NCBI GenBank assembly: GCA_037447605.1
Contig: CM074808.1
Span: 868,001-932,000, forward strand
Length of the DNA stretch: 64,000 bases
Reading direction: 5' to 3'
From: Zygnema circumcarinatum SAG 698-1b
Taxonomy: Eukaryota > Plantae > Zygnematophyceae
A program made the translations under genes and the position numbers. The notes beneath the pieces were generated by a model. The model saw nothing but the letters and a program-made list of their open reading frames with translations. It ran no database searches and was not told the origin of the DNA. This document shows, one piece after another, positions 1 to 64,000 of the stretch (the first letter of the stretch is position 1; every line of letters starts with the position of its first letter).

Positions 1-502
1 AAGCAAAAAAGAAGAGCAGAAAGCATACTTCCAGGGTGAAGGACACAAACGATCACCTGAAATTGGCGAACAAGGAAGCTATCCTTCAAGAAAAGGCCGA
101 AGCATATGCTGCAGAGGGAATCGAGTACGTGCACTTCAGCGGCAGGCAAGCGGAGGACTTAAGGGCAGCGGAGGCCGACGCAGGTCTTATACCTTATTTC
201 ACTCATCTTCGCTTAACTGGATGTTGGCTCATAAACAAGCATGATTACGGTTGACTTGGTTTTAATTTTTCACCACGTGGTATTCAATCAGTATGGATTG
301 TGAATTGGGAGCGCTTTCTATGCGCACTTTTATTCTGTATCTTTTGTGTAAGTTTTTTGGTAGCATCTGCTTCTAAAAATGGAGGCGCACTCTTTACGCC
401 CACTCAGAGATACCTTTTCTGTTTGCAGAGGTGGAGGCCATGGCAGCTGTAGCTCTGTCATTCAGGACAGATCTTCCGCGAGTACTGGTACCAAGTAGCG
501 AG
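1..502 (+). CDS. 3'-side exons of an unidentified protein-coding gene entering from the left edge (partial)
   Basis: An open frame (AKKKSRKHTSRVKDTNDHLKLANKEAILQEKAEAYAAEGIEYVHFSGRQAEDLRAAEADA) ends at a G|gtctta donor (183/184). A phase-compatible exon 429-502 follows (tttgcag|AG...GAG|gtcaga; EVEAMAAVALSFRTDLPRVLVPSSE). No family recognised, and downstream exons were not resolved. Confidence 0.45.
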
Positions 503-2030
503 GTCAGAGGCCTATCTTGCCATTCATTTCTCATACGAATCCTATCAATTAGTCGAGTCTTGCATCACCATATCAAGCAATTCGGGTAGCTTTAACCTTA
601 AACGTCCTGTCAGAATCTTTCAGCAATGGGACAAACTATGGCTATGTCTGCCTGTTTAGGGCGTGCTTCGAGAAAAGGTGAAGCCTGTGTGCTCCTCCCA
701 TGGTCGTCGGCTCTCTCCTGCCTAACAATTCCACAATCTTTCCAAATGTGCAGCTCTCTCCAATAGTCTCCGCGCTTCTGGCATTGGAGGAACTCCCACC
801 CAGCCCTCGAGGTAGTGAGCAACTTTGCTGAGCCTCTCAGCCTCTGCTCAACTGCGGATACTTTCCTGCTTTCTGACGAATGGGAGCTCGCAATGACTTG
901 CATCAGAAGAGCTGCTTGCGGACTGATGTCTCTGCCTCACAATTGCGTGCAGTCCCGTCTCCGCCAAGACATAGCGCGCGGTTCTCAGACGTGGAAGCCA
1001 TTGATTTGGACGACCTTGCGAGTCTCCTTGAATGCGACTGCACGGAGCTCCTCGCTTGTTGACAGGCACGAGGCATCATCATTCCTGATACTGAAGATTG
1101 GAGACTGGCGGACGCAGATCCGTGGCACACTCCTGCGGGCACACTTCTGGTGTTCAAATTTTGCTCCGATATTTTGTTCCTGTGCTTGGACGCCCTCTGC
1201 CTAAAGCCGGCGCAGCTTTTTGCCACGCCCAAGGGCTCTTCTCGAAGGCGAAAGGCACAATTGTTGCGGGGATATCACCGAGAATGTTGCTCTTTGGAGA
1301 GGTCGTTCGCCGTTCTTACTTCTGTACATAACATGTGTAGTTTAGTAGTTTACTGGACGAGTTTTCTTATATTACAGTTTACCTACACGCGAACATCGCG
1401 CAGAGCATGATGTGAACTTCCATAGTTGTGCTTCCTAGCAGAAAATGACTTCACTGCGTTTTTAGCAAGCAGCTCATTTCGTATGCAATGAACAACGCAC
1501 TGCCAAATGTATTATCTGTACCTTTATTCTCGTTTCCCCTTTTTTCTTCTTTTAAAGGACGGAATCCAACTAAGGAAAATAAATCGGCTTCATTTGTATG
1601 TCTTGCAGAATGGCAGTGCAGGCTTTTGGATGATTTGACCTGTCTGTTTTTATTTTTGCATCCATTTTTACACCCTTCCACTGTAGCAGAAACCCACTGG
1701 GGACGAGGGGCCACATCGAACGACAAGGACGGAGAAGGAGGAGATGAGCGAAGGATGTGTGCGAGGGAAAGAAGTGAGACAGGGAGATGAAGACATGCGA
1801 CGAACTGCGGCATTGCATGGCCACCCCTCCATCCTCGACAAGCAGATAAAGCAAGCAACCCTAAAAGGGCCATCGTTGTACTGTATGATGGTGATTTTTT
1901 TTTTTTTTTTTTGAGAAAGAGCGATAATAAACAAGCAGCCATCACACAGGCGTACGGAAAATGGACAACGTGGTTCCAAATCTGCTCTGAACATCAACTT
2001 TTGTTTCTTCATGCCAGGGAATGCAGAAGC

Positions 2031-5000
2031 CTAGCTGCGCCTTGTACGGGTAAAGAATTTGCGCCCTAGAAACTTCAGTCCCTCATCGATAAGAATGACC
2101 GGAGCGGACACCGCCACTATGAGGCCCCACTCATCCAAGTTGAGAGGTACGACTCCAAAGGCCTCTGACAGGGGAGTATACAATATAGCACAATGCAGTC
2201 CCATGGAAACAGTGATGGCTAAAAGGAGCCACTTGTTCGACCAAGGAGGAGTGTGTAGCAGGCTGTTATTTTCAGAGAGGGCATTCAGAGCGTTGAACAT
2301 TTCAATCACGACAAGAGTGGACATAGCAAGTGTGGAGGCTTTTACTTTACCCACTGAGAAATAGTCACAGGGATCGGTGAAAGAGATGGTCTGCGACCCT
2401 GCAGTGTATGGAGTGGGGTGGAAATCGAGCCATAAGGGGCACTCTCCCCAGTGAGTGAGCTGCTGCAGGCTGACTGCTGTATGGCCGTCCCTTAGTGTGA
2501 ACCCGAGGAATGAGTCTGAATGTAAGTACCATGCAGCGAAGACTCCCACGGTTGCAAGGCCCACATACGACCCAACGACGAAGTAACGGAAGAACACCCA
2601 TGGAGTGATGAGGCTCTCCCCCGATTCTCGAGGCGGCCTTTCCATGACGTCTGTGTCTGGAGGGTTGAATCCCAAAGCTGTCGCAGGAGCGCCATCTGTG
2701 ACAAGATTAACCCACAGAAGCTGCACTGGAATGAGGCCCTGTGGGAACCCCAGCAGCGCCGTAAGGAATATGGACACTACTTCACCAATGTTGGAAGAGA
2801 TTAGGTATCGAATAAATGCTTTCATATTGTCGTAGATGGAGCGCCCTTCTTTCACAGCATGCACTATTGTGGCAAAGTCATCGTCAGTCAAGATCATGTC
2901 TGCCGCCTCCTTCGCCACCTGCACCCAGAATCACGCATCACGAATTGTCAATTCTCTGAGGAGAGGAAAACCCACTAAGCGATCTACGTCAAGGACAAAT
3001 CTATTGGTCGAATCCTCTCTGCAAATGTCACTCCTGCGGAGTCTACGCTAAAAGCTTTCCTGCTTAGGAGGTCGTCCTACCTCTGTTCCAGTGATCCCCA
3101 TAGCCACACCGATGTCTGCCAGCTTCAAGGCGGGAGCATCATTTACTCCGTCTCCAGTCATGGCTACGACTTCTCCTCCCCTCTGCAGCATGCGCACTAT
3201 CTCTTGCTTGTGTGCCGGTTCTGCTGTGGAGAAAACAAAGCCATCGCTTCCCCCAGTTTTCGACTTTGACAAGAGAATGTTCTGCCGGTCGGTTTCAGGT
3301 AAGCGCATGAACTCTCTGCCCACAAACGACTTGAGGTCAAGGTTTTCGTTCTCTTCAAAAAGCCCAATCTCGCGGCAAATTGCTTCTGCAGTGTTCTTGT
3401 TATCTCCAGTGATGACCATTACACGGATTCCTGCCCGTTTGCAGTCATCAATTGAAGCTTTCACTTCTGCTCTAGGAGGGTCCTGCATTCAACATGGCTC
3501 TTGCTTTTGTTAGTTTTGCAAAACCACACAGGGCAAGACCTCAAGCCATTCATTGCTTAATCAGGCAAGCAAGCTGAAGTAGCCTTACCTGCAAACCCGC
3601 TAACCCTACAAAGGTAAGGTTGCTCTCGATATCAGCGTAGCTCTCCTGTTTGGTGAGAAGCGCATGTGCAGAGTGGCCCTCCCCATCATATGAGCTGAGC
3701 TCCTTGAGATCGAAACGTGCAGCCAAGGCCAAAACTCGCAGTGCCCGCAAAGTCATCCTTGAAACCTCTCGACTAATGCTTTCCCGGAGCTCCGCATTGA
3801 GAGGGACTACGATACCGTCACGCAACTGAACGGAATTGCAGCGGTCCAGTACGAATTCAGCTGCTCCCTGCAAAAGAGGCATCCCAATTGGTCTTCAAAA
3901 GCACGCATATAGAGAGATGCGACGAGAGAGATGAGAGAGAGAGATGAGAGAGGGATGAGGCCTCGACGGCGATCGATGGCGGAAGAGAGGACGATAGGAC
4001 CAGGACGGCGAATGGCTGCTAATGCTCTTAAGGTACTTCTTAAAGTATGTGTGCTCACTCATTCTCAGAGTCGGGTAAGGCCAAAAATGGAGTCACTTTA
4101 GACATTAGTGCAATCACGAGGCCATTGCATCTGCGTCTGGGGATAGATAAAAAGTTCGGCATCTAGGAATGGCATCAAGTTCAAACTCACCTTACAGATG
4201 AAAACCTGCCGGATGTTTCTTAATCTACATTGATATACATTTCATTCTGAACATAATCTTTAGGGCATATATAGCTGCACATACAGGTTGTGGTATGTAC
4301 TGCATATAAGTATATTGCTCACCTTTACGAAAAGACGATTTCCTTGAAGCTGATTCAGGAACCCTTGCGGTTTCACTATAACGCTCATGGACTTGCGTAT
4401 TCGATCGAATTCTAAGGTGAACAGCTTTCGATTAACCTCAGCCCAATGCTGGCAGGCCCCTGCGACCATCATCCACCATGCACAAACGTCTGAGCTCCTT
4501 CATCACCACTGGAGGTCTTTTGACTGCTATTTTGGTAAATACACAACTTAGATCAATAAGTCATTCTGGTTAAGGACGATAGGAAGACTACAACATTAGC
4601 CAGCCAGAATTGACTGACAGCCAGATGGTCAGATGCACATGGACCTTGTGCTGCTTACCAAGAGATGCCCGTTCAGGATCAGCTCTCCTTGCCGCTTCAA
4701 TAGATCGCTGACGCTCATTATCAGGGACGCCCATTTTCTCGGCTAAAACCTGCAGCATTCACGGATACGATACATACATTTGAACATTGCATCAGAATCG
4801 ACTTGCATGCACTTCAAAAAGGGTGGACCCAGGTGCTTCTAATAAACACATCAGGCTATCGAATAGGCTTCATCCTAAACGTGCGCTCCGCCTATGAATT
4901 GCATCACGTGGTGGTAAGCTTGACAAATCTGTCTTTATATCCAGATAGGCTGCAAATACCTTGAGTGCAGCCTCTGTTGGCATCCCTGTAGAGTTGTATG

Positions 5001-8000
5001 AGCCATTCTTGTAGACGAGGCCAGCGTCATTGCAGATTGCGCAAATCTGCGCAAATGTCTGTAGATTGGCATTCAAAGGTGGCAGATTCTCCACTCTCCC
5101 ATCTCTAGGGTTGTACGTGTTGCCCTTCACCGCATAGTTTAGCAGAGGCACATTCGTTAAACCTCCTGGAACTACAATCTCGGTTACTGACATCTGATTG
5201 GTGGTCAATGTCCCCGTTTTATCGGAGCAGATTACAGTTGTGCATCCTAGAGTCTCCACAGATGGGAGTCTCCTTACTATTGCATTCTCTTTTGCCATGC
5301 GTTGTGTGCCTAAAGCCAGACATGTGGTTATGACAGCTGGTAAGCCTTCAGGAATAGCTGCGACGGCCAGGGCTACCGCAACCTGCAGGCAACAAAAAAT
5401 GTCGGTTACTTCTACTACAGTTTTTTGGTGTTTGATCTTGGTTGCGATCCCAATGGCTTGATAGCTTTCTCTGTACATAAGCGCTTCTACAGTATAGTAT
5501 AATACAGCAAACGTGAATTATCCATGTCCATCATCATGTATCACACCATGCATGTCGCCTGATAACGAGAACTGTTGGCTGGTTATTTATTCCCCTTAAC
5601 AAAAACAAGACGCAGGTATGCGCTTATCAAGCGAAAGCAATCGTCTCACCTTGAAATAATACGTTGCCTCATTCAGGTCAAAGCTGAAGGTCCCTGGGAA
5701 TCCTGTACTGAAGTCCCACGAAATGTAGTATTTGTAATTGATGATCCAAACAAGCACACAAATGGCCCCCACCACTTTCGTCAAAACGTCCGAGAATTCG
5801 TCCAGCTTCCTTGCCAGAGGTGTGTCATAGCTCTCTAAAGAAGCTGTCGCTATCTGTTGCTGAATCTTTCCAATCTCTGCACTCATTCCTATTTCCGTGA
5901 CTATCCCCAAGCAGCTTCCCTGGCTCACAGTGGTCCCTGAAAATGCCATGCATTCCTTTCCTTGAAGCTCTATCTCCTCAAACTCGATCGCTTCTGTTTG
6001 CTTCAGAACTGGCTCGCTCTCTCCCGTCAAAGAGGACTGCGTAAGCCGAACTGTGCCGGACTTTAGCATCACCAACCGGAGATCGGCCGGAACTTTATCG
6101 CCAGGGCGAAGCTCCACAATATCTCCAGGCACTAGCTCCCTTGCAGGCAGTTCTGATATCTCTTGGCCGTCGCGAAGAACCCGTGCAGTCTCACACTGCA
6201 TTAGCTTGAGAGCCTGCAAGTGATGGCAATAGGATACGACGTTATGTTGTGATCACTGTCTAGAGATGAAAATAACTACCAGCTTTCAAGATATAACAGA
6301 GATTCCTCTGCTCGCCGGTGCAAGGAGTTGAACGAGGCTTCATTGGTCGGTCGCAGGGCGGATTGCACTTACCGAAAACATCAGTAAAACCAAAGAGTAC
6401 ATTAACCTCCCAAAAAGTAACCCGTGCTATTACAGAAAGTCAATCCTTGTGGTGTCTCCAGAACAGTTTCCGTTAATCTCATTCAACCGACCTAGGGGCT
6501 GAATTCTCGGTGTCCTGATATTCTCTCATTCACCTAGTCAAACCTTCGCCCTTCCATGTTTGGCTCAAGTAGAATCCGACGTTTACGGCATGTGGAAGTT
6601 AACGAATTTTCTTTCAGACCATGATGCTTAGCGGAGGAGGGGAAGGTTTGTCACTTGGCTTACCTCCAGTGTGCCTTCGGCGCGACTTTCTTGCCACACT
6701 CCAATTACGGCATTCAGAATAATGATGGCCAGAATTACCAAAGGTTCTGTAAATTCCTCTAGGGCCACTTGCCCACCTTCCTCTGCAGTTGTGAGCGCCA
6801 GTATGAACGAGACTAAAGCTGCCAAAATCAAAACTTTCACCAGGGCATCGTCAAACTGCTCCAGCACAAGCTCCCAGAAGTCCGTCCCTTTTGTCCTTTC
6901 TAGTTCATTCCATCCATACATTTCCCGGCGCGTCTTGACATCCTCATCTCCCAACCCTTTGCTAATGTCAACTTCAAAATAGTCAGCAACTTGTTTGATA
7001 GTCCGTGCCCAGGCTGGAAAATGAACTTTCTCATCGTTCGTTTCAGAGAGTGAGTATTGATTTTGAAAGCTCGGATTCTGAATTGTAGACACCGCATCTG
7101 GCAGTCGGTCCTCCTGCACATGAGCTCAAAGACCTGCTCTTCATAGAGGAAGTGGAAAGCATTTCTAAAGCGACCTGTCTGATACATAGGTAGGTACTGC
7201 ACAGGTTCCGAACAACATGCAGACTGTTGGTTTGCTAATCCTTCTTCAGCATACGGAGGAGGAGCCTCTAATATTTTTTGAGGTAATCAGAACAGTATGC
7301 ACTGGGATTTATCAATGCGCAGTTGCAATGTAATTGTCCGATTATTATAAGGCATTCCGCATAGGAGAACTCTGAAACTTAACAAAAGTCATACATGCAC
7401 TACTTTTCTGGATAGCATCTTGCGGATGTCGTTATAAAGTCTCACCGATTTTTCACCCCCCCTGGATATCCTACAGTTCCTATTCATATGAAAAAGAAAA
7501 AAATCAAAACCAGCTATCTTTTGCCTTGCCAAAACATGTAGTGTTCACAACATTCACTATCAAGCGAGGTAAAAAAAATTCCGGCACTCCCCAGATAAAT
7601 CAGCAATAGCTTATATAAAATCTCACCTTCTCTGTGAACTTTTTCTTCTCCTCGTCAAGATTTCGAAGCTGCGCAGTAACTGCCACTTCTGTTGATATGC
7701 TACTGCCCTTCCTGCCACTCTCTCCATGCACCATACACTGCACTAAACCCAGATGAGATAGGATGAAGAAAAACAGGTTGAACACGCAACAGAACGTAAC
7801 AAAATGTTTGTAAGATTAACAAAGGAACCAAGGGATCACACAGTTGAGGCAAGTCCTTATCCACCAGAAATAATGGTGAAAAATCCAAAATTCAAAAAAA
7901 AAAGCGAAGAGTAAACTTCGAAACAAGGAGGTAGACTTACAGAGAGCACGCTCTCAAAGCTCCGTCGACAACGTACTCCAAGAAAGCTATTTCTCCCGAT

Positions 8001-8213
8001 TGAAAAACTATCTTCAGAGTTCGTTTGGTGCCTCAAATTTCTCACTCGGCCTACTGCTTGAACTGACGAGAAACGCGAAGCGCTCTGCCCCCGCCTCTTC
8101 CAAACCTGCCTTTCCAAACACTGAGGATCGCCCGTCGGCAGCCATGTCAGCCAGGTCCTCCGCTCCGACGCTGAGGTCGCTAAGCTGACCCCGCACAGCA
8201 GACAGGTCGCCAT
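2031..8213 (-). CDS. ECA: P2A-type (SERCA/ECA1-like) Ca2+-transporting ATPase with long N-terminal extension; 10 exons
   Basis: Exons 8213-7941, 7737-7627, 7113-6664, 6213-5650, 5382-4960, 4749-4659, 4459-4323, 3867-3589, 3482-3081, 2918-2031 join in frame with GT-AG introns. Motifs: [20 protein letters not shown], phosphorylation site [64 protein letters not shown]. Confidence 0.96.
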
Positions 8214-8538
8214 GGCTGCCTCCCTCCCTCCCTCCCTCCCGTAGCAGAGCGAGTAGCTGAGCAAGGTCTCAATACCTCCTTGGAGCAGCGTCAGCCTCCA
8301 AGGGCACAGCGAGGGGGCTTGCAGATGCTGACGTGTATACGGCTTCGGCCTCGGCTGTGGAAAACCCGCCACGTGGTGTTTTGTACCCACATGACAGTCC
8401 AGCGTGGCGCAGGGGCGGGTGGCAGCAGGAGGGCACGTCCAATTTTTTTGTCGTGAAGTTCAAGGTCGCTCGTTTGGGCGGTTTGTCGGTGGCCGTACAA
8501 GTTACGACACGTCACTAACCACCGTATGGCGCAGATCC

Positions 8539-8685
8539 GACCGTTGGATTAGACCATGGGAATGGTTGCCAACCGTCGATTGGCGACCCACCAGAGGCTA
8601 GCCAACCATTGCCAATGATTGCAACCAATTGGTTGGCGGACCATTTGGCACCAATGGTTGGCCAATGGTCTCCAATCCAACGGTC
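8539..8685. repeat. Small inverted-repeat (MITE-like/foldback) element
   Basis: GACCGTTGGATT (8539-8550) and its exact reverse complement AATCCAACGGTC (8674-8685), extended imperfectly by AGACCAT/ATGGTCT. The interior is built from CCAA/TTGG repeats. Confidence 0.55.
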
Positions 8686-9073
8686 AAGCCACGCTCCAAG
8701 CTCATACATTTGGCAGATAATGATGAATGTTGCGAAGGTTTGGAAGGCGACAGCGATTGCGGATTGAAAGGAACACAAGAGGTGGATGATATCAAGCATG
8801 GAACTGTGGTTTATGTTAGATTGGTACACAAAACCAATTGCACGTCTTCCCTTGGAACCCTATCATGTGCTGAAAGAAAGTCTAATCCTACAAGGGCTAA
8901 CGCAGTCCCGAAACAACTACGTCGCAGATATGGCTAAGAAAACTTCGCACTGGTTCTGTTCCTTCACTGCAAAGAGGCATTGATATGCAAATATCCGACA
9001 CTGCCAGGCATGAAGTAGAGATGTCGAGAAGGAATGCAAAACTGTGAGCAACCGTTGAACATATAGTCAAAAG

Positions 9074-10162
9074 TTACTTGGACCACTTCTTCCAGTCGTA
9101 AAACAAATTTGTTCTTGTCCAGCCTATTGCTGCTGATAATGCCTTTTCGGTTGGCAATCCCGCTTTCTCCAAATCTTCCTTCATCTTGGCAAATGGCTCT
9201 GGTTCCAGCTGTCCCGAGTAGGAAGCGGCATATTCACGAATGACCTGCAATGTATCATGAAGCACATGGAAGAAATCCTCAAAAGCAGAATAATAACCGC
9301 CGCCGCGACTCATTGGTCAAGTGTTTTCCTTACCTCAGGCGTGATTTCAACCTAATGCAAGTAAATTGAAGTACATTGAGTTCGTTTGCCTTTTAGAAAC
9401 AAGAGCAAATCCCATTAGTATCTAACATCACCCCACGCGAACACGACTTGCATGAACAGGACGTGCAAGTCTGATCATAAAGCTCGCATTGATTTTCCAG
9501 AATTTCAGATACTGCATTGACAAGACACAAATTTGATGCTCCTCACGAAAACCGGAATGGAACTAATGGAGTCAAGATTGAAAGGGAAACGGACCTCTGA
9601 GCAAATAGTTGCAACTTTTTCACGGCTCTCCAAGACGACTCCTTCAGCTTCCAAGAGCTTCGGAAAATCCTCACGAAACTTAGAGGCTTCCTGAAACGCG
9701 CTAAAGCAATTTGTACGAAGTTAGCAAAACTGAAAAATGCAAGCAATATTTTAGCAGAGTCTTGAACTTATGGAAACATTGAGTTGTGAAAGCATCGTGT
9801 TACAAGGGAATGCATATCGGGAATGCATATTTGGAATGTAAGTGCTAGCGATGAGCTGGTTCCAGTTCCTATCCGTGACCCTTCACCCTTCACACAGAGC
9901 TAAATGCAAACACCTGCTCTGCAAAGTCTGATAAGCTCATAGTCGGAGACGAGAAAGCCACGCTGTTCGTCGCCGCTGAAGTTCGCCATTGCAACTGGCT
10001 ATGCCGACAGATGCAGTGAGAGGCGGCTGAAGAGTTTCCTTGCAACCTGGCTCCTGCGCAGAACGACTTCGCGGCTCGAGCCTCGGAGACAGCAATGGGG
10101 CGCAGTGGACATGCCAGGGACGAGGAGCTCGCGACAATGTGCTGGGCCATGGAGGCAGCCAT
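9074..10162 (-). CDS. PRIN2: PLASTID REDOX INSENSITIVE 2-like protein, ~171 aa, with transit peptide; 3 exons
   Basis: Exons 10162-9914, 9690-9595, 9244-9074, all phase 0, GT-AG. Ala/Ser-rich N-terminus MAASMAQHIVASSSSLACPLR. Mature part SDFAEQEASKFREDF...VATICSEVIREYAASYSG..EPFAKMKEDLEKAGLPTEKALSAAIGWTRTNLFYDWKKW follows the PRIN2 pattern (EFAE.E..KFR...VC.EI...F..M...L....LP....A..AA..W......DWK.W), recognised from memory. Confidence 0.8.
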
Positions 10163-10460
10163 GGCGGGCGACCAAGAGAGCTCGGGCCCGGACAAGAGGA
10201 CACGTGGCCGGGACAGTGCGGGAAGAGGCGAGCGAGGGAGCGTCGTCTGGGGTTCGGAGGGACGCTGGCTGCCGTCCGATAGGATAACGGGGCGCTCAGA
10301 GCCGTTGGATCGAGCCGGGGAGGAGGAAGACACCGACGGGTCGCTCTCTAGGCGAAGAATCGTCGTCAAGCACCGGAATAATTGTTGGCAACTCGATGAC
10401 TCATGAATGACTTCATTGAAACCTCTTCTTCCTCCTCTTTTTCTTGGTCTTTTGCGCCCT

Positions 10461-10638
10461 GTTCCTCGTGGTTCCCCATGATGCTGATGTTGTCCATGTA
10501 CACTTGATGGCATCATCGCCATCGTGAGATCAATGCCACATCCTTTGCAAGAATCCATCCATCCTGACCAGTTCCTCGTGGTTGTTGTCCATGTACATTT
10601 GATGGCATCATCGCCATCGTGAGATCACTGCCACATCC
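10461..10638. repeat. Local tandem duplication (~70-80 bp units), possibly a reverse-transcriptase remnant
   Basis: gttcctcgtggtt...tgttgtccatgtaca(c/t)ttgatggcatcatcgccatcgtgagatca(a/c)tgccacatcc occurs at 10461-10543 and 10571-10638. The minus strand reads YMDNISIMGNHEE, which resembles a YxDD motif. Confidence 0.55.
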
Positions 10639-11181
10639 ATTCTCCTTCAAACACTGAAATACTTGTTGGAAATTTGATGACGTGTTGAACGTCACCTCCC
10701 AACTTGCGTCGGGTTTCTGGTTTCTGGTTTTTGCGACCAGTTCTTCGTAGTTCCCCATCAGGAACATTCCATTCTTCCTTGTTTCTGGTTCGAGGGATGG
10801 ATTCGGAAGCGACGCAGAAAAACAGCACTGTCGTAGCGTTGCTGCTGACGGTAGCTCGGCCGAACAAGCGCTACATGTAAAAAATATGTAGAATTCTCAC
10901 AGACCACACTCGCTGCCCCTCTCTCTCCCCCTCACGCTCTCCGCCCTAATCTCGTTTCACGGATTTGTGCCCACAGCGAAGGGTCTCCGTACATTTTGCG
11001 TGCCCCCTCGCGCTTTCTCCCCCCGCAGCCATGGCTGCGTGGTTCAGAGGCCCGCCACGTGGCCCGCCATGGCGCCGCCCAGCCGAGCGTGCCTCCCTGC
11101 ACTCCCTTGTTGGCAGTGGAGCCGGAACAAACCCGGGAAAGGAGCAAGCACTCTCTGTGTCGACGCGGGAGGCACGCAGCC

Positions 11182-14100
11182 ATGGCGGGCCTCTTGGAGA
11201 AGGCTTTCGCTCTGCGTTCCTGCAGTTCTCCCCTTGCAGCGGCTGATCCTTTTCTGAAGCAGTTGCACAGAGGCTCTTCACGCCATGGCCGCTTCATCAC
11301 CATACGCTGCGCTGCAAATTCTGTCGAAGTGGATGCACCCGCTACTGCTTCTGTCAGCGACACAGGCAGCAGTGCAGTCAGGTATACGCTTTGCAGGGCC
11401 CTTGCTAGTGATGAAGCTCTTACAGGCGAGGCCCGTACCTTGATGTTTCTCCTCGAACAGGTTGAGGCGTCTCTTTTTCGAAAGAAAGCTCAAACACTGT
11501 TGTGCACTAGCCCTTGTTCTCACACGAGCCACATGCTCATGCAGCTTGTACACTGGTTGGTTGAATTCTGGCCTCCTTTGCCTGCTTGCAGACTTGACGC
11601 AGCTGCAGTTTCCGAGAAAGCAGGCCAGAGACTGGCAGAGTCGCAAGTGCCTGGGAAGAGTCTTGGCATCCCTGAGGCCTCTGAATGGCGCGCTGCCTCT
11701 TTTCCAAAGTCAGCTGAGGAGTTCCTTAAAGCAGTTAGAAGCCCTGCCTTTCAGGAGGTGTTTAGTAGCCCTGTAGGGGCTGCCAGCGCCGCCTATGGCA
11801 TTGTTCGGACTGGATATTTCGTGACTCAGGCCCTCTATACTGCACGAACAATCAACTTTCGGCCTGCAGCAGGAGTCCTCAAGGTAGAATTGGCTTTGCT
11901 TTTGCTTTTGTCCGTTTTGAATGACAGAAAAAGGTGAAAGAGAATGTATTGATAGGCATTAGTGTTATTGTGCTGTGTTTGAGGTCCTTTTTCCAGTAGT
12001 GGGCTATTGATGTCAAGTTGAGTGCATGGATGATCTTGCAAAATTGATGGCAAATTGTCGTCAACCCTCTGAGCATGACATGCAAAGATATGCTTTTCGT
12101 GTCTTCGAGTTGAGAGTATGAGCTTGAATTGTAATGGAATTCAGTTTAGGGAAGTGGACAGAGAGGGGAGCGGAAAAGACAGCCGTAAAAGAAGAGGATG
12201 TTTGATGCAGGGAGGCGTGCCCGCAAACCCAGCGGATATTCTCAAGTTGGTGGAGCGCATGAGTCCAACACTGGGCAGCATTGCTGAGCTTTATCGCAGA
12301 GATGCGGAGAACATACGCAGAGGGTACTACAAACGGCCATTGGATATGGATCCTCGGCATCGGCAGTGGAATCCGCAATACATTCGAGAGGGACTAAACA
12401 TTTTTGTCAAGTTCTCTAATGATACATTGGCAAGGCGTAATCGTGAAGGTTAGTTCCGTGAGTGTTTAATTCGATAATTCTTTTGCTTCTCTCTGCTCGG
12501 GCAGGCGGAAAGAAATGTTCATAAATGAAACTCATTGTCTGGAATGGCAGGCCGGACTGAAACTCGGGAGCAATCGGAAGAAGCTCGACGGAACCCTGCA
12601 CTCTACCCTGAATACTATCTTCAGGTTAAAGGAAACTCCATCCAATTTTGAACCCTGTTCTGACATTTTGCTTCACTTGTATGGCTCTGCTCTCATGCCG
12701 GGTTCCCTACTCACGTTTTGCAGTTGGTCTTCTCATCACTTGTCCACGCAGAATTTCCATTTTCAGGATGGTTGGCTGTCAGAATTCTCAGCAAAGGCGT
12801 ACGACATTGCTACAGAGACCTTTTTCCTAGGATCGCAGGTATCTTGAGTCCACCCTCCCAGCATGCAATGGGGGGAACATAGCATTGGCCTCCTTTGCTT
12901 GTACCATGGAACGAGAAGATGCTCCTCCACTCTCCGTTCGCCTTGGAAGAGCAGAACGTGGAATTCTAGAGTTACGTTGTTGCCTAAACACCAGATTGGA
13001 TTGCCACAAGTTTTTTTTATCTACATTAATCCTCTTTGAATGATCGATAGGCCCACTTTTCTCCGACTCCTTTTGGCGCTTCCGCAGGATGCCATGCAGC
13101 GAGGTGGACTGATCCCTCTGCACTTCTTCATGAAGGGGCGGAGTGAGAAATCAACGCGTCTGCTTGACCTGGCATGTGGAACAGGCCGCTATCTTACGTT
13201 CATAAGGGATAATTACCCGCACATGCCTTTGGTTGGGGTAAGCACTGGGTTGGTTGGAATGTTGGAGAAGCGTCGGCTTGAATAAGGAGTTTCGGGATTG
13301 AGTGGGTTAAGAAATCATTTCTGAATGTTGGTAGAGTTTGACAGGATGTGATGTTTTGGCTTGCATTGATAGTTCTGAATTTCTGACTTCTTGCAGGTGG
13401 ACCTTTCCCCCTTCTATTTGGAAAATGCCCGTGAAAATATGGCTTATTTCACTGGTGAGGTTTGCACTTATAAACGCTAAGTCAACTAAATTCTGGATAA
13501 GACAGCATCTTGCTGCACTTATTCCTACAATATAACTGATTCCCATAGGTTTCGTGGATCTCTGTTAACTTAATGTTTCTTGGCTCTTCTAGTGTTACAG
13601 AGTGTAGCCTACTTAAAATGTAGCAATGGTTTGTCCTGCTCTTAATCAATCAGCGTCTCAAAGAGTGAGCTGAAATCTTGCGCTGCAGATTTTGACAAGC
13701 AAGTGAATGGCGATAGGAGAGTCGCGTGCACGGAATTCATTCAAGCGGCAGCTGAAAATGTGCCTTTGGAAAGCAGCTCTCTCGATGTGGTGGGTGTTTT
13801 CTTAAAAGGATTCGTAGCTAGCAACTTCTTCAAGGATTTTTTCCACAACTTGTACTACTTAAAAAAAAACATATGATGAATTAAGACATATCGTTCATCG
13901 TGCGAGTTTATACCTTCTGCTTTTGTTTGTGCAAGGACCTCTGCTAATGTTAATGACAGGCCTCTGTTAATGTGAAGCATTGGCGTGCAATTTCCCCATG
14001 TTCCTTTCATACATCGTACATATTAATTTGGAGTTGTAAAGCCTGAGCATCTAGTCTCCCCTGTTCCTGTGGTAGTCACCTCAGCATCACAACTGACTCC

Positions 14101-14987
14101 TTTGCTTTGTCTGATGTGACCAGATATCTTGTGTATACCTCTTCCACGAGCTGCCTCCGGATGCAAGGACGAATGTTGTGAAGGAGATGCATCGGTTGCT
14201 TAAGCCGGGAGGAATTGTTATTTTCAATGACTCAATGCAGGTGTGTTTCCCTTTGCTACGCAGTCGCTCTTTTCAAAGCAAAATTGGCACTCCGGAAAAA
14301 TTAACTCGAGTTGGACTGCTCAATTTGCCAATTTTTCAATGCAATTCATATATATTATGTGCTGCAGATTGCCAGACATCGCCCACATTACTTTGTGTTT
14401 GTCAGTCCTTTGATGATATGCTCCTTCAACTTAATCGTCTCTCTTTTTTCTATTACAGCTGAATTTAAACTCAGGCTTTGGGGTGTTGAAATCTATGTTC
14501 CTAGCGATAGCTGAACTCTTTCATATTCTCTAGTTGTCACGCATCTATTTGCCAGTTACCTTAATACTGCCAGATTCTTTTATGTTGCCAACTGGCAAAA
14601 TAATCATGTCTAAGAGACACTGCAAGAAAACTAGTGTTAGCTTTTGTCGTAGACGCTCTTGTTCAGCTTTGCCAGTGCTTAACTTTCTGGCTATTTCCAT
14701 GGCATGTTTGGTGGCTGCAGCGCATTGACCGACCTGAATATAACTTCTCACTCTTTCCCGAGAACTACCATGAGCCCTATTTCCTGAGCTATGTGGACAC
14801 AGACCTTCCCGCCCTCTTTGGCGCCGCGGGCTTCATCCTTGAGAGTTCTGCGATCGTTCACGTTTCCAAGGTACACCACCTGCACTCTGAGATTGCCTTC
14901 ATGTAGCCCCTGTTATCCCTTTGCCTGGCACATGTGAATGACCTCATTATGGAGCATTTGCAGGTACTTTGCTTCCGGAAGGCCTGA
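11182..14987 (+). CDS. Plastid-targeted class I SAM-dependent methyltransferase (Methyltransf_11/UbiE-like fold)
   Basis: ATG 11182 is followed by a transit-like region ending IRCAA. Spliced exons encode RRDAENIRRGYYKRP, LYPEYYLQ|NFHFQDGWLS..SAKAYD..TETFFLGSQ|DAMQR, SAM motif I LLDLACGTGR, VDLSPFYL, AAAENVPLESSSLDVV, YLFHELPP, LLKPGG.VIFNDS, FPENYHEPYF. The last exon 14964-14987 encodes VLCFRKA*. Confidence 0.88.
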
Positions 14988-16483
14988 ACTACAGTTTATT
15001 TCTACGTTGGAGTTCAGCCAGCCTGCACTTAAGTACGGTTTCTTTAGAAAAGATGCTATAGTTGGCAGTGTTTAGTTACAAACGAGGGAGCTTGTTTGTC
15101 TGTCCTTTCTGACTGGCAGTTAGTTTCCGAGGCCACCTGTTCATAGTAGGCTTCTAGCGTTTATTGGTCCACCAGAAGCATGGTACTGCCTCATTATTCC
15201 CAGATGAGGTGTGTGCTTTTCTGAGGGAGATTTAGGAAGGCGGGATGGGAGTATAGTGAAAGTCTATAGTTAAAATAGCTGGATAGTTTAAATGTCGACC
15301 TAGAGTTTAAGGGGTTGCCGTTTATGTGGCCTGCCATTACCTTGACGGCTTCTTACCTCATAGTTAGATACAATACTATCTGAATGTAACTACTTTACTA
15401 CTTTACTATACTACTTTACCACACGGCACCACTAGTTACATATGTCCTTCTCACATCCAGCAAGAGAGGGGCGCGTTGCCGTTTAGAGGATTTCTGGTGC
15501 CTGTCCCGGCCTGTGCCTACCCGACTGTCCTTTTTGAGGTCCTCTTTTCCAGAGCATATCTGATTGTGTGGTTCTGGCTTCGTAATATTTGTCCATTCCC
15601 TCATCCGTGGGCCATTGTAAACTTCCCGTGCTTATCAGATGGTCGTTGTGGCGATCCTTGCCATTGATATCTGACAGTCATTGTGATTCGATTCTTCTTT
15701 GCAACTATTGAACGGTTCTCGTGATACGATGTTTCAACTGTCTTCCCGATGGTTCTTGTGAGGCGACCCTCTACCAGACTGGTTTGCGTCTCTTGCCAAC
15801 AAGAGAAATTTGCATTGAACAAGTTAGTGTCGTCGCAACTATATCAATTGTCTGTGAGAATCTGTGAGAAAAATACTTTTCGGCACTACCTTTTTTTGTT
15901 CAAGTTTAATAGCATATACTGCATGTGGTTTAGTGAAGTTACTTATTTCTAAAGAAAAAATGAATTGGAGCGAGGATTTTCAACAGGGTCCCAACATGTG
16001 GCAATTGAAGGCATTGCAAGCATGTCTAGCGTATGTCGGGCATACATCCTGGTGGGAAGTTGGGGAAGCAGAAGAGAATGCCTCGAGCACTGATTCATCC
16101 CCAAGGCACCCAACCTTCTTTCACTGACTCCCTCCACGCTTTATTGAAGTCACCATACGATATAAACCAATCGACTCTCTACTTCAGCTCCCATTCAGAA
16201 CTGCTGATCACCTGCTGCACGTTCACATACATTGAAACTCGCTTGCACAATTTCTCCATATGCTAACAACCTGCCTCCAAGAGCCCTTTGGTAAGCACGG
16301 TAAAGTAAAAAAAAAAGTACTAAGCCTCGCAATTCTTGCTGAGAGCCTCCTTGGAACAGAATGACTTGGAGCACCACCCTGTCAGGAATTGTCTGCCTTG
16401 TAATTTACCGGGCGGGTTTTCATCGTCCACACAGGCTGTAAGCCCCGAAAGATTACGTTGATAAGCAGGAAAAGCGACCGAAA

Positions 16484-18998
16484 TTAGGTCTTTGCGTCCT
16501 GTAACTCCTTCCGTTCAAGCACAACAACGCATTCCACATGGGGCGTCTGCGGGAACATATCCACAGGCTGCACACTTTTCAAGCGGTACATGCCCTCCTG
16601 CCCTTCCTGCCATATATCACATGGCACAGCATGTCAGTCTTCCTCCTAGCAAATTCTTAGCCAATATTTGCAATCAGGATATGAGCCCAACCAACGATTC
16701 ACAGAAAACCATTCAGTCCCCAAAAAAATATGACGCCAATATCTTTGGACAATAACAATGACCGACACAGGATTTCAATTAGAATACAAACCTCTCCATG
16801 GCAGAGTATGTCGATATCACGAACACAAGTGGCTGGGTTGCAAGACACATATACGATGCGAGAGGTTCCTGATCCGTTCAGAAACCGAAGAAGCTTCGGA
16901 TGCATGCCCGGTCGATTAGGATCTGCATCATCCCAAACAAGAATCACGAATTTTCCGCGTTCATTTGGCTGTAACGAATGGGTGATTTCAGATTCAAGGG
17001 AATTCTCTTGCAACAACTAGTCCTACAAGCCTCGTGTTCAGCCAAACACTGACCTTAGGTTAGAAATCTCATTTGGAAACTCTAAACAAAAGAAAAGATG
17101 CAATAGTGCCAAGATTTGGAAACGGCGGAGTGGGAGGGGGAGGGAGAGGGGGAGGGAGAGGGGGAGGGGAAGGTGGGTAGGGCGGGGGGTCTGTGTGAGC
17201 CCTGAGGTTTATGAGACAATGAATGTTCAAGAGAAGACTTCTATGTGGGTTCTCAGGAGACCCAAAGGCCTAACTATATCAATAAGTTCTACATGAACCT
17301 TCCATTTACCTGTAATGACAACATCAGGACGAGGGAATTCCGTCGCAAAGTCGTTTTGCAGCTTGTTCAGGTCTCCTTGAAAGAAGGATGCGTTCTTTAT
17401 TCCATTCCTCTCCGCATTTCGACGAGCATCAGCGACCGCTTCTGAGTTCAGTTCATAGCCGTAAACGTGGTCAACTCTGCTCAAAGGAGTCAGCAGAGAA
17501 GGGGAAGAGTCAGTGCGTTTTGCTGCTCAGCAGCATACCCTTAAATGGAGGAATAAAACAACAGTATGAGACCCAACAATGTTCAAATTTAGCATGGGAT
17601 TTTTTGGACACTGTTGGCTATAAAAGCTCAGTGCATATACACAACAGCATACAAGGAGATAGGGTTCATGGTTACGAGTTTCAGGTCAATGTTTCGTATA
17701 TAGAACGTGGCTATCTAGGCATGCTTAACTTTGAAACCTACTGAACTCATGAGAATGAAAGTATTGTTTTACTTTGATGCCATCGATAAGCCAATAGTTC
17801 CCGTGCCGCAGAAGAGGTCCAAAAGAACTTCTGAACCATCACCCTTCAAAGAGCATGCCGCTTCCACAAGGGCGTACAGAACTTCAGCCTGCAGAGAAAA
17901 AGACAGAAAAATTATGGGCATATAACAAGTTGTGCAAATGATCAAGAGTGTGGATATTAAAGTAAGAACAAACAAAAAAGAAAATGGAGCGACGGGAAAG
18001 TTTTGTGAATGCTTGCGAGTCAAACCTGTCGAGTGTTCGTTTGGAAGAAGGAACTCGCGGAAATTTCAAAGTCCAAGCCTCGAAGCCTCTCTGTAATGGA
18101 GCGCTGACCAACGAGAAGGTTTTCTTTCCCTCCCACCGCACTATCACCGAGAGAAGAGTTGATGTTGTTCACTACACTCACCTGTAAACCAAGCGAGTCT
18201 TTCTCGCTTGTCAGCTGTACTCGCAGTGAGATGAGTTTTGCAGTCAAACAAACTACCAGACACTACCACTGAAATAGGACAAGTGAAAGATGGAAAAGCT
18301 ATCTACTATCTGCATACAGTCATGACAATCAGACCGACCATTAGTTGCTCTGCGAACTTTAGAAGGACGATATGACTACTTGACTGAATACTGGGAAGAC
18401 TTGAGATACTTTGTTGCAAATAGATGAGCTCACCACTTGTGGATGGGCAGCAACGATCTCGTCAGCAAGAGACTTCAGAAGCTCGGGCTTATCCTCTTTA
18501 GTTGTGATATTGACACTGAGTTGAAGTGAGCCGGACTCTGCATCCCTGCACGGCGGGCCTTATCAGAACTCAAAACTGCATCGCTGACTAACTAACTCAG
18601 AACACCACCACTGACTAATCGTTTTCAAAATCACTTTATCTGCCTTCGTACTGCGTGCATGGCTTACTTCCCCTCGATTCAGAAACAAGGTTTGCATTTC
18701 AAAGATTTATGGGACTAATTACCGGCGAAACGAAACACATTTTTCTAAAATCGATGAAACATGCAGGTTGAACAATCTCAGGTCTCGTTCAAATGATCAA
18801 AACTTAAGAAACTATTTCAAAGCAGTATGCCAAACAATTGAATCTGTCAACTTTTGGACGATCTCTTCTAGCGACATCCTTTTTCTTACGCTGCAGTTTT
18901 CATGCTTTATACTCCTCTTTACTGCTATGCATTGTCCATGCAATGCGAATCCTTGTGCTGTAATATCCTATACAGATTTTTTTACAGCAGATGAGGAT

Positions 18999-19029
<31 letters not shown>

Positions 19030-22000
19030 CTCTCTCTCTAGCCAAGTGGCCAACCTTCCAGTCCGAATGGTGAGGTGCCGCAAAAACCCTTCCCGTGTCA
19101 GTGCATCATAAGGAGGAATTTCAGCTTGCCTTCGCTTGCAGTGCGCTTGCACAAGCGTTAAAATCTGCAAAAAAACAGCTAAAGTCCTTTGATTCTGCAT
19201 TAGTATTAGTATGACTTGACAGTTCCAACAATGGCTACACAGGAAACGACAGTGGATAATCGTTTTGCATTATTACTTCTGTTGTACTTTGCCTATTCCA
19301 GAACAAACCAATGCTGCTCCCCATATTCTAGAGGAAAGTAGTCAATTCCGACATACCTGATCGGCTACGGGATGCTGCAACATGCATGATTCGATCGGCA
19401 AAATTTTGTCGAATCGCCGTGGAGCATGCAGTCCGAGAGCAAACTGGTGCGGATTTGGCTCAACTTTTCTTCGTCTCGGATCCGCAGAAGCAATTGTGGG
19501 AAAGGATGGTTCGATTGGATCGGACAAAGGCTCTGCCTCGTTCTGAGCATTAGGAGTTCGGCTCTCAGCGGATGGCAACCATATGCGACTGCCGAATGAG
19601 AATTCCATCTGGGGTACAGCCCAGCATTTACGTACAGAGGAAGGAAGGACGAAGGAAAAAAAAAGGTCAAAAGTTAGAAGTGGTCATGTGTACAGATACA
19701 ACTGGCATCTGCAATTCCAGTTTGCACACGGCTGCTATAGCCAAAAGGATTCTGATAAGCTTCAAAACGATGCTTTCTCAGCTACAGAAGTTATGAAGAG
19801 ACAGGAAAAGTGAGGGAATTTCAGGATTTCAGAGTAAATCTTTTCCATCCCATACAACTCCCAGTGAAATAAGGCAAAGGGAGGTATACCTTGTTCCTAT
19901 AGTAGTACGGCTCACTGCACGGCACAATCGGCCGCATGTAATCTCCACTCGGTTCATCGACTCCGGACAGTCCAAATCTCCCCATTCTCTGCATCATTTC
20001 CGCAACCTGTTTCTCCTTTATTTCGAGCTGTGCTGAATAAGCCAAGTTCTGCAGCTTGCATCCTCCGCATGTATTGAAATGCTGGCAGGGGGGCTCCACT
20101 GCATTGCTGTGAGGACTGAGAGTCCGAATCTTATAGGCCTGGAAACCTCCTTCAGCCAAGGGAAACCCTTGAAAAAGACATTTAGCCAGTTGTCCAAAAC
20201 CCTCAGATTCTCAGGAAACCATATGAGGAGAAATTAGATGTGCTTGTTTTCTGATCAAATCGTCATTTTGGTCCTACATGATTTATCGGCATATGTACTG
20301 TAGGCATGTACTGCGGCATGCAGGTGTTAAAGTCTGTCGACAAGATTCCTGTCCCTTGCTCGAACGGATAGTGTTGTGAAGCCAACGTGCTGCTGGTACA
20401 ATCGAGGATTCATTCCATGTCTCGATCAGACCAACATAAAGATAAACTAGACAACCCACACACGTACTTCATCAGTGCCAAACACTCCTGACTGCCATAA
20501 ACACTACCTTCTCATCATGTTGGTCATTTACATCTCTCGCTCCTGATGACCCCTCCAACGTACTGGTTTTTAGGGTTTTAGGGTTTAAAAACCCTCCAAA
20601 GAACCCCAAAAACAGATCTCCACAGATAGTTTGTGCCATACCTCAGCATAGCCTCGTTTCATTTTAAATATACGTCCTATGAGACGTTCGCCTGGAAGAG
20701 CTCTCTCACACATAATGACAAATCCTGTATCGACGATCCGACATACGCCCATGCCCTGTACTCAACACAGGACAGCCATCAAAAGTTCCCACATGTTATT
20801 TCTTACCAACTGGCAGAAATTCGTGGACTTCCCTTGAGTTTCAAATCCCCCTTTGTGACTTAGATGTCGTCACATTACGAAAAACCCATCAAAACAGAAA
20901 GGGATGATATCCGAGACGCAAAAAAATGAAGGTGATACATTCATAAAGTATGGTTGCTGCACATGTAAGGCACATTAAGACTTAAGCATTTCGGCTTTCG
21001 AGACTCGCAGAGTACCCACATTATGCATGTACAACACAGAAAAAGGGTCTAAAAATCTGTCCTCACCAGGTCTCCAGATAATACAATTTCGAGCATAGCT
21101 TAATGGGTAGACTGAAAAAAACAAAAAAAAATTAACATCATGTGCAACTTAATAACGTAGTACTGGATGCTCTTGAAAGCCTGGTACCTTGTTCAGCCCC
21201 CAAATGCATTCTCATGCTACTTGCCAGCCATATCAACTTGAATTGAGGATCAGTCACTTGCACGCTTGTGACATGAGTTCCTCGATATTGGCCTTCTCGT
21301 TAGCCGAGAAACACGACAGTTGGACATGCCAAAAGTAGTTCATGCTTAGCTACGCCTTCGTTAGTGTGAACATCATCTACACTTACATAATGTTTTGCCT
21401 TAAACTCTCCTTCGTAAGACATTGTTTTGCACACACACTCTGCCATATTATTTTATCTCTCACCAATAGTTCGGAGAGCCTTGAATCGCAGCAATACATT
21501 CCTGTAGCTTAGGTTAACCCTTTCGCCAGTTTTATGCCGATTACCCAAATGTGGTCCACACTGGTATCTACGGACAACACTATCCTTGTCCTATCATTGC
21601 ACCGCAGCGCTCCTCATAAACTTTAAAATAACATGCAAAGTTGCTTTCATAACTTACAATTCAGTCCAAATTCCACTGTATCCTAGTCATATGCCCGCAC
21701 CATTCCAGTCGCGCCGCTTCTGCATTTACGTTTGACCTCATCGACGTGCACGACCAGCAAGAAGCAGCATTTCACCTTGAAGGCAAGAGATTCACAGTAC
21801 AGTTCCAGCTCTTGGCCCTTCTTCGGAAAGGCTTCCTTCCGTTTATCCTGTCCGCCATTTCCCTTTGTGCCATCCCTCGTCAGTTGCTCTGCGTCTGTAT
21901 CTCTCCCCTCATCAATCGCAGTTGGAGAATCTCTGGAAGCTTCCAAGTCACCATCCATGGCTTCAAACGTCTCTGCAGTCAGGCGGGACTCCGAAGCCGT

Positions 22001-22318
22001 GCTCAGATTGGAAGAAGGAGCCGCCTTGAACTTCGTCATGGAATGCAGGGTCCAAGGTGATCCAAACAAGAGCCCTGTTTCTCTTCTTAAATCCAGAATT
22101 CCTCCTGAATGCCTGGCCATGGCCACGTTGCAAGCAACGAACGTGCATGGCATGTGGAAATTTGAAGCGGGCGAGCATGAATATGGCGACTCGCGGAGGA
22201 GAAGCGGTGAACAGGAACCCGATAAACATCTGGCCGGCAAGATTCTAGTGCAGAAGCAGCTGCGCTTCGCCCGAGGGAGCGAGGAGAAAAAGGAAAGGCG
22301 CGCGCAGGAGGAAGCCAT
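16484..22318 (-). CDS. rlmD: Organelle (plastid)-targeted RlmD/TrmA-family RNA m5U methyltransferase with TRAM domain and 4Fe-4S motif
   Basis: Transit peptide MASSCARLSFFSSLPR. TRAM domain KKGQELELYCESLAFK|GMGVCR..GFVIMCERALPGE. Cys motif CQHFNTCGGC plus ESC. Also YRNK|MEFSF, SFFQTN, LLDLFCGTGTIGL, DPNRPG, catalytic YVSCNPAT, and QPVDMFPQTPHVECV. Stop TAA at 16486-16484. Confidence 0.92.
17131..17190 (+). repeat. G-rich tract (G-quadruplex-forming potential) in an rlmD intron
   Basis: tgggagggggagggagagggggagggagagggggaggggaaggtgggtagggcggggggt contains more than 8 G-runs of 3 or more. Confidence 0.7.
18990..19039 (+). repeat. (CT)n microsatellite, intronic
   Basis: About 50 bp of near-perfect TC dinucleotide repeat. 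Confidence 0.9.
20567..20594 (+). promoter_or_regulatory. Telo-box / interstitial telomere-like motif pair
   Basis: TTTTTAGGGTTTTAGGGTTTAAAACCCT in an rlmD intron. A second cluster lies near the plastid S10 5' end (48750-48772). Confidence 0.45.
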
Positions 22319-23853
22319 GGCTGGCAAGCTCAGAGGGAGAGCAAGGTGGCGCAGAACGGACTGGTCTGGACAACTTTAGTCGGCGTTCCATGTGCTCAAT
22401 GTTGAAGTTGTTTTAGAGAACTGAACTTCATCAGCGTGACATGTAACATGATGCGATGCTCGACTTTATCCGTTAAACTGAAATGGTGGGATGCTAATGC
22501 GCACATCCTACAAGGCCCGGTACGAAATTTCATATATTAGCCGTTGGATCTGTCACGTGGACAATCTTAGAAATCTGACCGTTGGATTGCAAGTGGCTTT
22601 CAGCCAATCACGCGTCGGCGCTCCGCAAAAAAGGACATTTTTAGACCGCCAAACTGGCATCCACTTGCCTCGTCCGTACCGTACGGCTCTGCTTATTCAG
22701 CTTGACCGTGCCACGTGCTCGCGCCCAGCTCATCCACCGGCTGGGCATGAGGCATGCCTGGCATGCATGGCATGGGCATGGCCCATAACCGCCCTGGGGA
22801 CCCTTCTCCAATTGCAGGTCACCACAACGCAAACTTTCAGGTCACCTGTTAAGCAAAAGGCAAACATAGTACAACACGTGTATATCTGTCTGACGTGTCA
22901 GATCGGATTGGTCAGTAAGGTCAAGGCCCTTTGTTCCAAGTTCCGACTAGGGATGGATATTAGAACGCAGTATCGTGTATTTAAATTCCAATCAAAAATT
23001 CTAAAAGTCAGGCCGTTTTATAAAACAACTTTTAGATAGGTCGTACAATGGTACGTCTGTACGGCTTCTCTCTGGCGGGCCAGCGCCAATTGCCGACCGT
23101 ATGACCGTACATTCAGTTCAATTTCAGAGGTCGTACGGCCGTTCTAAAATTGTTCTATAACTCTGAAACTTTTAGATATTCGGACGTTCAGATTCTGAAA
23201 TCTAAAACTCTAAAAGTCCCTTGTACGGCCTTTTACCATGCCCCAGTTCCGACGCGCCGTTGCCGTCCGCGTTCCGTCCGTACGAGATTTTGGCCAATCG
23301 CGATTTCGAGGCGAATCGCCGTCTGCGTCCGTACGGCGATCCGCGGCCCTCACTCATTACAGCAGCCAGCTGGACCATACGGACACCGTGGGGATAGACC
23401 AACGCTGGCCGCGGGTGGCCTGCAAAAGTGGCGTTACAGGGCCGGGTTTGGTGCTAGAAACCGGGTGCAAATGTGGCAAAAGGTGTACAAATGGGGTGTT
23501 GTCTTGTACGGACGCATCCGCCGGGCAGGGCTGCTGACAAAGGGGTCCTTTGGGCTGTGCCGCCTCTGCACTGCCACGTGGCACCTGCACCTCGTTCTGC
23601 CCTCCTGGACGGAGACCCGGAGGCGGGAGAGCGGAGAGAAGGGAGAGGGAGGAGGAAGAGCGGAGAGAAGAGGGAGGAGAGAAGGGGAGGGAAGGGAGGG
23701 AAGGGGAGGGAAGGGGAGGGAGGAGGGAGGAGAGGAAGGGAGGAAAGGGGAGGACGACAGGGTTAAAGCAGGGGAGGTCGGCTTGGCAGGAGGAAGTTTC
23801 AAGGCGAGGTCAAGAGAGGAAGTCTCAGAAGGCAGGAGGGACCAGCCACTACA
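22319..23853. promoter_or_regulatory. Divergent intergenic/promoter region between rlmD and CHX
   Basis: Lies between head-to-head ATGs (22318 minus, 23854 plus). CpG-rich, with 12 GTAC cores in 22520-23334 and a GA-rich purine tract at ~23630-23760 ahead of the CHX ATG. Confidence 0.6.
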
Positions 23854-26800
23854 ATGGCGGGGGGCAACTCGACGTGTACGTCACGGAAGGCCACGTCCAA
23901 TGGCGTCTTCAGCCACGAGTATCCGATAAATTATGCGGTTCCGCTTCTCACAATTCAGCTGTGTCTCATTATTATCGTTTCTCGGATCTTCTCCTTTTGT
24001 TTGAAGCCCATGCGGCAGCCGCGCGTTATTGCAGAGATTTTGGTAAGGCTCTGGTTATTTTCTCCGCAGTGATTGAGTTCTTCGGTCGGCCTGCTTGGTT
24101 GTCCAGGCGCTGGATGCAGGGCTGGTGCTTTTGTGCTTCTTGACTTTTGTTGTGTTAGTAACTTTTGTGTTGTTAGTAACGCTGAATCAGATGGTCCATT
24201 GAACTTCTTCGCTCTATAAAGGCTAGTGGGAACTAGCTGATTTTGGAACAATCAGGATATTCGTTGGGAAATCCCTTTGCTTTTTTTGTTTGATTATTGT
24301 TAGTAGCCACTTTCTTATCAGTTATTTTCTCGGCTCGCTACCTGAGAGGTGAAGGTGTTTCCAATGCATTTTTCAGGCAGTATAGCTGTTCGTACCTTTG
24401 CAGTTTTTTTACCAGCTGGCTAGTACAACTAGTAATTCACCTTGCAAGAGATTAATCCCCTTACAACAGAAAGGGGAACCTGAGCTTTGAAACTTTTTGC
24501 GAAGAGCCCTTCTGTTTCCTGGCCTCCTGTATTTGCCGGCCTTTGACTTTTTATTTTGAAGAAACTCGAAAGCATATAGATAGTGCTAGAGCAATTGCAG
24601 TGAATTTGGAATTAACGCGTATATGATTTGGCGTCTGTCTTTATGCGGATGCAGTTGTTTGATAAGGACTTCAGTGGTTTCTTGCACTGACGCTTTGTGG
24701 TGTGTTCGATATCATTGTCTACAGGGTGGAATTGTGCTCGGCGCCTCAGTTTTTGGAAAAATTCCTGGTTTCACAGACGACATTTTTCCAACTTCGAGCT
24801 TGACCGTGCTCACCAGTTTTGCAAATATAGGCTTGCTCTTTTTCCTTTTTATGGTGGGGCTGGAGCTAGATATTCGTTCCTTGGTGAAGACTGGGAAAGC
24901 TACTTTATTCATTGCGGTTGCTGGCATTTCCTTACCGTTTGGCATGGGTGTTGGAGCCTCCATCGTTATCCGGCATATTCTGGGCATTAAAAGTGAATTC
25001 TGGTCGTTTGTGGTTTTCATTGGAGTAGCGATGTCTATCACTGCCTTTCCAGTTTTGGCACGTATTCTTGCGGAGCGCAAGCTGCTTACTACCGATGTTG
25101 GGCAGATAGCCATGTCCGCAGCAGCTGTTAACGATGTAATGGCATGGATTCTGTTGGCTCTGGCTATTGCTCTTTCAGCCAAAAATGCTAGCCCAGCAGT
25201 GGTGGCGTACATCCTTCTATGCGGGATCGGGTTTGTAGTATTTATGTTCGTTGTTGTTCGGCCAATCATGGCCATGATTGGACGCCAAATCGTCGACAAT
25301 GAGCCAATGCCAGAGTGGATTGTCGCTGTAACCCTTGTTGGAGTTCTTGTTTCTGGCTTTTCCACCGATGCTATTGGGATTCACGGTATCTTTGGGGCAT
25401 TTATCTTTGGACTCGTCGTTCCAAAGGATGGACCATTTGCTTCAATCATTATTGAGAAGATAGAAGACATCACCAGCATTGTGCTCCTCCCTCTGTACTT
25501 TGCATCCAGCGGCCTGAGCGTAAAATTCGAATCAATGTCGACTAATTCGGTGGGTGTCGTTTTCCTCGTCATTGGGGTGGCCTGCGTCGGAAAGATAGGC
25601 GGCACCTTTTTCGCTGCACTTGCCAGCAAACTTCCTGTTCGAAAGTCTCTAGCGCTCGGCATTCTTATGAACACAAAGGGACTTGTGGAGCTAATTGTTC
25701 TCAATATTGGGCTTCAGAGAGAGGTTTGTACTCCATTCTTTGGCCGCTTTATCCCCTCCCCTCCCCAGCTTAGTAAAGCAAAAATGAAGCTTGACCTCCA
25801 CTTGCAGTACCTTTTAGGAACGTCCCGCTATGCTTTATCGTCTGGAAGTAAGGCAACTTTTTTCATTTTCCGTAATTTGACACAACTTGACTTCAAGGGT
25901 CAACGGGAATCGGCTTTGCTGAAATTTTGTTTCTGTAGTTTTTTTTCACATGGTTCTCAGTTAGCCTGAACATATCTAAAATATAGTGAAAGCGGCACGG
26001 CGGCTTTCCCGTTCTGAACTAGCACTTCAAACAGTTTTGCTACTCGCCCAGCTCCATAGACCTTGCTGGGTGCCGTACAAAATTTCTTCTACTCACTGAG
26101 AGGTGAATGCGTCCGGTGAATTTGCAGGTCATTAACCAGGAGCTGTACACAATTATGGTTATCATGGCACTGGTGACAACATTTATGACAACTCCTCTGG
26201 TTATGCTGCTTTATGAGCCTGCACGCGAAAGGGTTCCTTACACTCTCAAGACAGTGGAAGCGATGACGAAGGACGTGGGCTTGCGCGCGCTTGTCTGTGT
26301 GCATGGCATGAAGTCCATTCCACCAATGCTGAACTTGTTGGAACTCCTTCGTGGCACACGCAAACATCCTCTCAAAGCTTTCATGCTCCATCTTGTCGAA
26401 TATTCTGAGCGTTCCTCGGCCATCATGATGGTGAGTTTTCATTTCGAAAGAAGTTAGGCACCGCTTCAACTGCAAAAGGGTTTGTTTGAAAGGTTGAAAA
26501 TGAGGGGCTTTCAAAATCACCTTCCAGTATTCATATCTCGAATGTAAATTTGAAAGGTTGGAATTTTCTTCGCTTCTATAGTACTAGTCATGGGACATAC
26601 AGTATGGTCCCCTATGGTCTAGATTTCCAAACTTTAACAAGGGCTGACGTACAAAGACATATACTGTAATTCCGGAGTTGTCGTCACAGTAACCACTAAT
26701 GGCCTACTAAATGCAAGTGTGGTGGTGCAACTAAGCTCAAAGATGCTTTGTGGACTATCTCCAGGATACATGACTATGCCTAACTTAACATTATGTTTGG

Positions 26801-28415
26801 CCATGTTTTCAAAACTTGACATAGTGTGTTAAGTTTGGCTCGAGAGTGGTAGTCAAGAATTAAGAGATCGCATACCTTGTTCATCCCTTTAGAACATGTG
26901 GGATTTGTGCATTCATTTTTTTCGTCCTTTGTTAAAGCGCCTGAGATGTGGGTTGCAATGCGATAGAGTGAAGTGTATAAATATGGATCAAGTCAAGCCG
27001 GCTTATTGAAGTTGATGAAATGACTTTTTGTTTTTGTCTTGGCTGGGTTTCAGATCACACGTGTGCGCAGGGATGGAAAGCCCTTTTGGAGCAAAGAAGC
27101 TGAGAATGAGGGACGAGATCAAGTAGCAGTGGTATTCCAGGCATATGCACGCTTGAGCAAAGTGACAGTGGAGGCCATGACTGCCATCTCTCAGTTCTTC
27201 AACATGCACGAAGATGTGTGCAGCACTGCAGCTGACAAGCGCGCCAATCTGCTCATCATACCATATCACAAAGCTATGGTAAGCAATGGACTTCTCTTGG
27301 ATCGCGAAAAATCTGAGGCAAAAACTCTGTTTGCAACGTGTGTTTTCTTGCATATCCAATCTAGCCACATGAGTACAACCGCATTGCAGCTCTTTATCTA
27401 CCGACCCCGTGTCCTCCCTCTCCATTGTTCCCTCAGAATTCTTTCATGACCCTGCCCAAGCCATTGAGGGGAGGCTGATCTTTTTGACTGTGCTCCTTTT
27501 TTGATGCAGGACCTGGACGGGCGACTTGACCTTGGCAATCCGGGATTTCAGTCTGTGAACCGTCGTATTATGAAGGCTTCTCCCTGCTCTGTTGCAGTGC
27601 TTGTTGATCGGGGGTTGGGGGGTCCAACACAGGTTGCTCCGGGCTTGGTTGCACATCACATTGCGGTTCTCTTCTTTGGGGGGGCGGATGATCGTGAGGC
27701 ACTGGCCATAGCGCTGCGTATGGCAGAGCATCCAGGAGTTGCAGTCACAGTCTTTCAGTTCATCGCTAAGAACTTTGAAGACCTTGTGCTTGCTCTTGCA
27801 GCAAGAGGGTCAGAACAAGGGCAGGAGGTAGAAGGAGACTCTGTCCGTGGAGACTCTCTTCGTGGTCGCTCAACTCCGTTCCGAATACCGACTGCTCTTG
27901 ACTTTGATCAGGAGGCTCACTTAGATGCTATCGCTTTGTCAGCTTTAAGGAAGAATGAACGATTCATTTCAGTTCTTGGAAGTGACGAGCGTGCTCAAGG
28001 GGCTGAGGAGGAGGTGGCAGAAAGGAGTACCGTGCCTGATGCCGAAGGCATAGTTCTTGAGGAACGAGAGGTGGACGATGCTTTATCTGCTGCTTTAGAA
28101 GTGGCGAGGGATCACTATGACATACTAATCGTTGGCCGAGGCCGACGACCAGCTCCTCTTGTAGCAGTGGCGACTGACGTACATGCAACGCCAATCTCAT
28201 CTCGTCAAACTGAAGCCTATCCAGGATTGGGCCCTGTAGGAGATGCTCTCGCATTTAGGGACGAGGAGGTCACGGCTTCCATCCTGGTGGTGCAGCAGCA
28301 TGATCCAACCCTAGTGAAGAAACCTCGAGCCAGTAGGCACAGTGCAGTAGAGACAGTGGAGCCAAAGAAGGAAGATGCTGAGAAGCTTCGTGAGGTACAC
28401 CATGAAATACCATAA
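23854..28415 (+). CDS. CHX: Cation/H+ exchanger, plant CPA2/CHX family; 5 exons
   Basis: Exons 23854-24042, 24725-25723, 26128-26430, 27054-27278, 27510-28415, all phase 0. Motifs: KPMRQPRVIAEILGGIVLG, FLFMVGLELD, SITAFPVLARILAERKLLTTDVG, AAAVND, GIHGIFGAFIFG, LLPLYFASSGL, MNTKGLVELIVLNIG. USP-like C-terminal domain with LFFGGADDREALA.A.RMAEHPGV. Confidence 0.96.
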
Positions 28416-30280
28416 GTCCTTAGGGAGTAAAACTGCACTTCTCCGCAATTCAGCATATTTGTTGGGCTGAAGCAAAGTACTACGGTGTTGGGGGGGATGA
28501 AAGTATCGAAACAGGATGGACTTGCCCATTGTGACCCAGTTGTGGAATAAGGGGCACTCAGAGGCTCGATTCACCCAGCATTGCGGGGCGTCGCAACTGC
28601 TCGAATATTGAGGGGGTCTTCTATTCGTGAATTTAAGCTTATTTGGGATGCCAGTTTCAGGATGAATAAAGGGGTTCAGGTGCCACTAGGCTGGCGAGAA
28701 GTATCACTGTTCTGCTGCAGGCAGACATAGTTCTTGGGAGGCATGCGGAATGGCGAAGGCAGTTTTTCTGTACTGTCCAGCATATCGGGTCCACCCAACT
28801 GTACAAGAACCCGTTAGTTTACTGCTTTGTATATTCATTAGCGATTTGCCTGAACTTGGGTAATGGCAAGTACGCGGCTTACGCAAAGTGTTGGGGGCTT
28901 AAGGAAGGAATGGCTTTCGAGAGAGGAATGCGTCTGATGCAGTAAGCGGGGTAGAGGGCTCGCAGCTCCGTTTCTTGTCTTACTTGTAGACTTTTATCAC
29001 ACAAGTGAAGTTCATAACTCCGTTCCTGTTATGAATTTTAGACATTTGTCACTTAAAAAAAGTTATTCCATTCGTTGTAAATTTTGTGCCCTTGTTGTTT
29101 TTCAAAAGAGTGGGCCTTCTGCCTTAGTCTGGCACAAGCGGCATATGTCGATTGATGATACAAAGCACACGCATGCATGTACCATGGCCATTGGATGCCA
29201 TCCGTACAGTACACTAGATGGACCAGACTTGAAAAATTTCCACCCAGCAAATTTCCAAATACAGTACCATGTTCTGAAATTTCCAGGCCCATTCCCGAAC
29301 CTGTTCGGCGCAAAATTGGAGGGCGGCGGCGGACTAAACGGCAACTACAACTAAACTAAGCGCTCGCGTGGCGCTGACGTGGCATGGAGTCTACCGTAAT
29401 GAGACAAGCCCTAAAACTGAGAACGGGTAACGGCGGAGGACAAGGAACGTCATAACTGGTTTTGTCGCATTCTGCGTCACGTGGGCCTTCTGGGCCGAAG
29501 CCGAAGGGCACTTGACGATCTGTGTCCCCTCGCAGGACCGACCGTACTGTTATACCGTATCATTCCGTACATCCCATTGAAATTGAGAAACTGAACAAAT
29601 TTTACTTTTTGGATTTGGGCACGATCTCATAGTCCAACTTTCTTCAACTTTTGCTGACGCGGTCCAACTTTGCTGACGCAGTCTCGCGCGTGCGGACGGT
29701 GACGTATTTGGAGAACCCCTCCCGAGTTCGGGTCTCGCCTTCGTACCCAAAATACAAAAATGGAATACCAATTAGAAGTCGACACGTGGCATACTACCGC
29801 GGGCACAGCTCCAATCCCTCCAGAATATCGTTTGCACGATACAGTACGTGCGAAGATATCTACTATGCGATATTACACGATACGATATGCCCTAATGGCA
29901 TGTCCGCCGTCCGAGCCGCACTTGGGGGCGTCCGTACGGTACGAAAACAAACAGTGTTGTCCGTACGCTCCATCTTTCCGTACGGTCCGCTCCTTTTGGC
30001 CAGATCCCATCGACGGACGACTTTGCCAAACAGACGCCCTCGTGGCACTCAGCCAGTCAAGTTGATAGCAAGAATCAGTACAAGTGATACTATTGTATTA
30101 GGTATAAGTCGTTTGCAGAGTACCCGGTTGTTGTTGCGAGCGAAAATCTGCAGCTGGTCAATCGCTTCCCTGATGGTGGGCGCTTCCTTTCCCTTTCCAG
30201 ACGCCTGGGAGCAGCTTCCTGCAAGGGCGCCATGGCCATGGCCGGGAGAAGCTTGCAGCTTCTGGCACTGGAGAGAAGTG

Positions 30281-30327
30281 GAGGAGGAGGAGGAGGTGGA
30301 GGAGGAGGAGGAGGAGGAGGAGGAGGA
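30281..30327 (+). repeat. (GAG)n trinucleotide microsatellite upstream of the kinase ATG
   Basis: About 15 GAG/GTG units. Confidence 0.9.
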
Positions 30328-30527
30328 TGAGGCATGCGATAAGAAGAGAACCATAGGATAGAGGGCGGGTTGGGGCGGGATATCCTGCTGGCAGTTATGA
30401 CGGGGAAGCAGGTGCAAGTGGCCGCCAGTTGTCGACCTGAACATGCTGTGGGGGTTCTCTTTTGAGGACTTCAAATATATTTACATAAAGGGAGGGATAG
30501 AATTGACGGGGCGTCTGCTCGGAAGCC

Positions 30528-33500
30528 ATGGCTCCCGTGCCCTTGTTGAGGAAGGGGGCTGTTATTGACAGGCGGTTTGAAGTTGAAAAGAAGATAGGCG
30601 AAGGAACTTTCAGTATCCACTTCTGGTTTTAATCTCAAATTCTTAGAAATATGGGAAGGTAACTGGTAAGTTTCGGTTGACGTTTAATTGCCGTTTCTGC
30701 GTATTGTTTCTGTTATTTTTGACTGAAAGCAACATATTCCTAGCCTTTGAAACTCCCGAAACTTCAGTAGGCTCTTATTTAGAACGCTGTATAGGGGCGA
30801 GAAGAATGTGTGCTCAGGGAATGCTGCCAGTGTATCTGGAAGAGTGGATTGGTAACTGGTCCTTAACTCATATCTCTAGGCGAAATTTATCGTGCTCGAG
30901 ACGCAGTCTCTGGCATGTTGGTGGCTGTTAAGGTAGAAAAGGAAGAAAGCGTCCTTAAATGGGAGAGCAACGTGCAGAAGCATCTTCAGGGTATGTCTTT
31001 GTGCGCCATTTATGACTTTGTCAGGTTTCACTCCTGAGAAACTAACCTGTTTGGCTTCTGTCGATTTTTATCATTCATATTGTTTATGTAACTATGACTA
31101 AAACATTCATTCGTTCATGGTTAAGCAATGCACCAATTGGCATAACGAATGTGACTCATAGGTAAGAATACGACAAAACGAATTCTTTGTCTTTGTCTTG
31201 ATAAGAGCCACGAGGTTTAAAGACGAGTTCCAGTGCCTATTCATATGTTGGCCTTTTTTTGGGTTATAATTCGGGAGTTTACGTAGCGGTGTATTTCCCA
31301 ATAACTTCGAAAAATAAGGAAGATGGTTCAAGAAGGATTTTGTACAAAATTTCGAAAAGTTTCGTTCGTATGCATTTTTTATAAAACTTGCTGTGCAGTT
31401 AAAAGGGTTGCAGTCTGTGCAGCTGTAGATCATTTGAATTCAATGTTTTTTGCTAATGATAAGGTTCCAAACTCTGGGTTCTCCATGAGGTGCAGACTGC
31501 GAGTACATTTGTAGACATGTCCAATTCGGAATTTTTGAGGACCACAATTTCCTAATTATGGAATTACTAGGTGAAAGCCTGTCAGATTTAAGACGTAAAC
31601 AGCCTGGCGGGAAGTTTTCAATTGATACAAGTTTGCGACTTGGAATTCAGGTAGGCAGCTTCAACATATGAGCTGCAAGTTTGTATGACCACCAAAGGGC
31701 TTGCCAAAGCTTCTCGATTAGTCTTCATCTAGATTTGGGGCTGTGAATTCTGGCAGTGGGCTATTTGTCGGCAGGTATCCTTTCCGCCTAACTCATTTCT
31801 GGCATATCATTGCATGACAGTTGTTGATGGCTTTAAAGGGAATGCATGAACGAGGATATCTGCATCGAGACGTCAAACCTGTAAGTTGCTGCTCAATCTT
31901 CTCCACTGCAAACATGCTTCATTCTGAATTTGAGGACCGTACGGTGAATAAATTCCGTAGGTTGCTCGTACAGGACAAAAAGCATTAGCGTTGCCACGTT
32001 CCTTTCAACTTGTTGTGTTCTACGTCGATGCAAACGACGCTTATCCTATGCAACTTGTCCCAACCTTATTATGCTTCACAGCTGTTTGCGCTCTTTTTGT
32101 TACTGTTAACTGAGTGGAGCTTTCAACGATGGCTTGAGGTCGGCAGTGTGCTATAGGAGCTGATTCTTTAGCCGTCTCTGTTTGATGCTGATAATGCATT
32201 TTGTTCAGAAAATTCTTTCTGTTTTTGAGACAGGCTGATATGATGCAATAGCTAATATGGAATCTATTCTCTTCAATTGAGTTTCACAGTCTTTCGCGTA
32301 AAACATTGCAATAATTCATGATCTGAATACATGCGATCTTTAATCTCATTCTCTTGTGTTGGTGCAACAGTCAAATTTTGCGATAGGATATGGCCCAAAA
32401 CATAGGCAGTGCTTTGTTATCGACTTTGGTCTATCAAAGCGGTATAAAAGCCACAGTGGGGAAGTTCATCAGCCTCGCAAGGTTGCAGATTTCCGTGGCT
32501 CATCCGTGTATGCCTCGGTCAATGCCCACCTGCTGAAGGTATGTGCATTTATGTGTTTCGACATCGTGTGGCTCTTTTCTCTAATTGTGTTTTCTTGTTT
32601 GGCCCCACTTTTGCAGTTGCTGGTTTCCTTATAAAGTTGATGAACTTGGCTTTGTTCACGTTTGCGTTGTAGATCACTTACCAAAGGGAAACTGTGGTCA
32701 GTTGTGGTGGGAGCGTGATTACGCTGCGGATCTCTTTCTGTCTTGTTGCCATTCTTGATGTCTATTGAAGGTAGTTCGTTCAAGGGATGCAAGTGGCAGT
32801 ACTAGTTTCTTAGCAGGACTTATGGCTATCAGCTGTCAGAAATGGAGCCACAAATGGTGTTACTTGCCGTGCTGCTTATGGGGGCTTTCGGTTTTTCGGC
32901 TTCTGCAGGAATTGGGACGGAGAGACGATTTATGGTCATTGTTTTTCGTAATTGTGGAATTCCTGGAAGGGGATATCCCATGGCGGGCAGTAAACGATAA
33001 GGTGAAGGACAATTCTTGGCTTAGGTGGTAGGCGAAGTTTCATCACAAGCTAATACCAAAATATCCATCAGATACATCCTTTTATCAAAATCACTGAGTT
33101 ATTCCAGTGAGCTTGCGGTCAGATATATTCGTTTTATGCTACAGTAACGGTCATGTATCCGACAGCTTGTATATGAATGCGGTTATCACGGACCATGAAT
33201 GAATGTGCTGGGGATTAGCAATCATAGTCCAAAGAAACTGTCATTCAACATATATGATTTCATGTTGTGCAGCTGCATTAATGCGAATTACTTCTATCAA
33301 ACTGATGACGACTGGTCATTATTTATTTCTTTGTTTATCTTTACCGGGGACACACATCAAACTGCATTGTTCATCAGCATATTGTGTAGCTAACCAGTTA
33401 CAATAATCGATTAGGATGATGCTGTCGAATTGCTCCGTGTGGGTCGTTGTAGAAAATTGTGGGACTCACTTTTTTCCGTGCACTTCACTTGCTGTACTGT

Positions 33501-36500
33501 GGTGATGGGTTATTTCTACAGGAGAAGGTGAAGCATATGAAACTCTATTATACGAAGAAGCCTCAAGAACTTTTTAGAACAATGGAGCTACCTGACGAGT
33601 TGTTGGTGAGCAACTCCTCCCTCCGTGAACACTCGAGTTGTCTGCATATGACTCTGGTCGATGCCAATCGTTTCTATTTTGATTTCTGTTTAGAATTATT
33701 AACGCCATCCTGGTCACGGTTTGTGTCGGGTAGTTTTTTATCAAACACCTGCAATCACTGGAGTTTGCCGATGCGCCGAATTATGATCACTTGATACAAC
33801 TATTGGAAGCGTTCCGCACTCGCTTGGGACTCAAGGTACGGTGCGCCTGAATAAATTTTCACTTGAGCATGCTATTAATTTATTTCTGATTTCACTAGTA
33901 TTTATTTTCTCTAAAGCTGAGAATCTTGTGAGGCACTGCAGCAATGTTCTCGCTGAAGTTGACGAGGTTGGTTGTCTGCGACAGGATGACCTGCCGTATG
34001 ATTGGGAAACTTTAAATGCAGACATTTCTACCACAAGTTCGAGGTGTGTTGGACTTTGAATTTTTTTTGCTATGGCATTCTGAAGCAAGGGAACGGTGAA
34101 TGTGTTCTGTTCACTTGCTTGAACATCGAAAAGAGAGGATGGGGGAGGGTGTGTGGGGAGAGGGGGAAGGAAGGGGGGGGAACTGAAACTGAAAGAGCTG
34201 AAGTATGCTGGCACTATGGTTGAATGCAGGCATCAAATAAATGATCATGGACCAAGTCTGTATCAGCGAACAATGGGGAAGCCTGACCTTCCGGGCCTTA
34301 CCGTGTGTTCAAGCAATTCTCCCAACATTGGCAGCAATGTCGAGGAGTCAAAAGAACCTGCAATTTCAACAACAAAGCATAACGAACTTCAAAGCCCTGG
34401 AAGGGGAGCTACTGCTCATCAACAACAGTACTCTGTAGGAGCTGATGCATGCCTACCTAATGGTCCATCCCAGTCAGCTTGCTCGCCAGAAGTAGGCAGA
34501 TACGCTGTCTCGCAGCTACAGAACCCTATTATACGTTGTGCATCTTTAGCCAGAGACATAAACAAAGATGAAGCTTCACGAGAGTTTACAGATGAGCAGA
34601 GAAAGAGACCTTTAACATGGGATAGTACTCCCTCCCCCCGTCCCCCTAGGAAAGACGAGGAGGGAGTTCCCTGCTACCAGCGAGACAATGATTCAGACAA
34701 GGGGAGCAGAGAAAGAGTAAACTATCATACTTACGATAGAGGGATAAGACGAGATCGGCGCTTGGCTTATGATTATCACGCTGAGCGCATAACAGATAAT
34801 AGGACAAATCCTCGCAGTAATGATCGAAGTGATCGTCCTGGGCCACCTTTCTCCAGCTTTGGAGAGAGGAAGAGGGATAGGCGACTTTGTATCGAGGTGC
34901 TCGAAAATGGTGAATGCAAACGAAGTCAATGTGATTCTGCACATCCATTAAGGTAAATGGAAAACTCTTTACCTGCCGCAGGGAGTACCCTTTTATCAAC
35001 AGCTAGCTGAAAGATGACAGGAAAGGGAGGAGTTCGAATGAGCTGCGTTTGGTCTGTCTCCATGGGGAACAGTTAAGTAGAGTATATCTCTATCTCAGCG
35101 ACATTTAAGTTAAGTTTAAGTTGCCAAGGAATAGCTCACTAATTATTCTGTAACGACGGAGGGTTTCCCCAATTTCTTGAGTATTTGGTGAAAAAAGCAG
35201 TGTTCTCGATTGTTTGCCTTCGGTATTGTATGAGTGTCTTGTACCTACTGCAAAAAAAAGGGGTAATCACCTTGTTTGAAAGTAGCTGATAGGGAATCTA
35301 TGCACTTGGTTCAGAAGTATAGGCGCTATGAGGAGAATCATTTGCTTTGGGAGACGTTTGATGAATTTAACCCTGTATGTTGTTGACATCTTGCACGAGA
35401 GGAAAGACTTGTTTCCAACATGCAACAGCTATGACATCGGATATGTCTCGTCTACTGCTTGCCCCAGCTTTGTGATAAAGCTGTTACCACTGACTTCAGG
35501 AACTATCGAGGCTAATCTTCCTTCAACTTTAGTTTGTCATTGATCTCGGGAGACTTTTGACTTGTGTGTGCAGAATGACAGGGGAGGTGGCGACAACACT
35601 TTGTTTGGACTTTGTGAATGGATGCTGCCCTTATGCAAGCAGAGCATGCAGCAAGTATCACTGGTTGACTGAAGAGGTGATTCGCCATCTCTTGCCTGTT
35701 TGGAGTGAAGCCTGAGAGGGGGAGCGGATTGTTTGCACCTTCCATGGTCTGTAGATTTCTGACAAATGCCAAGAGCTGTTAGGTTAGGTCGAGCTATTCT
35801 GTCTTTACGGTCTTTCTCGATAGCTAGGATCAATAACAACCATGTTGGCTATCGTCCTTCCTATAGAGTGTCTGGGAGTTTGTTTGTTGAAAAATACTCA
35901 AAAGGTGTGCAAGGCTTGCATAGACACTGTGATGGCTTTGGAGCCTATTGTAATTGCTTTGAAGCAATCATTTAGCATATTTGTTGTTGTTTACGCCATT
36001 GCAATGCGCTACTGTGGCTTTACGACAGGCTGCTTGTTAGAGTCCATAATATGAGCATGCTCTCCAGTTGTAGACCTTCTCTTGCAAGAAAAAAGGAATT
36101 CTCCGTTTTCTAGCTGAAGGACTTGTAGCTTGATGGCTGAAATGCACCCTTGGACAGAAAGGTGCCACATGAACTTGCTTTTTTGCTGGATTGCCAAACT
36201 TATAGTAGTTTTTTGTGAATACGATTTAATGCTGAGTAATGTAATAGTTGCTTGTTTATCATCGAACTTCAATTGGCACTCTGTTTCTATTTGCTCAGAA
36301 TATTGGGTCATTTTAAAATGAGAATCTAAGATATGTGGCATGGTAGCAGGAAGAGACGTTTCGGAGGACGGGGCGGCTACCGGCAGAGGCTCGCTGTGAG
36401 AAGGATCAAAGCTGGCAACATCGATATAGTGATCGAGTGGGCAGTGTTGGAAAATCTCCAAGGAGGGATGCAAAGGGGGAACATAAGGGAGAAGTGTATG

Positions 36501-39500
36501 GGATGAAGCAAGCATGCAGGGAACGGCGACAAGCACCGGAAGAAACTGCTATAGAAAAGAAGGGCAATGGAAACGGGAAGCCCATCAAGCGGAGTGACCC
36601 AGACTCCCCTTACACTCCTATGCTCTGCAAGGGCGCAAGAGTTACTAAAGCCCCTTCCGAACTTACTAGCGTGATGAATGGAAAAGTTAGTGTTGTGAAA
36701 CATGCAGAGAAATTGGGAGAATTAGAGTTCAGGCAAACAAATGCAATGGAGGTGAAACGGCTCAAGCAAGGCAGTGATGTGAAGAGTATGGATGCAGTCA
36801 CTCCTCTCCTACAGGTTTCATGTGTGACATTGGAAAAAACAGATGGCAATATTCCTCACTCGACTGTTGTTGACAGTTCCCTCGCCCATTCTTTCTCAAA
36901 AGCATCGAACTTAATAAAAGAGAAGAGTCGGAAGGACTCGGTCTCAACAGCAGAGGCAGCAGAAAGTAGGGATCATTGTGGAAGTGCAATCGAGGATAGC
37001 CAAACGATCAAAGGTAAGACAGTTTTTTACAGCTTGACTCGTCATGAATATCTAGTAGTTTGTTTTCCTTCATTGGCACATTTCCAATCAAAGAAAAACA
37101 ACGTTTTAGGTGGGATGGGGTAGATGGGAAGGTATGGGGATGTTACGGGGCCAAAGCCGAAAACAGATGGATATGCGGAAGCAATAGAAGGGATCATTTT
37201 GAAAAGCACGCACAGCTCCAATTCATGTACAGGGAACTTGACAGTCACAAAACGGGTGGGTCCATGTACAGATGTTATAGAATCTGGCAGCAGGCTTGAA
37301 TCGGCAGTCACATTACACAGTGATCCCAGTGAAGTTCTGAACTCTGCTGAAGCAGGACGAGGGATTGGAGGGCCCATGCATCCGTCCCACTGTTTCAATA
37401 AAGTCGTCAAGTATGATACGTGTGACAGTGACATAAAGCAAGCAGGAGGGAATAAAATGCTGTATGTGATGAAAGAGAATGCCGATCGAGCCCTCCTTAC
37501 AGAAAGGATGTCGACTTGGCCAAGTAGCAAAAAAGAGCAATCTGGGAATCTGACTGAAAGTAGGGTAGGCCCACAGTTGAAATGCGAACGGCCTGATGGC
37601 GAGGACGGAATGCAAGATGTCAGAGTTGCTGGAGTAGGGGGCAATATTGGCTTCTCCGGTACAGCGATAAAGGTTGAGCAGATCGGCCAACAAGTGGCAC
37701 GAAGCGATAGGCACAGGGAAGAAGCATGCACAAAGAGCCGGGATAGGGAAGCAGACGGTGGGAGGGGGACAAGGTTAACACCTGGAAAGAGACTGCATGG
37801 AGCCTGTGGAAATTCAGTTGAGCATTCCAATGATTCCTGTCGGCAGGTTAGAAAGGCTCGCAAGCCTCTGTCATCTGCTGCTTTGGGGAGGTTATCAGTT
37901 GGGTTAGGTTTCTCCAGAGACAAGTGCCAACAATGGGGTATCCTCGACCTCTGCTTGAAAGGGGAGTTGGTTGATGTTCCCGTAACGGGCCCGCACCGCG
38001 AGGGATACTCAAACTCGTCCCATGTGTCTTCATCCGTTATCTTGTCAACCCGGCTTCCGTTGCTCGTCGAAATCCAACACTGCGAAACTCAGTGTCAGTT
38101 GAAGCATCCTTCTGTCTGTGGAAACAGCCGCAGCAATGGCAAATGTGGTTTTGAAGGTAGATTCACAACCCACAGCTCATTCTCGTGGTCAGTCCTTCAG
38201 TGCTTATTTTGGAACAGCTTTACATCTGAAGGGAGCAATCACCTCTGGGGGCGGTTTTTCTGAAGTCCTGAGAAACCTCCTATGGGCACATGTGGTCCTA
38301 GTGGTTTCTGGTAAGAGGAAAGATTATGTTCGTGCTGGAAAGGTAAGAGGCCATAAAGTGGAGGCTGTTTAGAGTGCATATTTGGGCTGCTCATAGTAAA
38401 GCGGCTGTTGTGCAGGTCCCAGGAATCGCAACTGCCATGGCGATACTACATCATTTATCCCAAATTCTCTCTATGGAACTGAAGCAAGCATTGTAAGCAT
38501 CCACTATCCTTTAAAATGTGCATGGGCAAAGATGCAACAGCTCTTGTGGACTTGCGCTGCTTACTTGTATTTCCTGGATTGTTGTCAGTGTTTGCACCTG
38601 AATGTGTCCAGATGGCTTTTTTCCTCTGTGGTTGCATGTCCTTCTTCAATTATCGTGTGCGTGTAATGCTTCTCCCTTGGCTTTTTGCACCGTCCTCCGA
38701 CTTGTTAGCAGGGGCTGCTCAGACTCCTTTCCTCAAAGGCTCATTTGTCAAAAAGACTACTGCTCACCTTGGTTCATTCGGTTGTTAGGTCCCAAATGAT
38801 GAGAAGCTGAAAGCTGACAAAAGTCTTCCTGGAGTGAGCCCTGTACGGCTCAAGCGGACTTCTGCCCGGGGAGGGAGAGAGAGTCCCGGCCTTCCTCCTG
38901 CAGGCCGTACGGAAGTTGGGAGGCTGACTTCCAGACATGCGACCACTCTTCAGAGGGCTAAGCAGGTACAGGACTTTGTGTCTGAACCCTTCAAATTTGG
39001 GGGACTAGCTTTTGATGTACATCATACTGTTTAGGTTGTTTCGTTCTGCTTTTATTCCTTTTGTTGTTGGTATTTGTGAACATTTAAGCTGGAAAACTCT
39101 TCTCTCTGGATCGATTTTTTTTTTCTTTCGTCTTTAGCAGTGATTTCCGCCAAATCTGCAGAAGCCTAGCTATCTGAAGGCAGGGTATCATGATATGAAT
39201 TTCGAATTCTTTGTTCAATCGGCAGATTTGTTTGCCTAAACACAGTGCAGCCATATTCCACACTCCAAATCACAAGATTTCGTCCTCCAAACAGTCTCTC
39301 CTTTTTCTTTCTATTTTTGATCGGTGGAAAAATTCTCATACCCAGAAAGATTGGTTCCCTCACAACACAATTCTAGTTTGGTCCAACTCAGAAGAGCCAA
39401 CTGTCTTGCAAGAGCAGCCATATGAAACCGAGCCTGCTCCTTGACTTCCACATATGAGAAAACATATGTTGTCTGCTTTTCTTCTGATTGTTTCATGTAA

Positions 39501-42500
39501 TTTGTTAATGAGCCCCATGCCAGATTTATCGCTCACATGATCTAGTTAGTCATGCTTATATAATAGAGCAAGTTCATCCTCTGATGCAGGTTGCTGCTCA
39601 GGCCAAAGTCAGCAATGCAAGTCCGAAGGGGGAATTTCAGTATATTGCCGGTTCGCTTGTATCTCCACTACCTTCGGCAAAAGGTGAGTTGCCTTGACCT
39701 GCCTCAAGTAGTAGGGAGAAGGATCTCCCTCCCTCCCTCCCTCCCTCTTTCCCTCTCTCCTCTGGGTTTACTTTAATTGTGAAAAGGGTATATTGATAGT
39801 ACCCCTGGTGGTGTTTGTTTGGTGCTAATGTTTGTTCAGAATAAGGGCCTTTCTGTAAAGGATCAACTATTTACACTAGTTTTGCTGTCTCAGGTGGTTT
39901 GAAGAGAAGGGATGCTTCTATAAGCAAAGGAGTCGTGCCTTTGACCGGTAAGGAAAAGGTGCGAGCTGCAGAGCAGGTATTAGTCAAGTTTGGACCGAAT
40001 AGCTGCACAACACCAAAAGGAAGCTTGGCTAACATTGGTCAAAGCAAGGGGCTGACTACCAACAAACTGAAGTCTGCACAGAGAAACCAATGCAGATCAG
40101 TAAAAGCGATGGAGGGTCCTGTTTTATGCAAGCTGAAATCTGGAAGTCAAATAGATCAGGCCTCACCTCAAGGAAGGGGGAAGCTGAAAAATGGAGCAGT
40201 AGAGGTACATGTACGAGGTGATTTAACGGACCAGAAGAAAGGGTTGATGGGAACAGAGAGCAGACTGCGCAGTTCTGTGAAAATGAGTGGTGGGAAGGTC
40301 AACTGGGAGGATTTGGGAGGCAGGGGCGGAAGCAATTGTAGTTTACTAAAGGGTAGGGAAACGAGTATGGATGAGATGAAGAGTCCGAGAGAGCCATCTG
40401 CTGGTTTAGAAAAGAAAAGAAAGCTTTCTAGCTTCAAGGAAGGAAGCAAATCAGACGTTTCCATGAATGTAGAAGTGGGGAGACAGCTTGCTTCCGGAGT
40501 CATGACCAACATGAGTATTGGACACCTTGACTCGAAGGAAGTAGTACAAATTAATAAGCGTCAAACTCCGAAGGATCCGATGTTGGCTAAGAGCGTTAGG
40601 AAAGAAGAAGAAAAAGAATTTAAGCTGAGAGCCAAAGCAAAAGGGGGTAATGCTGCAAACAAGAGGCAGAGGCTACCGGGGGAAAGGGTGACAGTTAAGA
40701 GAAAGGTACAAGGCAGCGCGCTTGCCGATGGTAATGTCAGTAGGAGAAATGAAGAGGATATTATTTCGGGCCTGAGCAACAAGCAGGAAAAGCAGGGGGG
40801 TGAAAGGGAGAAAGCGTTAGCATTTAGGAATACAGGAGCTCATAGCCCTACTACTTCGTTGCCGAAAATACTGGAAAAACCACTCCCAGCCTCTGAACAA
40901 CACGAAGCTGTGCTTGCATTTGCTTCCAACCATTTGAAAGCAGGTGGGAAGAGAAAAATTGTTGGAGTGAAGAGAGAGAGGGAGGAGGCAACTGCTCTGG
41001 AAATGGGAAACAGAACCGTCCTTGACCTCTCTTCACCGAAGCGGGAGAGAACCTTAAGGACTGTAAGGCGACGTGATTTCCGGCATTGTATACAAGTAAT
41101 AGTGGACGAGCAGTCTGCAGGAAACCAAGCTTTGGCTGAGGGTCTGTCCTCGCATCCGGCTGAAGGTGGTGGGCCTAGCGAGAGTAGAGTGCAGCTATTG
41201 AGGCCTTCAGAAGATACTGCCACAACTGTACCACAGGAAAGTGGCACTGGAAGGGGGTCGAAAGCGGATGCAGGATCGGCGGAAGTGCAAGGGCCTGAAA
41301 CGTTGCACCTTGTACTTTGTGAGAGAGAGATAGGTTGTACTATTCATGCCTCTTTGGATCAAAACGGGGCTGCTTTTGAGTCGATGACTTCGCCCCAAAA
41401 GGCATCTGCAGTGGAGAATGAGAGCGACAGCGACAGTTTTTCCAGCTTGTTCAAGTGAGTTGGGACATTTGTTTTCTTGTCTAAAGTCTGACAATAGAAC
41501 ACTCCAAATGCTGGAGATGGGCGTGAAGTTTTGCTTTTGTTTAACGTATGGATGTCAAGCGTGGTGAGGAATAACTGAGGCTCCTTGTGGGTCATTGTGT
41601 GGACTGTCGTCACTCATCTTTAGGGAGTTCTATTCGTTATGGTCTAGGGAGACGTATTCATGACGGTTACCTTCCCTATGAATCTAGTCTCAGATATGTT
41701 TAATGACATCCCTCGTCCTTGAAATATCAAATAAGCTTATTGCCAGGCTACTTCCAGTCACAATCGACATAGTCGAGGTCTTTGAATGTGTTTGAGGGCA
41801 GGGCCTCCTCCTTCAACTACGAGTCCGTAATGGTAACATAACAGCACTAAACCCTCTATGGCTCCTTCCCACAAATGCCATGAAATTGCTGACGAATGTA
41901 TTCCAAAGCTTCTTGGCCCTTTTTCAAGCCGATCCGCCCTCTTTCCTTGATGGTTGTGACAGAGAGGAAAATGATTCGGACGAGTGCGATGAAATACAAG
42001 GACCTGCAGCTTCTGCCTTTAGTGCCGAAAGGGCTTCAGATGAGCCCCCTTGCCTTGCAGGATGTGAAAGTGTTGGCACGGCTGTAGGGGGGGGCTCTGA
42101 AGCAGACCCCGAAGGAGAGCAAAGAAAGGATTCACATGAAGATGAGGAGGCACAATTCTTCGAGTGCAGAAGCAGACCGGCGGTACGCTCGCGAAGTTTG
42201 AGACGGCTTTCGAGCATTCATCGATTGAACGACGAGCATGTAAAGAGGAGAATGAACGAATCTGAAATGAATAGCAGGCAGAGTGGAGATTGTGCAGATG
42301 GTCAGTGGTCGGCAGAGAGCAGGGAAGTGGGAGGAGACCTTTCTACTGTCAAGTCTGACGGTTTGCAGAACGAGTACAGGTCCGTACCAGCAGTGATCCA
42401 GTCTTGCCTTGGAGGTTTTGCTTGTGAAACTAGTGTGTGTTTTGTAATCAAGAATAGATTACATCTATTGACCCGTGTGGCTTGTCTATTTGGGGCCTTA

Positions 42501-43777
42501 GGTGTCACTTCAATTGGAGCCACTATGCTATACTACCACCTGGGCTTTCTCCACAGCCTCAATCTTTCACTGAGTTGTATCGGGAGATAACGGATGTCTT
42601 TATAAAGGTGAGTATACTTCTTCAGGTTTGGAATTCGGATTTAGGTTAAAAGCCCCATTCGCGGTTTGAAGGGGTTTTCATATCATTGATGCTTGGTGAC
42701 TGAATTCGAAGTTATCTTCTTCCCCATTCCACCTTTTGCTGAGCAGCTGAGTTGAGGCTCCTTTCCTTCAGGCTCTTGAGGAGGTCTACTACACTGAAGT
42801 TAAGTGTGGAATATTGGGAGAGGATGGCGTTCCTCGCAACATTCTGAAGGAGTTGTCCGCCCACCCGCAGAGGACGAGAGTGTTTTCAGGGGTAAGCACC
42901 GTTAGCACCCTGACTGTACTGTGGCAATATCACCATTTTTTTTGTATTAGCTTGCATGTCTGTTCGACTTGCTTCATCGTTCAGTCATTTCCATATTCAT
43001 ATCCCTCCCTTATTGTTTCGTTGTGATTATTTTTTTTAGATATTAACTTAATTGTTAACTCTTCCTCTCCCACCTGATGCAGGACCACAATGCAGACACT
43101 CAGAATCTGGTCGTTACTGATGATGATGGGCACCTCTACTGGTCGCTCGTTCATCCAAACGATTGTGATGAAGTCCCCCTCTCCCTGCTCACTGTTCTGC
43201 GCTCCGACTTGAGAGAATTGGTGAGGAAGCCAACAGCGGCATGAGCACTGCATTTGCTGTTGCAGAACACTCGCATTTGACAAATGGGCAGATTAACTAT
43301 CGCATTGTATTTCCTGATATGCAGGGTATTTGTCCGAATTTGGTGGAGTTTGAGACACTGGATGCAGACGGAAGCAGAGCAATGACATCTCTTACTCAGC
43401 AGCCTTGGCAATGCCTTTGTGGAGAGGACGATGCAGCTCAGCAGGATAGTGACTGCTCTCATCGCGAAGGTAGAGGCAGAAGTGTGCAATCCAATGGGCG
43501 TAAAAGTGTCGGAGGACGGAAAAGCACGAGAGCTTTGGATACCTCTTCGCACTTGGATATGGAGACTGGTGACCCAAAAGAGTGGGCTGCAAAGGTAGGC
43601 TTACAGCAGGCGGCAGTGGTCAACAGAAGGGGACGAGGCCGTGGTCGACCAAGAGGCAGAGGGAGGGCACAAAGCAGCTCTGTTGCGAGAACTCCACCAC
43701 GGCAGTTGGAGGGCTCCTTGGAAGAAGTTGGAGCAAGCCTTGGCGATCAGGGGGTGAATATCCCTCCAGATGAATGA
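30528..43777 (+). CDS. Giant CK1-group kinase most similar to tau-tubulin kinase (TTBK), with tandem CCCH zinc fingers and a long low-complexity C-terminus. The kinase portion is firm; 3' extent and single-gene status are provisional
   Basis: ATG 30528 (gccATGG). Spliced kinase domain: KIGEGTFSEIY, VAVKVEK, VLKWE, LIMELLGESLSDLRR, LRLGIQ, HERGYLHRDVKP|SNFAIG, IDFGL, DFRGSSVYASVNAH, ELGRRDDLWSLF, EFLEGDIPWR, DDLPYDWE. Further AG/GT-bounded ORF blocks at 34229-34952, 35574-35676, 36350-37013, 37124-38157, 39895-41455, 41930-42300, 42557-43777. Some junctions (37.1, 38.2, 41.5, 42.3 kb) were not resolved. Confidence 0.72.
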
Positions 43778-44856
43778 GTGTCCAAGAATTTTCTGCTTTT
43801 TCAAAGGCTGTGAGCCGCTGTCCAGTGGTATACGGCGCGGTCTCACAGGCAGAATAGGGAGAGAGGGTAGAGGCGGACCTGGGAGGGCATTGGAGGGCTC
43901 TCATACTAAGCGGATGAGGAACTCTTATGGTCGAGTTTGGGAGAACCGTGGCGTTTGCTTAAGCCTACATCGGAACACAGAGGCAAAGCCGTACATTGCA
44001 GATTTTTTACTGCTCCCCCGGTGAACCTCAACAAGCCCTCGAAACATTTGAAGCGCATCTCAGCCAACTGGTGGCTCCATTTCTTGGCCTGTCGCTCGAG
44101 GTGAGACTCGTGAACCAATAAATGGTGGTAATGTTGTGACATAGTGTGTACATAGGGTAAGGGGTCCACCTCCATAAGTTGATTGAACGCAGCCAATTAT
44201 GTTTTTGAACTCACATGGTTTTGTACGAAGGAGCTTTCTGCCAGTGCGTTCTACAAATCAGGCTCCGCTTTGTGGGAAGGAAATGGGGCTCGGTGCTGTT
44301 GAAGCCATGGATTCATTTTCTATTGACCAAAGTTCCATTTGCTGCCCTATGTTCATGCTTCGTTGAGGCATTTTCTCCGAAGGAAACGGGCCCCTTGCCC
44401 GAAGCCTAATTCTTTCGCCTGCAAGATGAAATATGGAGTGTTCCGTTCTCTCTTGTTTGAAAACTTTGCTGGAAAGGGAAACTGGAAAAAAGTGATTTTG
44501 CCAATCAATGTCCACCCAAGTGATAAGTGCAAAGAGGCTCATCACAGCCGTCTACACATAGGCACAGACCGACCAACGCTCATTTGCCTTGTTTGCCACA
44601 AAACCACTTCCTATGATGTTCCAACACGGAATTTCATTTCGGTTCCAGCATGGAACTTCGACCTAAGGCACCTATACAAGGGGGAAAGGAGACTCTATGT
44701 TTATATGTACAATTTTGCTAGTGTGCAGAGCTACTTATAGACAGCTTTGAGCTTCATGACAAAGGAAAGAAAAACTATGTACAACAAGTCCACAGCGAGA
44801 GTAGTGGAGCCCCCACCTTCCAAAGGAACGGAGGCTTCCACACGGTGTGCCCGAAG

Positions 44857-47800
44857 CTAGAAAGGCGCCAGCTGCTTCTCGCGCGCTGTGAGCGGAACAT
44901 AGCGCACACCCATTGCAGAATGGCGCACCACACTGCCGTCCGGCTTCTTGTCAATCACCTCCAAGTCCTGCATAACCAAAGGCCAAAGGGGGACTTGGTT
45001 GGTACAAGTGTGCGTGTCTGCCTCCTCCAAGGCAGTGGCCACTGCCAACAAAGACCTCGATCAAGCATGAGAATTGCTAAGAACATAGGCACTAGTCCCA
45101 AGAGAGTTACTATCAAAATAGACACTTTGTTCCATTGCCTCCCCCACATGGCTTCATAATGAAAATTTTCATGCTCGTCCTGCCACCCGCATTAATCCCT
45201 ATGAACCAACAAAAAGAAAAGCGGGAGCGGCATCTCCATTGGCTGAGTGGTGGTGTGAATCCGAACTCACCTGCATCAGGTTGCCCACAGGGCACACCAT
45301 GCGCCCTCCAGGCTTCAGCTGCTTGGCTAGCTCCCGTGGAAAATCTGCAAGCTCGTTCATCATCCCACACCTAAAAAGCTGTCTGAACTTTCAAAGTTTT
45401 ACAGACGTCTATAGAAAAAGATGTAAAGAAAGGCATCCTAAACGTACCCCTCCACCTATCAAGCTTTTCCGTTACTCCCTTAACCAATGAGTCAAGATTC
45501 AATTTCGATGCCATATGCTATCGCCGAAAATGCTTCTTTCTTTCCTTAGCACACCTGGTGCTGCCGCTCCAACATGGATGGCATCGTACGGCCCTCCTTC
45601 AGGGTAGCCCAGTCGGCCATCAGCAACTGCAGAAAGAGAGTCACACTCAGAGAAACCGGCTTATTATAGGCTCCCCTTACAGAACTACTGGTACCCCAAT
45701 GATCGTAGGTGGGTTAGGCCAAAATCGCTTGTCAATATATATGATCCATGACTGGTCGTGTGAGCAAACATACACAGTACGGCATAAGAAGAATCAACCT
45801 CACCATGTATAGAGAGGGATCCAGAATCCAATAGATGAGCTGCCTTGCCCTTCTTAATGGACTGAATGGAGCGCTCTACCAGCTCTGGAATATGCTCCAC
45901 TCCAATTGCATGGCCCGTTTCACCCACCTGTTATGCAAATGCATGCACATTGTTTCAAAAAACTTGAGCCTGGAAGTGAATTGAAACGTAACCGAACATT
46001 TTAGAAGCAAATCGAAAAAAAAAATCCAAACTGTGCCCTGAAACGAGATAAATTTCTGAAACCTTTCCGCCACCGACCTTCCGTAACAACATCGGATTAA
46101 TTCTCCTTTATTCCTTCGTCTTCCTGTAACTAACACTATTGCATGAAAGTTTATAAAGTTTATGTGAGAAATACTCGCCATGAGCGCCATTACTGCTGTG
46201 AGATAACCAGAACCTGAACCAACATCGAGCACCTTCATGCCAGGCTTGAGGTATTCGTCAAGGAGGGTGAGACAGTAGCCGTGCTGCAACACATATTGCC
46301 AGAAATCACAGCAGTAAGCGAGATATCATCGTCCGTACGCCAGAAAAGCGTAGTCAGGACTGTCGCAAGTCTAAAAGTTCATCAATAAATCTGAGCTAGA
46401 TGAGCTTAAAGAGACCCTTACCATGTGAGGAGCTGAGATGGTCGCATTAAATCCTGTTGATGGGCAAACCCCCACAATGTATTGTATGAAAGAGTCATTC
46501 TCCAAAAATCGGACTGAAATACTACTAGGACTAGCCAGCAGCTATAATCCTGACTTTTAACTTGATTTTTGCGGTTTCAAAGTGCATTTGAAGAAAAAAA
46601 ACTTGAGTCTTTACATGCTCTCTGAATTTCCGATGCCCAGTTTGTATGACAGTGTGCTGCTCTCCAACGGCAGCGAGAAAGCTCCTCTCCTCTTTCTGCT
46701 TAACTGTGTGCCATACGAGATGATGGCACCAAACAAGGAGAAAAGCAAATGCTCTGTAAACCTCAGACAGACTAGCAACTAAACTTCACGTAAGTCAGCT
46801 TCCGACTAAGCCTTTGGGATTATGCAATCCCGTTAGTTTCCGATGTAGCATTGCTAATACAACTCCCACTCGATGTCAACAACAATGCCGGAATAAACAA
46901 ATGCCCAGTGATGAGGCATAAGGCGGAACAGTATTTTTGTCCGCTTGCATTCATTGCAACGTGGACCAAAACTTCATTTCGTTCAGGGATAAGTGGCTAC
47001 CTATTGGCTGTGGAGCATCAATGTAAGCGGACTGCCTGTCCAGTACAAAGTCTGCTCGATCAATTTGCTTCATGGCCTCCAGAGCACGCGTTGATTTCAA
47101 AATATTGTTCTCTGCAAGATGTGCAAATGTCAACGAATACACGTCATTCCAAATGAACCGAACAAGTGATAATTGACGAAGTACAGGACGTAGTCCAAAG
47201 AAGCAAAAAAAAAAAGGCAACGTCATCTTGAACAAGTGAAAGAGAACATTGATTCTACCATCTTAGCTAGTCCATAATGTCACCGCCAGTACGGCTCCTC
47301 TAAAGGACTACGTGAGGAGGTGGTTGGAAATTGTTCAACAGAAGATATTTCAACAGAGGTGAACTGAACAAGGACATGAAGGATTCTGGCATCGGTATCA
47401 ACGTGATTTGTGACAAATGGAAGGGAAGGGAAAAATGAGAATGCAAAGGCACAGAATCTGAAGAACCAACTTCAAAGTCTGCCCAGGTCATGACAAAAAC
47501 AAATATTTTTTTACGAGATGCAAGTTCACTCCAGAGCTCTATCTCTTTCTGATATTGCAAGTATTTTGGCTCCGACCCAATGAACCCTCACAAGCTCCCA
47601 TGCGAACCCCTAAAAAGCCTGTTAATGTATTCAGAACTGCCGCAACCTGCCCAAAAAAGCACCAGTCACAACTTCTGGCAATCCATACAATTACCACAAA
47701 ACACCAAAACCTATTGGAAGGGAAACGGAGAGCATCCTTCAAAAACGCAAATGAACACAGTGTAGAAGAAGTGCAGAAATGCCGAGCAAACTTGTGCAAA

Positions 47801-48142
47801 CGGCCAAGCAAAAACGTTTTCAATCCTGACAAGAACTCATACAATCATAGCTCACATCATTCTCATAGACAGACAGAGAAAATGACAGCAGGTGCATAGG
47901 GGCGGCACAGACGACGCCATGGCAGGGTCAGCCGTCGCCTCTGCGCGCGATCAATGCGCTCTTCTACTCGCTTCAGCGCCCTTTGCCATTCAGGACGCGC
48001 CTCTTGCAAGCCCCTCGGAGTCGCTCGGAGAATCCTAAAAGCAGCAGCAGGAGCTGCGGAGAGGCATGGCGGGCGGAGCGAACATACTGTACAGGTTGCT
48101 GACAAGGTCTGCGTTGTTCTGTCCATGGCTGGTCCAGCTCAT
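44857..48142 (-). CDS. PIMT: Protein-L-isoaspartate (D-aspartate) O-methyltransferase
   Basis: Spliced MSWTSHGQNNADLVSNLY|KNNILKS..AMKQIDRADFV..AYIDAPQPIG|FNATISAPHM|HGYCL..LKPGMKVLDVGSGSGYLTA|..GVEHIPELV|ADGRLGYPEGGPYDAIHVGAAAP|..QLKPGGRMVCPVG|DLEVIDK..VRYVPLT. Confidence 0.95.
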
Positions 48143-48590
48143 GCTGCACACGCACTGCTGCTGGCTTTTTGAAGGCCTCCGACAGGAGATCTCTCCCACA
48201 ACAACCCGCGGGACCTCGCAGGAGAGGAGCCAAAGGAGAGAGAGACTCCTTCTCGTCGCCACGGCTACCCTCTCTCTGTCACTCCCTCTCTCTCCCTCTC
48301 TCACACAACCTGGGCTCGCCTCGCCCGCCTATGAAGGCGCCACGTTGCAGCACAAAGGGCCTCTTGAGTGCTCCAGGAACCCCTCTGATGAGCTCTGCCC
48401 TTTATCCGCCTTTACAAGATTTTTCCGACCTGGCGCGATAAGAACCGTCCGATGCATCCCCGGAAAACATTTTGTGCCATTTGGACCGTCCGATCGATTT
48501 TCGGGCAGCCTGCAAAAAGGACCCTTAGTATTGACGGCTGTTCAAGCTTTCAGTCTGCAGTGGATTGGGAAGTGAGGGCGGAGCAGGCGC

Positions 48591-50100
48591 ATGGCGGCCA
48601 TGGCCTGCACTACAGCATCAGCCACAGCAGGGCTCTCTGTGGTTGCGTGCGGCAACTCTGAAAGAGTCTCCTCTACGCGCGCCTCTTTGCAGGCATGTTT
48701 ACATCTGAAGCCTCTCGCAACGTGGGCGGCTTCTGGACTCTCTGGCTTTTTTAGGGTTTGTATTTTTAGGGTGTTGGCGAATTCTGACAGGTTGGGATGT
48801 TACCTTTTGAAAGTTCATGTTGTCGGATAATGACAGGGGAGAAAGAGGGGCTTCTGGATGGCTGCCAGGTGTCCAGCTTCACAGGTCTGCGTGCGGATTC
48901 CCACTCCGCAGGTCACCAAGGAGCTCTGTTCTATAGGGGATATGGACTGAATTTGGACAGAACATCTTCTGGAAGGAGTGCCTCTGTGGGAGTTCGGGCT
49001 GAAGTTGCCAGTCCTCCGGTGCGTTACCATACTGACTTCTTCAGGTTTTATGTTGGTGAACGAGGTTGTTCTTCACATCAATTATGATGTATGGGTCTGA
49101 AAGAAACAATGTATTATGCGGATGGCGTAAGCTACAGAGATAGTAGTCCGCATCTTCCTCATCTTGCTTACTTGTTTACTTCTCCAACGTATTGGAACGA
49201 GGGCAACTATGCTTTCTGCGATGTCAAAGCACTACCGCGTCCGCTATTTAACTATTGAATTGAGTTCTGTAATGTAATCAACTGCCCGTGAATTGCCGAG
49301 AGCCAAAATGGGGCGTTCAAAGTCGGCTGGTTTAGTAACATTTTCGGGCATTTCAGTGGAGGCTTTGGTATGTAGTGGAACAAGCGAGTTCAAAAGAGTT
49401 CCTTAGTCAGTCAGATGAGAGGCTTGTCTTAGAAACTGAGCAATTAGAAGTATGTTTTGTCATACAAAAGAAGAAACGCTGTCGTAAGGACTTGAGTATA
49501 TTCAACACTTTTCCGGCGAGATTGGCGGGATTTAAGTCATGGAAAGGATATATCTCTTCTAGGTGCTTAAGGCCTTGGTATAGCAGCTGGAGGTTGCATT
49601 TGCAATTTGGGAAATTGAATTGAATTTCGGCTTTGATAAGGATATGATAGATGTCTAAAATAAGTGCCGAATAAGGTTTTGCAATTAATTAAGAATTCAA
49701 ACATTCAATAATTCAGTAGAGTCGAGTCGGTATTCTCGCGATTAGAAAACCTCTACTCACCTTGATTTGCAATGTGGGCCTTCTGCAGATCCCAAAGCAG
49801 AAGATCCGCATCAACCTGAAATCTTACTGGGTTCCTCTCATTGAAAGAGCGTCTGAACAGATCTTGGAAGCAGCCCGCAACACTGGTTCTGACACTATGG
49901 GCCCTGTTCGCCTGCCCACAAGGAAGACGCTCTATTGTGTCCTCCGCTCTCCTCACGTCGACAAAGATTCTCGTGAGCACTTCCAGATCAAGACTCACAA
50001 ACGACTCATTGACTTAGAGAACCCCAATGCTCAAACCATTGATGCCCTCATGCAGCTGGATCTCCCTGCTGGGGTTAATGTAGAGGTTAAGCTCTGCTAG
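48591..50100 (+). CDS. PRPS10: Nuclear-encoded plastid 30S ribosomal protein uS10 with transit peptide
   Basis: Transit exons start at 48591 and 48869-49018. Final exon 49789-50100: KQKIRINLKSYWVPLIERASEQILEAARNTG...GPVRLPTRKTLYCVLRSPHVDKDSREHFQIKTHKRLIDL...IDALMQLDLPAGVNVEVKL. Confidence 0.93.
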
Positions 50101-50678
50101 ATTCAGTATCTATCATATGTTAGTGATTCGTCAAGCCGTAGATTTGAAAAACTACACTTTCTGACGGTGCATGTTTCAATGTGCCTCATATATGGAACAA
50201 CGTGTTCGCAGCTGTGGTATATGAAGACGCTGTTAGATCAAGCAGGTGAAATTGATTGTTGTTTGCACATTTGTCAACCTATTGTACTTTTAAATAGTGC
50301 TTGAACTGAAATTTGGTTATCATATAATACTCGGAACTCAAACTGTCAAGAGAAACTCAATCTTAGCAAATTGAGCCTTTGAACCTTTTCAAAACCTAGG
50401 AGCAGTCCTCAGGACACTGCATGAACACGGAAGTCAAACCCCGGAAGTCGGAACCTCTTAGACTTCTGTCATTCTGCTTTCTTTACCTCCAAGGATCACC
50501 CAACCCCCAAAAACAAAATCTAAAATCATAGAACAGGCTTCCTCCTACTTAATTATACAGTAAACAGCCAAATAAGTTCCACTACAGGGCATGCGGCTAG
50601 CTGCATGGAGGTAAGGCTACGCGCAATGGCTTTAAAAGTCGTAGCAATCTAAAGAGAGAAGAACGAACGAATGGCCTT

Positions 50679-52310
50679 TCACGGCCTCTTGCTCTTCCCA
50701 ATCTGCGCATGCAGCAAACAAACTGTGAATCAGGACCAGGAAGCGGACAAACAACCACAGACTCCACAAGCGTCAATCAACTAAACATATTTTGTAGACC
50801 TTTGACCAATACATAGTGGTTTCCACGTAGACACCTTGACAAAATCACTACCGAAAAAGGACCCAGTATTGTAAATAAAGAGCACAGAGCCGGCCACATT
50901 CTATTCGCCTCAAAAGATAAAGAAAAGCTCTTTAATCTATGGCTGAACACAAGAACTCCAGCACACTGCCTTTTGACAAAATACATGATTCGGCAAATAT
51001 CCTAAACTGTGACCAATCTTTTTTTAATAACCCATTCCAGACCGACACAATAACTTAGCAGTCGAAGGAGTTCAGATGTTCCTTTCTGCTTGAAATGTCA
51101 ACCACGGCCTTACCTCTTCCTGCACACTCCGTGACAACTCTTGCATTTGATTGACCAACTCTGCTCTCTTCTGGGCACCTGTAAGCACAATAGAACACAG
51201 ACAACAGCAACAGAATTTAGGTGTACCTTTCAAGGCTATCCTCGCAGGTAGAAGCTACACTTATACCGTGCAGATGTTTAATCGCACACTCCAGACTTAG
51301 CATCCATTCGTATATCAGCCCCTACGAGTTATATCACTGGCGAGTAATAGATTACCGACCAGCCATTTTTACCATTATTTTAACCTACTTAAAGGAAATA
51401 GGGTGCATCTTTGAATAACGGTGAGACTACTACTCAGAAACACGTGCGAAACCAACGAATTCCTTTAACCAACGCGGCTTTTACCCAGACTCTCTAACTG
51501 GAATCTTGGAAAATACAAAAAAAGAAAAAGGGAGGGGGGGTAAAGTCTCAAGAAAAGCATACGCTTAAGGTCCCTGGTTCATAAGATTCATCCACAGTAA
51601 CAAAAGTTCAGCCGTACATATACACTAAGCCCGTCTTCACTTCGGAAAATCAAATTGTTGCAAAAGATGGCAATTCCCGACGAACTAAAAGATAGTAAGA
51701 GGCTTTGAAAACCCAAAAAACGTTCTGCAATAAGACTCAAGCTTCAACACATCTTCTGCCGTTCCAATAGACCACTTCCTACTATGTCAGCATAACTTAT
51801 CCCTTCTACTGCCCCATGTCTAGCTTCATTGAAGAAAAACAGCTTTCACAAACAGACTCTCGTCCCTGCAAAATACATTCCCGCTAGCCAGATACCTTAT
51901 ACTAATCGAAACCTCCAGCCCTAAAACACAAGTGTCCAAGCTCCACGCAAAAAGGCTTCAACGAGATAGACGTACAGAACAGACTCTGATGAGCAGCCAA
52001 GCGTCTCTAGTTTCTCCATCCCCTCCGCATAATACTCTTCTACTTCACTTCTCCACTCAGCGCACATTTTCTACATTAAGAAATCAAGCTCCCGCAACTA
52101 TGCCAATTTCCCAACATTTCTGACTTTTGAGAAAACCGTACCGCAAGTTTAAAATCGTCAAGTCCTACCTTTCTGAGCAAGCTCCTCAATAGCCTTCGAC
52201 GAACGCACAGCAAAGCGCTGAAATGATGGATTGTTCGCAAGTCGGTCTACGAGCAGCTCGTTTGCAACGTACTGAACGACACGATTGAAGAAAGAACCTC
52301 CCCCCGCCAT
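50679..52310 (-). CDS. Small conserved protein, NCBP2-AS2-homologue family; 3 exons
   Basis: MAGGGSFFNRVVQYVANELLVDRLANNPSFQRFAVRSSKAIEELAQK|GAQKRAELVNQMQELSRSVQEE|IGKSKRP*. The LANxPxFQRFAVR motif was recognised from memory; splice phases are consistent. Confidence 0.75.
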
Positions 52311-52730
52311 CTTCCTGATGCACACAGACAGAACTCCTCCCTCTAGAAACGAAGAGTGCAAACCAGTCGGTCTCCTGCACCGCTCCTCTGCCTCACTTAG
52401 GGTTGCCCTCCCTCCCCCCACTCGCTGCAGGCAGTCCCGCTGAGGGGACGGGGAGGAAGGAGAAGCTTCCATTCTCATAGAAGTGCCGTATGCAGTGACG
52501 TCACTCTCATTTTAACCACGTCATCGGGTAACATTTTTTTTGTCACAACTCAGCAAACTCAAAGTCAACCCCCAGAAACTAAAAACCAGTTTTCCCAACC
52601 AATTTTTTTCTCCGCAATTTTCTATTTTAACTCCAACTTCCCTACGGACGCTTGCAAACCCAAACGAGGTCGTACAAACCAGGTTTGTCAGCCGTACGGG
52701 TCATACATATCAGCCGTACAGTAGTCAAAT

Positions 52731-53252
52731 ACAGTAGGGGATCCTCATATTTTCCACCCTGGTTTTGGCCGATATGAGGCGAAAATATTGATTTTGCATA
52801 TATAAGGTTCGTGTTACCAATAGACGGGCGGTATTATGTTAGAGTTCATGTTGAACCGTGCGTATCGTACCGTACCATATCGGACCGTATCGTACTGTAT
52901 CGTGAGTTCCGTATCGTATCGTGCCATATCGTAACGCATAGACGTACAGTAGGACCCCATCATATTTTCCACCTACATTTGGCAAATTTCGGGCGAAAAT
53001 ATTGTTTTTGGCAAATATAAGGTCCGTGTTACCAATAGGCGAGCGGAATTATGTTAGAGTTCATGTATGTCCGTACGTATCGTATCGTATCGTGTCGTTT
53101 TGTGGCATATCGTACCGCATCGTACCGTATCGTTTAAATTCGAGCGCGTAACGGCTACAATAGACCCCCCCAATATTTTCGCCATGGTTTCGGCAAATAT
53201 TGGGCGAAAATATTGGGTAGCGAAAATATAAGGGTGTCCGTGTTAACAATAG
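52731..53252. repeat. ~210-215 bp tandem repeat, 2.5 copies, each with an inverted repeat and a (CGTAT/CGTAC)n tract
   Basis: Units start at about 52731, 52946 and 53159. Shared blocks: catattttccacc...ggcgaaaatattg...atataagg.tcgtgttaccaatag.cg.gcgg.attatgttagagttcatgt. Confidence 0.9.
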
Positions 53253-53387
53253 GAGAAAAGATGTTTGATTGAACTCACGATGGCAAGGCCATCAAATGTA
53301 CAAGGAGAAAATCGACATACGGAACCAAAAGAAGCGGTCACAACGGACAGAAGGACAGAGAGAAAGCTTGGAAACGGAAATCAACTT

Positions 53388-54934
53388 CTAGGCGCAACAA
53401 CACGGCACTAGAAGCAGCCGCGAAGGTCGCCAATGTGGGGCGCAGTACGTGCGGGAAGGGGCGGAAGACCACCGGGACGGGTCCCAACAACTGCGGCNNN
53501 NNNNNNNATCAGCCAATACGACGTCCCCAAAAATACGTCGCGCGCCGTCCAAAAGAGCAAGGTCGGGCCGCACATTGCGCTCGCCCGTTGAAGTCGGCCG
53601 AGGTGGTATAACATGGGTCGGCTCGCGCTGCACAAGGTAACCCGCCTCCTGAGCCACGGCGGCAATAGCATCACGGACAACATTGTGGGCCAAAATGCGC
53701 TCGCCACCGCGTACACACCGAAGAAGATGCACACCCTGCGCATCAATCGAACGACCACAACCACAACGGGGAGAACCCTGCAAAGGGGGGTGGGGGAGCC
53801 CAAGACGAAGACGCGCAGCAAGTTGAAACTGGCTCGGAGCGAGTCGAAGGGGGGAAAAAATCGGGGTAGCAGCCAGCCACGCCCCTACACCGTGACCAAA
53901 GACAAGATCGCGAATCGGAAAGCACGCCGCTAAATATCGAAGGAGAGCCGCACAAGGGTAGAAAAACTCGCCAGCAACAACCTCCTCGGCCACAATAGTC
54001 CGGACGCCACGAAACGACTAACAACAGCCGTGGAAGCAAAGGGGAACACGGGCTTGGGCACTAGAAGGGAGCAAACCATGAGCAGCGCGCAAAGCAATCT
54101 GGAAGGGAAGATGACCATCATCAACATGAGCAACAACAGACTGGAGCAACGGACGATCATCCACAAGGAAACGTGAAGCTAGAACCGGAGCAACAAGAGC
54201 CCAACTACCCAAAAAGGCAGGGGATGCAATACGTGCAGTTGGGACAAGCCCCAAACCGCCTGCAGAAATAGGGAGCGAGGCTTGCAAACGAGCAAGCGGG
54301 CCTTCCGGCCGGTCAAAAATACCCGCACCCAAGAGGCGATGACACACAGAAAATAAACGCTCATCAAAAGATCGCAAGGAAACAAGAAAAGCATCGGTAG
54401 GAGGGAGGGTCCGTAAGAGGTAAGAGGGACGTAAGGCAAAACAACGAGTAAGTAAGGAAAAAGCCACCTAAGGATCAGAAAGGTGAGGCAACTCATCAAC
54501 CTGAGACACATCCTCAACCAAAGCATCCTCCACAAAACGATCAACATATGATGCAGCTCCAAAAGGGCAACCAAGAACGCGGATACCAAGCGCGTCTGAG
54601 CAAGTCTGTATACCCGACGGTAGCGAAAGGGAAGCGGGGAGACCAACTGGAGACCAAGCAAAACATTTGGACAAATTAACAGTACGCTGCAAAGCTACCA
54701 GTCGAGTACTGAAATCAGTAAAAGCAGCAACAACCTGGTCAGNNNNNNNNNNGCTAGTACCACCAAAAGGGAAAAGGAGAGGGCTCGAACGAGAATAAAA
54801 GGCACGAACAAAGGGAAAAATAGAGGCGATAGGGGCAAGAGCCTCGCGCAACTCCCAAAAAATCTCCTCACGTGCAACACTGTTGAAGGCGTTCGTCACA
54901 TCAACCTGCAAAACCACCCAATCCGGATGAAGGT
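53388..54934 (-). mobile_element. Degenerate non-LTR retrotransposon with restriction-like endonuclease (CRE/R2-group), 5' part displaced by a copia insertion
   Basis: RT segment WVVLQVDVTNAFNSVAREEIF, GIRVLGCPFG, ASLPISAGGLGL. C-terminal zinc-knuckle CGCGRSIDAQGVHLLRC, then HNVVRDA and RPDL...GDVV (RLE PD..D). Frameshifts and two N gaps. Confidence 0.85.
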
Positions 54935-56320
54935 GTTGGTGCAGGGACTCCTCCACTGCTGCCGTCCGTTCCTCCATTCGGGTCACCCTCCATCGGAGTT
55001 CGCGTTCCAATCGACGATGACATATTCAAATCCCTCACATTCACTCATAGCCCATTTTACTCACAGAGTGAATCACAGCAAACAATGCACAGCGGAATAA
55101 CAGAGAGAAATGAATAGGAGAAAGCTCCTGGCTCTAAAACTCCTTAATAGTGAATTCACTCATACATTGAGAGACCCCCTCTCAAATCGGCCACCCAAGT
55201 AATCTCACAGCTCACTACCTCACAGCACGAGTAAGTGTAGTGTCGCAATACGAGCGAACAGCATAACAGAGACTACTACAGCCTGAATGAATTGTTACCC
55301 CACATAACAAAAAGCTAATCCTTAAGTACTATGTCACTACACACGTGACAACAACATGCTACGAAGCTAACAACATCGACTAGCTGCCCGCAGCACCCTA
55401 TCCTCGATCCTAACTTCAAGGCTGCCGGATCCTCGACTCCATCGGATCTAGCCCCGGGCCTTCCGATCCCACCTCGCCTTCTTCCATCTCGGATCCACGC
55501 CTTTGGCGCCGTAGGATCTGACCTGCCTCCAAGATAGATGACGCTGGCCATCCTCCCCCGCCGCCTCACGCCAATCGCATTAACCGACGCAGTCCGCATA
55601 ATTTGAATCGCCGACACCTGACGCCGCATCACGCCGTTCTAATCGCCAATCCAAAGGTCACGCCGCGCCGCTGCCGCTTTATTCATCATACACATTCAAT
55701 TTGCTCACGGCCGCTGCTGCCAGCTTTACGCCATTTCGATTCGTCGCCGCGCTCGCCACTTCGACTGCCGGCCAGCGCTTCCACGCACTAAAGTCCGTAA
55801 GACTGGCCGGGCCTAGGGCACACGCCGCTAGAAAGTGGGCCACACACCGGCAGCCGCCTCAGGCGAGGTGTCGCCACTTCTCCCCGCCGTAGAGCTCCTG
55901 ACATCTTCAATGACTTGATCAACCACACTCCTCAAGGATGTAGACACACACACAAGTCTGAATGCAGTAGAACAGATCAGCGGAAATGAGAAGATGTAAG
56001 GAGAAAGCCTCCAGCCTAAAACTCCTTCATATAAAGATGAATACAACTTGACAACTCTAGAGCCAAGCTTCAAGCACCTAAACTCAAGCTATGTGAATAC
56101 ACCACCCCACTACAAGATGAACGCTTCCCACTATCTTCTAAGCCCAAAGCAAGATAGCCGCACTGCCTACGTGAGTCCCGAGAAGGTTAATTCCTTCAAA
56201 ACAGACCTCCATCATATACAACAATGGCCGTGTGACGTGACACAAGTTGTCACGTCTCGTCCGCCATTGCAAGCCCATGCACTATCTCAGTGGGCGCACT
56301 CAGGAATAGCGACCAGCTAG
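54935..56320 (-). mobile_element. Ty1/copia element A: 3' LTR (54935-55927), PPT and a stub of internal region
   Basis: The reverse complement of 54935-55500 aligns with the copia LTR at 62000-62579 (e.g. tgttggtg.agggactcctccact; catagcccattttact; aggagaaagctc.ggctctaaaactccttaata). Termini TGTGG...CCAACA; length 993 bp vs ~989 bp. PPT-like TTGAGGAG at 55935-55928. Confidence 0.75.
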
Positions 56321-57019
56321 TGTAGCGAAACGCTACAGTCACCTACGGGAGATGTACTTAGGGCGCTTTCCGTCCTTGTACTCTCGCCCGGGCGCCGGCC
56401 GAGTGGTTAAGGCGCCGAGCACCATCTGGGACCCAGAAGGTCCTGAAATCGAACCTTGCAAATATTGCAAGGGTTCGATATGGCGCGATATACATAGATA
56501 TATCGTGCCGCCGATGTAGTCGATGGATTAGCGAATCCTGACTACATTTCCTTTACGTTTTGGAACGTAACCGTCGTCCGTACAGAGGCGGGTAGCCGTT
56601 GGTACGGACGGACTGACAGTCAGACCCCGCGCCGCGCGCGCATGGTCTGACCGTGCGCCGACGTACGGCGGCGCGCCACATCGCGGCATGCACCGCGGAA
56701 TGCGGCGTGGAATGCGGCGCGCGTACGTACGTTCAAACTCCTCTGATCTTTTCCAGGTCAGAGTTGGCCACGTGGCGGTTTGCCATTGGACAACCCTGCT
56801 TCCAATCCTCCATGCTGGTAGGAGGTTCGACGGGGGAAGCGTAAAGGGGCATAGGTGACTGTCGTCACCCAACCAACGTACCGGCATACGGTTGCACCCC
56901 TGCCCAGGGCTGCGCCACCCTCTGAAGCTCTCTCTCTCGCTCTCTTGCTCTTTTCTTGATGGAGACTCTGAGTGCTATTCCGCGCACGGCTGAGAAGGCT
57001 AGCTTTTTCAGTCGTGACA
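56321..57019 (+). repeat. Chromovirus 5' LTR
   Basis: Starts TGTAGCG, ends GTGACA immediately before the PBS; repeated from 61105. Confidence 0.93.
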
Positions 57020-57073
57020 TTTGGTATCAGAGCCGCGTTGCGGCCTTCTCTTTTGACAGAGAACCTGCGGGTC

Positions 57074-58618
57074 ATGGTGACCACCCGCCGGGCAGGAGGA
57101 GACCCGGGGCCCTCGGGGCCGCCACCTCCACCTCCCGTCCCCCGGGACGAGGAGATGGAGGAGAACTCGGAGACTGCGCCGGTCCCCATGGAGGGGCCGA
57201 GTCCCGAGCCCACGGATGACCAAGGTCATCCGGAGAACGTTACCCCTCCCTCTTCCCAACCGGAGCCATCGGCTCCGGCAGCGGCCATGGCTGGGTCCGA
57301 TCCCATGATTGGGGCCCACATCACTGTGGGCGCGGCCCAGAAGATGAAGACGAAAATCGAGGATCTGAGGAAGGAGGTGACTCGGAATAACGTCTCCACC
57401 ATGGCGTGCTCGCGGAAGGTGGACGACATGGAGCTTACGGTCCGCCGGTTGGTGGATACGCTCCAGATGGAGTTTAGGGGCCTGGCGGAGAGGCTCCGAA
57501 TCATCGAAGAAGGTATGCCCCGAACCCCCCCTCAGGCTGTAGAGGCAATGGATGCAGCAGGTCCTGGGGAAAGGGTTAGGCATACCACTCCGGTCGCGTC
57601 GTCCTTGCCGACGCCCCCACCGGCTGCGAACAGCAGCCGGCAGAAAACAGCGCCCCCTGTCTCCTCAACGGGGGGAAGTCACCCGCATGGGGGTGGCGAA
57701 CCACCCAGCAGTGGTGGGTCCCCAGGAGGGGCAGCTGCTGGCGGCAGAGGAGATCCCAGTCCTCGGACTGCTCCTCCGCAACCCACTGAGGATGCCAAGC
57801 GGAATCGGGCCAAGGTGGCCCCGATTTCCGTTTGGGGTGAACGTCCTGCCACGGACTGCTCTATCGAGCAGTGGTTGGGTCAAACGAAGGGTTACCTTCT
57901 GGCGACCAACTGTCCCCCCCTCCAGTGGGTAAGCTTTGCTTACCCAGCACTCCGAGGCGCCGCATACAGGGTGTATGAGGGCCTCTCGGATGAGATTGGG
58001 GACGATTGGGATAAGTTCAGAGATGAACTTATCAAACATTTTGGGTCCCTGGACCCGGGTTTGGAGGCCAGGGACAAGTTTCAGAACATGGTCCAAACCG
58101 GCAGTGTCAAGCAGTTTCTGCGAGACCTGCGTCAAGTGGTGCCACAAATCACCATACACAAGCCTGGGCAGGCTGAGTTCTTCTACCACTTCAGGAACGG
58201 TTTGAAGCCACACCTGAGGAAGCAGCTAGGGACTAACCCACGGACTCTGAAACCGTGGGATCCCGCTGACTCTGAGCTGTACTTTGATGCAGCCATTCAG
58301 TTGGACACCGCCCCTGCAGGCGATGCAGGACCTTCCCGACCCCAGCAGCGGGCGGGTGATGTGCAAGGGTCGATGAAGGCAGGACCCTCAGCTCCTGCCA
58401 AGCTGGCAGGAAAGACTAAGCGGAAGCAGCCGGAAACGACTGCTCGCCCAGCCAGTGCAAGGCCGCAGAAGTTGACTCCAGAGGAAATGGAGAAGATGCA
58501 GCGGGAGAACAAATGTTTCCGTTGCAGGAAGGAGGGGCACAAGGCCCGTGATTGTCCTTTGAACTTTAAGGACAGGAAGGGCAAGGGGCCGGAAAACCCC
58601 AACCCACCAGCAGCTTAG
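57074..58618 (+). CDS. gag: Chromovirus Gag (retrotransposon gag domain plus CCHC zinc knuckle), intact ORF
   Basis: ATG 57074. WLGQTKGYL...LRGAAYRVY...WDKFRDELIKHF...ARDKFQNMVQTGSVKQF...FRNGLKPHLR; knuckle CFRCRKEGHKARDC. Confidence 0.9.
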   Translation: MVTTRRAGGDPGPSGPPPPPPVPRDEEMEENSETAPVPMEGPSPEPTDDQGHPENVTPPSSQPEPSAPAAAMAGSDPMIGAHITVGAAQKMKTKIEDLRKEVTRNNVSTMACSRKVDDMELTVRRLVDTLQMEFRGLAERLRIIEEGMPRTPPQAVEAMDAAGPGERVRHTTPVASSLPTPPPAANSSRQKTAPPVSSTGGSHPHGGGEPPSSGGSPGGAAAGGRGDPSPRTAPPQPTEDAKRNRAKVAPISVWGERPATDCSIEQWLGQTKGYLLATNCPPLQWVSFAYPALRGAAYRVYEGLSDEIGDDWDKFRDELIKHFGSLDPGLEARDKFQNMVQTGSVKQFLRDLRQVVPQITIHKPGQAEFFYHFRNGLKPHLRKQLGTNPRTLKPWDPADSELYFDAAIQLDTAPAGDAGPSRPQQRAGDVQGSMKAGPSAPAKLAGKTKRKQPETTARPASARPQKLTPEEMEKMQRENKCFRCRKEGHKARDCPLNFKDRKGKGPENPNPPAA

Positions 58619-60916
58619 GGGTCGTTGCTGGTGGACATGCTAGGTTAGGGGAAGGGATGGAGACTGCTGCCAGGACTAGGGGACATTTGTTTCTTAGAAC
58701 CTTGGACATTCTTAAATTGATGGGCAGACCTTTGGGAATGCACGACCTCCTTGTGTGTGATGCACTCCCTGTTTCCATTTCTCTCTCCCCTGCCACTGTG
58801 GTGACTCCTTCTGGATTCATGGGTGTAGTGATGCATGGTCAATGGCATGTCTTTATCCTCAATGTAATGGGCGATGATGTCTTGGTGGAATGTGCCATGG
58901 ATGCTTTGCATGTCATGAGGGACACATCCCACATCCTTGGGCTGCATGTGCTGGTTCCTCAACACATGGCAGTTCGCACCTTTCCCAACGCCACTTGGCG
59001 GTTGGTGAAACAGTTGAGGAAAGGGCATCAGGTGGTGCAACTGATGGAAGGATCCACCAGTTCACTGGTTGGATCACCCTACACCTTGGTGTGGAGGACA
59101 GCTCGTCCTCAACCCTCGCATATAGTGCGATCTATGTTCCATCTTGCCCATCGGGCCATGACCTTCACTGGGACAGCCAATGGCCACCCAGCAGTGATAC
59201 TGCTAGATACTGGGGCAGATGCTAATTTTGTTAGTTCTGCATTCACCCAGACATTTGGGTTGACCACAGATCCCCATTCGGAGAGTGTTACTTTCGGGGA
59301 CGGACGCAAGGGCCAGATTTCTGGTAGCGTCACCCTCAAGATCAAGCTCCAATCTTACTCCGGAGCAGTGAAGTGTCTTTTGACACAGCTGGCCCCTGGA
59401 ACTGATGTTATTTTGGGGGAGTGCTTGGTTAACCATGGTCAAGGCCCAACTAGATTTCTCCATCCCACATTGCGTCCTGCACAGTGGTGACAAGCGCATA
59501 ACCTTGCACCCTGGCAGATCCACATCCACTGTTACCAAACAGTTGGATGACCCTTATCTCTGTTCGGCCATGCATCTGGCCAAAGCAGTAAAGGAGGGTT
59601 GCACCTTGTTTATGGTGCGTGTCATGGCAGCCACTGAGGATGTGCATGACGAGGATCAAGAATGGCAGGTCACACCTACGGATGTGCTCTCGGCTGTTCC
59701 ATCCCAAATCCAACCTCTGTTGGATGAATTCAGGGATGTCTTCCCTGATGACCTTCCAAGAGGGTTGCCACCCTCTCGAGGGGTGGGGCATACAATCCCT
59801 CTTGAGCCTGAGCAAAAGCCGCCTTGGCGGCCGATCTATCGGTTAAGTCCAAAGGAAACCGAAGAGATGCGTAAGCAGTTGACTAATTTACGGGACAAGG
59901 GCTGGATAGAACCCAGTCAGAGCCCCTTTGGGGCGCCCATCTTGTTCGTTGGGAAGAAAGATGGCTCGTTGAGGATGTGCATTGATTATCGCGCACTCAA
60001 CAAGATCACCGTAAAGAATCGATTTGCTTTACCACGTATTGATGATCTATTGGATCGTCTTCACGGCGCCAAAGTGTTTACGTCACTTGACCTTGCTCAA
60101 GGGTATCATCAGATCCGTGTTACGGAGGCTGATGTGCTTGTTTAAGGTACTGAGGACGAACCGGTTTTATGCCAAGAGAAAGAAGTGTCACTTCATGCAA
60201 CGTGAGTTGCTATATCTTGGGCATATTCTCAATGATCAGGGCCTTCGGCCAGATCCTGCCAAGGTTTCTGCGGTAGAAACTTGGGCGCCACCTACTGACT
60301 TACATCAGTTGAGGTCATTCTTGGGATTTGCGAATTATTTTCGTAAGTTCATCCAAGGGTTTAGTAAGCTGGTTACTCCCTTGACAAATTTGACACGTTC
60401 CGGTGTCCCCTTTGTATGGACCCCTGAGTGCCAGGAAGCATTCGTGGGTGTCCGCCATGCACCTGTTACCGCACCTACTCTCCGTTTAGCGGACCCGTCC
60501 AAGCCTTATGAAGTGGTTTGTGACGCTTCGGGATTCGCCTTGGGTGCCGTCTTGTTCCAAGATGGTCAGCCTCTGGCTTATGAAAGTCGCAAAATGAATC
60601 CCGCTGAGCGCAACTATTCTGCAACAGAACAGGAACTGCTTGCAGNNNNNNNNNNTTTCATGTGGGATTGCTAAAGGTCTACCGTAGCGATGGGAGGATC
60701 CAGCCACCTCCCCCACCAATGGAACTTGAAGGTGAACTTGAGTATGAAGTTGAAACCATTCAAGCCCACCGTATTGTGAGAAAGGGTCGATCTTCCCGTC
60801 ACGAATACCTCGTGAAATGGTTGGGCTATGGGGTTGAACATAGCACATGGGAAGCCGAGGGCAACTTAACCAATTGCCAACAGCTCATCAACTTGTACCG
60901 GGAGGCGAGGTCATAG
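58570..60916 (+). pseudogene. pol: Chromovirus Pol (protease-RT-RNaseH-[integrase mostly in gap/missing]-chromodomain), disrupted
   Basis: Protease LLDTGA. Frameshift near 59420. [32 protein letters not shown]...[11 protein letters not shown], then a jump at ~60135 that skips the PFGL/YxDD block. RNaseH VVCDASGFALGAVL..QELLA, then N gap 60646-60655. Chromodomain YEVETIQAHR...YLVKWLGYG..HSTWE. Confidence 0.92.
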
Positions 60917-61104
60917 GGAGCGGCTACAGGGCGCTCGGGGTTCCCGAGCCGCCCCTTCGCAACTCGAAAGGGACTTGACCGATTATCGCTGGTGCCTCCC
61001 GTTATCACGTGAGTTTGACGCTGCGTCGCTGAAACTACGAAGTCAGCTTTACTACCTCTTACACACGTGAACGAGGGCGCTCACATTCTCATTGGGGGGA
61101 GTAA

Positions 61105-61590
61105 TGTAGCGTAAACGCTACGCCACCTACGGAGATGTACTTAGGCGCTCGGCCCTTGTACTCGCCCGAAAGCGCCGCCAAGTGGTTAAGGGCGCCGAAG
61201 CACCATCCGGGACCCGGGGAGGTCCTGATCTAACCTGCAAATATCGGGTATAATTCGATATGGCGCGATATACATAGATATATCGTGCCGCCGATGTAGT
61301 CGATGGATTAGCGAATCCTGACTACATTTCCTTTACGTTTTGGAACGTAACCGTCGTCCGTACAGAGGCGGGTAGCCGTTGGTACGGACGGACTGACAGT
61401 CAGACCCCGCGCCGCGCGCGCATGGTCTGACCGTGCGCCGACGTACGGCGGCGCGCCACATCGCGGCATGCACCGCGGAATGCGGCGCGCGTACGTACGT
61501 TCAAACTCCTCTAATCTTTTCCAGGTCAGAGTTGGCCACGTGGCGGTTTGCCATTGGACAACCCTGCTTCCAATCCTCCATGCTGGTAGG
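61105..61590 (+). repeat. Chromovirus 3' LTR, truncated by a copia insertion
   Basis: Matches 56321-~56822 and breaks at catgctggtagg|TGTTAG. Confidence 0.92.
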
Positions 61591-64000
61591 TGTTAGTGTA
61601 TGATAGTTAGCATGTTTTGTTGGAACATTAGTTTTGTGTGTTTGTGTTGTGTGTTTCCTTGGCGGCGGTGCGCGCCTAAGTTAGTAGGCGGCGATACGGA
61701 CATTTGGTCGGTGGAAGAGGCGCGCGCGCGGAGTCGGCGTGACGAGGCGCGACGTACGTCGGAAGTGTGACGCCGGGCGCGACGCGCCGCGAGCGCATCG
61801 AAGATGTGGCGACGTTACACCGCTGCCGAATCGGCGACGCGGCGCCGGGCGTCAACCTTGATTGAACGATCGACTTGACGCGACGCTGGCGCCAAAATGC
61901 TTCCGCGATTCATCATTGCACGGAGCGCGCCGATGTCGGTGGCGCATGACGACGCTGAGTTTGACGCTGGCCATCAATCTTGGAGGCGGGTCGATCCTAC
62001 CGCTAAAGACGGATTAGCCAGAGGCCGAATGGATCTCGACGCGGAGGAAACGACGGACTGCGGTGGTGAGCCAACGAGGATCCGACGGCGCAGGATGAGG
62101 ATCAGGATAGGGCCCTTGCGGGCCGCTAGTCGATGTTGTGAGCTTCGTAGCATGGTAGTGTCACGGTGTTGTGACATAGTATATAGTGTGTTGTTTTGTT
62201 TGGTTGTTAATCTTTAACTTCTGCATTATCAACGTAGCTATTGTAGACTCTCGGTAGTCGATGCTCGTGTTGTCGGGAATATCACACTGCTTGTGCTGCA
62301 GGCAGTGGGCTTTTGAGTTTATTGGGCCATTTGGAGAGGGCCCTCATTTTGTGTTGATAAGATTATTATTAAGGAGTTTTAGAGCCGAGCTTTCTCCTAT
62401 CCTTTTCTCTCTCGCTATTCCGCATATTCTCGGTGAGGTTCTACTCGCGGAGTAAAATGGGCTATGAGCGAATGTGAGAGTTTGGGAAATGTCATCATCA
62501 TCGATTGAACGCTAACTCATGGAAGGTGATGCGAAAGTGGAGAAGTTTGCAAAGAAGTGGAGGAGTCCCTCCACCAACAACATGTGGTATCGAGCTCATG
62601 GAGACTCGATACCACGCCACAAGTTCAAAGATACCGGCGCTTGATGGGCAAGGTGATTACAAAGCTGCGGAGATGAGGTTGGTGCCTTTGCTTGTGGGCG
62701 TGCGCTGCTTTGGCACGCTGGATGGCGATCAAGGCTACCGGAGTTAATGTGTTGGAGCCTCACCGAGCAAAGCAGCCGAGCACCCACGCTGGGCCGCACG
62801 ATGGAAGGCCAAGGACAACAAAGCCCTGACGCAGATTGTTATGAGCGTAAGAGGAAGTCCATCCTCTATGCTGTATGATCTGAAAACCTCTCATGCTATG
62901 TGGAAGTGTCTAGAGGAGATGTATGATGTGAAAGACAATGTGACTATAGTCAGTCTTTACACTCAGCTAGGCAAGAAGAAGATGACTTCAGAGGAGAAAC
63001 TAGAAGCTTATATGGTCAGATTTGATGCATTGATGGAGAGGTCTATAGTCTAGGGAACCAAGTAGATGCGTAATTCATAAGATAAGCTTCATAGTTTCTA
63101 GGGGTTTGCCCGAGATTCAAGCTTCGCGGGCGCCTTGGAGGACAGCCTGGACTAATACTTTTCTATGACGCTGGGAAATGCTTAAGCCGCAGGGATAAAA
63201 GCGGAGGAGGATTCGATTCAGGATGTCGGCGGCCAAGAAGAGAAGGTGCTCGCGTTGCACACTCGACCGAATCGAAGAGGAGGAGGCGCCCCGAAGTCAG
63301 CCCGAGGAGAACGCTCGAATGTGACATGCTTCACATGGCAAGACCGCCACTACTCCCGCCGATCAGTTTTTCCAAGAACAAAAGCAACCCGTAGAAGGGA
63401 GGAAACGCCACTTCATCCCGCAAGAAGGAGAAGAAGGCGTACCAAATGCACTTCGCTTCAAGTGCAAGAAGAGAGGTCATTAAGAGTTCGACCTAAGGTA
63501 GCAGCGAGCAACCTCATGCCGCGCAGAGAATACCGAGTACCTATTTTTGTGGGAAGGATTCAGGTAGAGGACCTGAAGCGGCCGTGGCTGATTGACTCCG
63601 GCGCTTCCACGCATATGTGCGGAGACACATCGATGTTCTCCAAGCTCGACAACTTGGAGAAGGCTCGCTCAGTTCATTCAGCAACCGGTGAAGGAGTCAC
63701 CGTGACGAGAGGTGGAGCAGTGAGGATGGTCCTCGGAGACGGCTCAGTCATCAATGAAGACGATGTTCAGAGGAAACGTGACAGATGTTCACACCCCCGC
63801 CTCATGCAGAATTTCATGTCTCAGAGCCGCGTGCAAGAAGGGATACGTTGCTCGCTTGAGGAGAAGTCATGCGTGGCTATCCACTCAGAAACTGGGAGAC
63901 AGCTGTTCAGGGGTTATGAGAGAGGAGGGCTGTATTATCTTGATTATAAGAGGGAGAATCATGAGGAGGTAATGCAGCCAGAGAATGCCGATGTATGGCA
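61591..64000 (+). mobile_element. Ty1/copia element B (5' LTR ~61591-62579, PBS, degenerate gag-protease), continuing beyond the window
   Basis: TGTTAG...CCAACA LTR, PBS-like TGGTATCGAGC at 62585. Gag KIPALDG..DY, KALTQIVMSV, TSHAMWKCLEEMY; knuckle FKCKKRGH; copia protease WLIDSGASTHMC; GAG-pre-integrase GLYYL. Many frameshifts. Confidence 0.9.

Follow-up and report, generated by a model that had tools for sequence, protein, structure and literature searches.

A predicted TTBK-type kinase gene with a tail ending in two CCCH-pattern zinc fingers in the streptophyte alga Zygnema circumcarinatum

Tau-tubulin kinases (TTBKs) have been studied almost only in animals, in connection with tau, TDP-43, and cilium assembly. 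The long tails of the animal enzymes serve as address labels, that of TTBK2 binding CEP164 and EB1, and TDP-43 is a substrate of human TTBK1 and TTBK2 (PMC4407412). Surveys did not find TTBK in Chlamydomonas or Arabidopsis (PMC6743461), and plants are not named among TTBK holders (PMC3218828). Here, we analyzed a 64-kb window of the Zygnema circumcarinatum SAG 698-1b genome (GCA_037447605.1, CM074808.1, 868,001 to 932,000, forward strand; coordinates below are those of the window), in which a sequence-only reading had proposed a TTBK-like kinase spliced to tandem CCCH zinc fingers. All of the motifs and coordinates quoted in that reading were present in the sequence.

Gene modeling from the DNA yielded a predicted gene on the + strand (30528 to 35715) with 11 exons, a coding total of 1,782 nt, and a product of 593 aa (Table 1). 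An in-frame TGA lies at 30504, 24 nt upstream of the ATG. Every exon was open (11/11), all 10 introns were GT-AG with phases in full agreement, and the splice sites were canonical throughout (20/20). The modeled protein consists of a kinase domain (approximately aa 15 to 294), a linker of ~230 aa, and two CCCH fingers. At the level of this DNA model, the kinase and both fingers appear to be encoded by one intact gene.

Table 1. Features of the predicted kinase-CCCH gene.
Feature	Position	Strand	Content and basis
Exon 1	30528..30612	+	Start codon (GCCATGG context), N terminus, start of glycine-rich loop (IGEGTF)
Exon 2	30880..30990	+	Remaining Gly loop (S-EIY), VAVK lysine, alpha-C glutamate region; generic kinase matches only in PDB
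Exon 3	31496..31650	+	Kinase hinge, alpha-D/E region; TTBK1 match in PDB
Exon 4	31821..31880	+	Start of catalytic loop (GYLHRDVKP); Pkinase profile positions 107-126, E = 0.012
Exon 5	32371..32538	+	SNFAIG, DFG, activation segment, YASVNAH; TTBK1 match in PDB
Exon 6	32909..33001	+	GRRDDLWSLF...PWR (subdomains IX-X); TTBK2 match in PDB
Exon 7	33522..33605	+	C-lobe helix; modeled from frame and GT-AG; alone, no significant PDB match
Exon 8	33734..33835	+	C-lobe end; from gene model; alone, no PDB match
Exon 9	33985..34043	+	Kinase domain end (DDLPYDWE), linker start; phase-2 end joins exon 10 frame
Exon 10	34230..34952	+	Ser/Pro/Arg/Asp-rich linker, then finger 1; inside 267-codon stop-free frame
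CCCH finger 1	34888..34944	+	aa 526-544, C-x8-C-x4-C-x3-H, CIEVLENGECKRSQCDSAH; pattern search
Intron 10	34953..35573	+	621 nt, phase 2, AG/GTAAAT ... TGTGTGCAG/A
Exon 11	35574..35715	+	12-residue interfinger spacer, finger 2, 17-aa tail, TGA stop 35713-35715
CCCH finger 2	35602..35661	+	aa 557-576, C-x7-C-x6-C-x3-H, CLDFVNGCCPYASRACSKYH; pattern search

None of the catalytic residues was missing from the predicted kinase, which has the GxGxFS loop, the VAVK lysine, HRD, DFG, and an S-V-N of CK1 type. HRDVKP/SNFAIG is split between exons 4 and 5, exon 5 also encodes DFRGSSVYASVNAH, and GRRDDLWSLF comes from exon 6. The core features of the CK1 group were likewise found, namely, an HRD-x-KPSNF loop, VIDFGLS, and YASVNAH, in which S-I/V-N replaces APE; plant MUT9-like (CK1-Pl) kinases carry an HGDVKPEN motif. 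In exon-by-exon searches of the PDB, exon 3 matched TTBK1 residues 68 to 117 (E = 1.2 × 10−9, 41.0 bits; best CK1-type match, E = 0.07, 16.9 bits), exon 5 matched TTBK1 residues 138 to 191 at ~57% identity (E = 4.3 × 10−13, 51.9 bits; best CK1, E = 1.7 × 10−7, 34.4 bits), and exon 6 matched TTBK2 residues 202 to 232 at ~61% identity (E = 1.3 × 10−9, 39.9 bits; best CK1, E = 0.0027, 20.8 bits). Summed over these three exons, TTBK1/2 reached 133 bits and CK1 reached 72 bits. The exon order was colinear with TTBK1 (exon 3, residues 68 to 117; exon 5, 138 to 191; exon 6, 195 to 225), and exon 4 (20 aa) exactly bridges the TTBK1 gap between the exon 3 and exon 5 matches. Because three exons each match TTBK1/2 far above any CK1 in the PDB, the proposal that the kinase is TTBK-type rather than ordinary CK1 is supported, placing it as a predicted TTBK-type member of the CK1 group on exon-level matches compared against the CK1 kinases of the PDB.

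We then considered how the fingers join the kinase. In a six-frame search of the whole window, the CCCH pattern was matched three times (shuffle mean, 0.6), and two of the three matches are fingers 1 and 2, which lie on the same strand, 660 nt apart, in splice-compatible frames. The proposed phase-2 intron between them was borne out in the DNA, where the donor (ttaag/GTAAAT at 34952/34953) and the acceptor (tgtgtgcag/A at 35573/35574) are both present, and joining 34952 to 35574 restores a single frame that runs to the terminal TGA. Donor, acceptor, length, and G+C content of intron 10 resemble those of the other nine introns. Finger 2, said to be invisible in the open reading frame track, does appear there as a 52-aa frame (35557 to 35715) once frames of at least 30 aa are listed. 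A possible alternative donor (GAG/GTGATT at 35676/35677) was also seen in exon 11.

The mature mRNA might instead retain intron 10 or be polyadenylated within it, giving a one-finger protein that ends in ...CDSAHPLR and leaving the finger 2 exon unused or alternative. An in-frame TAA directly after exon 10 (34954 to 34956), a TGTAA motif within the intron at 35149, and the length of the intron, the longest of the ten, are consistent with this outcome. However, the TAA is in frame because it is part of a strong AG/GTAAAT donor, and every phase-2 GTAA intron yields such a stop. In addition, splicing at the acceptor, which has a pyrimidine-rich run, brings a canonical CCCH finger precisely into frame, and the chance of encountering a CCCH finger on one strand within ~1 kb is ~0.002 (scaled from the shuffle mean of 0.6 per 64 kb in six frames). 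We therefore consider it unlikely that the protein ends after finger 1.

Relatives of the predicted tail were sought with exon 10 (240 aa) in a full phmmer search of 1.84 billion representatives, which gave no match at E ≤ 0.001. The exon did not match itself because this genome is missing from the collection (the best match of a neighboring CHX exon was 73% identical). Since the tail has no detected relatives, conservation gives no backing to the exon 10-11 join or to the fingers. The same result would suit an arrangement of two genes, with the kinase on its own stopping around exon 8 or 9 and exons 10 and 11 forming a small, separate CCCH gene. Against this arrangement, exons 9 and 10 are just 186 nt apart and exon 10 is entered from exon 9 in the correct phase, leaving little space for a promoter and 5′ untranslated region; retention of intron 8 or 9 would truncate the protein exactly where the kinase domain ends, and long noncatalytic tails are also found in animal TTBKs (PMC4407412). 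Separate genes are thus highly improbable.

On the kinase side, a metagenome scan with exon 5 returned 80 loci. Every one encodes a protist kinase of CK1 type (HRDIKPEN/HRDMKPDN; KPEN/KPDN) at ≤52% identity, and the CCCH pattern was found in the kinase open reading frame of none of the 80. The only locus with TIS11-like fingers, L074, was rejected as a kinase-CCCH relative, these fingers lying ~8 kb away in a separate gene. A word search with exon 5 (56 aa) among proteins of 31 to 98 aa gave no candidate, and its nearest neighbor by atlas features was an unnamed 61-aa cluster (0.95) with no taxa. On a 154-kb ENA contig carrying a CHX homologue, no TTBK-like exon was found within 10 kb. This lack of conserved synteny beside the CHX homologue in another genome, together with the empty exon 10 search, would fit a lineage-specific chimera, either silent or of very recent origin (e.g., an unexpressed exon-shuffling product), with no maintained function. 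Such a locus is very unlikely, however, given that all exons are open, all splice sites are canonical, and all catalytic residues are intact. The kinome and domain-architecture literature yielded nothing on a kinase plus CCCH fingers, and neither TTBK with CCCH nor TTBK with CK1-Pl was found described.

The linker has a high content of Ser, Pro, Arg, and Asp and contains the basic clusters RRDRR and RKRDRR. As had been noted from the sequence, an Arg/Asp-rich stretch precedes the fingers (of the final 90 residues up to and including finger 1, 18 are Arg and 11 are Asp). An SxIP (EB1-type) motif is absent from the tail, and its proline motifs are only the short PSPRPP and PGPP; SxIP and CEP164-binding proline motifs are marks of TTBK2 function, not of family membership. 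Both fingers fit the spacing C-x6-14-C-x4-6-C-x3-H (x8-x4-x3 and x7-x6-x3). Finger 1 scored 16.4 bits against Pfam zf-CCCH (PF00642; E = 0.009), under the cut-off of 20.5, and its PDB resemblances were to MBNL1/2 only, at weak E values of 0.3 to 0.9. Finger 2 gave no PF00642 match and a weak Torus match to its CCCH part (E = 0.09); in the PDB it weakly resembled TTP and MBNL1 (E = 0.55 to 1.8). By atlas features, zf-CCCH clusters were nearest to exon 10 (0.84), which we treat as a lead only. The suggestion of an undescribed kinase-RNA-binding architecture stands in part, in that no paper was found on TTBK plus CCCH; its RNA-binding half is weakened by both fingers falling under the Pfam cut-off.

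These scores bear on whether the fingers contact RNA at all. Some CCCH fingers bind proteins or poly(ADP-ribose), and with this precedent the protein could be as modeled while its finger pair serves as a zinc-stabilized protein interaction or autoregulatory module. Finger 1, with its unusual x8-x4 spacing and no aromatics at the RNA-stacking positions after Cys1 and before His (CIEV..., ...DSAH), points in this direction, as do the sub-threshold Pfam results. In contrast, finger 2 has the canonical C-x2-F-x2-G-x-C and Y-H, with aromatics at the stacking positions (CLDF..., ...KYH); among solved structures, the fingers most similar to these bind RNA (MBNL for both fingers, TTP for finger 2), and RNA-binding tails typically have an Arg-rich flank. 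We regard a non-RNA module as rather unlikely.

Our preferred reading, which we hold to be reasonably probable, is a single gene (30528 to 35715, + strand) encoding a TTBK-family kinase whose tail finishes with a basic cluster followed by a CCCH pair that would address RNA. The tail predicted from the DNA, Ser/Pro/Arg/Asp-rich, then basic, then carrying two CCCH fingers 12 residues apart, would bring a TTBK catalytic domain of generic type to RNA or to RNA-protein particles, where the kinase would phosphorylate proteins sitting on the same RNA. In addition, the protein might be guided to the nucleus or to speckles by its Arg/Asp-rich stretch and basic clusters. TDP-43, the substrate of human TTBK1/2, is itself an RNA-binding protein, so that the corresponding contact would here be built in cis. 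RNA addressing and phosphorylation in cis are the function that we would predict for the Zygnema kinase, purely by inference. Conjugating algae are not known to have cilia or centrioles. A more tentative and rather doubtful extension is that the TTBK lineage persists in streptophyte algae and was re-addressed from the centriole or microtubule to RNA through the gain of a muscleblind-like CCCH pair.

The known range of the family would be widened by a TTBK-type kinase from an alga closely related to land plants, and, if the alga lacks cilia, the family would prove to be independent of them. A kinase equipped with RNA-binding-type fingers of its own would, if borne out, offer a compact case, open to testing, in which phosphorylation is wired to RNA particles in cis, echoing the link between TTBK and TDP-43 in human disease. 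Should the re-addressing hold, this would be the first described TTBK-family kinase to read RNA directly and phosphorylate proteins on the same RNA.

Among known systems, the finger pair can be compared with the tandem fingers of MBNL1/2 (x7-x6-x3 and x7-x4-x3, with a short fixed spacer), in which two CCCH fingers likewise lie close together, the interval between the second and third Cys being x4 in one and x6 in the other. Unlike in MBNL1/2, the order here is reversed (x4 type first), finger 1 has x8 rather than x7, the spacer is 12 residues, and a single pair is placed on a kinase; the matches themselves are insignificant (E = 0.3 to 1.8). SRPK and CLK, kinases that act on RNA-processing proteins, offer a functional analogy only. 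Some of them carry Arg-rich low-complexity regions, but they belong to the CMGC group and reach RNA particles by protein docking, without zinc fingers of their own. CK1 and the plant CK1-like and MUT9-like kinases share with the Zygnema kinase its kinase group, the replacement of APE by S-I/V-N, and a catalytic domain at the N terminus with a variable tail, whereas the CK1 kinases of the PDB, including rice CK1-like 3sv0, fall 17 to 24 bits below TTBK1/2 in each informative exon. The animal and slime mold TTBKs (TTBK1, TTBK2, and Asator) have HRD-x-KPSNF, FRG...YASVNAH, and DDLWSLF...PWR in common with the Zygnema kinase, as well as an N-terminal kinase followed by a long noncatalytic tail, which in TTBK2 sets localization (PMC4407412). 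The tail of TTBK2 spans ~900 to 1,000 aa compared to ~300 aa in the Zygnema protein, and CCCH fingers are not listed in a TTBK2 review (PMC4407412), while the Zygnema model ends in two. The host also differs from that of the known TTBKs, here being a streptophyte alga.

We built the gene model from the sequence of 30000-36500 and the ORF listing, with the coding pieces as anchors. The resulting 11 exons (see the table below) join in consistent phase at every junction and give a coding length of 1782 nt (593 codons plus TGA); the start ATG is embedded in GCCATGG, and an in-frame TGA precedes it by 24 nt. All 10 introns run GT...AG (128-621 nt), and their donors, acceptors and G+C content are alike throughout. 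That the locus is a silent young chimera is, in our judgment, very unlikely. Every motif quoted in the sequence-only reading was found at its position in the sequence, the ORFs or the model, and that observation is confirmed. A (GGA)n microsatellite (30280-30330) lies ~200 nt before the start codon; its ORFs, taking both strands together, would encode poly-Gly, poly-Glu, poly-Pro or poly-Ser, and it is probably non-coding promoter or 5' UTR.

Predicted exons, CCCH-pattern fingers and neighboring genes, in window positions
Feature	Position	Strand	Basis
E1	30528-30612	+	11-exon model
E2	30880-30990	+	11-exon model
E3	31496-31650	+	11-exon model
E4 (20 aa)	31821-31880	+	11-exon model
E5	32371-32538	+	11-exon model
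E6	32909-33001	+	11-exon model
E7	33522-33605	+	11-exon model
E8	33734-33835	+	11-exon model
E9	33985-34043	+	11-exon model
E10	34230-34952	+	11-exon model
E11	35574-35715	+	11-exon model
Finger 1, C-x8-C-x4-C-x3-H, aa 526-544	34888-34944	+	Pattern search
Finger 2, C-x7-C-x6-C-x3-H, aa 557-576	35602-35661	+	Pattern search
Plant-type cation/H+ antiporter (CHX), just upstream of the kinase gene	24623-28412	+	Pfam Na_H_Exchanger (E 8e-46), CHX17_2nd, CHX17_C
SERCA-type P-type cation ATPase, C-terminal part	2034-2924, extending to about 10558	-	Cation_ATPase_C (E 1e-50)

Kinase family was assessed by PDB searches run exon by exon as separate queries. Three exons (E3, E5 and E6) were long enough to inform singly; E2, E7 and E8 were too short. 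E5 matched TTBK1 best (51.9 bits; E 4e-13), compared to 34.4 bits (E 2e-7) for the best CK1-type match, rice CK1-like 3sv0. Likewise, E3 scored 41.0 bits against TTBK1 (E 1e-9) and 16.9 bits against the best CK1-type kinase (E 0.07), and E6 scored 39.9 bits against TTBK2 (E 1e-9) and 20.8 bits against the best CK1-type kinase (E 0.003). Because of these three exon-wise score gaps, assignment to TTBK rather than to ordinary CK1, as first proposed from sequence, is well supported when scored against the TTBK1/2 and CK1 structures of the PDB. Plant MUT9-like kinases carry the motif HGDVKPEN, with which the initial proposal had contrasted this kinase. In the alignments, E5 is about 57% and E6 about 61% identical to human TTBK1/2, and the catalytic residues are complete (G-E-G-T-F-S, VAVK, HRD, DFG and S-V-N). 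Since the matches to TTBK1 residues 68-117 (E3), 138-191 (E5) and 195-225 (E6) fall in order, and the 20-residue E4 (LLMALKGMHERGYLHRDVKP) fills the gap at 118-137 exactly, the splice model is colinear with a solved TTBK.

E10, which encodes most of the tail, lies inside a 267-codon stop-free frame and is entered from E9 in correct phase across 186 nt; E10 is therefore coding and most simply belongs to the same gene as the kinase. Two separate genes, one for the kinase and one for the CCCH part, would be a most improbable arrangement. Arg, Ser, Pro and Asp abound in the E10 product, and RD/DR/RS/ER/RR dipeptides are concentrated in its last 100 residues. It carries two basic clusters, one at 479 (RRDRR) and one at 519 (RKRDRR) immediately N-terminal to finger 1, along with short proline motifs at 440 (PSPRPP) and 509 (PGPP); a motif check of the tail found no SxIP. 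A phmmer search with E10 against 1.84 billion representatives returned no match. The best relative of a CHX exon was only 73% identical (a Logan contig of SRR9302961; Sphagnum, 62%), indicating that this genome is absent from the collection and that its nearest sampled kin are distant. At that distance, a disordered linker and a 19-residue finger would miss significance. The empty search shows that the tail sequence is not widely conserved and does not establish that the architecture is unique.

The tandem CCCH pattern claimed after the kinase was recovered by pattern search: the six frames of the window held three matches (shuffle mean, 0.6), two of which are fingers 1 and 2. The third (24656-24715, +; CLIRTSVVSCTDALWCVRYH) falls within a transmembrane exon of the CHX gene and was set aside as a chance match. 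Finger 1 scored 16.4 bits against Pfam zf-CCCH (E 0.009), below the cut-off of 20.5, and the weak match of finger 2 was confined to the CCCH portion of the Torus domain (E 0.09). In the PDB, the fingers matched RNA-binding CCCH fingers only (MBNL1/2 for both, tristetraprolin for finger 2), at non-significant E values of 0.3-1.8. The layout of finger 2 is canonical (C-x2-F-x2-G-x-C...Y-H), and finger 1 is without the aromatic residues. Binding of protein rather than RNA by these fingers is an unlikely alternative.

In the model, the two fingers are joined across intron 10. The sequence-only reading had named an end of the transcript at the in-frame TAA (34954-34956), directly at the E10 donor AG/GTAA, as an outcome that would refute it. 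This objection is weak, since a phase-2 intron with such a donor always reads AGG TAA and the stop is nothing other than the donor consensus. At the acceptor, TTGACTTGTGTGTGCAG followed by A, the frame returns straight onto the canonical finger 2; scaled from the shuffles, the chance of a CCCH pattern on the right strand and in frame within ~1 kb is about 0.002. We consider it likely that the E10-E11 join, as predicted from these signals, is real; that the product instead stops within intron 10, with a single finger, is distinctly improbable. One transcript with the kinase and two fingers is a probable prediction from the DNA. A second possible donor (GAG/GTGATT at 35676/35677) could lead on to further exons. 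Downstream of the kinase gene lie very long stop-free frames without a Pfam match (36347-38260, 39899-41455 and 41880-42587, +); 36347-37120 and 37124-38260 share one reading frame with a single stop between them. These frames may represent a large disordered-protein gene, or extra exons reached from the donor at 35676.

The SERCA-type pump and plant-type CHX in the window fit a streptophyte nuclear genome and speak against contamination. A 154-kb ENA contig with a CHX homologue held no TTBK-like exon beside it, and a metagenome scan with E5 yielded CK1-type protist kinases only, none fused to CCCH fingers. At one of the loci matched, a CK1-type kinase ORF (9389-11419) is preceded on its own strand, at a distance of ~8 kb, by a TIS11-like tandem CCCH pair (1004-1213); as the two are separate ORFs, this locus was ruled out as a kinase-CCCH fusion.

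Magley and Rouhana (PMC6743461) detected TTBKs in animals and slime moulds but none in yeast, Chlamydomonas reinhardtii or Arabidopsis, whose closest homologues were CK1s. In TTBK2, a CK1-type kinase is followed by ~900 residues that govern both localisation and the recruitment of substrates (CEP164 and EB1), and the RNA-binding protein TDP-43 is named as a substrate in a TTBK2 review (PMC4407412). The combination of tau tubulin kinase, CCCH and plants was not found in the literature searched. Conjugating algae are not known to have cilia or centrioles, which would apply here if the host belongs among them. We infer a link of the predicted kinase-CCCH protein to RNA: most likely, the fingers would recruit the kinase to RNA or to RNA-protein particles, where it may phosphorylate co-bound proteins. 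The TTBK logic, in which a generic catalytic domain is steered by a long, localising tail, would be retained, with the CCCH pair behind an Arg/Asp-rich basic stretch as the putative address label. In their x4 and x6 spacings, the fingers resemble, in reversed order, the two types that make up a muscleblind pair, a likeness that we take as a lead, not as membership.
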